This document shows positions 1 to 64,000 of a DNA stretch of 64,000 nucleotides, piece after piece. The position numbers and the translations under genes are program-made. The first letter of the stretch is position 1, and every line of letters starts with the position of its first letter. The stretch comes from Piromyces finnis finn. Lineage: Eukaryota > Fungi > Neocallimastigomycota. The notes under the pieces are model-generated. The model worked only from the letters and a program-made list of their open reading frames with translations. It did not search any database and was not told where the DNA came from. The stretch covers positions 744,001-808,000 of the forward strand of contig MCFH01000011.1 of the NCBI GenBank assembly GCA_002104945.1, in the 5' to 3' direction.

Positions 1-180
1 TATTTAGTAGCACAACCATCAGATCCATCAGATGATGACAGTAAATGTGCCAAGGTATATGAAATGTGCGGAGGTATTGACTATCCAGATGCTCCAACTT
101 GTTGTGAATCTGGCTCAAAATGCGTTCATTTTAGTGAAAACTTTTTCCAATGTATTCCAGAGCATGCTCTCTACTACTAA
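1..180 (+). CDS. 3' end of a secreted carbohydrate-active protein ending in a fungal cellulose-binding module (CBM1); 5' part lies outside the window
   Basis: Frame 1 (not in the ORF track) reads YLVAQPSDPSDDDSKCAKVYEMCGGIDYPDAPTCCESGSKCVHFSENFFQCIPEHALYY*, matching the CBM1 cysteine pattern (CGG..Y...T.CC.SGS.C.......QC). Confidence 0.85.
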   Translation, partial: YLVAQPSDPSDDDSKCAKVYEMCGGIDYPDAPTCCESGSKCVHFSENFFQCIPEHALYY

Positions 181-1946
181 TAATAGATACCATATAACAA
201 ATGTAATAAATATATATATAAAAAGAAATTTATTTAAAAGCATTAATTATATTTCTTTTTTAACTAGTATTTAAAAATTATATATATATTATCAAAAAGT
301 TTATATATATTACATTACAAAAATAAAACACTATAGACAATATACTTATAATAATTTATTTATAACAAATACAAAAAGCAATATATATATACGTATCATT
401 AATAATAGCAATCCAAAATATATGTATTATATATATAATTATTAATAGTAAATATTTATAATATTTATATTAATATTTATACATATCATAAATAATAATA
501 TATATAAAAATATAATATAATAATACAATTTAAAGTAAAATTATTAATAATTTAGTAATTATAACATATCTATAAAATAATTTATTTATAACAAATACAA
601 AAAGCAATATATTTATACATATCATAAATAATAATATATATAAAAATACAAAAATATAATATAATAATACAATTTAAAGTAGAATTATTAATAATTTAGT
701 AATTATTGCATATCTATAAAACATAAATAATTTAGAATGTGTAAAATATAGTTATTAATTACATTAAAAGTAATTATTTTATAAAAATGTTAAATAGAAA
801 TAGAAAAGAATAAATTATTATTAATAAAAAAATGGTTTAAAAGACACATAAATTAAATAAGCATTCATTATTATTAAAATAAATAATTAATGATTATAAT
901 TTTTATTCATTAGGTCAATTTAAAATTTCATTATTTAAAAGTATTATTTTAATAATAATTTTCTATAATTTATTGTAATTGTATTAAATCTTTTGATGTA
1001 TAATCAATCCATAATATATATAAGAAAGAGCTTTTTCATAATTTTTTTTCTTTATAATTTTTTAAATATACTGTTATTCAATGATGAAAATTTTAATATT
1101 TGTAATACTCCAGAATATTTATTTCTCTTTTTGTCAAGTGAGTTCTATTGATGATATACCAGAAACTATTTCTTAAAAACCCTCTTGGGAACGTGCCTTC
1201 ATTTATTTAATAAATGTAGTTTCTCAAGGGGGTCTACTCATGCTCATGGTACTGAGAGAGTAGAAAGAATTAAATCCAAGTATTGCGCAATGGATGCTTG
1301 GTTAGTCTTTAAGGGAAAATTATTAGGACTAAGCTCATGGTACTGAGCGATTAAAAAACATTTTATTCATCGAATTTAAGTATTTGATGAATAAATTGAA
1401 TGTTTGATATTCAGGTAAGTTTGTATAGTATTTAATTAGAAGAGTAATACATTTTGTTGCTGTATTTTTTCTTTTATTCATGTATTCATGTAGTACTACT
1501 CTTCTCTTGTAAGAATCCAATGTAGTCAACTTTAGCATTTGCATTGTATTTTTATATTCATGTAGCTATTGTTGTATTGTTCTTGTAAGAGACTGATTCA
1601 CTCTACATCATGTAAAAATACTATTCACAAGCTTTCTGGTGTCGACATTCTTGATTCAAATTTTTACCAATTTAAATATTTAATGATAAGTAAAGTCAAA
1701 CAAGTTTAGTGTCAAAAAGCGAATCGAATTTACTAACAACAAACCAAAACTAGAATTTTTAAAAAAAGTTAACAACTAGAATTCAAAAAAAAAAGAAACT
1801 TTAAACAAAGCATCGTAACAATTTTTGTACTATCCAGTACTTTTAAGAAGAGAGAGAGAGACAGATTTTTTTCCATATACGTTATATTTATAATTTTTAT
1901 TAGTATTTATTTTATATTCAATATTTTTTAATTAGAATTAATTATC

Positions 1947-4900
1947 ATGTCAGTCCTTTATATTAAAGATAAGAATTATATCAGACGTGGTACCCGGTCT
2001 TATGGTATCCCCTTAGATGATATTCGCTCCTTCTTTATCCGTGGTATTCGGTCATGGTCAGTAAATATGCTATGGGAAAAATTCGAGGTTATTCTAGAAG
2101 ATAAATTTAATTCAGTTATTAGTGTTAAATATTTTCAGACTTTCAATGATCACTTTTTCTTAGTCAAGGTTCATGGTTCATCGAAAGATTGTATTAAAAT
2201 CTTACACATGTTAAAGAAGAAACTTTCAGTTACCTCAATTTCCTTTTCAGCTCGTAGTAGAAGGAATCACAAATACACTTTTTCCACTCTCAAACGTAAA
2301 ATTTTAGTTTCTAATAAACATCAACATTCTATTCAACAATCATTTCAACAATCAGTTCAACAATCTCATCAACAATCCGATCTTCAACAAGATCTTCAAC
2401 AAGATCTTCAACAAGTTTTCCATCATGAAAATATTCCAGATCTACAGCAAACACAATTTCAATCTCAACATTCAACAATTAATTCTAATAGTTCTATCAA
2501 CTCTGATAACAGTTCAATAGTTGATAGTTCTTCAGCTTCACAGCCATCTAGTAATAGTTCTACTTATTCCTCTGATGCATCATCCATTAATAATGATGAC
2601 TTTAATAATAGTAATAATAGCAACGATTCTTCCTCATCCTCATCCAACAAGCCTGATAACTTTTCTTTTTGTCTTAGTTGGAACACCAATGGGTGGAATC
2701 ACGAAAAGAGAGATAGCATTAGCTATTTCACAGCTATTTTCAAACCATTATTTTTATGTTTCCAAGAAACTGGTAATGGTTCTGGATCGAATACAGATTA
2801 TCCTTGTCGTGTTACTTTGCGAAACTATAGACACTTTTTCAAGAAAGCTGACGAATCAGTTCCTGGAATGAGAGGTTTATATTTAGGTTTTCACAATTCG
2901 TGTCAAGCCTCACTTGAAAACTTCTCTGGAAAGTATATTATTTCTATTTATACTTTTAGTCTCTGGAATAGATTCAAATGCTCGATTGGAAATGTTTATA
3001 TGCCTCATAGTCATCACAACATCTATGTTGATCATGCAAAGTTAGAAGTTCGCTTGTGGTTACAAACTCATTCATCCCATCCATCGATTCTTGTTGGTGA
3101 TTTTAATATGTCTAAAGTAAAATTATCCAACTGGTTATCAACTAATGGATTAGGAGATTGGGAAATTCTTCCGCTTAGAGGGTCTACTATCTCTTGGACT
3201 CGAGGTGAACAATCTTCCGACATTGACCATGCTCTTATCAATTCGAAGATGAAAGATCTTATTCACTCAGGATCATTTATAAATAATTTTTATCCTGTAT
3301 CAGACCATAAGCCACTTCTTATTAATGGTAAAATTATTCCTATGGAAGATTTTTCTAATGACTTTAATGTTCCTAAGAAAATTCTGAAATGGAATAGATT
3401 AAAATGTATTGAGGAAAAGGAATCTATTCTCAGTCATAATAAATTCCAAATACTTTCAGCAAAATTCAACGATCCTAATGTTTCTACAGATGATCTTTCC
3501 AAAGAATTTACTTCAACTGCTTTTTCAATTGCAGACGAGCTCAGTATTACCTCAGCAAATAATGTTATAAAGTCTTCATTTCACATTTCACAACAAATTT
3601 TTAATCTTCAAAAAATCAAAATGAAGTTGTATAAGAGATTTAAAAAAGAAAGAATTTATGATATAGATGAATTTATTAAAAGAATTAAAATCTACCGTAA
3701 GCTCATTGATTACATCCACAAAAGATGTAATGAATTTAGGAAGCAAGAATATCTTCATTGGATTAAAACAGGATGTGAGTATATGAAGAGTCATAATCCT
3801 AAGAAGGCCTGGAAATGGATCAAGAAAACTGCAAAAATTGGAAAAGATTCTTTCTTTATTGCTCAACCAATTAAAAATAAAAATGGAGAATTAGTTGTTG
3901 CTACAGAAGAACAACTAGAAGTGTGGCATGATCATTTCGAAAAGCTTGCATCAGATCCAAGTGGTGTAAGTCTTGATTTAGAGCATTGGTATGAAGAACC
4001 AACGAATAAACGTTTTTCACTTCCTATGCTTGATGAGTGGGATATCAACCAAGATATTAGTATTGATGAAGTCAAGTCAGCTATCCTCTCTACTCCAAAT
4101 TATAAAGCATCAGGTCCGGATGGTATTCCAATTGAATTTTACAAAGCATTAATTCCATCAAGTAATGATTCTAATAATGCTACAGATAATAATTCTTCCG
4201 GTAATACCACTTCAGATAATGATGCTCATGGTTTAAATTTTATTTTAAATTATTCAACCGTATTTGGGATGGAGACTTCCCCAACTTATGGAATGAATCC
4301 AGTATTGTTTCTATTCCTAAGAAGGGTGATTTGACAGATTGTGATAACTATCGAGGTTTATCACTTATCAATAATGGCATTAAGTTGATTTCCAAAATTG
4401 TCACAACTAGAATCTCAGAATATGGTCTAAAGAATAAATTCATTAGACCTGAACAATTTGGTTTTCGAAAAAAGGAAGAAAGTATTAGTCTTTTCATTTC
4501 AATCCAAGAAATATGCCGTAGACGTCAATTAGATAATAAAGAGACATATTTGGCCTTTTTAGATCTCAGGAAAGCATACGATTCAGTCCCAATCGGTAAT
4601 ATTCTCCATAAATTAGATTGTTTAGGAATCCGAGGTAAGAGTTTACAATTCATCAAAAATTTATATTTAACATCTAAGGCTAATGTCAAATTAGATGGTC
4701 AATTCTCGAAATCTTTTGATGTGAAGAAAGGAGTTCGTCAAGGTTGCCCTCTTTCTCCTATTTTCTTTAATCTCTTTATTAATGATATATTTAAAGAGTG
4801 CGAAGATCTTGGAGTCAGTTTAGGTGACACTCGATGCTGTGGTGGACTTTTTGCAGATGATATAGTTATTTGTGCTCCAACAAGAGGATGCTTAAAAAAG

Positions 4901-6385
4901 ATGCTAAGAAGAGTTAATGAATGGGCCTTGTATAATGAAATGGAATTTGGTATCCAGAAATGTTCAACGATGGTGATTCGTCCTGAATCAATAGAAAATC
5001 AGAACAAGAGAGATCCAACATTTTACTTAGCAGGACAACCCATTCCAACTACTGATTGTTATACTTATCTTGGTGTTCCATTTGATAAGAATCTGTCCCT
5101 TAAACCAGTAATTAAAACTCTTAATAACAAAATTTTGAAAGGACTTTTTTCAGTCAGTAAATTCTTAAGAAATCCTAATATTCCTATTCCCTTCAAAAAG
5201 CTAGTACTTAATTCACAAGTGATTAGCAGAGTTTCATACTTTGCACCATTACTTGGATCCAACAAAGCTAGGTCTAGGATTGCTCAGAAGCATGTTAACA
5301 AAGGAATACGATGGGTTGCCGGAGTTCATAAAGCTGTATCGTTTATATCTTTATACTCTATCTCAAAAGATTTGAATATTCCTCCATTGTCAGCCAAATG
5401 TGCGTTAGCTCAGGTTAGATGTTTTAACAAATGGAAAAACTCAAATTGTATTATCTCATACCTTGTCAATTACATTCCTAAATTTAGAAAATACACGTGG
5501 TGCAAATCAAGTAGGACACTTGATAAAAAATTAAAGAAACATGGAGATGTTAAAGCAGTTAAAAACTTTTATTGGAAAGATCTCAAAGGGAATTCAATAA
5601 AAGCGCAATATTATAATGATAATAAATTTATTGAAACTAAAGATTTTATTAAATTATGTTATGAATACCCAGAGTTTGCCTATGGCTTTTACTGGCTATT
5701 GAAAGCAAGAAGCGGATACAAGTTGGATGCTAGAGTTGCCAAAGCTGCTAAATTTGTTGATCCAGTTTGTCCTAACTACTGTCCATGTTGCAAGTGTGGT
5801 GTTCAAAGTATTAAACATTGGTTATTAGATTGTCCAACATTTAGAGATATCCGTATTAAACATTATGATTCCATAGTCCAGCTACTAAATTTTTTCAGTC
5901 AACGTAATTCCAATAGTCCTATCAATAATAATGAAAATGTTAATATCAGTAGAGATAGCAATAACAGTAATAGTAATAATAACAATAGTAATAATAACAA
6001 TAGTAGTAATGGTAATAATAACAATAGTAATAATAACAATAGTAGTAATAGAAATAATAATATTAGTAATGATAGCAATAGTGAAGATAATAATTCTAAT
6101 TTAGATAGTAATTTAGTTAATGATAGTAATAGTTCTAATAATCCGGTGAATATTAATGTGTATGATTATTCTAGTGTGTGCAGTAAAATATTTAAATTCC
6201 TTCTTGGGGGAAGAAGTTTTAACAATATCAGGGGCGTAAAAGAAAGAAGGTCGTTCCAGTTTTTATCCTGGTTGTTAAGGCGTTTCCTTAGCATACATAA
6301 GGCTTCTGGTTCGACCCCGCAGATGTCAGTGCCTGTGGATTTTCCCACTGGGTTTGCCATGGGTTGGGTTATGATATTCAGGTAA
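1947..6385 (+). pseudogene. LINE polyprotein (N-terminal domain, Q/S/N linker, AP endonuclease, reverse transcriptase, CCHC finger) split by a -1 frameshift near 4244-4250
   Basis: APE motifs SWNTNG, LCFQET, LVGDFN, SDIDH, SDHKP; KASGPDGIP; RT motifs NYRGLSL, EQFGFR, FLDLRKAYDSV, GVRQGCPLSP, LFADD, YTYLG; CPCCKC..HWLLDC finger. The -1 frame from ~4247 reads KLFNRIWDGDFPNLWNESSIVSIPKKGD and joins the two track ORFs. Confidence 0.9.
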
Positions 6386-6781
6386 GTATAAATGAACTTT
6401 CTAATTTACTACTATGATAATAACACTCGTCTAGCCGGCCTGAGAGGGTCTAGTGTACATGGTACATTCCAAATTAGAACTTAATAAGTGGTGACTTAGG
6501 CTATGCCAAAAACACATAATATTCCTTAATCAATTTAAGTGTAAACATTAGGGGGCGGTTGACACGTGATCAAATTGACTATAAGAGGCTTAGCATTGTA
6601 GTTGTGAAATATCGTACAACGACATGCATCTAATGTACATGGATTAAGTGAGCGTCGAAGCTGAAGAAACAGTATGACAGACCAGGAGGGTCACAACCAC
6701 CTAGCAATAGGAATGAGCCAACGTTTCTCTAAGAACCACCATTGGAGCTAACTCTGATCGATGGGAGAAATGCACTCGGAA

Positions 6782-6825
<44 letters not shown>
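1947..6825 (+). mobile_element. Non-LTR retrotransposon (LINE, APE-type) with 3' UTR and poly(A) tail; exact 5' end not determined
   Basis: APE endonuclease, RT and CCHC motifs in 1947-6385; GC-richer 3' UTR ~6386-6784; 41-nt A tract 6785-6825. Confidence 0.92.
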
Positions 6826-6828
<3 letters not shown>

Positions 6829-7110
6829 AACAATATCAATTACAATTCAAGGGAATGGAAAGAACTTTGTAAGCGTCAGATTCAATCTGGTACTAATGAA
6901 GGAACACCATTCTTGACGGTAACCGCGGAACTTCTAACCAAAATCATGCCTTTTGCTATTGGCCAGCAATGGTCAATGTTCAAAAGGTTTGAAGCAACAT
7001 CCAAGAGCGTCAATGCTGAAGAAACAGTAAGACAGGCCAGGAGGGCCAGTGCAACCAATGGAGATCATAATTTTGTTCCATGACAAAATTTTGATCTTTG
7101 GCTCGGTGTC
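6826..7110 (+). repeat. Remnant of a related LINE 3' region directly after the poly(A)
   Basis: 7005-7045 matches the LINE 3' UTR segment 6650-6690 at 37/41 nt. Confidence 0.55.
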
Positions 7111-7388
7111 CCATTGGAAGTCAAATACAATTATTATACTTTAGTATGATAGTGGCTTTCTTACTTTAATTAAAATTACTAGAATATATTATACCCAATT
7201 TTTATTCATTTCTGTTTATTTAAACATATTTTTTTTTATTTTTATTTTTATATTTAATTTTTTTATTACATGTATTATAATTTTAATTAAATTAATAATA
7301 AAGTTTAAAATATTTGATGCCGTTAAAAAAAAAAAAAAAAAAAAAAATTTCTTAAAAAACAAAAATAATATGTATATAAATAATACTT

Positions 7389-7391
7389 AAT

Positions 7392-7435
<44 letters not shown>

Positions 7436-7436
7436 T
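7389..7436 (+). repeat. (AAT)n microsatellite
   Basis: Run of TAA/AAT triplets. Confidence 0.9.
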
Positions 7437-7787
7437 GTTAACATAATACAAAATCATGTAATACATTATAATTTATAATGTAATAATATGTATTTGAAAT
7501 AATGTAATAGATTAATGTAGCATAATAATGTAATGTATTTGTTATATGTATGATATAAATGTAATGAAAATTTTTATTTAATAAATAGATGACTTTATAA
7601 TAAAATATATAAATAAACATATACATTTGTGTAATAACTCTCGAGTACCGTAAAACTAGCTGGTTATTAGATTAAGAGTCTCAAGTCTAGCTAAAACCAA
7701 ATCTTGAGAGAATATTTTAGTAATTATAATATTAAACATAAAAAATAAAAAAAAAAAAAAAAAAATGTCACAAGAAAACAAGAAAAG

Positions 7788-8027
7788 ATGGCCATTATTC
7801 TTACAGGTCCATCAAATTATTTTGAATGGATGGACCACATAGGGGCCGAATTTTCAAAAGAAAAAATTATAAATTATCTTTATACAGATGGTATCAAAGA
7901 TATTGATACCAAGAATATTAAAGAGGGTGAAGATGAAAAATTGGCTCAAAATGGAACAGCCTGTAACGAGTTTCTATATAAAGAATTTATTAATGTAGGA
8001 ATTAATAATATTTATATAGAAAAATAA
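7788..8027 (+). pseudogene. Possible Ty1/Copia-type gag N-terminal fragment, truncated
   Basis: LTGPSNYFEW resembles the copia gag start motif L.G.NY..W; the frame ends at downstream LTR sequence. Confidence 0.3.
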
Positions 8028-8039
8028 ATTTTGTATTCC

Positions 8040-9195
8040 CTATAAGTCAATAAATTTATTTATTTAAAATAATTTTTTATTATTATTAAGTTTTTTAAAA
8101 ATAAAGATTTAAATTTAAAAGTTAATAAAAACACAACTATTTAATTTTTGATTCACATCACTTCTATTTATACTTTTTCTAAATCTGATGTGGCTAAATT
8201 AAAAGTCAAATTTTTCTTTCTAAATTATTCTTTAAATTAATTAAAAATTACATAAAATGAATCTCGTGATAAAAATACATAAAATATTTAATTTTTCGAA
8301 TAAGTTCTATGAGTTTCTATGAGTCATAAATTAAATTGTTTAATAAATAATTTAAATTAAAATTTGGATCAATGTATGAGTCGAACCCGAGTGATTCAGA
8401 TTAATGTCTTAAATACTGTAAAAGTTTTAAAATTTAAAACAGATTATAAAATTTTTTACAATAAAACAAAAACACAATAAAATAAAAAATTAAAAACAAA
8501 AACAAAATTTATTTATATTCTTTTTTCTTTTTTATTAGTTCTTATTTAGTTATTAACTAAATTATAGTCAATAACAATTACATCGTTTAACTATGAAATT
8601 TTACATGTATTTATATTTTTTACAAATTATATTTTAATATACTATTCTATTTAATTATACATATATTCAATATAAAATAAACAAAACTAATTTAATACTA
8701 ATTTGATTAAATAATAAAATAATAAAACTAAACTAAAACTAATTAAATACACTTTTGATTCAATTTGAGTAAACTACAAATTGAATACAGTCCATGTATT
8801 ACCTATATATTAATTAAATATTAATAATACTATTTATTATATATTTATAATTAAAAATGCTAATTTAAAACTACGCTAAAGTTATTAAACTAATTTTAAT
8901 TAAATAAAAACTTTTTAAGATTTAATTTGAATATTTAAAATATTTAAATTTAATTATCCATTAATTTAAATATTTATCCAAATTTCATTTCTAACTTTGA
9001 TATTTTAAAATTAATATTTATTTAATTATTCCATAAAATTTATACAATAAATTTTATAAACAATTTTTTCATTAAAATATCAAAATTATTATTCAATAAT
9101 TATTAATTAATTATTAAATAATTTAAAGATATACTTTATATCTTTACAAATACTAACCATTAAGACAATATTAATTTTCTAACAGATTTTGATAA
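8040..9195 (-). mobile_element. Diverged LTR of family B (related to 47736-48282), interrupted by a family A solo LTR
   Basis: Reverse-complement match to LTR B, including GGTTCGACTC (8378-8387 on the minus strand) and the GTCTTAATGGTTAGTATTTAAGAC hairpin, which is split by the insertion. Confidence 0.7.
8417..9148 (-). mobile_element. Solo LTR, family A
   Basis: TG...CA ends; reverse complement of 15608-16334; TSD AATAC at 8412-8416 and 9149-9153. Confidence 0.92.
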
Positions 9196-9205
9196 ATAAT
9201 GAAAT

Positions 9206-9977
9206 TGTAAAATATTGTATTAATAGAATAATGTATTTAATACGTATTTAAAATAATGTATAATGTATTAAATTAATGTACCGTAAAATTTCATAAAATT
9301 TATATCACAATACATTAACATAAATTTATTTAAAATTTAATTTTATGATAAGATAAAGTTTTTGATGATAAAATAAAATTTTAAATTAAATAAATTTTAA
9401 CCAATAAATATTTTAGATAATAAAAAAAAATTTTTTATAAACTAAGCCTCAAAATTAGAAATAAATAAATTGAATATATGTTTGAAATATAATCAACCAT
9501 ATAGTAAATAAATCAAAACTTTATTTTAAGTTTAGAAAATTCTTTAGTAAATAAATTGAATTTAAATAGTTTAATACAAATAATTTCTTTTAATAAATGT
9601 ATAAATGTAAACAATGTAAAATTATAATATTAAAACATGTATATTAGAATTTATTCAATTTATTTAAAAAGTATAAATAAAGAGAATTTTTCAACTATTG
9701 AAACGATAGTTGGAAAATCGTATAGGTTAATTTAGTATAGATAAATTAACATTAGTTTATAGTTTAGATTAATAATTTTAGTTTTAAATAAAATAAATTG
9801 ATTACCTAGTGAGGGCTCTGGTAAAATATCCTTCACGGTAAAGTAATCAACGGTTGTTTTAGTTTAGTTATTTTAAAATAATTTAATAAATAAAATATAA
9901 AAAATTAAAAATAATTTAAAGTGTAGTTTAGAATATTGAGTGTATACAAACCTGAACTTAGTTTAGAATATTTTACA
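9206..9977. mobile_element. Solo LTR, family G (TGTAAAATATT...AATATTTTACA)
   Basis: 11-bp inverted termini; TSD GAAAT (9201-9205, 9978-9982); near-identical inverted copy at 29500-30270. Confidence 0.9.
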
Positions 9978-11457
9978 GAAATTAATAAATATAAAATTAT
10001 TATTATACCTGATTTTTAAGTTAACCCTAAAAGTAACTTAAAACAAGTTATAGTTTAATTAAGTACTTTACCAAAATTCTTAAATAAAATTAATCCTAAA
10101 CACTGCATATGTTTTGATTATTGAAAGAAAATAATAAACTTTAATTAATCGAGATCAAAATATATAACTTTTGTTAAATTAATTGTTAAATTAAATGTTT
10201 AATAACTTCGTTAGTAAATTACACTTTAAAAGTAAACAAATATAATAATTCATGTTATAAAATAATATAATTAAACACTTTTATTAAAATACTAAAAATA
10301 ATTATTACTTTAATTAATTGTAAAATAAACAACTTTTTATATTCTTTAACTTTTAATTATTTCTTTTATTGTTATTTCTAATTACTTTTATTGTAAATAG
10401 TTATTAATTTTATTGTTTTAATGTAAATAGTTTAAATCTAAAAGAAAATATAAATACATGTAAATATTCTTATTTTAATCATTATTATTATTATTAATAA
10501 AGAAATATTATATAGTTAGATTAATATTTTATAATTTTAATAATCACTTTTATACTTAAATAAATAAAAATTTTAAATATTTAAATATTAGAAAAACAAG
10601 TGTTTCTAATAAAACAATTTAGTGTTTTAACAAAACAATTTTATTAATTTTTATAAAAACGATCTTAAATCTTAATCAATATAACTTATATAGTTATAAC
10701 AAAAGATATAATATAATAATCACTTTTTGAAGTAAAATTCAAAATTAAGATTATTATCAAATTATATCAATTTGATATAAATTGGAATTAATAAATATGA
10801 AATTATAATCTTGATATAAACTAACCCTCAAAACAACTTAAAAATAAATAATAAATAATAATAATATTTAAATGTTTAATTAAAAGTATAAAAATTATTT
10901 ATTAAAACTCAGTTTAAATTATATTTTTGTTATAAAATAAACATAGTATAAATAACATTTTAAATAGTAAAATAGTGTTATATTAATTAAATTAATTACT
11001 TTAAAATAAATTGTTTCTTTTATTTATTATTCATTATTATTTTAAAACATATTAATATTTTATTTTAAAAAGTTAAAACAGAAAGAAAATTATAAATACA
11101 TGTAATTATTTCCTAATTTAAAAATCAATCAATACTTTTAATAAATGTATTAAATAAAGAGTTGATTCAAAAATATATTTTAAAATTGTGTTTTTAAAAC
11201 ATAACTTTTATATTTTGTTAATAATCGTTATGTCGAATTAAAATATTTCAAATAACTTTATAATAAAAATTTATTTTAAATCTTTTTTTTTTATATAAAT
11301 TGATAAGAATATTATCACTTTTATAATTATTTAATTATAAATTAAGATAATATTAAACACTTATCATATGAAGTCAACTGCCTATTTAAAAAAAAAAAAA
11401 AAAAAAAAAATTATTAGCTTATAAATTCGTCTGGAATCCGAATTTAGAGGAGGAGCT

Positions 11458-11826
11458 TGTAATGAGGTATATCTAATGATAAGGGTTAGACTAGAAAATC
11501 ATTAAGGTTAGATTAATGAAAATTTCATAATTATATTTTTATAACCAATCATTAAGTAATTAATTCACTTATCAAATTGTATTAAAAAAAAAAAATAATT
11601 TTCATGTATAAAAGAGAGAATAAGAAAGATAAAATAGTTCTTTAGTGTTTTTATTAATAATTAATAAAAATTAGTTTTTTTGTTTCGTCTTTAGTTTGAT
11701 AATACACTGACCTAGCGAGTTAGTCGTATTATAATAATAAATTTAATAAATAAACATTATTAAAAAAATACATATATATTTGATACATTAGAGAGTGTGT
11801 GTTTATTATTATAATATTTCGTTACA
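11458..11826 (+). mobile_element. LTR (family H, ~360-370 bp) preceded by a polypurine tract; probable orphan 3' LTR
   Basis: TG...CA ends; PPT GAGGAGGAG immediately upstream; 11424-11457 resembles the Gypsy B pre-LTR segment 47701-47735; inverted copy at 57179-57538. Confidence 0.8.
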
Positions 11827-12699
11827 GTATTATAAAATTATTTCTTTTTTAAAAATTTAACAATGAATTCATAAATTTAAATATCATCAATAAAACATCA
11901 CAGAATTGATATTAACATATACATAATGTTGTACTAAATATTATTAATTATAAAGTAATTAAAATACTTCATCAAAAGCATCACTTAAAATATTAAAATA
12001 GAGCTGATACATTTTTGAATAAAAGGTATGATAATAAATTAAAAATGCCATATAAAGATTAAAGCAATTTTAAATTCATCACCTTATTTAATTCTTATTA
12101 AGCTATTGATATATTTAAATTTAGTTTAAAAACATATTTTACTCCATTTATCTTATTTATTGATTAAAGGAATATATGAATTTCAATAATTATATCATTT
12201 AATTTCCTACAATCAATATATAGTAATTATAGTTATCAATCTCATTATACTTCCATTAAAAAGAATTGTATAAAGATTAAAATCTTTTTTTTTTTTTTCC
12301 TTTATAAAGTTCGTTTTATTAAGTACATAAAAACTATTCATTTATTAAAAACTCTTATAATTATTATACATATTACATTAATTTATATTTGTTTTATTCA
12401 TTATATTTATTACATTTATCATATTTATTAACTTATTCTATTTATTAATTTATTCTATTTATTACATTTTATTATATTTTTTTTTTCATTTGTTGTATTT
12501 ATTAATTCTATTTTTTTTTTAATTATTATTAATACTAACTAATATACTATCAAATTGTTACTATTACTAAAACTATTCCTCATTAATTTCTATTATAGCT
12601 ATTTCTAATTCTACAATACTAATACATTACAATCATTTATTTTTTAAATTACATTTATTATAATCAAAATTATTTAGATAACATTATTTTCCATAGGAC

Positions 12700-12935
12700 G
12701 AATGTATTTAACATTTTGTTATAATCCTCCACAATTCAGTAATTCATTAAGTTTCTTTTTAAAACATTGGAATTTTCAAATTTATTATTTTCATTACTGA
12801 ATTGTTCTTCTTTCTTGATTCTTTTTATTTTCATTTTATTCTTTATAAAATCCAGATAAATGAATTAAGAACAGATCCAGAATAGATTAATTTTCTAGCT
12901 CTGATTTCACTACCATCATATTATTAAGAATAAAA
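12700..12935 (-). pseudogene. Highly decayed Gypsy aspartic protease fragment
   Basis: Minus strand reads DGSEIRARKLIYSGSVLNSF, similar to LIDSGS.LNFI of the intact elements; multiple stops. Confidence 0.4.
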
Positions 12936-13005
12936 AATATTACACTCATTTCTTATTATATATTCATTTAACTTTATAATTATTCAATCAAAACTACTAT
13001 ATTAA

Positions 13006-13619
13006 TGTAATGCTGACTCAGAAAGAATAGATTAGGATATCTATTCTATTACAATAACACCAAAAAATTAAATAAAAATAAAATTGTTTTGTTAAAAATA
13101 TTTTTTATTATAATAGAAATTTTATTAATAACAATTACATCGATGAAATGATGAAAAATATCTTCTATTTATATTTTTCCTAAATACATTTATATTATAT
13201 TTAACTATTTATTTCTTATATATTATTATTTAAAATCTACACTAAAATCTTAATTATTAATAAATATTTAAACTATAACTATTTTTAGTAAAATACAATT
13301 GGCAATTCAAATTAAGTACTATTCAATTTGAATATGTGCCCATGTATTATTGATATATTAAACATTTAATAATTATATACTAGATGTCTATTTCTATTAC
13401 AAAACAATACTAAAACTAGGGGTTTGAATTGAGAATTTTAATTTATTGTTAAACATTAAGAATAAATTAATAATTTATTTTGTTTTAAACTTTAATTATT
13501 AATAAATAAATTATGTCCCATTTTCTTTTTCTGTAATATAATTCGTGTAACTTAAACAATAATATTTATGGCTTAAGTTACATTAAAGATATCAATCTGT
13601 GGCGTTTGATATCTTTACA
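13006..13619 (-). mobile_element. Solo LTR, family C
   Basis: TG...CA ends; TSD ATTAA (13001-13005, 13620-13624); copies at 23079-23683 and 31553-32156. Confidence 0.9.
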
Positions 13620-14118
13620 ATTAATTTATTCAAGTTATTTGAATCTTTTAAATATAAAACTTACTTCTTAATAAAAATATAAACTTATTAACTAGATATA
13701 AAATAACTTCTTTATAATAAATTCAATCAAATTAAATTTGTGAATTTATTCTACAATTATAAGAAATTCTTTATTTAATTAATTTATTTTAATTTATTAA
13801 ATATAAAAAACATAATTTATTTAATAACTAAATTTGTAAAACCTCCTCATATTGAATTCAAATTATTTTAATTATTTATTATTAATCATTTGTTTAATAA
13901 ATTATTTAATAAACTATTACATTCAAATTATCTTAATTTACTAAATATAAAATTAATTTTTTTTTTTAATAAATGTATAACTTTTTAAATAACTAAATTT
14001 GTATTGACTTTTGTTGATAAATTCAAATCAAATTAAAAATGCTTTAAATTTATATTCTAATTATTAAGAATTTTCTATTTAGTCAAATATTCAGTTATAT
14101 AAAATACACCTTTATATA

Positions 14119-15291
14119 AAAGAAGTCGACCTGACTCCATCCTATCAACTGGTGTCAGCGAATTCTTTATAAAGTATAAAACATGTTATTACAATGAAAT
14201 TAATTTTTTTTTTTTTTTAAGCTCGTTTTCGTATTACTTCATAATATTTTAATATATTATTTAATAAACTTCTTAATTGTATTTATCTAATTTAATTAAT
14301 AATATATTATCCTTGAATATAGTTTATTTATTTAGTTAGTTAATCGAATTTATATTGTATCTTCATATTAAAGAAGTCGACCTGACTCTATCCTTTAAAG
14401 AAAAGGTGTCGTCGAGTTCTTTATTTAGTATGAAGTTAAATTATTTTAAAAGTGATTTTAAATATCAAATCATTTTCTAACTTCATTAAATTAAATTATA
14501 TATTTCAAATTTTCAAGTTAAATTAATTTATAGTATTTTCAATTTAATTTATTATATACTATTTCCCAAAAAGATGTCGATCTGACTCTGTCCTCTAAAA
14601 AGGTGTTATCGAAATCTTATTATAATAAAGAATAATTTATTTATTTAACTAACTTTACACATTTATTACTTTTACTTTTATTGTAAAATTTTAATTCATT
14701 TCTTAATTTTAATTTATTATATACTATATCTAAAAGATGTCGCTCAGACTCTATCCTATCAAAAGGTGTCGAGCGAGGTCTTTTATAATATATAATAAAT
14801 ATATTTCAATAAAATAACTTTTTCCAATAAGTGATATTTACATTTTAATTCACTTATTTCTCAATTTCATTTTAATTAATAAATATCAAAATTTTAATTT
14901 TCATACAATATATTTTAAATAATTCTATAATTATTATATACCATGTTTAAAAGATGTCGCTCAGACTCTATCCTATCAAACGGTGTCGAGCGAGGTCTTT
15001 TAAGTATATAATAAGTTCATTTCAAAATAACAATTAATAATTCATTCAAATAAGTGAAATCAACATACTAATTCACTTATTTCTCAATATATTTAAATAA
15101 TTTTAAAATTTTATTAACTTTTTCTCAATTTTCTTTCTTTTTAAATAAGTTTTAATTTTCTTACTTCGCAATTAATTTTTTGATTTAATTTACTCTTTTA
15201 ATTGTATATATCCAATTTAATTTATAATATACTATGTATAAAAGATGTCGCTCAGACTCTATCATATCAAACGGTGTCGAGCGAGTTCTTT
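14119..15291 (-). repeat. Array of six ~50-nt structured hairpin motifs separated by AT-rich spacers
   Basis: Units start at about 14119, 14370, 14570, 14733, 14950 and 15241; + strand consensus AAAGATGTCGCTCAGACTCTATCCTATCAAACGGTGTCGAGCGAGGTCTTT; one inverted homolog at 16698-16746. Confidence 0.9.
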
Positions 15292-15409
15292 TTATAGTAT
15301 ATTATAATTAAATTTAATTTTAAAAGAGTTTCATCAATTTAAAAACAAGAGTATTTCATAAATATATTTCTATTAGTATTACAGATAGATTTTATATATA
15401 AAGATTTCA

Positions 15410-15607
15410 TTGTTTCACAAAGTAGAGTTACACTCATTCCAATTCCAATATATAAAAGAAAGTTTCACAAAGTAAAGAAGTTCCAAAAACAAAGTTCCAC
15501 GAGATTCGTTCAAAAGAATTCCACGAAGGGAGGATTTCACAAGATAGTGTTCCACAAGCACAATTATAGTTCCACAAAGTAGTGTTTCACAAAGAGGGTT
15601 TCACAAG
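15410..15607 (-). repeat. Cluster of short TT(T/C)CAC(A/G)A(A/G) motifs that continues at 22396-22570 after the Gypsy A insertion; leader of an old minus-strand LTR element
   Basis: About ten TTCACAA/TTCCACAA/TTCCACGA copies; the same motif resumes after the ACAAG TSD. Confidence 0.7.
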
Positions 15608-16334
15608 TGTAAAGATATAAAGTATATCTTTAAATTATTTAATAATTAATTAATAATTATTGAATAATAATTTTGATATTTTAATGAAAAAATTGTTTAT
15701 AAAATTTATTGTATAAATTTTATGGAATAATTAAATAAATATTAATTTTAAAATATCAAAGTTACAAATGAAATTTGGATAAATGTTTAAATTAATGGAT
15801 AATTAAATTTAAATATTTTAAATATTCAAATTAAATCTTAAAAAGTTTTTATTTAATTAAAATTAGTTTAATAACTTTAGCGTAGTTTTAAATTAGCATT
15901 TTTAATTATAAATATATAATAAATAGTATTATTAATATTTAATTAATATATAGGTAATACATGGACTGTATTCAATTTGTAGTTTACTCAAATTGAATCA
16001 AAAGTGTATTTAATTAGTTTTAGTTTAGTTTTATTATTTTATTATTTAATTAAATTAGTATTAAATTAGTTTTGTTTATTTTATATTGAATATATGTATA
16101 ATTAAATAGAATAGTATATTAAAATATAATTTACAAAAAATATAAATACATGTAAATTTTCTTAATTAAAACGATGTAATTGTTATTGACTATTATTTAG
16201 TTAATAACTAAATAAAATTAATAAAAGAGATATTTTTTTAAATATAATTTATTTTCTTGTTTTTTCTTTATTTTGTGTTGTTGTTTTATTGTAAAAAATT
16301 TTATAATATGTTTTACATTTATAAAACTTTTACA

Positions 16335-16345
16335 ATAACAATTAC
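16335..16345 (+). promoter_or_regulatory. Self-priming primer-binding site of element A (ATAACAATTAC)
   Basis: Directly follows the 5' LTR; no TGG tRNA PBS; exact complement of GTAATTGTTAT at 16176-16186, 35 nt after TATAAATA (16141). Confidence 0.8.
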
Positions 16346-16838
16346 CTTTGTTCTAATAAAACACGTTATAAATTTTTTTAATAAAACATATTTAATAAAA
16401 TTTTTTTTACTACCGCGTTTTAGGGACTCTCTACCTTGCTTTGAAATTTGCTACCGTGTTTAGAAACTAACTACCGCGTTTTAGGGACTCTCTACCTTGT
16501 TTTGAAATTTGCTACCGCGTAATAAAGGATTATCTACCGCGTTTTGGTATTGCTACCGTGTCATTTAGAACGACTACTTTGCTTTAGAGATATCTACCGC
16601 GTCCATCATTGTACTTGTATATATTGTGGATCAACTTTATTTAATCTTCCACCAACATCTACTATTGTACTCTATTTAATTTTGTTACTATATTTTTAAG
16701 AGCTCGTCTAACACCGTTTGATAGGATAGAGTTACGACGACATCTTAATTAAAATATTGTAAAAAATTAAATAAGTAAATATTAAACATACTGGAAGAAA
16801 TAAACCAACTTTTATCTAACCTCCACTTAAACGGAAAT

Positions 16839-19800
16839 ATGGACCGTCAAGGGGCGTCTTTGAGGATAGTTAATGATCCTCCAACTTTCTCAGGAAGAAG
16901 ACAAGAACTAGATGGGTTCTTGACCAGGGTTGAACTAGCCATTGAAGCCAACCCTGATAGATTCGCTAATGATGAAGCGAGAGTTCGCTTCTTAATATCT
17001 TACTTTGTTAACAGACCTTTAGAATGGGCCGCTCGTTTACGACAGAACAACGACGCCATTCTAAGAAACTATGATCAATTTATTGCTGCCCTTCGTACCA
17101 ATTTCGGGGATCCCAATAATGACACAATTGTTGCAAATGGAAGACTTTGCAACATAAAACAAAGAAAGTTTGGCAAAGTGTTTGAATATATTAATGAATT
17201 TCAACGCGTTAGCCAAAACTCTAATTTCAATGAAGCAGCGAAGATATATATGTTCACAAAGGGCCTACATCCAAAAATGCGTGAACATTTAGCAATAGTC
17301 AACCCAAATCCTACTCAGCTAGAGCGTCTCTACTCTGATGTCCTTAGCATAGAAAATCTTACTAAGAGAAATGACATCAGCGAATATTATATGACGCACC
17401 AAGATAGAAGAAATTATAATCGTGACGATCCAATGGATGTTGACCTATATAGGATTAGCAAGGGTCAACGAAACGTAAATTACTTCCCATCTCACAGAAG
17501 TAATTACGTTGAACCTTCTACTACTAGATCGGATTTAAAGAAAAAAGGGGTTTGTTTTTCTTGTGGGAAGTCTGGACACATGCAGTTCAATTGTCCAAAC
17601 AGGAAAAAGCCTAAGAGTGTTAAGATTATTAAAAGGACTATCTCCGAAGAAGAAGCCAGTTCTTCAACCCCTTCAGTCAAAAGAATTAGACCAACCAAAG
17701 ATGTTACTGAGAATGATTCAAACTTATATAAAATACACAAAAGTGAAAAGAAGAACATCATCGATTTTTATATAAAAACAAACGTGGAAGAAGTGAAAGT
17801 CAAAGTCCTTATTGATTCCGGCTCTGATTTAAATTTTATTCATCCTGAATTTGCGAGAATTAATAACATTAAGCTTTACAATATCAGGAATCCTTTTAAG
17901 GTTTCTGGTCTTGGTCAAGGTAATTCCACTGTTAGAAAAGAATCCGAAAAGTGTATTCTCCGTTTAAGGAACCATTACGAAGTAATTCAACTGTACTCGT
18001 TAAGGATTCCCGAAGTCGATGTTATTCTTGGAGTACCTTGGATTGAGAAACATTGTCCAGTTTATTATCATGATTCCTCAAAAATTGCCTTTAGCTCCGG
18101 ATACTGTGCTCGACACTGTAATGTAGGCAAAAGGAGAAATAAGGGTACAACCAATATGGATAAGAAATCGATGCCATCATCAAGAAAAGGGAAAGAAGCT
18201 GCCTTGGATAACGAAAATGAACAATCCTCTTGCATTGACCGTGGTTTTTCCGACTATGACGAATCCTTTTGTTGTGACTCTAGTGATGACGAAGAAACTG
18301 TTAATATCAGGGGCCGTAGAACCTCCGTTAAAACCATTAGTAACTTAGATAGTTGTAATAAAATTAAATTTAGTGATAGTTTAAATAGCAATAATAATGA
18401 TAATAATAATAATTGTAATTTTAAATGTACATGTAATAATATTAATTGTATTGATGATAATTTAAATAAAGATAATAATTCGGTCACTGGACCAAAACAA
18501 TACTCATTTTCAAAAGAAGTGATTAATAATAACAATTTTTGTGTATTAAATTCCGTTAGTAACTGTAATAATTTATCTTGTAATATTATTAATAAATGTA
18601 AAACTGAAAATAATAATTTAAATAAAGATAAAAAATCTGTTGAAATCCCAAATCAATATTTATTATTTAAAGAGGTTTTTAATGAAAAGAATTGTAATAT
18701 TTTACCTCCACATCGTGAATACGATTGTGAAATCAGATTAAAGGATAATTCTAACTTGTTTTATGGTCCTCTTTATCCTGTAACTGAGGCAGAGAGAGAT
18801 GAATTAAAATGTTATATTAAAGAAAATTTGGAAAAAGGTTTCATTAGGAAATCTACATCTCCTGCCGGAGCACCAGTTTTATTTGTCAAAAAGAAAGATG
18901 GGTCATTAAGACTATGCGTTGATTATAGGAAACTTAATGATATGACCATTAGAAATTCATATCCTCTTCCATTAATTGGTGACTTATTGGATAGAGTGAA
19001 GGGTGCAAAGTACTTTACTAAATTGGACTTAAAGTCTGCTTATAATTTAGTAAGAATCAAAGAGGGTGATGAATACAAAACTGCCTTTAGAACAAGATAT
19101 GGGTATTTTGAATATCTCGTCATGCCTTTTGGTTTAAAGAATGCACCAGCTACTTTCCAACATTTCATAAATGATGTCCTTAGTGATTATTTGGATGATT
19201 TTGCTATATCATATATTGATGATATTCTAATATACTCAAATAGTCTAGAAGAGCATCATGAACATGTTAAAAAAGTATTGGAAAAATTATTAGAAAATAA
19301 TTTATATGTAAAGTTAGAGAAGTGTGAGTTTGATGTTTCAGAAACCACTTTTCTTGGTTATGTATTATCCAAAGATGGTTTGAAAATGGATAGAGATAAA
19401 GTTAAAGCTATCCTCGACTGGCCTGTTCCTACAAATGTTAAAGAAGTCCAATCTTTTATTGGATTATGCAATTATTATAGAATTTTTATTAAAGACTTTG
19501 CAAAAATCGCAAGTCCTTTACATAAACTTACTAGGAAAAATGTTCCTTTTAATTGGGCTTCTGAGTGTCAAAATGCATTTGTTATACTTAAAAAGGCTTT
19601 TACTTCTGCTCCTATTTTAATGAACCCTGATAGCAACAAACCTTTTATTGTTGAGACTGACGCTAGTAACTTTGCAGTCGGTGCAATTCTTTCACAAGAG
19701 TTTGAAGGGCAATTGCACCCTATTGCTTTTATTTCATCTAGCTTAACCAAGTCTCAAAGAAATTATCAAATTTATGATAAAGAGTTGCTCGCTATCAAAG

Positions 19801-21632
19801 TGGCTCTCGAAGAATGGAGACACTATCTGGAAGGTGCAAAGCATCAGTTCGTCATTTATACTGATCATAAGAATTTAACTTTCCCAAGAAAGCCTGAAAT
19901 GCTCTCACAAAGACAGATAAGATGGTATGAATTCTTATCTAGATTTGATTTTAAGTTAATATATAGGGCTGGAAAAAAGTGTGGCAAACCTGATTTGTTA
20001 TCCAGACGTAGTGATCACATTGAATGTAGTAATTTTAGTTGTAATTTTATTTCATGTAATGTAATTAATACTTTTAATAAAGATGATTCTTTAATCAATT
20101 CTATTTTATGTTCTTTAAAAAATGATGATTTATATAATAAAGTTTGTGTATTTTTAAATGAAAAAAATTCTTTGTCCCCTCCGATTAGGAATATTAATAA
20201 AGTTAAAATTGATAAAGAAGGATTTTTACTTTACGATAATTTAATTTATGTTCCTTCTTCATTAAGAACTAGGGTCTTAGAATTACATCATGATTCTATT
20301 TCTGCTGGTCACTTTGGTGTTAATAAAATTATTGAATTAATTAGTAGAAATTTTTGGTGGCCAAAATTTAGTTATGATGTTAAAAAATTTATAAAGTCTT
20401 GTGAAACTTGTTGTAAAGCTAAAGTTCCAAGACATAAACCATATGGTTTGCTTTCTCCTCTTTCCACGCCTAATAGAGCTTGGTCGGAATTGTCAATAGA
20501 TTTTATTGTCGAGCTTCCAAAATCCAAAGACATGACTACCATTATGGTTATAGTAGATAGGTTAACAAAAATGGCTCATTTTATTCCTTTAAGATGTTTG
20601 CCTACTGCTTCTATAGCAGCTGATGTTTTTGTTAACAATATCTTTAAATTACATGGTTTTCCTGATTCCATCATTTCTGATCGAGGTACTCAATTTACCT
20701 CAGACTTTTGGAATCGTTTATGTAATTTGTTAAATATTAAACTTGCTTTTTCTACTGCAAACCATCCTGAAACTGATGGTCAAACGGAGAGGGTGAACGG
20801 GATATTGGAACAATATCTCCGTTGTTTTATTAACGAAAAACAGAATAACTGGGTTGATTTGTTACCTTTTGCTGAATTTGCTTATAACAATACTTTACAG
20901 CAATCAATCAATCAATCTCCGTTTTTCGCTAATTATGGGTTCAATCCAAAATTCAATCCTGAAATTCCTTCAGCGAATAGACCAAATAGAGCTGAACAAA
21001 GAATTTTGGATATTAATGAAAACATTAAATTTTTAAAAGTAAATCTTGATCAAGCAAAAGAAACCTACAAAAAGTATGCTGATCAAAAGAGAATGGAATC
21101 CCCAAGTTTCGAAGTTGGTAAAAAAGTTTGGTTATTAAAAGGTATTAATCCTTCAAACAAAAATGTTAAAAGAAAACTTGCTGATCAAATGCTCGGACCT
21201 TTTGAAATAATCAAGAAGGTAAGTCCTTTAGCATTTGAATTAAAGTTGCCAAATAATTTACGTTGCCACCCTGTTTTTCATGTCTCGTTATTAGAACCTT
21301 ATAACGAAAATGAATTTATAAATAGATCAGTAATAAATAAAAGAAAAAATATTAAGTTAACTACTGATACTATTGATAGGATTCCTGATAAGATTATTCA
21401 AGAAAGAAATTATCATGGAAAGAAATCTTTCTTGATGACATGGAAAAATCTTGACGAAAATACTTGGATCCCGGAAGATCAAATTTCAGATGTACAATTG
21501 ATCCAAGAATTTTATAGGAAAAATAAAAAGTCTAGAAAAGAAAGTCAAGATCAAGTTTATACAAGGAATAACAATGGTATGATCAGACATAGATATCAAC
21601 CATTTGTAATTGATATTCCTTCAAAGAAATAA
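16839..21632 (+). CDS. Gag-Pol polyprotein (gag, CCHC knuckle, protease, RT, RNase H, integrase, degenerate chromodomain)
   Basis: CFSCGKSGHMQFNC; LIDSGS; RLCVDYRKLN, YIDDILI; [16 protein letters not shown]; HHDS..AGH..C..C, FIVELP, SDRGTQF, QTERVN; GPFEI..HPVFHVSLL; C-terminal IIQER..FLMTWK. Confidence 0.97.
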   Translation: MDRQGASLRIVNDPPTFSGRRQELDGFLTRVELAIEANPDRFANDEARVRFLISYFVNRPLEWAARLRQNNDAILRNYDQFIAALRTNFGDPNNDTIVANGRLCNIKQRKFGKVFEYINEFQRVSQNSNFNEAAKIYMFTKGLHPKMREHLAIVNPNPTQLERLYSDVLSIENLTKRNDISEYYMTHQDRRNYNRDDPMDVDLYRISKGQRNVNYFPSHRSNYVEPSTTRSDLKKKGVCFSCGKSGHMQFNCPNRKKPKSVKIIKRTISEEEASSSTPSVKRIRPTKDVTENDSNLYKIHKSEKKNIIDFYIKTNVEEVKVKVLIDSGSDLNFIHPEFARINNIKLYNIRNPFKVSGLGQGNSTVRKESEKCILRLRNHYEVIQLYSLRIPEVDVILGVPWIEKHCPVYYHDSSKIAFSSGYCARHCNVGKRRNKGTTNMDKKSMPSSRKGKEAALDNENEQSSCIDRGFSDYDESFCCDSSDDEETVNIRGRRTSVKTISNLDSCNKIKFSDSLNSNNNDNNNNCNFKCTCNNINCIDDNLNKDNNSVTGPKQYSFSKEVINNNNFCVLNSVSNCNNLSCNIINKCKTENNNLNKDKKSVEIPNQYLLFKEVFNEKNCNILPPHREYDCEIRLKDNSNLFYGPLYPVTEAERDELKCYIKENLEKGFIRKSTSPAGAPVLFVKKKDGSLRLCVDYRKLNDMTIRNSYPLPLIGDLLDRVKGAKYFTKLDLKSAYNLVRIKEGDEYKTAFRTRYGYFEYLVMPFGLKNAPATFQHFINDVLSDYLDDFAISYIDDILIYSNSLEEHHEHVKKVLEKLLENNLYVKLEKCEFDVSETTFLGYVLSKDGLKMDRDKVKAILDWPVPTNVKEVQSFIGLCNYYRIFIKDFAKIASPLHKLTRKNVPFNWASECQNAFVILKKAFTSAPILMNPDSNKPFIVETDASNFAVGAILSQEFEGQLHPIAFISSSLTKSQRNYQIYDKELLAIKVALEEWRHYLEGAKHQFVIYTDHKNLTFPRKPEMLSQRQIRWYEFLSRFDFKLIYRAGKKCGKPDLLSRRSDHIECSNFSCNFISCNVINTFNKDDSLINSILCSLKNDDLYNKVCVFLNEKNSLSPPIRNINKVKIDKEGFLLYDNLIYVPSSLRTRVLELHHDSISAGHFGVNKIIELISRNFWWPKFSYDVKKFIKSCETCCKAKVPRHKPYGLLSPLSTPNRAWSELSIDFIVELPKSKDMTTIMVIVDRLTKMAHFIPLRCLPTASIAADVFVNNIFKLHGFPDSIISDRGTQFTSDFWNRLCNLLNIKLAFSTANHPETDGQTERVNGILEQYLRCFINEKQNNWVDLLPFAEFAYNNTLQQSINQSPFFANYGFNPKFNPEIPSANRPNRAEQRILDINENIKFLKVNLDQAKETYKKYADQKRMESPSFEVGKKVWLLKGINPSNKNVKRKLADQMLGPFEIIKKVSPLAFELKLPNNLRCHPVFHVSLLEPYNENEFINRSVINKRKNIKLTTDTIDRIPDKIIQERNYHGKKSFLMTWKNLDENTWIPEDQISDVQLIQEFYRKNKKSRKESQDQVYTRNNNGMIRHRYQPFVIDIPSKK

Positions 21633-22653
21633 TCTCGCAGGAGCTCGACTTAAAGGGCGAGATTGTAAAGATATAAAGTATATCTTTAAATTATTTAATA
21701 ATTAATTAATAATTATTGAATAATAATTTTGATATTTTAATGAAAAAATTGTTTATAAAATTTATTGTATAAATTTTATGGAATAATTAAATAAATATTA
21801 ATTTTAAAATATCAAAGTTACAAATGAAATTTGGATAAATGTTTAAATTAATGGATAATTAAATTTAAATATTTTAAATATTCAAATTAAATCTTAAAAA
21901 GTTTTTATTTAATTAAAATTAGTTTAATAACTTTAGCGTAGTTTTAAATTAGCATTTTTAATTATAAATATACAATAAATAGTATTATTAATATTTAATT
22001 AATATATAGGTAATACATGGACTGTATTCAATTTGCAGTTTACTCAAATTGAATCAAAAGTGTATTTAATTAGTTTTAGTTTAGTTTTATTATTTTATTA
22101 TTTAATTAAATTAGTATTAAATTAGTTTTGTTTATTTTATATTGAATATATGTATAATTAAATAGAATAGTATATTAAAATATAATTTACAAAAAATATA
22201 AATACATGTAAATTTTCTTAATTAAAACGATGTAATTGTTATTGACTATTATTTAGTTAATAACTAAATAAAATTAATAAAAGAGATATTTTTTTAAATA
22301 TAATTTATTTTCTTGTTTTTTCTTTATTTTGTGTTGTTGTTTTATTGTAAAAAATTTTATAATCTGTTTTACATTTATAAAACTTTTACAACAAGGTAGT
22401 ATTCACAAATTTTATTTAGAATTTCACAAAGTAGGGTAACACAAAACTAATGTTACACTGACAGAAGTTACACCATAAATAGTTCCACAAGGTAGGCTTC
22501 TCAAGTAGACAAAAAAATTTCCGAAGAGAAAAAATTTCCGAAAAGTTCCAAATTTTCTACGGTAGCAATTCCCAATGTTGTAACTTCAGAAAATAAAAAT
22601 TGTTTTATTATTAAATATAAAACGTGTTTTTTAATAAGAAAAGGTAATTGTTA

Positions 22654-24057
22654 TTGTAAAAGTATAAAATTTAAAACAGATTTTATACTTAAAATAAAAA
22701 CAATTTTTATTAACACAAAAAATAAAAAAAATAAAACATTAAATTTTTATTTAAAAAAAAATTTTTATTTAAACTCTTAAAAAATATTATTAACTATATA
22801 ATAGTTAATAATTAAAAAATTGAAAATAACAATTACATCGATTTAATAAACAAAAATTACATGTATTTATATTTTTTCATAATTATATTCTAATATATTA
22901 TTCTATTTAAATAAACATATATTTAATATAAAATAAACAACCCTAATCTAATTAAATAATAAAATAACAAAATTAAACTAAAACTAATTCATTATACTTT
23001 TAATTCAATTTGAGTAAACTCAAAATTGAATAAAGCCCATGTATTTTCTATAAATTAATTTAATATTATCAATACTATTGTAATGTTGAACACTGAAAGA
23101 ATAGATTAGGATATCTATTCTATTACAATAACACAAAAATTTGAAAAATAAAATAAAAAATTGTTTTATAAAATATCTTTTATTATAATAGAATTTTAAT
23201 AATAACAATTACATCGATAAAATGATGAAAAATATCTTCTATTTATATTTTTCCTAAATACATTTATATTATATTATAACTATTTATTTCTTATATATTA
23301 TTATTTAAAATCTACACTAAAATCTTAATTATTAATAAATATTTAAACTATAACTATTTTTAGTAAAATACAATTGGCAATTCAAATTAAGTACTATTCA
23401 ATTTGAATATGTGCCCATGTATTATTGATATATTAATCATTTATTATTTATCTATTTCTATAAAAAAACAATACTAAAACTAGGTATTTAAATTGAGAAT
23501 ATTAATTTACTTGTTAAACATTAAAAATAAATTAATAATTTATTTTGTTTTAAACTTTAATTATTAATAAATAAATTATGTCTCATTTTCTTTTTCTGAA
23601 TATAATTTGTGTAACTTAAACAATAATACTTGTGGCTTAAGTTACATTAAAGATATCAAGTTGAGGCGTTTGATATCTTTACAACTATTCTTAATATATT
23701 TCCTATTGAAATATAAATAAATCTATTTTTAAAACTAAGTTAAAATTATTAAACTATTCTAAATTTAAATAAAAAAGTATAATCTATTCTAAAATTAAAT
23801 AAAAAATATTTAAAAAATATTTTAATTATTTTAAATATTTGAAATATTTAAATTTAATTAAAATTCTTTTATTCCTTAAATTTAAATATTTATCTTAATT
23901 TAATTTTAACGGAATTATTATAAAACAATTTATTATTAAATTATTCCATAAAATTTATTCAAAAATTTTATAATCAGTTTTACTAAATATTAATTTATTA
24001 TTTAATAATTAATAATTAATTATTAAATAATCTAAAGATATATCTTATATCTTTACA
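22654..24057 (-). mobile_element. Family D LTR (5' LTR of an old minus-strand element), interrupted by a family C solo LTR
   Basis: Reverse complement of the 56010-56799 family; followed on the minus strand by the PBS ATAACAATTAC (22643-22653); ~794 bp after removing the insert. Confidence 0.85.
23079..23683 (-). mobile_element. Solo LTR, family C
   Basis: TG...CA ends; TSD ACTAT (23074-23078, 23684-23688). Confidence 0.9.
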
Positions 24058-24984
24058 ACAGCTATATTGATGACATTATAGTTTTCTCCAATGACGCCTC
24101 TGCTCATCTTAAGCACTTATCAGAAGTTTTAAAAAGACTTCGAGAAGTCGGCCTATTTGCAAAACTAGAAAAATGTGAGTTTTTCAGTCCCTTCCTTGAT
24201 TTTCTTGGTCACCGAATATCAGCCGATGGAATACTTATGGATCCGAAGAAAATCTCTTCTATTTTAGAATGGCCTATTCCAACTAATGTTAAGGAGTTAC
24301 GACAATTCTTGGGTTTGTCTAATTAATACCGCCGATTTATTTCAGGTTACGCGAAGATTGTCCATCCCCTTAATAATCTCTTAAGAAAAAATGTAAAATT
24401 TAAAGTATCCGGTGAAGCCTTAGTCTAGTTTAACACAATAAAAGCAAAATTCACCTCCGCACCTATTTTGGCTTACCCTAATAGAGACCTTCCTTTTATG
24501 GTAGAAACCGATAGTAGTAATTTTGCGATTGGGGCCATACTTTCTCAGACATCATCAACTGATAATATTACTCATGCATTAGCTTTCTATTCAAGATCTC
24601 CAACACCTGCTGAACGTAATTATTCCATTTATGATAAAGAACTCTTGGCCATCGTGGACTCACTCGAGCACTGGAGACACTTTTTGAAAGGAACGGAAAC
24701 CCCATTTAAAATTTTCTCTGACCATCGCAATTTACTTTACCTGAAGAAACCAGAGAAAATGACACAAAGACTTGTTCGTTGGTCTTTGTTCTTATCAGAA
24801 TTTAATTTTAAATAGTCTATCGTCCAGGATATTCTAAGCCGATACTTTATCTTGTCGTTCAGATTACGTTACTTCTAATGATTCTTCTTCCTCTGATACA
24901 CCATTTTCAGTTCTTAGACCTGAAAACTTTTGTGCTATTATCACTACGGTTTCTTCCTTAAATGAACAAATTTTATCAGGATAC
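24058..24984 (+). pseudogene. Decayed Gypsy pol fragment (RT C-terminal half and RNase H), closely related to element B
   Basis: [20 protein letters not shown] and [35 protein letters not shown]; in-frame stops and frameshifts. Confidence 0.88.
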
Positions 24985-25400
24985 TGTAAAGAAATGTGTC
25001 TTTAACAATAAAAACAAATTATAATATTTACTAAATAACTTCGTAATATTACCATTTTAAAATATTCTGTAAATTATTAATTTATAAAAATATCATTAAA
25101 AACACATAGAATTTAACTTAATAAATTAGTGTTTAATAATATAATTATTTATTAATAAAATCTCGATTTTTTTAAAATATTTGGGAAAATTCACTCGTAT
25201 TTATACTAAAAATTTTTTAAATTAATTTATAAAATTTTTTCAACTTAAATTTTTTAACCAATCAATAATCTTCATATAAAATAAAATTATTTTAAAAAAA
25301 TAAAATTATAATTGTAAAATAGAATTTGAGTCTCAATCTAGTGTCATTCAGACCCAAAGTCTTAGATACTACCCACTAAGACACTTTAGTTATTTCTAGT
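24985..25400. mobile_element. LTR-like repeat, family E; right boundary approximate
   Basis: Starts TGTAAAGAAATG; inverted near-copy at ~32540-32970; hairpin GTCTTAG-N10-CTAAGAC also seen at ~59307. Confidence 0.65.
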
Positions 25401-25798
25401 ACTCTTGTTAAGGAATGAACATAAATAGTTGAATTAGCTAGAATTTTAGGATTTAACCTTCAACTATTTATATTCCTTATTATAGTTTAACTCTATTTTT
25501 AAAATATAAAAATTATAATATAATTTTTATACATTTTTCTAGTAATTATTAATATTTTTATTATATAGTTATATTATTTGTATATAGTTATTTAAGACCT
25601 TTATTATCAGTATTAGTATAATTACTTATAATATTTTATACTTGTAAAATTTTACCAAATTTTATTATTAAAATAGTTATAGGTATTTTATTATTATTTA
25701 AGGTTTATTATTAATTAACCTTATTATATAATATTTTATAATTTAAAATTATGACATAGAATTTAATTATAATTTTTACTAAAAGAGGCAACTGTTAC

Positions 25799-26509
25799 TG
25801 TAAAGATATAATATATATCTTTAGATTATTTAATAATTAATTATTAATTATTAAATAATAAATTAATATTTAATAAAATTAATTATAAAATTTTTTGAAT
25901 AAATTTCATGGAATAATTTAATAATAAATTATTTTATAATAATTCCGTTAAATTTAAATTAAGATAAATATTTAAATTTAAGGAATAAAAGAATTTTAAT
26001 TAAATTTAATTACTTCAAATATTTTAAATAATTAAAATATTTTTTAAATACTTTTTATTTAAATTTAGAATAGCTTAATAATTTTAACTTAGTTTTAAAA
26101 ATAGATTTATTTATATTTCAATAGGAAATATATTAAGAATAGTATTGATAATATTAAATTAATTTATAGAAAATACATGGGCTTTATTCAATTTTGAGTT
26201 TACTCAAATTGAATTAAAAGTATAGTGAATTAGTTTTAGTTTAGTTTTGTTATTTTTTATTTAATTAGATTAGTGTTGTTTATTTTATATTAAATATATG
26301 TTTATTTAAATAGAATAATATATTAGAATATAATTATGAAAAAATATAAATACATGTAATTTTTGTTTATTAAATCGATGTAATTGTTATTTTATTTCTA
26401 ACCATTAATAAAGAAGATAATTTTTAAAAAGAAACTCTTATTTTTATTTTATCGTGTGTTTAATTGTTTTATTGTTAAATATAATCTGTTTTAAGATTAA
26501 TATTTTACA
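25799..26509 (+). mobile_element. Family D-like LTR with a divergent 3' end
   Basis: Starts TGTAAAGATATAATATATATCTTTAG; colinear with 56010-56799; no matching TSD found. Confidence 0.75.
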
Positions 26510-28249
26510 AACTCAATAAACAATGAGTTGCAATATTATTATTTTATATTAATTTCTTATTCTTAAATAATATCATAATAATTTAATTAATGTAAGTATT
26601 AAATACATTTAATACTTAAATGAAATTCGTTTGAATTTCATAAGTTATTTGTTCTAGATACAAATAACAATAAAAGTAACAATAAAAGTCTCCTTACATA
26701 TATTGTAATGAATTTTTAAATTCATTTATTAAAAGGAGCAATAAGAAACAATAAATTGTTTCTTAAAAACAAAAACAAAAAAAAAAAAAAAAAAAGAAAC
26801 AAAATATTGTTTTTTAAAACTTTTTAAAATAATTATAAAAATAGAATACCTTGTTAAGAAATAAGCATTTGTTTCATACAAGGTAATAAACATAATAAAC
26901 AGGTAAGGAAAAGGTAATGTTTATAAATATATAATATATTATTATTATTTAAAATATAAGTTAAAAATATATATATGTATATATATATATTTAATGTTTT
27001 ATTACTTTATTATTCTTATTTTATTAGAATTATTGGTTATTAATTTTTTTCCCAATTAAATAATAATTGGTTTTACTTAATAATACGAGACTAATATGTA
27101 TAGATTATTAGTCGAATTTTCTAGAGTTTTTCTACTAATCTTTTCTCTAGAAGAAATTGTTAAGATTAGAAAACACTTTTAAATTTTATGTTAGTTTAGA
27201 TAATTAAATAATATTAATAGTTTATTTAATTTATTTATTTATTTATTCATTATTAACTTTTAATGGTGCTCCTAAGTATCTTTTAATTTCTTGATAAGTT
27301 ATACAACTTATCAAAATAAAAGGAGTAATGTAAGAAACATAGATAAATTCTATATAATTTATCTATTTTCTTATTAATTAATATTTATTATAATATTTAT
27401 TATTATTTATCATTTAATACATTATTTAATACAAAATTTGATACATTAAATACATTGATTAAATGCATTGTTTTATTATATTAATTTAGTTGCATCATTT
27501 TAACCAATCTATGTATAGTGTATTAAATTAATATAAAAGAATAATCTTTAAAATAAAATTGTTTTAAAAAATGTCTTTTATTATAATAGTATTTTTTAAT
27601 AACAATTACATTGATGTTAAATCACGCAGATTCGGGTTAGGTTTGGATTAATTAACTAGGTCAGGAATGGTTATAAACTAATAATAATAGAAACTAATTT
27701 CCTTAATTATCCGATTATTGGATGAAATTATATGCAATGGATTTATTAACTAAAATGACACTTTAATTTCAAATTTCATTAAAATAAAATTAAGTTTAAA
27801 TCAACTTTTATTTATAAAATTAGTTACAAGGGAAATCTAATGTAATTTATTAATCTTTACTATTATTAATTTATCTAATTAAAATTAATAATCTTACTAT
27901 TGATCAACATTTAACTAAACTACTCTATTTATACTAATTTCTCAAAGTTACAATTTTTACATAATTAATTCACATGGCTATTTTATTAATATTAATTAAT
28001 TAATTATTGTAACTATGATTTTTATAAACTGTCACGAGTAAAAATAATTATTAATATAATATTTTATTATTTTAAGTCATGCGTTTAAATAACTTTTCAC
28101 AACTTTTATCATCTGATTACTAATTTAGAAATTAATAATTAAATTTATTATTAATAGTAATACTTAAACCAATACCTAAAAGTTTAGAAAAATTTTTATT
28201 AATTTTAAGTGTGAAATTTTTAATATTTAATTTATATTGAATTCCCTTT

Positions 28250-29260
28250 AATTGATCATAAGTAACTCAACTTTTGGAATATTGATGATTCAAATGTACC
28301 AAAAGATAGCTTAGGCCTTTAGCTTTCTAATGTTCATAATATCATCAAAGTAATTTGATTTTTCCAGTAATTTTCTTGGGTTTCGTAATTCACACTTTAT
28401 TTAAGGGTTAGGTGTTTCACAACTATGGGATTATTTAAATCCACTTAGATTCGTGACAATTGATGTTAAGTTTTTGGATTTGGTTATGCGGCCAGGTCAG
28501 AATGTTATCAATTATATAGTAAATATGTTTTTTAAGAAATTAAATTTAAATATAAAATAACCCTTTAAACTTCCAAATGAAAAATTAATATTTATTCTTT
28601 AGAATAACTTGTTTATAAAATTTTATTTATTTATTAATAATAATATAAATGATAATATATTTAATAACTATATAATTAAGATTATAACTATAATCTTTAC
28701 AAAGAATTAAAATCGAATTCAATTCATTCTATTTTATATTCTTTGTTCAGATTATTAAATTGATAAGAATAAAGTATTACATGTAATATGTTAATAATAT
28801 AATAAGATTGTTTGTTTGTTTGTTTGTTTTGTCATGACATAAAATAAAATAAACATATGATTAATCATTTAAACACTTGATCCATTAACCTATTTTATAA
28901 TAATTAAAATTATTTAATTTATAAATGTTAACTGTTACACCTAAATGGTTTAGTTCTATTTTTAGTAACAGTCACTATCATTAATTAAATTAATATAATT
29001 AGAATTTCTATTGATATCTTTTTAATTTTCGTCAAGTCATAAGAAATGTCTATGATCCATACTTGATATCATATTAATTTTAATTTACTTATTAAAATCT
29101 TCAAATGATCATATCTTCCTTAAATGACCAGTTAGAAGGACCGCGATTATACCAAAATATAGCTTTTCCCTTAAGCTTTCTAATAAACTTGGTTTCACAA
29201 CCGTAGCACTTACAGCTGTAGCACTCGTTTTTGGCGAGTTATGCGTAGTTTCGTATTTGT
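28250..29260 (-). pseudogene. Strongly decayed retrotransposon gag/RT-like remnants
   Basis: Minus-strand fragments SNYFDDIM (RT YxDD-like) and RKLKGKAIFWY (gag L.G.A..W-like) among many stops. Confidence 0.3.
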
Positions 29261-29499
29261 TTATTTTTGGCTAAGGGTTATAGTGTATTGATATTGAATT
29301 TTTTGAAATCATAACCCTTTCACTGAACCAAAATTTAAAAGGTGACTTTTAAAGGTGTTTTAAAATAATTATTGGGATCATTTAATTCTAATTATTATGT
29401 TTAATTAATTATAGATATTATCTGAATTTGTTTTAAATCCAGTTAATATCTTCACAATGACACCACGAATATAAAGACACAGGTCAATAAATTCTTATT

Positions 29500-30270
29500 G
29501 TAAAATATTCTAAACTAAGTTCAGGTTTGTATACACTCAATATTCTAAACTACACTTTAAATTATTTTTAATTTTTTATATTTTATTTATTAAATTATTT
29601 TAAAATAACTAAACTAAAACAACCGTTGATTACTTTACCGTGAAGGATATTTTACCAGAGCCCTCACTAGGTAATCAATTTATTTTATTTAAAACTAAAA
29701 TTATTAATCTAAACTATAAACTAATGTTAATTTATCTATACTAGATTAACCTATACGATTTTCCAACTATCGTTTCAATAGTTGAAAAATTCTCTTTATT
29801 TATACTTTTTAAATAAATTGAATAAATTCTAATATACATGTTTTAATATTATAATTTTACATTGTTTACATTTATACATTTATTAAAAGAAATTATTTGT
29901 ATTAAACTATTTAAATTCAATTTATTTACTAAAGAATTTTCTAAACTTAAAATAAAGTTTTGATTTATTTACTATATGGTTGATTATATTTCAAACATAT
30001 ATTCAATTTATTTATTTCTAATTTTGAGGCTTAGTTTATAAAAAATTTTTTTTTATTATCTAAAATATTTATTGGTTAAAATTTATTTAATTTAAAATTT
30101 TATTTTATCATCAAAAACTTTATCTTATCATAAAATTAAATTTTAAATAAATTTATGTTAATGTATTGTGATATAAATTTTATGAAATTTTACGGTACAT
30201 TAATTTAATACATTATACATTATTTTAAATACGTATTAAATACATTATTCTATTAATACAATATTTTACA
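29500..30270. mobile_element. Solo LTR, family G (inverted relative to 9206-9977)
   Basis: TSD CTTAT (29495-29499, 30271-30275). Confidence 0.9.
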
Positions 30271-30279
30271 CTTATTATT

Positions 30280-31550
30280 TGTAACGAATTGTAATAATTA
30301 TATTATATTTATTATATAATAATAATTATTAGCTTTAAATTAATAATATAAACTATTATTAAAATGTGAAAATAAAGGTAAAATTAGAAACTTAACTTAA
30401 TGAGTTTATTATAAGAAATTATAATAAACAAAACCAAATGTATCAGAATTATTTTGTGTATTTAATAGTTTTTTTAATATTTATTTTATTACTTATTATT
30501 TTGTATAAAGTTATTTATTATAATTAATCTTATAATAATAACTCTTGATTTCTCAAATCGAACTCAAGAGTACTATTTATATGTTTTATTCTATTAAATT
30601 AAAATTTCTAAGAACATTCTAATCTTAACAAGAATCTTTTTAGGAAAAGACTAGAAGAAAAACCTAAAAAGTTATTTGATTGATATTCTAATCATACCAA
30701 TCATCGTAATATTAAGTAAAACCGTTGATAACGGGTAAAACCTTAATATCCGATTTCCTATTACATACTAATATATAGTTGTATAATATTATTAATGTAA
30801 TTAGTATGTGTTTTATCTTTTATAATACAAGTATATATATAAATGAATGTATAAATACATAATTAAATAAATTAATTAATCTAATATAGCGAATGAATAA
30901 TTATTAACTAAATAAATATTTACAATATTTAACTTAACAAATAACTATAATAATAAATAAATATATTAATATAATCTAATGGATTAATGATTATTAACTA
31001 AATAAATTATTTGTAATGTTTAATACTAAGAATAAATAATAAGTATTTATTCTTACACGAATTGTAATAATTCCATTATAAATTATTATATAATAGAATT
31101 ATTAACTACAATTTATTGATAAATTGAGAATAAAAAGAAAATAAATATTAATACTTATCTTTAAGTTCGAGTTTATTATAAGAGTAGAAATAATTTTACA
31201 CTTTAATAAGTTAATATGTTTTATTATAACTAAGTTAAGTAAAATAGAATTAAAAACGCTTTTATTATTATAATTTGTTTCTTATAATAATAACTCTTGA
31301 TTTCTTAGAAGGGAATCAAGAGTCTTTATTTATATTATTTAATAAATTTAAAGTTTAAATTAAAATTTTATCTAATCTTAACAAAATAATTTTTTGTTTA
31401 GGAAAAGATTAGAAGAAAAACCTAAACAAAGTTCGATCAACATTCTATACATATTGATCATCGTATATTTTAAGTAAAACCAATTATTTTAGAAATTGGA
31501 AAAAACCTTAAAATATCGATTCCTAAACAATGAATAATTATTTTAAAGTA
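30280..31550 (-). repeat. Two adjacent diverged copies of family F LTR-like sequence
   Basis: Shared blocks 30530-30770 and 31281-31530 (ATAACTCTTGAT...TCAAGAGT; GGAAAAGA.TAGAAGAAAAACCTAAA); inverted relatives at ~27040-27180 and 51455-52002. Confidence 0.6.
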
Positions 31551-31552
31551 AT

Positions 31553-32156
31553 TGTAATGGCGACACAGAAAGAATAGATTAGGATATCTATTCTATTACA
31601 ATAACACTAAATTTAAAATAAAAATAAAAAATTGTTTTATTAAAAATATCTTTTATTATAATAGAAATTTAATAATAACAATTACATCGATAAAATGATG
31701 AAAAATATCTTCTATTTATATTTTTCCTAAATACATTTATATTATATTATAACTATTTATTTCTTATATATTATTATTTAAAATCTACACTAAAATCTTA
31801 ATTATTAATAAATATTTAAACTATAACTATTTTTAGTAAAATACAATTGGCAATTCAAATTAAGTACTATTCAATTTGAATATGTGCCCATGTATTATTG
31901 ATATATTAATCATTTATTATTTATTTATTTCTATGAAAAAACAATACTAAAACTAGGGATTTAAATTGAGAATATTAATTTACTTGTTAAACATTAAAAA
32001 TAAACTAATAATTTATTTTGTTTTAAACTTTAATTATTAATAAATAAATTATGTCTCATTTTCTTTTTCTGAATATAATTTGTGTAACTTAAACAATAAT
32101 ACTTGTGGCTTAAGTTACATTAAAGATATCAAACAGAGGCGTTTGATATCTTTACA
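31553..32156 (-). mobile_element. Solo LTR, family C
   Basis: TSD GTAAT (31548-31552, 32157-32161). Confidence 0.9.
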
Positions 32157-32536
32157 GTAATTAATTAAATAAATAATTAAATATATTTGATAAAAATATA
32201 AAGTTAAATAAAAGTAATTAATTAAATTAATTAATTAAATGAATAAATATAATTAATAAAAATATAAAGTTAAATAAAAGTAATTAATTAAATTAATTAG
32301 TTAAATGCATAAATATAATTAATAAAAATATTAAATAAAATATTAATGAATAATATAATTAAATGGCTAAATGTAATTTAAGATATTAAAATTAAGTGAA
32401 AATAAATAATTAAAATAAATTTAAATGAGAATAATTATTTAAATAGACTAATATTATTAACATTAATTAATGATTAATAATTAATGATTTTAACTAAGAA
32501 ATATTAATTATGTATCAAATAATTATTATTTCTTAC

Positions 32537-32970
32537 ACGAATACTAGAAATAACTAAATTGTCTTAGTGGTTAGTAGCTAAGACTTTGAGTCTGAATGAC
32601 ACTAGTTCAAGATCTTATAAATACTATTTTAAAAATTATGATTTTATTTTATTTTATTTTATTTTTAAATTTTATTTTATATGAAGATTATTGATTGGTT
32701 AAGAATTTTAAGTTGAAAAAATTTTATAAATTAATTTAAAAAATTTTTAGTATAAATACGAGTGAATTTTCCCAAATATTTTAAAGAATCGAGATTTTAT
32801 TAATAAATAATTATATTATTAAACACTAACTTATTAAGTTAAATTCTATGTGTTTTTAATGATATTTTTATAAATTAATAATTTACAGAATATTTTAAAG
32901 TGGTAATATTACTAAGTTATTTAGTAAATATTATAATTTGTTTTTATTGTTAAGGACACATTTCTTTACA
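32537..32970. mobile_element. Family E LTR-like repeat (inverted copy of 24985-25400)
   Basis: Ends GACACATTTCTTTACA, the reverse complement of the start at 24985. Confidence 0.65.
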
Positions 32971-35227
32971 TTATTAAAACTTTTAATGTATATTATAAAA
33001 ATATTTTTTTGTTAATAACAACACGAGGAAAAAAAAAAAAAAAGATTATTAACATTTAATATTATATTATCTCATACTATGGTTTAACCAATAATTTTAT
33101 AAATAATTAATTTAATAAAAAAAATTAAAATAAAATAAAACTCAGTATAATGATACGACTCTAACCTGCGACATTCATGTCTAATGGTAATAACATTACT
33201 GATATACTATTATAAATCCTTTTTAATTCATGATACAAGATGCATAAAAAAATATAATATTTTAAATATTTTATGAATAATATCTAATTCTTTTATAAAT
33301 TGTATATCAATTACTAGTGTTAATAATAATTAAACTATATTAGTATAAATTATTATGACGCAAATGTTACACATATATTAGAATAATTAATTACACAAGA
33401 AATGAAAAGATATAAAAATAGTGATAAAGAACAAGATATAAAAAAGAGGAGAAAAGAACTTTTCATTTATAAATAATATTTGATATTTTAGTTTTAAGTA
33501 TAATTTTTATTTTATTTCATTTTATTTTAATAGTTCTAGTTTAAGTTAGTTTTAGGTTAATAATTAAATATTTAATATTTATTATATTTAATTCAGTTTA
33601 AAATATTAATTATAAAAGAAAAGAATATTTATTGTTTATTTTTTTTTATTATTTCAGAAAAGTTATATTTTATTATTAATAGTAATTTTATCGACATATT
33701 TTTATATTTACATTTTATATTCAACTATTTATATTTATTAAACAATAACTTTCGATTCTACTAGTATTGAATGTTATTAATCTTATAATCATCATAATAA
33801 TAATAATTAAATAAAGAAACTTTCAACCAAAATCTATTTAATTATATTATTATAAAATTTATTATTTTTACTATTTGTTTTTATTATTTATTTTTATTAT
33901 TATAAAATAGAAATAAATACAATATTATCTAATATATTATTCAACTATCATTCCCTATTGCTAACGTTCACAATTATATTTTATTTATGGTGTCTTTAAA
34001 ATATATTGCATCATTCATTGTTAAGGAATCAACAAATAATGTTATTCTTGTCATAATTAACAATTATGACCTAATCCATTATTGTTCCTAAATTTATGAT
34101 ACTTTACAATATTCTTATTTGTAAAATAATGTATACATGAAAATCATATTTATACTTATTATAAACTATTTTATTAAACTTAAATTTTATTTTATTAAAC
34201 TTAAAAATTAATTTAGTAATAATAATATATTGAGAAATTATAGTTTAGTTAACTTTTAGTTTAATTTATTAAGTTAATGAATTTTTATTAATTAAATTAT
34301 AAATAATATTTCTGTAAACTAGTAAAATTCTTTAGTTAAATATATTTAAAGTAAACTTTTAATGTATGTTAATCAATTTAATAATATGTATAATTATTTA
34401 TTATAGTAATAATGAGATTGTATTATTCATTTAAAATTAATTCAAATAAGAAAAATAATGTAATTAATTAAATACTAATTCTTTTAATTAACACTACTTA
34501 AATTTCCACAAAAAGTATAAAAGGTGTAAATTAGAAGAGTTAGAAAGTGTGTGTTGTTTAATTTTATTTTTAATATCTTAATATAACAAATTTAATAATA
34601 AAAACAATTTTTCTTATTTTTATTTTAATATTATTTTTGAGTATTAATAAATTTATTAATATTTTCATAAATAAATTAATTTCCTCGAACCGTAACATCA
34701 TTATGTAAGAAATAATAATTATTTCAATCTAAATAATTAATATTTCTTATTAGTTTAATAATTTAGTTAATAATATTTTATACACTTAAATTATTTATTT
34801 AATTTATTTAGTTAAATATAAATTATACATTCAGATACTTTATTTAATTTATTTAGTTAAATATATTTCATATATTTATATAATTTATTTAATTTATTTA
34901 ATTAAATAATAATTTGTTCATTTGATTTTTAAATAATATTTATATACAAGAATCCAATTTTACCCTTTAATTATATATTACTAATTAATTTATAAATGCT
35001 TATAATATATATAACACTGCTGGATCAATCTGGATCGAATGCGCCCAGGTAGCACCAATAAATAATATTTGTTCTGGAAAACTAAGATTTATACAATGTC
35101 CTAGATTTTTAGCCTGAAATTTCTGGCCTTTCTGGTTTTTGTCTGGTTAAAATTTTACCAGAGGTCAAATTTTCCTGGCTAGAAATATTGGCTAAATCCT
35201 TCCAAAATCTAGGAAAAAGTATAAATC

Positions 35228-35718
35228 ATGTGTGGATTACACCCACATATATTTACTGTTAAGAGAAATGGTTCTCGAAACATAGTTCCTATGATTAAAT
35301 ACTTAACAAAAGAAGATAAATGTCCTTTATCAACTTTCGAGTGGGAATCTCTATTAAAATCTGAAGGAAATGAATCTAAAGACCCCGACTGGGATCGTTA
35401 TTTGAACGAACATTTAACTCAAAACCAGGTCATACTACGTATACACGAAGAAGGATTCGCCTCAAGATTTGCTAACCATTTTACTAACTGGATCGCATAC
35501 ATCAAGAAGATGTTTCCTGAAGAGCCCAAACGTGAGTATGTATCTCCTTACACGCAAACTGACTTTAAACTACCAGAAGAACTTGCCATGTGGAAGATAT
35601 GTTACTTTCAAGGTTGGCTTGAAAATCTCCATCGTTTTGGGGAATGGTTAAGACCACAATCCTTGATACTTATAGGTCCAAGTAGAAGTGGTAAAACTGA
35701 ATGGGCCAGGTCCTTAGG
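35228..35718 (+). pseudogene. rep: CRESS Rep, middle segment (RCR motif III and helicase Walker A)
   Basis: GLHPHIF (GRS-like), IKYLTKED (motif III), GPSRSGKTEWARSLG (Walker A); cut by an LTR at 35719. Confidence 0.92.
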
Positions 35719-36075
35719 TGTAAAGATATAATATATATCTTTAGATTATTTAATAATTAATTATTAATTAAATAATAAATTAATATTTAGTAAAATTGAT
35801 TATAAAATTTTTGAATAAATTTTATGGAATAATTTAATAATAAATTATTTTATAATAATTCCGTTAAATTTAAATTAAGATAAATATTTAAATTTAAGGA
35901 ATAAAAGAATTTTAATTAAATTTAAATATTTCAAATATTTTAAATAATTAAAATATTTTTTTAAATACTTTTTATTTAATTTTAGAATAGATTATACTTT
36001 TTTATTTAAATTTAGAATAGTTTAATAATTTTAACTTAGTTTTAAAAATAGATTTATTTATATTTCAATAGGAAA

Positions 36076-37105
36076 TGTCACGAATACTAGTGAAATTACA
36101 ATTTCAAGATCACTTGGAATTGTGAAATCACTTATGAAAATTCAAAATCAACAAATATTTTATTTTCAAATAAATTATAAAATTTTATTAAGAAATATTT
36201 AAAAATTTAGAAAAGGTTAAAATATGACCTTAACCCTTAATAATTTTTATAATAAATAACTTTAACCCTTATCGTTAAAATGGAATAAGAAAAAACACGC
36301 GTATCTCCTCAACGAATGACGATTTTTGAATAAAAATATTTTGGTTATAATTACGTTCGTTAGAAAGCCACGCTCGAGACAAACAACATATCTTAAAATC
36401 AGGTCAATATCTCTGCTGGTTCACGAGATATTCCAATTTAAAGATATTTTGTTAGCAATGATTAATTGTTTATTCAGAGAATGATCACCCCTGATATATC
36501 AAACATAAATCATTCACTCAAAGTATAAAAATTATTGTTTAATTAAATTAAAATTATTTTCCGGAACTAATTAACTTTATTTTATAATAATTATTTCAAT
36601 AACATAATTTATAATCTTTGAACTAGAAGATTATAATTATTAATATTATATTCAATGAATTATATTATAATTAAGAAATAATTAATATTATAAATATATA
36701 AATAATAGTTATTTTTAATAATTAGTAGTAAGTCTTAAGTTTAGCCTTAGTATTATAAAATATATTATGAATATAATCATGTACTAAAAAGTTATTTTAG
36801 TATTAAATGTAAAATTACAAATAGTATAAATAGTTTAGAATAGTTTTATGAATTAAATCTTTGTAAAGATTATTATCTTATTAATACTTAATAAGTATTA
36901 CTATTAAATAATCTTATTATTATATATATTCTTTAAATAAAATAAAAAGGAATTATTTTAACTATAATACATAATTTAATTATTCATTTATAAATCAATT
37001 AAGATTATTTTAATAAAACATTTTTTTTCTAACCTAGTTATCTTTTAACCTTTTATTTAATTTGATATTTTAATATTAAATTATAAGTTTAGTAAAACTT
37101 TTACA
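36076..37105. mobile_element. Solo LTR (~1030 bp)
   Basis: TGTCAC...TTTACA ends; TSD GGAAA (36071-36075, 37106-37110). Confidence 0.85.
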
Positions 37106-37881
37106 GGAAATATATTAAGAATAGTATTGATAATATTAAATTAATTTATAGATGTAACGATGATAAATAATAATTATAAATATATTATACATTTGATATT
37201 AGTAGAAATTTTTATTATAAAATAATTATTAAATAATTTTATATAGTTTATTATAAAAATATAATTTACATAAAATCAAATATTTTATAAATTTATATAT
37301 TTGATTGGGTTAAATTATAAAAATAATTTTTATTATAAAGAATAATAATAATTTTTAGTAGAAAATGAGAAGACTTAGATTATTAATAATAAGTTAAATT
37401 TTAATAATAGTTAATATAATTAATTAGTGAATACATAATAATATTTAAAAAGACAAAAATAAGTTTTTATATAATAAAAATTATTGTTAAAAAGAGCGTA
37501 AGAACAATAAATAAAAGAAAATATAAAAACGAAATTAAACTTGTCTAATTTGTAATTATTGTGTTAATAATAAATAATATTTTATAGAATAAATCTGGTG
37601 TTATTATTCTATATAAATATTATTAAATAATAAAACTATTAAAACTATAAAATAGCTTAAAATAAATTAATAAAACTAGTAGATATTGTTAAAGCTCGTA
37701 CAATAGCTGTCGAGATAAAACAATATAAGATAACAGAAGAAGTAGTTAAAAAGTTGTAATATAACTACCAATCCGTTATCAAGTGGTGGAGAACCTCAGT
37801 CGTCCCGTGGGAAAGCCGAAAATTTAAATAATTCCTATTAATTAGTATATTTAGTATAATTATCTTATTTATTTACTAAAT

Positions 37882-38736
37882 ATGACTGAAAATAAAAACA
37901 ATTTTGAAAGAGCCGCTAGTATGGCTAAAGAAATAAGCCCTCTTGGCAAGAAAGATACTAAGTTCTTCAGATGGAAAATGGAACTTGAAGATATCTTAGA
38001 AGACTTAGCTCTTTCTGAAAAAGAAAAGAAGAGAATTGCTTTGCTTGCTACTACCGGTAACTCAAAGGATCTTTGTAGTGATATTTATTATGAAGATAGA
38101 TCCCTATCTTATAATGAATTTATCAATAAAATATCTAACTTATTTGAGGATGATAAAACCTCTAATAGAAACCTAAATAAGTTAGAAAAAATAAAAGTAA
38201 ACAAAAGCTCTGTTAGATAATTTAACCGTTCTTTTAACGACCTTTTGAAAGAAATTAAAGAAAGGGACAAGCCTTCTGAAGAAAGACTTGTTTTTCTTTA
38301 TACAAAAGCTTTTAATAGGAGAACTTCTATATTAAATTCTCTTATTAACAAACAACCAAAAACTTTAAAGGATGCTATGGTCATTGCTATTAAAGCAGAT
38401 GAGCTTCTATCTGCTTATGAAAGTGATGATGAATATGTACCCAATAAAAGAACTCAAAACAAAAATAATTATTATAAGAGAAAAATAGAAGTTGAAGATA
38501 AAACCTCTTATAATAATAACGAAAATAATAGTAGTACTGATAATGAAAAGACTACTAAAGAAGAAGCTAAAGAATCAGATCTGGATGCTTTGACCAAAAG
38601 CTTTGCCCAGATGAAAATTCATATCTGCCACCGTTGTAACCAGAAAGGACATGATGCCCGCTTCTGCCCAAACGAAATGACCGATGTGAACAAAATCATA
38701 GCTACCCTCCTCAAAACCCAAAACCATTTAAATTAA
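37882..38736 (+). pseudogene. Gag with CCHC knuckle, interrupted by one in-frame TAA (38218-38220)
   Basis: Track ORFs 37882 and 38245 share one frame; CHRCNQKGHDARFC knuckle. Confidence 0.85.
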
Positions 38737-40724
38737 ATGGGGGAAGTTCTCAATCTTCCCCTTCTAACTCCAAAATTGATAATAACCAAACCCACAACAT
38801 CAACAACATTAATGAGCAAATCTATGTTGATGATACACGTGATTTCCATAAAACAAAAAAATTTCCAAATTCTAAAGAAAAATTCTCTAACCCTTTGGTG
38901 GATGATCCAATCAATGAAGATGATAAGGATTACGTTACACGTGATCACGTGACAAATACAGTCGATGATAAGGACATCGAAAACCTTATTTATGCATTCA
39001 AGAGAAAAAGTTCTGAAGAAAGTGATGAAAGTGATGATGAGGATCACGTGACTCAGTCGAAGAAAAAGAAACTTCGAGAAAATCCATTACCAATACACAC
39101 AAAGGCCACTCAGATGAAAGAACAGCAAGAAATTCGTAATGAGAAAAATTCAAATTTTCATACCACTACTTCCCGCCTAGACATCTTAGACCCCTCGGTA
39201 ATTGCAGGCAAGAATATTTCCTCTGCTAAGATGAAAAATAAAGAAACCAGAAATAAAAGAAGAATTGGTCCAGATATACCAAGTAAACAGGACGAATTAG
39301 AAGAAGTTATAGATAGCAAAAAGTCTCCCAAAAGCAACTATTATGACTTCCTACGTTCTATTGTCATGTTGGGCAAAAATAAAGAATATAATATTTTTGA
39401 TGCCCTTAATAATACAAATGCTGGTATCTCTTTTGCACAATTGCTTGCAGTCAGTCCTATCATCAGAAGACTTTGTGCCAAAGGTTTAAAGCTTGATCCA
39501 AATGACGTTCGGAAAATAAACGCCATTCAAAATATGGATCTTAATGATGATGATATTAATTCATTTATTAATATCATTAATGAAAATTATAATAATAAAA
39601 ATAATGAAAACAATGATGATGCTGATAATGACAATGATGATGATATTATCAATATAGCAGATAACGAAATTAATGTCATTAATAAAATCAACATTGCTTC
39701 TGTCATTGGCTCAATTGATAATAACATTGTCCGAGTTTTAGTAGATACTGGTTCTGATGTTAATGTTATTACTAAATCCTTCTTTAATTTAATATCAGCA
39801 AATCATAATATTACACATTTTAAGAGAACTTTCTTTAAATTAGCTAGCAAACAAGTTATTTCAACAAATCAAGCTGTTAATTTAACTCTTAAATTTGGTG
39901 ATTTAAAAATCTATGCATTATTCTGGATTCTAGAAGATGAAGATTCATGTTATGATATTATATTAGGTCGTCAATCTCAAAAGAATCACCGATTATACAT
40001 TGATCCTGATGATGACTCTCTCTACATGAAAACTAATTCATCTCCTATTATGGTTGCTCGTCCCTCAAATTTTAAACAAAATAAAAATAATCTTTCAAAT
40101 ATTTCAATGATTCATTGTTTCAATCCATCAAATATTAATGAATCTCAATTTAATTCATTTAATAATAATATCAAAATTCAAAATTTTAATTCGACTTTTA
40201 ACAATAAAAACAAACTTTTATATTCAATTAAATTTCGACATTTATTCAAATTTAAAAATAAATATTTTTATCCAAAATATCACATTTTTCATTCAAATTT
40301 CAGCAAATTTCCAAAAAGAATTAAAAACGATTCACTTATTAAATTTTCAATTAATAAGTCAAATCTTGTCGGCCATGATGAAGCAGAAAAAACGCCAATT
40401 ATTCACGAAAAATGCCACAAAATCAAGATATATAAAAATAAAAGTAAAATTCTAAAATATAATCATTTGAATATTAATATTAACAGGAAATTAAAATCAA
40501 GAAAAAAGCGAAATAAACAAAATGATATAATCAAAAATTCATCAAATAATTCGTTTAAGAATATATATTTCAGTATAATAAAAAGTGTAAAAGAAAGTAT
40601 TTCAAATTCAATTATTTTCAATCTAAAAGATTATATCAAATCAGTAACTTCAATTTTAAAACGACATTATTTCGACATATTAAAATCAAAATTTCATCTA
40701 TTTTCAAAGTTTAAAGAAAGATAA
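38727..40724 (+). CDS. Protease-containing ORF reached by a -1 frameshift from gag; C-terminal third is low-complexity
   Basis: The frame is open from the slippery heptamer T TTA AAT (38727-38733) into the track ORF at 38895; VLVDTGSDVNVI catalytic motif and YDIILGR. Confidence 0.8.
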   Translation, partial: FKLNGGSSQSSPSNSKIDNNQTHNINNINEQIYVDDTRDFHKTKKFPNSKEKFSNPLVDDPINEDDKDYVTRDHVTNTVDDKDIENLIYAFKRKSSEESDESDDEDHVTQSKKKKLRENPLPIHTKATQMKEQQEIRNEKNSNFHTTTSRLDILDPSVIAGKNISSAKMKNKETRNKRRIGPDIPSKQDELEEVIDSKKSPKSNYYDFLRSIVMLGKNKEYNIFDALNNTNAGISFAQLLAVSPIIRRLCAKGLKLDPNDVRKINAIQNMDLNDDDINSFINIINENYNNKNNENNDDADNDNDDDIINIADNEINVINKINIASVIGSIDNNIVRVLVDTGSDVNVITKSFFNLISANHNITHFKRTFFKLASKQVISTNQAVNLTLKFGDLKIYALFWILEDEDSCYDIILGRQSQKNHRLYIDPDDDSLYMKTNSSPIMVARPSNFKQNKNNLSNISMIHCFNPSNINESQFNSFNNNIKIQNFNSTFNNKNKLLYSIKFRHLFKFKNKYFYPKYHIFHSNFSKFPKRIKNDSLIKFSINKSNLVGHDEAEKTPIIHEKCHKIKIYKNKSKILKYNHLNININRKLKSRKKRNKQNDIIKNSSNNSFKNIYFSIIKSVKESISNSIIFNLKDYIKSVTSILKRHYFDILKSKFHLFSKFKER

Positions 40725-41687
40725 AACCACATTAAACATTTATATACAAATAATACGACAATTACATTACAAAAATATATAAAAACACAAAAATATTTAC
40801 ACTACGACATTTAACAAAATTTCACTTCATTTTTTTTATTTCTCTTTGAAAAAAAAATTTTATTAATAAAAATTTTCAAATTTTTCATCATTTTTTTTAT
40901 AAACCTTATTTTATATTATTTTTATCATATATATATATATATAGAAAAAAAAAAATTTAAATTTTTAAATCTTTAGTATAAAAATATCAAAAACTTATAT
41001 ATTTATTATTATTTATGAATATTTTTATCAGCTACCACTAAGTCGTATCTTAGGGGAGGAAATCTTGATAAATAATAATTATAAATATATTATACATTTG
41101 ATATTAGAAAATTTTATTATAAAATAATTATTAAATAATTTTATATAGTTTATTATAAAAATATAATTTACATAAAATCAAATATTTTATAAATTTATAT
41201 ATTTGATTGGGTTAAATTATAAAAATAATTTTTATTATAAAGAATAATAATAATTTTTAGTAGAAAATGAGAAGACTTAGATTATTAATAATAAGTTAAA
41301 TTTTAATAATAGTTAATATAATTAATTAGTGAATACATAATAATATTTAAAAAGACAAAAATAAGTTTTTATATAATAAAAATTATTGTTAAAAAGAGCG
41401 TAAGAACAATAAATAAAAGAAAATATAAAAACGAAATTAAACTTGTCTAATTTGTAATTATTGTGTTAATAATAAATAATATTTTATAGAATAAATCTGG
41501 TGTTATTATTCTATATAAATATTATTAAATAATAAAACTATTAAAACTATAAAATAGCTTAAAATAAATTAATAAAACTAGTAGATATTGTTAAAGCTCG
41601 TACAATAGCTGTCGAGATAAAACAATATAAGATAACAGAAGAAGTAGTTAAAAAGTTGTAATATAACTACCAATCCGTTATCAACGA

Positions 41688-42314
41688 TGGTACAGAATTT
41701 TATTATAAGTACCTTTTTCTTTATTGTTTGGGACACTACAACAGTTATAAATAACAAATTTATATTCTAGATGAATATTTTTTGATTATATATTATTTTA
41801 TTATTTTGTTTATTATTTTATTATTTTTATTACAAGCTTTATTATTTATAAGTATTATTTATTATTATTTTATATTATTATTTGTTTTAAAAATAGGTAT
41901 AATCTTAGAAAATAAACTAATATTATTATTAATTCCTTCACTAAATCTAACAATAATATTATTTATTCTTCTATTATTATCACCTTATCTTTATTTTATT
42001 TATAATATAACTAATATAAACTAACTAAAAACTAACTAAAACTAAAAACTCTTCTTTTCTTTTATATATATATACGCGTCTTTCTCCTCCTTATATAATT
42101 ATATTTTTATCATCCTTATATTAAATTATAAAAAGTTTATTTTACTTTAATAAATTATTTATAAGTTATTAATTTAATTTAATTTACCATTCTTATTATT
42201 ACTATCGTTATATAAATTTATTAAATAAAAATATTTAAATCCATATATATTATAAGGGTTATTTCATTTACCAAATATATGGATTTATTGCATTTTTCTG
42301 AATGTGGTGTACCA
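41688..42314. mobile_element. Solo LTR with TGGTACA...TGTACCA termini
   Basis: 7-bp inverted ends; ACGA on both sides (41684-41687, 42315-42318). Confidence 0.85.
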
Positions 42315-42857
42315 ACGAATCTATTAGATAATTAATATTGTCTTAATGGTTAGTATTTAAGACATTAATCTGGATCACTCGGGTTCGACTCACACCTTGA
42401 TCCGAAATCTATTTTAGATTATTTATTTAACAATTTAATTTACGACTCATAGAAACTTATAGAACTTATTCGAAAAAGAATAAGTTCGAATATTCGAAAA
42501 ATCAAATATTTTTTGTAATTTTATCACGGGATTCATCTTATGCAATTTTTAATTAATTTAAAGAACAATCTAGAAAGATAATTAAAATTTTTGATTTAGC
42601 CACATCAGATTTAGAAAAAGTATAAATAGAAGTGGTTTGAATCGAAAATTAAAAAAATTGTGTTTTTATTAACTATTAACTTTTAACTTTTAAATTTTAA
42701 AAAAAAAAAAATATTTATTATTAAAAAATAATTTAAATAAAAAATAATTAAAAATTTTAATAAATAAAATTAATTGACTTATTGGGATCAAAATTATTAT
42801 CTATATAAAGTTTATTAATTACCACATTATTAAATACTTATATAGATACGCGTTACA

Positions 42858-42867
42858 ATAAAAACAC
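42858..42867 (+). promoter_or_regulatory. Self-priming primer-binding site of element B (ATAAAAACAC)
   Basis: Directly after the 5' LTR; complement of GTGTTTTTAT at 42660-42669, 39 nt after TATAAATA (42621). Confidence 0.75.
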
Positions 42868-43189
42868 CAGTTGTAACATATTCCCTTTACCTTAATTAAT
42901 TTGTTTATTTTTCCTACCTGTTATAGTGTCTACCCTTGGTTTAAATATCCACTTGTATATTAGTATCTACCTGACTTTTGTACTTTTCTGTTTTGCTACT
43001 TTAGATACTACTTCTGTTTACTCCTTTATTTTTTCTCTAGGCAATAGACACTACCTTTGTATATTGTTTTACAACTCTTTTGGACTCTCTCAGACTCTTT
43101 TGGACTCTTTTGGACTCTTTTGGACTCTCTTGGATATATTATACGATTAAATTGAATTAAAATTAGATATTTTCAATAAAATAAAGAAT

Positions 43190-46100
43190 ATGGATGAAGA
43201 ATTGATGAACCATGCTACGTTGAAGGATGGTTTCGCTGGAAATCGTCGTTTCTTTAAGGGTTTTCTCGCCAAAATAGAATTAATCTTTATGGTCTACCCA
43301 GAGCGCTACGCGGATGATGAAGCAAAAATCGTCTATATTATTTCAAGACTATATGGTGAAGCCTTGAATTGGGCTGCATCATTAATTCACAACCATGACG
43401 AATGCCTATTAAATTATGACTCATTTGTTGCAAAGCTTAAATCTGTGTTTGGCAACAACGACTCAACATTTGTGGCTAATCAAAAGCTTCGAACTATAAA
43501 GCAAAGGAAAATCGGAGAAATTCAAAAATATATTCTTGAATTTAACCGATACTCTGATGACTCCTCTTGGAACGAAAGTGCAAAAATGGACGCCTTCTTA
43601 GCTGGACTACAAGATCAAGTCGCCAATAGAATTTTAGAAATGTTTCCCGGTCCACAAACGCTACTAAATTTACAAGTTATAGCATCAAGAATCGATTCTA
43701 GAATCGATACTAATAGAAGATTTTTCAACAACAATCACTCTAATAGCACCAATCAAAACCGAAGAACTGAAGCAAATAGAAAACCTTTCACTTCGAGAAA
43801 TAAGAAAACTTACGGACCGCTTACCTCAGAAGAAAAGGCTAGAAGAATTAAGGAGAATCTCTGTTTATATTGTGGTTCTCCAGATCACAAGTTAAACAAC
43901 TGTCCAAAAAGAAGTAAAAATGAAAAAACAGCTGGGACTCATATTTCTAATTCTATGCCTGAAAAGAAACCTAGAATAAGATTCTCCGATAATCCCCATT
44001 TGAAACAACCAGTTTTTGAGTTCCAACTCAATACTTCCGACGTCTCCGTTAACACTAAACTACTAATTGATTCAGGATCCCAACTTAACCTAATAGATGT
44101 GGTCTTTGCAGAAGAAAACAACATTCCTTTTGATAAATCCGTCTCTCTCGACAAAATCTCTGGTATTGGTGGGGAACAACAAGTCTTAGGTAAATCCATC
44201 CCAATTTCAATTAAATACAAAAACCACCAATGTAAAACTATATTTTATATTGTAGACCTCCCGGGATATTGTGGTATCTTAGGTGCTGAATGGTTACATC
44301 AGCACAACCCTATTATTAACTTCGTTGAAAAAGAATTATCTTTTAATTCAAATTTCTGTTTGTCACATTGCTCTGTCATTCCAAATGTTGCCCCTACTTA
44401 TGTTATTTCTTCTATTTCTAATGATTCCAAACCTTCTTGTAGCACTTCAACCAATTCTTATATCCATGATTCTGTAACAAATCTTCCAAAAAGTCAAGAT
44501 TCCACCACTAACACTTCTAGTAATCAAGAAGTTATTCTACCCGCTGAACTTCAAGCCTTTGAAGATGTATTTAATGAAAAAGCCGCTGAACAATTGCCGC
44601 CACATAGGCAATACGATTGTGAAATCCGTCTTAAGCCGGACTCCAAACTTTTCTATGGACCAATTTATCCTTTAACGGATAAAGAATCAATGGTATTGAA
44701 GGAATACATTGATGAAAATTTGCGAAGAGGTTTCATCAGACCTTCGAAGTCTCCGGCTGGTGCCCCAGTGCTTTTTGTCCCGAAGAAAAATGGTGAACTA
44801 CGTCTATGTCAAGATTATAGGAAATTAAACGAAATCACAATCCGTGATTCATACCCTTTACCATTAATTAATGACATGTTGGAACATCTAGGTAAAAGCA
44901 ACATCTTCTCCAAACTTGATTTAAGATCCGCTTATAATCTTGTGAGGATCAAAGAAGGTGATGAATTCAAAACTGCTTTTACTTGCAAATATGGACACTT
45001 TGAATATACTGTAATGCCGTTTGGTTTGAAAAACGCACCTGCAGTATTTCAACATTTCATTAATGATGTGCTTGAGGGAATCTTGGGAATATTTGTCTTT
45101 AGTTATATTGATGACTTAATAATTTTCTCGGAAAATTTTAAAACCCATGTAATCCAGGTTAAAGAAGTACTTAAAAGACTTAGAAAAGCGGGACTTTACG
45201 CAAAACTTGAAAAATGTGAGTTCTTTGTCCCATTTATCGATTTCTTAGGTCATCGTATATCTTCTGAAGGTATTTTAATGGATCCAAAGAAAATTGCATC
45301 TATCTTGGAATGGCCAACTCCTAAAAGCGTTAAAGAGGTTCAAGCGTTTCTTGGGTTAGCTAATTATTATAGAAGATTCATTGCCGGTTTTGCTGAGATC
45401 GCACAACCACTGAATGCGTTACTTAAGAAGGATGTTAAATTCTGCTTCTCTCATCAGTGTGAAAATTCTTTTAGTTTAATCAAATCCAAATTTGCTTCTT
45501 CCCCTGTTCTTGCATACCCGAATCGTGATATACCTTTCATAGTTGAAACGGATGCAAGTAATTTCGCTATAGGAGCAATCCTTTCACAAACGAATCCAAA
45601 AGACAAGTCGGTTCATCCAGTGGCATTTTTCTCTAGATCGCTTAGTTCTTCTGAAAGGAACTATCCGATCTACGATAAAGAACTTTTAGCAATTGTAGCT
45701 GCTTTAGAAACTTGGCGACATCTACTCAAAGGAACTACTCAGCCTTTCAAGATTTTCTCGGATCATAGAAATTTGCTCTACCAGAAGAAACCCGAAAAAA
45801 TGACTCAAAGATTAGTTCGTTGGTCTCTGTTCCTTGCCGAGTTAAACTTTATCATCGTTTATCGGTCGGGTTCTGCTAATGGTAAACCTGACGCTTTATC
45901 TAGAAGACCAGATTACTTAGAAAATTTTAAGTATAACAATGACATTCCAAATTCCGTCCTTAGACCCGAAAACTTTTGTGCCATGGTTCTGGATAACAAT
46001 CCCCTTATGGATAAAATCATTTCAAATAGCAAAGATGATAAATTTTACTTTGAAGTATGCAAATATTTAGAAACTCAAATTCCCCCAGTCCCTCATTCGC

Positions 46101-47425
46101 AAATCGAAAACTTTAAAATTCAAGATGGTGTATTATTATTCAATAATAGGATCTATGTCCCCCAAGATTGTCGTTTGGAAGTTCTTAAAATTTGCCATGA
46201 CTCACCCTCCGCTGGACACTTCGGATTAAAGAAAACTACTTCCCTTATTGTTCGTGACTTTTGGTGGCCTTATCTCTCAGTCGATGTCAAAGAATATGTT
46301 AGGTCTTGCGAAATATGTTGCCGATCAAAGGATTCTCGACACAAACCCTATGGATTTCTCTCCCCTTTGGAAATTGCTGAACGTCCTTGGTCTTCCTTAT
46401 CTATGGACTTTATTACGGATCTCCCACCTTCCCAAAAGTATACTTGCATTCTTGTAGTCACCGATAGATTAACTAAATTATGCCACTTCATTCCTTTTGA
46501 GAACATCCCTTCTGCCTCCGATACTGCTGATGCTTTCATGATCAACGTTTTTCGTCTCCATGGATTACCAAATGAAATTCTTTCGGATAGAGGTACTCAA
46601 TTTACCTCTAAATTCTGGAATTCAATTTGCAAATCTTTTGATATAAACTTAAAATTTTCTTCTTCCTACCATCACCAAACAAACGGGCTGACGGAGAGGG
46701 TAAACTCCGTTGTAGAACAATACCTAAGGTGTTACTCAAATTATAAAGGCTCTAACTGGTACAAGTTCTTACATCTTGCTGAATTTAGTTACAATAATGC
46801 CGTTCAAGAATCTACCAAAACTTCACCATTTTTTGCTAACTATGGCTATAATCCAAAACATTCTCCAATTTTACCAAGTCGTACCGAGATACCAACTGCG
46901 GATGAATTCACAAGAAATTTCAAAGAAATAATTAAAACTCTTAAAGATAACTTGAAGAAATCCATTAATCAACAAGAAAAATTCGCAAACAAACACAGAA
47001 GTAAAGCCCCTGAACTCAAGGTAAATGATAAAGTATGGATCAACAGTTCTTTAATAATGCGTAATGGTAATAAGAAGTTAAAACCTAGAAAACTTGGTCC
47101 GTACAAAATAATTGAAAAAATTTCTCCAGTTTCTTTCAAATTGGAGTTACCAAAAGAAATTCGCATTCATCCAGTCATCCACGTTTCAGAATTGGAACCC
47201 TACCATGAAGACAAGTTCAATAGAAAGCAACCGCCACCTCCGCCGGTTATTGTGGATAATAAGGAAGAATTTGAAGTCGAAGAGATATTGGATAAAAGAA
47301 GATATTATGGTAAAGTCCAATATCTAATTAAATGGAAAGGATACCCAATATCTGAAGCATCTTGGGAGCCAGAAACAAATTTGAATTGTCCAGAACTACT
47401 TAAGGAATTCAACAAAAAGAAATGA
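43190..47425 (+). CDS. Gag-Pol polyprotein with C-terminal chromodomain (element B)
   Basis: [14 protein letters not shown]; LIDSGS; YIDDLII; [15 protein letters not shown]; integrase HHCC and DDE motifs; [39 protein letters not shown] chromodomain. Confidence 0.97.
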
Positions 47426-47563
47426 TTTCAACAGAAACTTTATTTTTAATTTATTTTTAATTTATTTTTAATTTTAATTTAAAAAAAAAAAAAAAAATAA
47501 CTTCTTTAAATTTTCTTAAATTTTAGATTTTCTTTAAGCATGTATTTAATATTAAATATATAA

Positions 47564-47606
<43 letters not shown>

Positions 47607-48680
47607 ATTTTATTGTAATTCAATTAGTATAGTTTAATTATATAGTAATTATATAGCTTAAAAAAATTATTATTGTAATAAAACATAAAATGAATCCAAA
47701 GATTCGTCTGGTATCCGAATCCTGGAGGAAGACCATGTAACGAATCTATTAGATAATTAATATTGTCTTAATGGTTAGTATTTAAGACATTAATCTGGAT
47801 CACTCGGGTTCGACTCACACCTTGATCCGAAATCTATTTTAGATTATTTATTTAACAATTTAATTTACGACTCATAGAAACTTATAGAACTTATTCGAAA
47901 AAGAATAAGTTCGAATATTCGAAAAATCAAATATTTTTTGTAATTTTATCACGGGATTCATCTTATGCAATTTTTAATTAATTTAAAGAACAATCTAGAA
48001 AGATAATTAAAATTTTTGATTTAGCCACATCAGATTTAGAAAAAGTATAAATAGAAGTGGTTTGAATCGAAAATTAAAAAAATTGTGTTTTTATTAACTA
48101 TTAACTTTTAACTTTTAAATTTTAAAAAAAAAAAAATATTTATTATTAAAAAATAATTTAAATAAAAAATAATTAAAAATTTTAATAAATAAAATTAATT
48201 GACTTATTGGGATCAAAATTATTATCTATATAAAGTTTATTAATTACCACATTATTAAATACTTATATAGATACGCGTTACAATAGAAAATACATGGGCT
48301 TTATTCAATTTTGAGTTTACTCAAATTGAATTAAAAGTATAATGAATTAGTTTTAGTTTAGTTTTGTTATTTTATTATTTAATTAGATTAGTGTTGTTTA
48401 TTTTATATTAAATATATGTTTATTTAAATAGAATAATATATTAGAATATAATTATGAAAAAATATAAATACATGTAATTTTTGTTTATTAAATCGATGTA
48501 ATTGTTATTTTCAATTTTTTAATTATTAACTATTATATAGTTAATAATATTTTTTAAGAGTTTTAAATAAAATGATTTTTAAAATAAAAATTTAATGTTT
48601 TATTTTTTATTTTTGTGTTAATAAAAATTGTTTTGTTTTAAGTATAAAATCTGTTTTAAATTTTATACTTTAACATTAGG

Positions 48681-48993
48681 TAAGTACATGTATTTCAACA
48701 ACTTATTTAATTTAGACGATTGGAATGAGGATGCAGACTACATCATTTTAGATGATTTTAACAGTGATATAACCAAGTTTTTACCATTTTGGAAGTGTTT
48801 CTTTGGTGGTCAAAAACAGTTTACTCTCACTGATAAATACAGAGGTAAGAAAACAGTTCATTGGGGAAAACCAATGATTTGGTTATCCAACGAAGACTTA
48901 TACAAAAATCTTAATATTGAACACTTAAATTTCTTAAAAAAAAATTGTACTTGTATCATTTTAGAAAATAAATTATTAAATAAAGTTTATTAA
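48681..48993 (+). pseudogene. rep: CRESS Rep, C-terminal helicase segment (Walker B, motif C)
   Basis: YIILDDF (Walker B), FFGGQKQFTLTDKYRGKK, WGKPMIWLSN (motif C); resumes in frame after the TTAGG TSD. Confidence 0.92.
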
Positions 48994-49175
48994 AATTTAA
49001 ATATATTACATTGTATTGTGTTGTATACATTTTGTGTTAAATAAAAAAAAATCTGTTCCTACTACTCCCCCAGAGCCGTCCGTCCAGAGTAGGAAAACAA
49101 TCCTCTTAAAACCACTTGGCTATGGATAAGTAGGAGGGTGTGACTCATCACGTGATCATCATTAGATATAAACAT

Positions 49176-49748
49176 TGATATAAGTTTCTTTTATGTTGTA
49201 GTAATTTAATATTAGTTTATTTATAATTTATTATATTAGGTGAAAAATATTTTATTACTATTAACTTCTCTCTTATTAATAATTTCACTTATAATATTTT
49301 CTTATTAATTATTAAAGCTCTTCTCTTTCTAATTATTAATTATTTTTACATGAATATTTTTATATTATAAAATTTCTATAATATAATTGAATATCAATTA
49401 TATAATGTAATGTATTCATAATATATGAATAATAATTAAATAGGATATAGTATAATATATTTTACATTTTATATGAAATATTACTATATAAGGAAAGGTA
49501 ATGTAATACAAATAAGTATTACAATAAAATTAATACTAATATAATATTAATATTTAAGAATATAATGAAATATGTACATGAATTCTATAACTAATATATA
49601 AATAATGTATTATAATATATATCAATTATTATATTATTATTATGAAATATTATATATAAATTTTTAAAGATGAAATTGAATATTTTAAATAATAAAAATT
49701 ATTTTAAATATTGGCTAATATGTAGCTAGACATATTAATTTCATATCA
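49176..49748. other. AT-rich block in the viral 3' intergenic region with TGATAT...ATATCA ends; possible later insertion
   Basis: Host-like AT content between two GC-richer viral segments; 6-bp inverted ends; no clean TSD. Confidence 0.35.
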
Positions 49749-49818
49749 AACGGCCAGGGTCTAGAGCCTGCGGCTCACAGGGATCAAACACGTTAACTTA
49801 GTTGTATGTCACGTGTTC

Positions 49819-51057
49819 TTATGTAGAGCTTGCATTGACTTCTACTAAATCAGAGAATATAGTTGGTTTAGTCCATGATGCTACTAAATCATCTTCAGAT
49901 GTTACCGATTGATAGTTACATGGAAGATCCCATATATTTACCTTTTTGATACATTTAACTAATAATTTACCAGGTAATGTACCTACAATTGTACCATCAC
50001 TACGTTGATTGTCTTCAGTTGCAACTTGACCTTCAAAACCGAATAAAGTTGCTTGTGTAATACCACCAATACCCATTTTATTATTAGTATGTCTAGTTTC
50101 TCTAGGGTATAATAAACTAGCATTGGTTATCTTCTTTTTTGGATTGTATATAACCACGTGATGGTGTGATGATCCGGGTGGTAAAATGATTTTTTTCATA
50201 CCTTTAACTTTCCAAATCGTGTTAAATAAATGATAGTCCGTTGGTTTCATACCAACAGTATTCCAATATGTACCCATTTCGAGTGTAGGGTCTGCAACTT
50301 GCCATGTTGGGGCAGAACCTCCATCGGTCATAGATTTTGAACCCTTTTGCATACAAGCTTCAGGGGCACTATTACCATCATTATTAGCATCAGAATATGC
50401 TATTTGATGTGGTGTATCACATTTACAAATTAAATCGTAAATGTATACAGTCATTAAATAATTAGTTGGGTTATACAATTCGTAATGGAATGTACATTTA
50501 CCAACGTAAATACCAGCTGATGGGGAATTTCCCACGGCTTTATTATTGGTTACTGTAGCAGAAACCCCTTCTATACTCTGTGTCGGTAAGATTTTACGAC
50601 CTTGTAAATAAGTACATAAATTATTGAACTTTAAATGACAAACACTATACCAAATAGTTTTTGAGGCTGCACCAGCACCCATCCAAGAAAAACCAAATCT
50701 GTTTATATATTTGTTTTTAGTAGGGTTTGTTTTAAACAATTTGCGTAAAAATCGTTGTTCACGTGGTGTTCTACGTACTATCATACGTGTTGTAGTATGG
50801 GTTGTACCAGCAGCATTTCCTTTAACTGATTCGAATTGTCTATTGCCAATCTTACGATTTCTTCGTACAATCCTATCTCTTGCTCTACGTCCTAAATTTT
50901 GAGCCAATTGTCTTGCTTTATTACGCACCATCCTATTCCTCATTGCTCTTCGTAATACGTTACGTGCTACTACCGGTACTTTCCATAACGCTTGTCTTCC
51001 TATTTGTTGAATAGGATAATTTCTCGCTCTTCGTACAACTTGTTGTCGTTGGGGCAT
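49819..51057 (-). CDS. cap: CRESS-DNA virus capsid protein (412 aa)
   Basis: Arg-rich N-terminus (RRARN..RRAMRNRMVRNKAR..RRNRK); intact ORF divergent from the rep start across the origin, an ambisense layout. Confidence 0.85.
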   Translation of the reverse strand: MPQRQQVVRRARNYPIQQIGRQALWKVPVVARNVLRRAMRNRMVRNKARQLAQNLGRRARDRIVRRNRKIGNRQFESVKGNAAGTTHTTTRMIVRRTPREQRFLRKLFKTNPTKNKYINRFGFSWMGAGAASKTIWYSVCHLKFNNLCTYLQGRKILPTQSIEGVSATVTNNKAVGNSPSAGIYVGKCTFHYELYNPTNYLMTVYIYDLICKCDTPHQIAYSDANNDGNSAPEACMQKGSKSMTDGGSAPTWQVADPTLEMGTYWNTVGMKPTDYHLFNTIWKVKGMKKIILPPGSSHHHVVIYNPKKKITNASLLYPRETRHTNNKMGIGGITQATLFGFEGQVATEDNQRSDGTIVGTLPGKLLVKCIKKVNIWDLPCNYQSVTSEDDLVASWTKPTIFSDLVEVNASST

Positions 51058-51169
51058 TTTGATTGGTCAATCAAGTACATTCGTACATTATATGGATATT
51101 TATAGTAATTCCGCAAATTAAAGTTTAATTTAAAAAATTAATATAAATAGAGACTGGCAGGCAGGCATG

Positions 51170-51198
51170 GAGCGCTATATAATATTAAATTAGCGCTC
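51170..51198 (-). promoter_or_regulatory. Rolling-circle origin stem-loop with nonanucleotide TAATATTAT on the capsid strand
   Basis: Stem GAGCGCTA/TAGCGCTC with a 13-nt loop; + strand ATAATATTA (51179-51187) is TAATATTAT on the minus strand; outer GGCATG/CATGCC extension. Confidence 0.9.
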
Positions 51199-51201
51199 AT
51201 C

Positions 51202-51432
51202 ATGCCAGCTTTCGCATTAAGAAAACGTGACTTTGGATTAACTTATGCAGACTCACGTGATGTTACCAAAGAAGAATTATACTCTTGTTTACAACTATTA
51301 GTTATTGCTGACGCCCACGTAGATAAGTTAATGTTAGCCGAAGAAGTGGGTCACGTGATTGGAAAACGTCACTTCCATGCTTATATTAGGTTCACTAAAA
51401 GAGTAACAGTAAACGAGTTCAATTTTGTCATG
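51202..51432 (+). pseudogene. rep: CRESS Rep, N-terminal segment (RCR motifs I and II)
   Basis: DFGLTY (motif I), RHFHAYI (motif II); homology ends at TCATGT, whose ATG is in frame with the ATG at 35228. Confidence 0.9.
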
Positions 51433-54085
51433 TTATACCTAAACACGGATTTACTTTAGGAAATTGGTATTTTAAGGTTTTTCCGATTATTATTACAAAT
51501 AATTGGTTTTACTTAAAATTTACACGATGACCAATATGATTAGAATATTGGTTGAAAATTTGTTTAGGTTTTTCTTCTAGTCTTTTCCTAAACATTTTAT
51601 TTGTTAAGATTAGAACTCATTTATTTAACCTTATTTTTTAATAAAAATATAAATAAACACTCTTAAAATTCTTTAGAATTCAAGAGTTATTATTATAAGA
51701 AAAATTAATTATAATAAATAACAAATAATTTTATTTAATAAAAATTAATTAATAAAAAATCATATTATTAATAAAACATAATTCTTATACATTTTATTCT
51801 CATCCCTCTTCCCATTTGTGTTTTTGTTATTTATTATAAATTCTTATAATAAACTCGTTAAGTACTAGTTTTTTTAATTTCATATTTAATTTTTTATTAT
51901 TTCTTTCCATATACATAATTTAATATTAAATTTTAATATTGAGTTATCGACAAGTAATTGTATTATACTATTTAATATAAATATTATAATAAAATTACTA
52001 CACATTACATGGTCCTCCTGTAAAATATTGTATTAATAGAATAATGTTGTAACAACGCGAGAGACTAAGGTTAACACAATACTAATTAACTATTTTTTGT
52101 ATTAATAGTATATTTTATTAATAATTTGATTATTTAATATTATTAATACAAATTAACCTTAATACTAATTCTAAAGACTAAATTTACATGAATTTTATAA
52201 ATTATTTATATTTACTATTTATAAATATTCTTATTTAATAATTATGAATAAACATTATTCATATTGATTGGTAACTTCAATTATTTAAATAAAAAAGAAG
52301 AAATAGAAATAGACAAATATTATGGATTAAATATAGCGATTGCTATATTTAATTCATAATATATAGAACCCGGAGTCGAACACATGACAAGTAGGTCAGC
52401 ATCCAACAACCTGATGGCGAAGCCAGCTTAGAGAACCCCGAAATATATGATACGCTACTCACATAAAAACATAATAAAAACTAACTGAATAAACACGACT
52501 TAACCCATAGTAACTTATAATAAAAATAAACGATAATAACCCTTAAAAATGAATGAATAATAATTTTATGAAAATATAACCCTTTCTTAAATAAATAATA
52601 TTCTCTTTATTATATAATAAATTATGAGTAAAAAAAGACATAATAGTAATAATAATAAAATAAATTATTAAATAATATAAAACGACTTAATCCAATAATG
52701 TAATAAAATAATAAAATAATAATAAATAAATAAAAATGAATAAAAAAACTAAAAATAAAATAGTATACATCAAATTATTAATTCTAGTGTTTTGTCCAAG
52801 TGTTCTTTAGAAATTCTTTTAAATTTATAAATTAATAAATAACTAATTGAGTAATTATTACTAAAATGATAAACTTAAAACCTGGAAATAGAATAATAAT
52901 AACAATTCCAAAGATAAAATACAGAACTCTTTTATGTTTCTGTATAAAATGAGTGTTTATAATAATTGATTAATACTTTTAATATTTTAATTTTGTTAAA
53001 TTTTTATTTTAATTTTATTTTAATTTTAAATTTTAATTATTTTATTCAAGGTATTATACATTTAATGATAGTCAATGATAATTTATAATAATTTTTCTAA
53101 ATTTAAACATTTTGAAGTAATAAGAAAATCAAATAAGTAATATTCTATAATATTTTATAATACTAAGACATAATTTTAATTTATTCTTTTAATTTTAATA
53201 AATAATAACAATAGCAATAATAATATTTAATAGTTAAAAATAATAATACCAAATGAAAATGTATAAAAGGAAGATAAAATTCTTCTTTATAAAAAGGGGA
53301 CAATAAATAGAGAATAAAAAGACAATAAACAGATAATAAATAAATTATAAAATATAATAAAGATTTAATTTAAAACATAATAAGAGTTTATTTTCGAGTT
53401 TTGAGTGATTTATTTGTTAATTATAAAACATATTTTTATTTTATTTTAAATTTATTGTTTCATCATAATAATATAGAATTTACTATTTATTAAAAACATT
53501 ATATTATTCAAAAATATATCGGTCAACGCATCATATAATGATACAATAGAGAATATTATCTTAATTCTATATTTTACTATAGAAAGTGATAATATTTTAT
53601 CTAAAAAAAATAAGTAAGTGAAATAAATGATTTTTATACTTGTTCATTTGCAAGTATTAGTTAATTTTTAAAAATATAAAGTTTATTATATTTAATTATA
53701 AAATTATAATATTATTTAATAACTCTCGTATTATTAAATAATTAAGCATTAATACATCTTGTATGTATCATAGAAGTTATATAAAAAAATATTGTTTTAT
53801 TAAAATAAATATTTAATTTTTCTCTCTTGGATAATTAGTAACCATTTATTAAATTTAATATAATATATATAATTTTGACGGATTATTAGGAACATCTTTT
53901 AAAAAGAACATTTTCTATTACTAGTTATACAAAATTATTATTTTAAAGTATAATTATAAACAAATATAAACTATTTAATTTAAAAATAAATAAACAATTA
54001 AATAAACAAAAGTTTACATTTATAATTTTTAATTTAATAATTTTATACATGTTAAATATTTTAATTTTTATCTGTATTTTAATTA

Positions 54086-54120
<35 letters not shown>

Positions 54121-54988
54121 TTATAATTTATAAATTTAATTATTTATCAATAATTTCTTGGAAAAGGTACAAAACCTTTATACGTTACAATGCCCTCCTT
54201 CTAATGTCGGATTCCAGACGACATTGAATGCGGTTTGTCTGGAAACTTTTTGTGGAAAGCTTTCAGTAATTCGGGGGCATGTATATCTTCTGCATTTTCC
54301 CATGAACGATCTTCAGCAGGATATCCTTTCCAATCAACAAGATACTGAAGTGCTCCGTTGTTAATTCTAGAATCCAATATTTCGTTTACTTCATACTCTA
54401 GTTCATCGTTAACTAAAATGGGAGGCGGCTTCTGAATGTCTCGGTTTTCAAAGGTATTCTCAATATAGGGCTCGAGATTAGATATATGGAAAATGGGGTG
54501 TCTTCGGTCTCGTTTGGATAATTTTAACTTGAAATTTTGATTTTCCAAGCATTCAATAATTTCATATGGTCCCGATTTCCTAGGATCTAATTTCTTCACA
54601 TTTGTTTTTCCTTTGGGATAGAGCAACCATACTTTGTCGCCTACATTTAAACTGGGAGGCTCTTGTTTTTTCTTATCAGCATATTCTTTAAACTTTTCTT
54701 GGGCTTCTTTCATATTTTCCTTTAGTTTGTCAAGTGTCGTACCAATGTCACATACAACCTTTTCCGTTTCAGGAACTAAGGACGTTATTGGAAGATCAAT
54801 TAAGAATTCTAGATCATATTTTAAGTTGGCCTTGAAAGGTGACATTTTAATGGATTCCTGAATAGCATTGTTATAGGCAAATTCTGCGAGTGAAATATAC
54901 GAACTCCAGTCAGAATGTTTACTGTTAGTGAAACACCTGAGATACTGTTCAATTATACTATTAAGCCTTTCCGTTTGCCCATCAATCT

Positions 54989-55712
54989 TGTAAAGATATA
55001 AAGTATATCTTTAAATTATTTAATAATTAATTAATAATTATTGAATAATAATTTTGATATTTTAATGAAAAAATTGTTTATAAAATTTATTGTATAAATT
55101 TTATGGTATAATTAAATAAAGATTAATTTTAAAATATCAAAGTTACAAATGAAATTTGGATAAACATTTAAATTAATGGATAATTAAATTTAAATATTTT
55201 AAATATTCAAATTAAATCTTAAAAAGTTTTTATTTAATTAAAATTAGTTTAATAACTTTAGCGTAGTTTGAAATTAGCATTTTTAATTATAAATATATAA
55301 TAAATAGTATTGTTAATATTTAATTAATATATAGGTAATACATGGACTGTACTCAATTTGCAGTTTACTCAAATTGAATCAAAAGTGTATTTAATTAGTT
55401 TTAGTTTAGTTTTATTATTTTATTATTTAATTAAATTAGTATTAAATTAGTTTTGTTTATTTTATATTGAATATATGTATAATTAAATAGAATAGTATAT
55501 TAAAATATAATTTACGAAAAATATAAATGCATGTAAAATTTCTTGATTAAAACGATGTAATTGTTATTGACTATTATTTAGTTAATAACTAAATAAAATT
55601 AATAAAAGAGATATTTTTAAATAGATTTTGTTTTTTCTTGTTTCTTTTTATTTATTTCGTGTTTTATGTTTTATTGTAAAATTTTATAATCTGTTTTTTA
55701 TAAACTTTTACA
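54989..55712 (+). mobile_element. Solo LTR, family A
   Basis: TSD AATCT (54984-54988, 55713-55717). Confidence 0.92.
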
Positions 55713-56009
55713 AATCTGTTGGTGATGAGCAGTTGAAAGTTTGGATTCACAGTGCAGAAGCTTACAAAAATGTTGGAAGAATTTGGAATTGAATTGTCTA
55801 CCGCGATCTGATATAATTTCCTTTTGAATACCATGTAGTCTGAATACATTATCCAAGATAAGTTGTGCAGTTTTTTCAGCTGAGGGAAGCTTTCTAAGTG
55901 GAATGAAATGACCCATCTTCGATAATCTATCCACCACTGTTAGGATAGTAGAATAATTGTTCGATTTTGGTAGATCTGTAATGAAATCAAGAGATATTGA
56001 AGACCATTG

Positions 56010-56799
56010 TGTAAAGATATAATATATATCTTTAGATTATTTAATAATGAATTATTAATTATTAAATAATAAATTAATATTTAGTAAAACTGATTATAAA
56101 ATTTTTGAATAAATTTTATGGAATAATTTAATAATAAATTATTTTATAATAATTCCGTTAAATTTAAATTAAGATAAATATTTAAATTTAAGGAATAAAA
56201 GAATTTTAATTAAATTTAAATATTTCAAATATTTTAAATAATTAAAATATTTTTTTAAATACTTTTTATTTAATTTTAGAATAGATTATACTTTTTTATT
56301 TAAATTTAGAATAGTTTAATAATTTTAACTTAGTTTTAAAAATAGATTTATTTATATTTCAATAGGAAATATATTAAGAATAGTATTGATAATATTAAAT
56401 TAATTTATAGAAAATACATGGGCTTTATTCAATTTTGAGTTTACTCAAATTGAATTAAAAGTATAATGAATTAGTTTTAGTTTAGTTTTGTTATTTTATT
56501 ATTTAATTAGATCAGTGTTGTTTATTTTATATTAAATATATGTTTATTTAAATAGAATAATATATTAGAATATAATTATGAAAAAATATAAATACATGTA
56601 ATTTTTGTTTATTAAATCGATGTAATTGTTATTTTCAATTTTTTAATTATTAACTATTATATAGTTAATAATATTTTTTAAGAGTTTAAATAAAAATGTT
56701 TTTTTAAATAAAAATTTAATGTTTTATTTTTTATTTTTGTGTTAATAAAAATTGTTTTGTTTTAAGTATAAAATCTGTTTTAAATTTTATACTTTTACA
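56010..56799 (+). mobile_element. Solo LTR, family D
   Basis: TSD CATTG (56005-56009, 56800-56804). Confidence 0.92.
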
Positions 56800-57178
56800 C
56801 ATTGTTTTTCGGGTATTGAAAGTGGTTGAAGAAATCCATATGGTTTATGATTGCTGTTTTTGTTTCTATTACACGTATCACATGAATTTACAAATCTGCA
56901 TACATCCCTCAAGCTCTTCCACCAAAAGTTTCTACTAATAAGTTCGAGAGTTTTCTTAATACCAAAATGTCCGGAAGAAGGGGAATTATGATGGAATTGA
57001 AGAATTTCAACACGAAAGACTTCGGAAATGTAAATCTTAGAGTTGTAAAGAAGAATACCATCCTTGACAGTAAAAGGAGAATTTGGAAGATTAAGTCTTC
57101 TGGAGTTGTTTGTAGAATTGAAGTAAGGATCTGAAGGTAGGGCTGAACGAATCTTTTCTAATAGAGAGCTATCACTTA

Positions 57179-57538
57179 TGTAACGAAATATTATAATAAT
57201 AAACACACACACTCTAATGTAATCAAATATATATTTTTAATAATGTTTATTTATTAAATTTATTATTATAATACGACTAACTCGCTAGGTCAGTGTATTA
57301 TCAAACTAAAGACGAAACAAAAAAAACTAATTTTTATTAATTATTAATAAAAACACTAAAGAACTATTTTATCTTTCTTATTCTCTCTTTTATCCATGAA
57401 AAATATTTTTTTAATACAATTTGATAAGTGAACTAATTACTTAATGATTGGTTATAAAAATATAATTATGAAATTTTCATTAATCTAACCTTAATGATTT
57501 TCTAGTCTAACCCTTATCATTAGATATACCTCATTACA
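57179..57538 (-). mobile_element. Solo LTR, family H
   Basis: TSD ACTTA (57174-57178, 57539-57543); reverse complement of 11458-11826. Confidence 0.9.
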
Positions 57539-57989
57539 ACTTAGAGAAATAACGGAGGAAATGCTAGTGAAATTAGAAGTGTTAAGAATTGAATCTAAAT
57601 TAGAAACTTTTTGTTCATAATCAGGTCTACGAGACAAGCAATCAGCTCTATTCTTCGAACCAAGTTTGTATTTAATAACAAAATCAAAACGTGAGAATAG
57701 TCCATAATGAAAGGAACATTTTTCTTTAATAATCGAGTCAAGGGCGCAGCGATTTTTGAAAAATTTTTTATAAAGCTCCTGTAGTAATTACAGAGACCCA
57801 TGAATTGTTGATACTGGAATACTATATTTCTCAATAAAAAATTTGAAGATAGTGTTTTCAATAGCACCTGAATCAACCAAAATTGAGATATCGCATGGGT
57901 TGTTATTAATCATGAGGGTGAACGGGAAAATAAGGTATTTATCTAAGGAAATGAATGGATTATAAGATTTTGGATGGTGTGTATTATTG

Positions 57990-58713
57990 TGTAAAAGTTT
58001 ATAAAAAACAGATTATAAAATTTTACAATAAAACATAAAACACGAAATAAATAAAAAGAAACAAGAAAAAACAAAATCTATTTAAAAATATCTCTTTTAT
58101 TAATTTTATTTAGTTATTAACTAAATAATAGTCAATAACAATTACATCGTTTTAATTAAGAAATTTTACATGCATTTATATTTTTCGTAAATTATATTTT
58201 AATATACTATTCTATTTAATTATACATATATTCAATATAAAATAAACAAAACTAATTTAATACTAATTTAATTAAATAATAAAATAATAAAACTAAACTA
58301 AAACTAATTAAATACACTTTTGATTCAATTTGAGTAAACTGCAAATTGAATACAGTCCATGTATTACCTATATATTAATTAAATATTAACAATACTATTT
58401 ATTATATATTTATAATTAAAAATGCTAATTTCAAACTACGCTAAAGTTATTAAACTAATTTTAATTAAATAAAAACTTTTTAAGATTTAATTTGAATATT
58501 TAAAATATTTAAATTTAATTATCCATTAATTTAAATGTTTATCCAAATTTCATTTGTAACTTTGATATTTTAAAATTAATCTTTATTTAATTATACCATA
58601 AAATTTATACAATAAATTTTATAAACAATTTTTTCATTAAAATATCAAAATTATTATTCAATAATTATTAATTAATTATTAAATAATTTAAAGATATACT
58701 TTATATCTTTACA
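57990..58713 (-). mobile_element. Solo LTR, family A
   Basis: TSD TATTG (57985-57989, 58714-58718). Confidence 0.92.
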
Positions 58714-59416
58714 TATTGGTGGAAGGCTTAGCTTCAAAAGGGTTTGTACTAGAGTAAGATTTAGGCTCAGAATCTACTCTAGAAGTTAGTTTTTTGGAAC
58801 TTTAGGACAGGAAGTGACCAAATGATCCTTGACACCACAATACATACACAGACCTTGATCACGGCGTTTTTGTTTTTCTTCAGCAGATAAAGGATCACGT
58901 CTTTTAACATCAGATTGAGTGGAACGGGTAAAAGGATTTTGATCCTCATATCTCATCTTTCACACAAATGGATTATAAAAAGAAGCATCATAGTAATTTC
59001 TGGAAATATTATGTTTCTTAAGAAGGCTTGAGTCGATTATCATAGCTCTATGAAACGCAGCAAGAAGGGTTGGTATGTCCTCACCACTCATTAATAACTC
59101 GGCTTTGACTTCGTCATGCAATCCATCGATAAATTTTGAGACGAGGGCCGGTTGATTCCATCCAAGATGAATTGAGGCTTGTTCAAAATCTTTGATGTAT
59201 TGAGATACTTCGCCTATACGTTCTTGCTTCAATGCCATTGTAATGAATTAGAAAGGATTTATAATAGTATATCGGTAATGCTCTTACCATTAAACATGAA
59301 TGTCCCAAAGTCTTAGATACTAACCACTTAGACACTTTAGTTATTTCTAGTACTCTTTTTTAATAATTCCACTATATATTGTTATATAATAGAATTATTA
59401 GCTACAACTTATTAAT

Positions 59417-60133
59417 TGTAAAGATATAAGATATATCTTTAAATTATTTAATAATTAATTAATAATTATTAAATAAAAATTTTGATATTTTAATGGAAAT
59501 TATTTATAAAATTTATTCAATAAATTTTTTGAAATAATTAAATAATAATTAATTTTAAAATATCAAGGTTAAGAAATGAAATTTGGATAAATATTTAAAT
59601 TAATGGATAATTAAATTTAAATATTTTAAATATTCAAATTAAATCTTAAAAGGTTTTTATTTAATTAAAAATTAGTTTAATAACTTTAGTGTAGTTTTAA
59701 AATAATTTTTTTTAATAAGAAATATATTATAAATAGTATTATTAATATTAAAATAATATATAAATAATACATGGACTGTACTCAATTTGCAGTTTAATTA
59801 AATTGAATCAAAAGTGTATTTAATTTGTTTTAGTTTAGTTTTATTATTTTATTATTTATTTAAATTTATATTAAATTAGTTTTGTTTATTTTATATTAAA
59901 TATATGTATAATTGAATGAAAAATATATATAACGAATGTAAATGAAAAAACATATAAATACATGTAATTTTTTCCAAATTTTAAATAAACGTAGTTGTTA
60001 TTGACTATTATAGCTAATAACCTTTAAAAAGAAATATTAATTGAAATTTTTATTAATTTTAGTGTTTAATTTTTTTATATTTTTTGTGTTTTATTGTAAA
60101 AATAATAATCTGTTTTAAAATTATTATTTTACA
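59417..60133 (+). mobile_element. Diverged family A/D-like LTR inside a family E-like LTR fragment that starts at 59239
   Basis: Starts TGTAAAGATATAAGATATATCTTTAAA; colinear with LTR A; TSD imperfect. Confidence 0.7.
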
Positions 60134-61362
60134 TTTAATATATTATTCTATTTAATTTTAAGGCTAGAATTATATGGATTATACATTTGCATTATTCTTT
60201 TACATTACATGCTCTTACATTTGTTATATATTTACATTACATTCTTAAATATTATAGAAATAATATAATAATAAAAATATAAAATTTACTAATATAATAA
60301 TATGTTCAAGTCCTATTATTTTTTATATCATAAAATGAAATAAAATAAATAAAAAATAACTATCTCCAAAACACGTAGATATTATGTTTACAACATTTTT
60401 AATACAAGTTTACATTTTTATAAGATACTCATGTGTGTTCATAAATATATGATATAGATAAATAAAATTATGTGTCCATAAATGAAGTTATTAATAAAAA
60501 CATATATTATTTAAAGTTATATTCTTTCTACATAAAATTAATCCTTATTATATTAATACACACATGATATTATGTAAATAAATATTTCTATGTATAATTA
60601 GCATTATTTATGATAATAACATTATTTTATGTAAACCATAGGTTTAATGTGAACTATATTAATATATGTATACACATGACATTCAAACATATAAGTTTCA
60701 TCTATTTTATTTTCATTTAATAACAACAATAAATACATAAATACAATAAATACATAAATACAATAAATATATATATATGTATTTCCAAGTTATCTATTGA
60801 TGCTCAGATAAAATTCATTTTTATCTAAATTAATTATTTCAAATGTTACACAAATTTCTTTAATAATTTTCAAAAACATAAAATTATTATTAATATTAAC
60901 TTTATTTATTATAAAAAATTTTATGTTTTTGATAATTATTCATTAAGGTTAATATTATTGAGGGTAAAGAAAAAAAAGAATTAAGTTAACCACAGCAACA
61001 ATAATTAAACCATTATTAAAACTTTAACTTGGAAATGATTAAAAAAAAAAAAAAAAAAGAATTTAATAAAAGTTTACTTTTTAAAATATTTTAATTTAAT
61101 TTAATAATTATTATTGTTAAAACTTTTTTAATTATGAAATTAAATAAAATGTAATTTTTTTTTTTCTTTATTTTAAAACTATGTTTTAAATTATATTTAA
61201 TTATAATTTTATTTTTATAATTAGTTTGATATAATTAATTAAACGCTAATATTTAATAATATATAATAAAATAATAAAAAGCTGATCAAAGGGAATAAAA
61301 AAAGTATAAATAAAGCACTTTTTGATTTTTTATTAATTTTTAAAAAAAAAATTATAAAAAAA

Positions 61363-62379
61363 ATGAAGTGTATTTCAAATTTCATTATTTTAGCACTTGT
61401 TAGTGTTACTACCGTTTTCTGTGCTCCAACTAAAGTAGCAAGTATTATAAGTGATCGTTTAACTTACAACCTTTACAATAATGGTAAGGCTTCTCTTGTA
61501 AAAGCACCATATGGTAGTTTAACCGAAATTACCATTCCAGGTTCTGTTAGTTTCAACGGTAAAAGATACCTTGTAAATGAAATTGTTGCTAATGCATTTT
61601 TAGACAAAGAAGTCAATAAGATTACCATTGATAGCAGTAATACTGGTATTCGTATTAACGAAAACGCTTTCTACGGTATTAGAAATTTAAAGGAATTTAA
61701 TATTAACAGCAAATATGTAGAACCAGAAATTGGTGCTTTCTATAATGCTGGTAACAATATCTATTTTAAAGGTTCTGGTATTCCATCAGCTGTTAATAGA
61801 TACAGTGAAAAATTACTTAATAAATGGGATTTACCAGTTGGTAAGAATTACAAGTATGTTGACGATTGGGACAGAATGAAGGAAATCTTTACTCTTGCTA
61901 AAAGAATTCAAGAAACCTATAATATTTATGATAAGGTTGCTGATGCTAATAGTACTACCGCTGCTATATTTATTGGTGCTGGTAGCAGTGTTGGTTTATC
62001 TAGAGTCTTCCGTACCATTGCTCTTGTTATGGGTATTCCAGAAAATGAATTCCTTACCGGTTATGACAACATCCATGTAAGTTGGAATTATGTTAAGGTT
62101 GATATTAACAAGGGTAAGAAATGGTACGTTTTTGATATCCAAGATAAAATTGGTAAAAACACTCTTTGGAACTTAAGTGCCTTTAAGGAAGAAACCAAAT
62201 TAGTTGCAACTCTTAAAAAATTTTATGGTAGTGGTTACACTATTAATCCAAATGATTTTGTTATTCTTAACAGACGTTATGTTTATCAAAATGAATCAAG
62301 TAACGGACTTAAGGAATCTGAAAACTTCAACGATTGGTTAAAGAGAACCAACGGTGGTGAACGTACTTTAAGTAACTAA
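61363..62379 (+). CDS. Secreted protein with BspA-type leucine-rich repeats and a C-terminal transglutaminase-like domain
   Basis: Hydrophobic signal peptide; EITIPGSVSFNGKRYLVNEIVANAF and INENAFYGIRNLKEF (LRR_5-like); GAGSSVGLS...HVSWNYV...KWYVFD (transglutaminase-like); single intact 338-aa ORF. Confidence 0.8.
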   Translation: MKCISNFIILALVSVTTVFCAPTKVASIISDRLTYNLYNNGKASLVKAPYGSLTEITIPGSVSFNGKRYLVNEIVANAFLDKEVNKITIDSSNTGIRINENAFYGIRNLKEFNINSKYVEPEIGAFYNAGNNIYFKGSGIPSAVNRYSEKLLNKWDLPVGKNYKYVDDWDRMKEIFTLAKRIQETYNIYDKVADANSTTAAIFIGAGSSVGLSRVFRTIALVMGIPENEFLTGYDNIHVSWNYVKVDINKGKKWYVFDIQDKIGKNTLWNLSAFKEETKLVATLKKFYGSGYTINPNDFVILNRRYVYQNESSNGLKESENFNDWLKRTNGGERTLSN

Positions 62380-63339
62380 GTTTAATTAATTTTAATATTA
62401 AATTAATTATAAAAGGTTTATTTTATTTAAAAAAGAATAGATATATTTTTCTATTAAATAAAAATATAACCTCACAACTTATCATAATAAAATATACTTT
62501 TTTTTTTTTTTTTAGAAAAAATGAAATAAAAAGTAAAATAAAAAAATTAGCATAACTAATAATATTATTATAAAAATTAAATAATTAATCCCAAAATAAT
62601 TATAAATAATTATATATTAATCCATCATAAATATATATTATCATATAATCATATAATCTATTATTTAATAAAAATATATTTAACAAAAAAACTTTTTTTT
62701 TTATGTGTGTATAATGAGTATCTACAAATTAGAATACTAGATCATTTATCACTTTTATTATTTATATTTTATTTCTGTAGAAGGTTTTGAATAGGTAACG
62801 TGAAATTTTTAGTATTAAAAAATAAGTAATATACTGTATAACACACACCTTTTATCTGGAGCAACTTTCAAAGAATTGAAATGCCACAAAATGCAAAAAA
62901 AAAATATATATATAAATAATATTTATTTCAATAATATTTAAAGTTTTGTAACTCATTTTGTGTTTTATCAATAATATATATATATATATTATAATACCTG
63001 TAACAACAACAACAATAACAACATAGTTAATTGAATGAATAAAAATAAAAGCTATATAATTAAAGCTTTTTTTGTTTAATAATGTACCATTATTACATAC
63101 TACAGGTATTATAAATTACAACAAAAGAATAATTACCCACTCATTAATAATATTATTATAAAAAAAATTAATATAATATCAAACAAAATAAAAACTTTAT
63201 TAAATTTGTTGTTGAATTTTTGAAACTATACATAAAATGAAGCAACACTTTAATTTTGTGTAAATTAATTAATAGAAAAAGAAAATAATGAAATGTCTGA
63301 TAATAGCAATAATAAATAATAAATAATAATAATTAGAAT

Positions 63340-63354
63340 ATTAATAATAATTAG

Positions 63355-63405
<51 letters not shown>

Positions 63406-63446
63406 TAGAATATTAAATAATAATAATAATAATAATTAGAATATTA

Positions 63447-63536
<90 letters not shown>

Positions 63537-63565
63537 CTATAATAATAATAATAATAATAATAATC

Positions 63566-63601
<36 letters not shown>

Positions 63602-63660
63602 TAATAATAATTAGAATATTAATAATAATTAGAATAATAATAATAATAATAATAATTAGA
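63340..63660 (+). repeat. Long imperfect (AAT)n microsatellite with TAGAATATT interruptions
   Basis: Direct reading. Confidence 0.92.
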
Positions 63661-64000
63661 ATAGTTAATATTATAAAATGACTATGTTACAAGTACATTG
63701 ATATATGTTTCTTATTCTGTTATTATTATTAAACTTGTGTAATTTCTTTTAATTTTTATAATAATCAATAGTTTTAAGGAAACATTATTTTCAATAATTT
63801 CTCAAAAAAAAAAAAAAACTCTATTGACTTGCCAATCCTCACAGATGATGAATAATGACCCTCGTAGGATCAGAATAACAAACAGATAAAGAGTATAAAG
63901 ATGAATTAAATAATGTTTTTCTGGGATTCATATTGTATTGTTATATTTAATTTAATGCGCCAAAACTATGAAATAAAATTTTTTTCTACTACAAATACAC

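Follow-up and report, generated by a model that had tools for sequence, protein, structure and literature searches.

The window analyzed here, a 64-kb stretch of the Piromyces finnis genome, contains a unit-length, circularly permuted CRESS genome in which the middle and end of rep are followed by an intergenic element, a capsid gene, an origin, and the start of rep. The viral element is bounded by two + strand copies of the 6-bp direct repeat TCATGT, at 35226-35231 on the left and at 51428-51433 on the right. The identity between the two ends is exactly six letters and no longer, and this hexamer is found 17 times on the + strand of the window (2.7e-4 per place). The ATG of each copy is in frame, and the Met codon at either end corresponds to the same Rep residue, number 80, in an alignment to the relative P0110. 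The only reading frames of at least 90 amino acids within the viral element are those of rep and cap.

The rep gene is found in three pieces, all on the + strand. The N-terminal piece (51202-51433) carries motifs I and II and matches Gemini_AL1 with an E-value of 0.0019, which is under the curated cutoff. The middle piece (35228-35718) contains the motif III region, the central domain, and Walker A, and matches Gemini_AL1_M with an E-value of 5.6e-7, which is over the cutoff. The C-terminal piece (48681-48993) contains Walker B, motif C, and the stop codon; the Walker motifs and motif C were identified by eye. The pieces are 231, 488, and 313 nt in length and each is free of stop codons in its own frame. 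All three were matched by 16 of 18 natural Reps, and two pieces were matched by the remaining two. The pieces align to residues 7-84, 80-246, and 244-344 of P0110. Since this protein is tiled without a gap, nothing was lost at either break, and the comparison that the first-pass annotation had proposed, for gaps in sequence at the TCATGT join, found none missing. The middle piece shares 51-59% identity with the top-scoring metagenomic Reps and 80% with a second Rep from P. finnis (P0109), and the C-terminal piece is 73-88% identical to 16 close Reps. A profile search with the Rep returned named CRESS Reps, and no solved structure was matched by sequence. The Rep has the two-domain organization, an HUH endonuclease and a superfamily 3 helicase, that is characteristic of the Cressdnaviricota.

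Joining the two ends had been expected to restore an intact Rep. The open frames are indeed restored, but an open frame is not equivalent to an intact protein: comparison with 28 close relatives shows differences at 6 of the 139 conserved columns, at four of these with a residue found in no relative, and a tail four residues longer than in 27 of the 28. In a leave-one-out control, however, at least four private departures were found in 8 of the 28 relatives, and thus the departures of the window Rep are within the natural range. A reading of these differences as decay, and as proof of a dead enzyme, was rejected on the same control. Under a strict version of the control, 17 of the 28 free relatives have at least one private departure at near-invariant columns.

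Two further observations concern the position of the break. In the right-hand repeat, the first letter belongs to a codon that breaks with a column on which 27 of the 28 relatives agree, and the other five letters fit. Because this first letter clashes with a near-invariant residue, the 6-bp repeat is likely to be partly host-derived. The break itself runs through a conserved motif between motifs II and III in 16 aligned relatives, which we take to be the GRS motif. The GRS motif is described as essential in a geminivirus (PMC5399927, citing Nash 2011). The second P. finnis Rep is unbroken across the same position, which argues against a fixed site of attachment there.

The capsid gene (49819-51057, - strand) is open and encodes a protein of 412 amino acids with an Arg-rich N-terminal arm. 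The structural model (pLDDT 80) adopts a single jelly-roll fold that is near the capsids of STNV, nanoviruses, and geminiviruses; the best matches among solved structures were STNV (Z 10.4, rmsd 3.4, 170 aligned), FBNSV (9.5), AYVV (9.2), and MSV (8.9). CRESS capsids were matched at E-values of 1e-27 to 1e-14, and the Atlas score is 0.96. No Pfam domain was matched in the window capsid or in three relatives. As modeled, the protein is a single jelly-roll viral capsid, the second Cressdnaviricota character found here. Many of its relatives are on contigs of 2.7-2.9 kb.

The origin hairpin (51164-51206, - strand) presents the nonamer TAATATTAT (51187-51179) on the capsid strand in a 13-nt loop, and its outer stem overlaps the rep start codon. 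The folding energy is -15.9 kcal/mol (z -3.8), a value equaled in 1 of 200 shuffles. A stem-loop origin with a nonamer on a circular genome, also expected of the Cressdnaviricota, is therefore present, with circularity deduced from the permuted gene order and from comparison with a free virus, L008, described below. The small intergenic region contains a conserved noncoding element (49051-49123, - strand) that is 77% identical over 75 nt to L008. It gave neither a tRNA call by ARAGORN nor a match in Rfam, and the sole other match to its motif, L011, was discarded as a phage tRNA-Cys. In the consensus fold of the two sequences, none of the 19 pairs is compensatory. The L008 element folds better than its shuffles (z -2.4 and -4.5); that of the window folds no better on the - strand (z -0.2) and has z -1.7 on the + strand.

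The middle and C-terminal pieces of rep are separated by a nested LTR stack on the + strand (35719-48675) with TG...CA ends, flanked by the target duplication TTAGG at 35714-35718 and 48676-48680. The outer element A is a solo LTR, now in pieces at 35719-36075, about 37111-37147, and 48288-48675, that match other solo copies within the window at 96-99% identity. Within A are a TG...CA solo-LTR-like insert, element B (36076-37105, target duplication GGAAA), and a Ty3/chromovirus retrotransposon, element C (37153-48282, + strand, target duplication ATAGA). The open reading frame of C (43151-47425) encodes gag, RT, RNase H, integrase, and a chromodomain, and its 551-bp LTRs differ by one mismatch. 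Element D, an LTR element with matches to gag and protease only, is inserted 8 bp into the 5' LTR of C (37161-41683, + strand, 4-bp duplication ACGA), and its LTRs of ~620 bp differ by one mismatch and one gap (1 letter in 619). A further solo-LTR-like insertion, element E, with 7-bp inverted ends, is found at the insertion site of D (41688-42314, 4-bp duplication ACGA). The window as a whole is dense in LINE and LTR elements. The displaced rep pieces with their lengths and open frames, the TCATGT ends, the TTAGG-flanked stack, the 412-aa capsid frame, and the stem-loop had all been described in the first-pass annotation and are as it described them.

The genome size given there must be revised. 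The small intergenic region also contains an AT-rich block of 573 bp with TG...CA ends (49176-49748, approximate ends) and a GC content of 0.12, versus 0.35 and 0.51 on either side. A clean target duplication was not seen. A contig of another copy from the same organism departs from the window at 49749 and by eye resembles the sequence to the left of the block, which is likely a later insertion, either a solo LTR or something similar. The sum of 3,240 nt (~3.24 kb) is correct with this block included; because the block looks like a further insertion, the viral unit is taken as ~2,667 nt (~2.67 kb).

The right junction was examined in assembled contigs. Record 8 of run X1 corresponds to 51038-51468 with one difference, crosses the junction unbroken, and extends 35 host letters past it; this contig was separately assembled and has a single-copy-like depth. 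No joint back into rep, branch, or circular form was found in the X1 contigs. Run X1 is possibly the sample behind the window itself, contigs of this kind drop rare forms, and the support from this short-read contig covers the right junction only. A contig from run X6 (51196-51444) has no differences, but it ends 11 letters beyond the junction and was not counted as bridging it. A single short contig from run X2 (50527-50847) has three differences, and run X3 has no contig matching the element. Runs X2 and X6 are guessed to be RNA, and their contigs carry no information on transcription. Repeats border both sides of the element, and a host multicopy repeat of high contig depth (51455-51775), with 68-77% matches elsewhere in the window, is found beside the right junction. 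The left flank gave no match upstream of three other, diverged copies of this repeat within the window (scores 46-51; shuffle maxima 63-69), and so host DNA may have been deleted or rearranged at the insertion site. The break is ~240 nt away from the nonamer, and thus the circle was not opened at the nick site. These results support the reading that a gut-fungus chromosome carries a single, whole circular CRESS genome with one opening, which is inside rep.

The closest free relative is a cattle blood-associated gemycircularvirus (capsid AUX80745; L008, 2,734 nt). Like the element, this circle has two opposed genes and an unspliced rep that begins beside an origin hairpin with the same nonamer, and its cap, nonamer, rep, and intergenic element have the same order and orientation. 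The capsids are 53% identical, and the Reps only ~37%. A single DNA match between the two, from the intergenic region into rep, has an E-value of 3e-17. Tracing of Rep and Cap to unrelated viruses would have undermined the original annotation; the shared arrangement in L008 argues that both belong to one virus. L008 may originate from the cattle plasma survey of PMC5769433, although that survey gives lengths of 2,192 and 2,926 nt, neither of which fits 2,734 nt.

A search for other copies in gut fungi had been proposed, and such copies were found. The window capsid clusters at 90% with three P. finnis proteins on other contigs, so that the genome has at least three capsid gene models besides that of the window, together with the second rep. 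One of these capsid genes and a rep gene have adjacent locus numbers, and two capsid copies share one contig. An empty site, also to be looked for, was not found among the repeat copies of the window. Twenty of the 32 differences between capsid copies are synonymous, whereas 22-27% would be so in the absence of selection (p 6e-4 against 0.33); for the divergent copy alone the count is 10 of 20 (p 0.09), which is not significant for selection. The predominance of synonymous differences, as between circulating viruses, was counted in favor of the copies being separate, recent captures, as was the near-identity of the LTR pairs of C and D, which marks the LTR elements nested in rep as young. Capsid relatives in Anaeromyces and Pecoramyces gene models are distant, at only 25-30% identity.

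A quick, midpoint-rooted tree of 101 Reps, built without geminivirus or geplanavirus references, grouped the window Rep, the second P. finnis Rep, and a Rep fragment from Anaeromyces robustus with 27 unnamed metagenomic Reps in a clade of 30 rows (SH-aLRT 100). Selection by length (255-400 aa kept) left out 23 of 121 candidate rows, and the Anaeromyces fragment was added back. The Rep of L008 is in the sister clade, and the resulting 39-row clade (97) is apart from a 24-row clade (97) that contains the named genomoviruses, Tortoise genomovirus 14 and Molossus gemykibivirus 1; one row labeled "Genomoviridae sp." falls elsewhere again. Viral contigs searched with the middle rep piece alone gave no match. 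Searched with alignments, the same contigs gave seven distant Rep loci and two capsid loci; among these, L008 alone belongs to the lineage of the window. Metagenome contigs gave one distant capsid match (25%), and two scans of prokaryote genome contigs found no relatives. The gut-fungal Rep and capsid relatives support a fungus-linked lineage.

The Rep and origin had been called genomovirus/geminivirus-like, and this likeness stands, whereas membership in the Genomoviridae is not supported. SsHADV-1 and its relatives share with the element a fungal host, a gemini-type Rep, a TAATATTAT origin, and one rep with one cp, and the nonamer conforms to the TAWWDWRN pattern given for the family in PMC5399927, with TAATATTAT itself in SsHADV-1. 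However, genomoviruses have genomes of ~2-2.4 kb, compared with ~2.67 kb for the element and 2,734 nt for L008, and their capsids are smaller. The 412-aa capsid appears to be of another sequence family, judged by the names among its 104 matches, where no ICTV genomovirus name occurs other than the label of L008. The isolated fungal hosts of genomoviruses listed in PMC13499601 are ascomycetes. The Geminiviridae and the endogenous rep arrays of plants share the Rep domains PF00799 and PF08283. The element differs from geminiviruses in its nonamer, which ends in T (versus TRAKATTRC in PMC5399927), in a much longer capsid, in having no accessory frame of at least 90 amino acids in place of movement and accessory genes, and in having a fungal rather than a plant host.

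We consider it probable that a single circular Rep-encoding virus genome, opened inside rep, was captured recently from a virus infecting the fungus by one microhomology-guided repair event, without any integration step of the virus. At a chromosomal break, five to six letters common to host and virus would have guided the joining of a double-stranded replicative circle present in the nucleus. The split of rep on arrival would have left a copy unable to start its own replication, and LTR elements would then have accumulated in rep and likely also in the small intergenic region. Related virus variants would have reached this genome on several occasions, apparently sharing a capsid while differing in rep and origin. 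The first letter of the repeat counts against this proposal. After a simple single crossover, the right-hand repeat should begin with the viral letter, and the mismatch found there means that a crossover requires heteroduplex repair, later mutation, or target duplication.

The same letter is an argument for an alternative that we regard as unlikely, in which the repeat is a host target-site duplication. Here the enzyme of a retroelement or transposon would have made a staggered cut, which was filled in after joining of a viral molecule lacking ~6 nt, aided by the five-of-six match. The abundance of LINE and LTR elements in the window is consistent with this alternative. However, the LTR duplications here are 4-5 bp, a host-only repeat would rarely match the viral frame at five of six letters, and private departures at near-invariant columns are also found in free relatives.

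The first-pass annotation had proposed a whole-virus provirus of a fungus-infecting lineage. The whole virus and the fungal link hold; a provirus in the sense of a latent stage is not supported. It is very unlikely that integration in rep was a regulated off-state from which recombination between the repeats freed circles until the LTR elements arrived. The unit length, the open capsid and origin, and the compatible frames across the repeat are in accord with such a state, but there is no recombinase gene among the reading frames of the element or of L008, the second P. finnis Rep is continuous at the break, the X1 contigs contain no joint or branch at the junction, and the break is in the presumed GRS segment. 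A 6-bp repeat is a very poor substrate for recombination. For this reason, and because the first-letter codon departs from 27 of 28 relatives, the regeneration of a working circle by TCATGT recombination was overstated. With an opening ~240 nt from the origin, a rep split on arrival, and no circle seen, the element is the fossil of an infection, a recent endogenous element and not a latent provirus.

It is equally improbable that a longer-than-unit concatemer was integrated and then trimmed or that the element is a duplicate of one elsewhere in the chromosomes. The several capsid copies, two of them on one contig, would fit such an origin, but independent trimming would rarely leave both ends at the same codon, and the mostly synonymous differences resemble those among circulating viruses. 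An assembly artefact, in which a free viral circle from the culture was joined to host contigs, is the least credible, since the flanking repeats and a read check of the right junction only are outweighed by host LTR elements with clean target duplications inside rep and by the separate, single-copy-like contig across that junction.

Whole-genome CRESS insertions are known from Entamoeba and Giardia (Naryaviridae, Nenyaviridae, and Vilyaviridae; PMC7493932), and Rep plus CP insertions are reported for oomycetes (PMC13499601). In these cases also, the host of metagenomic viruses is named from a complete viral genome that a microbial or gut eukaryote carries in its chromosome, and rep-cap module swapping is a further point in common. 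The host phylum and virus lineage are different, and the break described here is exact, within rep, and away from the origin, in contrast to the Rep-mediated integration suggested in PMC7493932. In line with the first-pass annotation, by which most described CRESS endogenous elements are rep fragments, capsid-bearing insertions are rare (3 capsid vs 302 Rep genes; PMC3198968). The class of mechanism is already known, and the discovery is one of host and lineage, with no novel type of system involved. Because the break point is exact, it also provides a rare clean record of a Rep-encoding circle entering a chromosome without using its origin.

The value of the element is that it names a host for an unclassified geminivirus/genomovirus-related clade. 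For most of the CRESS viruses in gut and blood metagenomes no host is known; a complete, fresh insertion provides one for a large unnamed clade, and the relatives in two further genera of gut fungi add to this assignment. We found no literature report linking this lineage to a gut-fungus host, and the one earlier record found of a gut-fungal DNA virus consists of a transcript contig of 307 nt in Pecoramyces (PMC9501391). Gut fungi are likely the hosts of a large unnamed group otherwise obtained from metagenomes and cattle samples. With somewhat less assurance than for the mode of capture, we favor the view that an undescribed family-level ssDNA group (>100 capsids, ~30 close metagenomic Reps, and the cattle blood-associated gemycircularvirus) consists of circulating viruses of the Neocallimastigomycota that swap rep and capsid modules, have their own intergenic element, and repeatedly enter chromosomes. 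It counts against this host call that the nearest named virus is from cattle material. A plain reading of the "cattle blood" virus is that it was a passenger that came from gut fungi, as its likely source paper had already suggested might be the case (PMC5769433). Gut fungi drive the digestion of fiber in herbivores, and very little is known of the DNA viruses that infect them; if this view is correct, no earlier DNA virus lineage has been linked to the Neocallimastigomycota through whole genomes.

The element is indeed a whole CRESS virus genome, as the first-pass annotation had claimed from the sequence, and it became endogenous recently; it is of unit length, was opened once inside rep, and retains an intact origin. 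The rep gene lies in three stop-free pieces (35228-35718, 48681-48993, and 51202-51432); all three were matched by 16 of 18 natural Reps searched against the window, and two pieces by the remaining two. The pieces match residues 7-84, 80-246, and 244-344 of the natural Rep P0110 and therefore tile the entire protein, with both element ends meeting at residue 80, so that the proposed rejoining of an opened circle into a full Rep is borne out. Whether this Rep is intact is less simple. The pieces depart from relatives at 6 of 139 conserved columns (four departures being private), and the tail exceeds 27 of 28 relatives by 4 residues, but as many private departures are present in 8 of 28 natural relatives used as a control, and they are thus no proof for or against a working enzyme.

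The rep gene is interrupted by the nested LTR stack previously described as TTAGG-flanked, and its elements carry clean target duplications: TTAGG for solo LTR A, GGAAA for solo B, ATAGA for chromovirus C, and ACGA for D and E. These insertions came after the viral one. LTR pairs differ at 1/551 and 1/619 aligned letters, and therefore the LTR elements are young. Within 37153-42318, D and solo E, which are different elements, share one site 8 bp inside the 5' LTR of C, with ACGA present in three copies around them; an insertion preference for LTR ends is possible.

Of 2,364 candidates compared with the 412-aa capsid, 104 proved homologous; these are 46-68% identical, the P. finnis copy excepted, and lie mostly on contigs of 2-3 kb. 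Its structure model (pLDDT 80) resembles CRESS capsids and, among solved structures, those of STNV, nanoviruses, and geminiviruses (Z 10.4-8.9); when solved structures were searched by plain Foldseek, the matches were only weak ones of a general jelly-roll kind. In the origin hairpin, which folds with z -3.8, TAATATTAT lies on the strand of the capsid gene. The expected genome size of ~3.24 kb was not upheld. The stop-to-stop region between rep and capsid is 825 nt in the window versus 316 nt in L008, a free circular genome of 2,734 nt labelled Cattle blood-associated gemycircularvirus. We infer that a 573-bp block (49176-49748, GC 0.12) with TG...CA ends is an insertion, and the viral unit without it would be about 2,667 nt. 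No clean target duplication was found around this block; the contig of another copy departs from the window at 49749, and its letters there, compared by eye, resemble the block's left neighbor (~24/27).

Rep and capsid were found to derive from one virus, not two. L008 has the same nonamer adjoining the rep start and the same gene orientation, and a single DNA match (E 3e-17) runs from the small intergenic region into rep; its capsid and Rep are 53% and 37% identical to the window clade, respectively. A non-coding element of 75 nt, conserved in the small intergenic region of viruses with 37%-identical Reps, is 77% identical between window 49051-49123 (minus strand) and L008 1590-1664. It opens with a 13-letter run that we take to resemble a tRNA D-arm or polymerase III A-box and is followed in the window by a T-run. 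Its candidate roles are second-strand origin, terminator, and small RNA gene.

A quick tree of 101 Reps was built with the breaks in the window row masked and the careful search unfinished; 23 of 121 candidates were dropped by length and one was added back. The window pairs with a second P. finnis Rep from another locus (support 100). Both fall in a 30-row clade (100), of which an Anaeromyces robustus Rep fragment is a further member; L008 belongs to the 9-row sister clade, and the two clades together make up 39 rows (97). In this tree, which has neither geminivirus nor geplanavirus references, named genomoviruses form a clade of their own, apart from this one. One of the ten close Rep clusters looked up is named (Anaeromyces), and UniRef labels two fungal proteins as CRESS Rep-domain proteins. 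In the capsid tree, three P. finnis capsids group together (100), surrounded by unnamed metagenomic capsids. When 1.84 billion representatives were searched with a capsid profile, 118 matched; of ten looked up, two are Pecoramyces and Anaeromyces gene models (25-30% identical) and eight are nameless. The unnamed relatives probably derive from herbivore guts. A sister type of capsid, distant from the window's and bearing large insertions (P0314, Pecoramyces, 900 aa, with at least two capsid-like stretches; P0318, Anaeromyces, 419 aa; P0312 and P0315, metagenomic, ~630 aa), occurs on contigs of 2.8-3.3 kb and in two other gut-fungal genomes. P0074, a capsid of the window's family, is filed under Methanobrevibacter on a 2,660-nt contig that is likely viral and mis-binned into a metagenome-assembled genome.

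The window capsid shares a 90% cluster with three named P. finnis proteins in a public protein collection, which marks the host as an anaerobic gut fungus, likely P. finnis. Capsid models elsewhere in this fungus are 99% (284/287), 97% (204/211), and 95% (143/150) identical to it. Six sequencing runs with one organism code match part of the stretch, and four were aligned to 49745-51560. The right junction is continuous in a 431-nt contig of run X1 (51038-51468, one difference, depth 207) that extends 35 letters beyond it; X1 is possibly the same sample as the window's source, and depth is a rough guide. Longer X1 capsid contigs have depths of ~410-580, and no contig joints were found among 8 of 15 X1 records listed. 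The X1 contigs fork ~10 nt upstream of the capsid start (51038-51067), with a depth of ~553 on the capsid versus 207 on the origin and rep start. Because of this fork, and because another P. finnis locus has a 97%-identical capsid adjoining a Rep of 80% identity, the data suggest virus variants with a common capsid but a different origin and rep. Of 33 capsid-copy differences listed, one belongs only to run X2; of the 32 listed for X1, 20 are synonymous, whereas 22-27% would be expected in the absence of selection (p 6e-4, tested against 0.33). The fractions are 10/12 for the nearest copies and 10/20 for the divergent copy (p 0.09). Given this synonymous excess, the copies likely diverged as viruses and then entered separately and recently.

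The window is 22.5% GC, and LINE and Ty3-type elements are abundant across it. They include a LINE-like element (1932-6385) with overlapping-frame ORFs for endonuclease and reverse transcriptase, and an apparently intact chromovirus (15608-22338) with a single 1,617-aa gag-pol ORF (16779-21632), a chromodomain, and 675-bp LTRs differing at two places. A 775-nt perfect inverted repeat (9203-9977 / 29499-30273) is spaced by 19.5 kb, and a 724-nt LTR pair is perfectly inverted (54989-55712 / 57990-58713). Among 16 frames scanned, the sole non-mobile-element candidate is a 369-aa frame (61270-62379) that resembles BspA-type leucine-rich repeats weakly, its match (E 1e-5) falling under the cut-off.

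The element ends in a direct-repeat hexamer, TCATGT (35226-35231 and 51428-51433), whose identity stops at exactly six letters. The main rival account holds that this is a target duplication made by a host mobile-element enzyme. Because the right-hand copy begins in a codon that departs from a column kept in 27 of 28 close relatives (15 of 16 in a separate alignment), the hexamer looks, from its sequence, like host DNA matching the virus at five of six letters, or like a later change there. In the mechanism we propose, a double-stranded circle would have been joined to a chromosomal break by repair, guided by a match of 5-6 letters. Rep is described as cutting inside the nonamer (PMC5399927), while the element was opened ~240 nt away, which argues that entry was not Rep-mediated. 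The second P. finnis Rep runs unbroken through the break position, which is therefore no fixed attachment site. An empty integration site was not found among the repeat copies compared within the window.

Zhao, Lavington and Duffy reportedly screened eukaryote genomes for CRESS Reps in 2021, and their screen may include these Reps. Literature searches found no published report linking these viruses to a gut-fungal host. Endogenous CRESS genes were tallied as 302 Rep versus 3 capsid (PMC3198968). Whole CRESS genomes are described in Entamoeba and Giardia, with integration considered Rep-mediated (PMC7493932), and Rep+CP insertions in oomycetes (PMC13499601); the isolated fungal ssDNA viruses listed in the latter come from ascomycetes. 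Genomovirus features and size range were taken from PMC5399927. For the CRESS genomes of cattle plasma, the host was left undecided, with gut fungi or protozoa mentioned as possible (PMC5769433). The passages and one supplement file consulted from PMC9615429 make no mention of Piromyces or Neocallimastigomycota, and a single 307-nt Pecoramyces transcript contig is described with a 36-aa rep match (PMC10224137, PMC9501391). This type of event is thus already known; the host phylum is new, and the virus lineage is unclassified.
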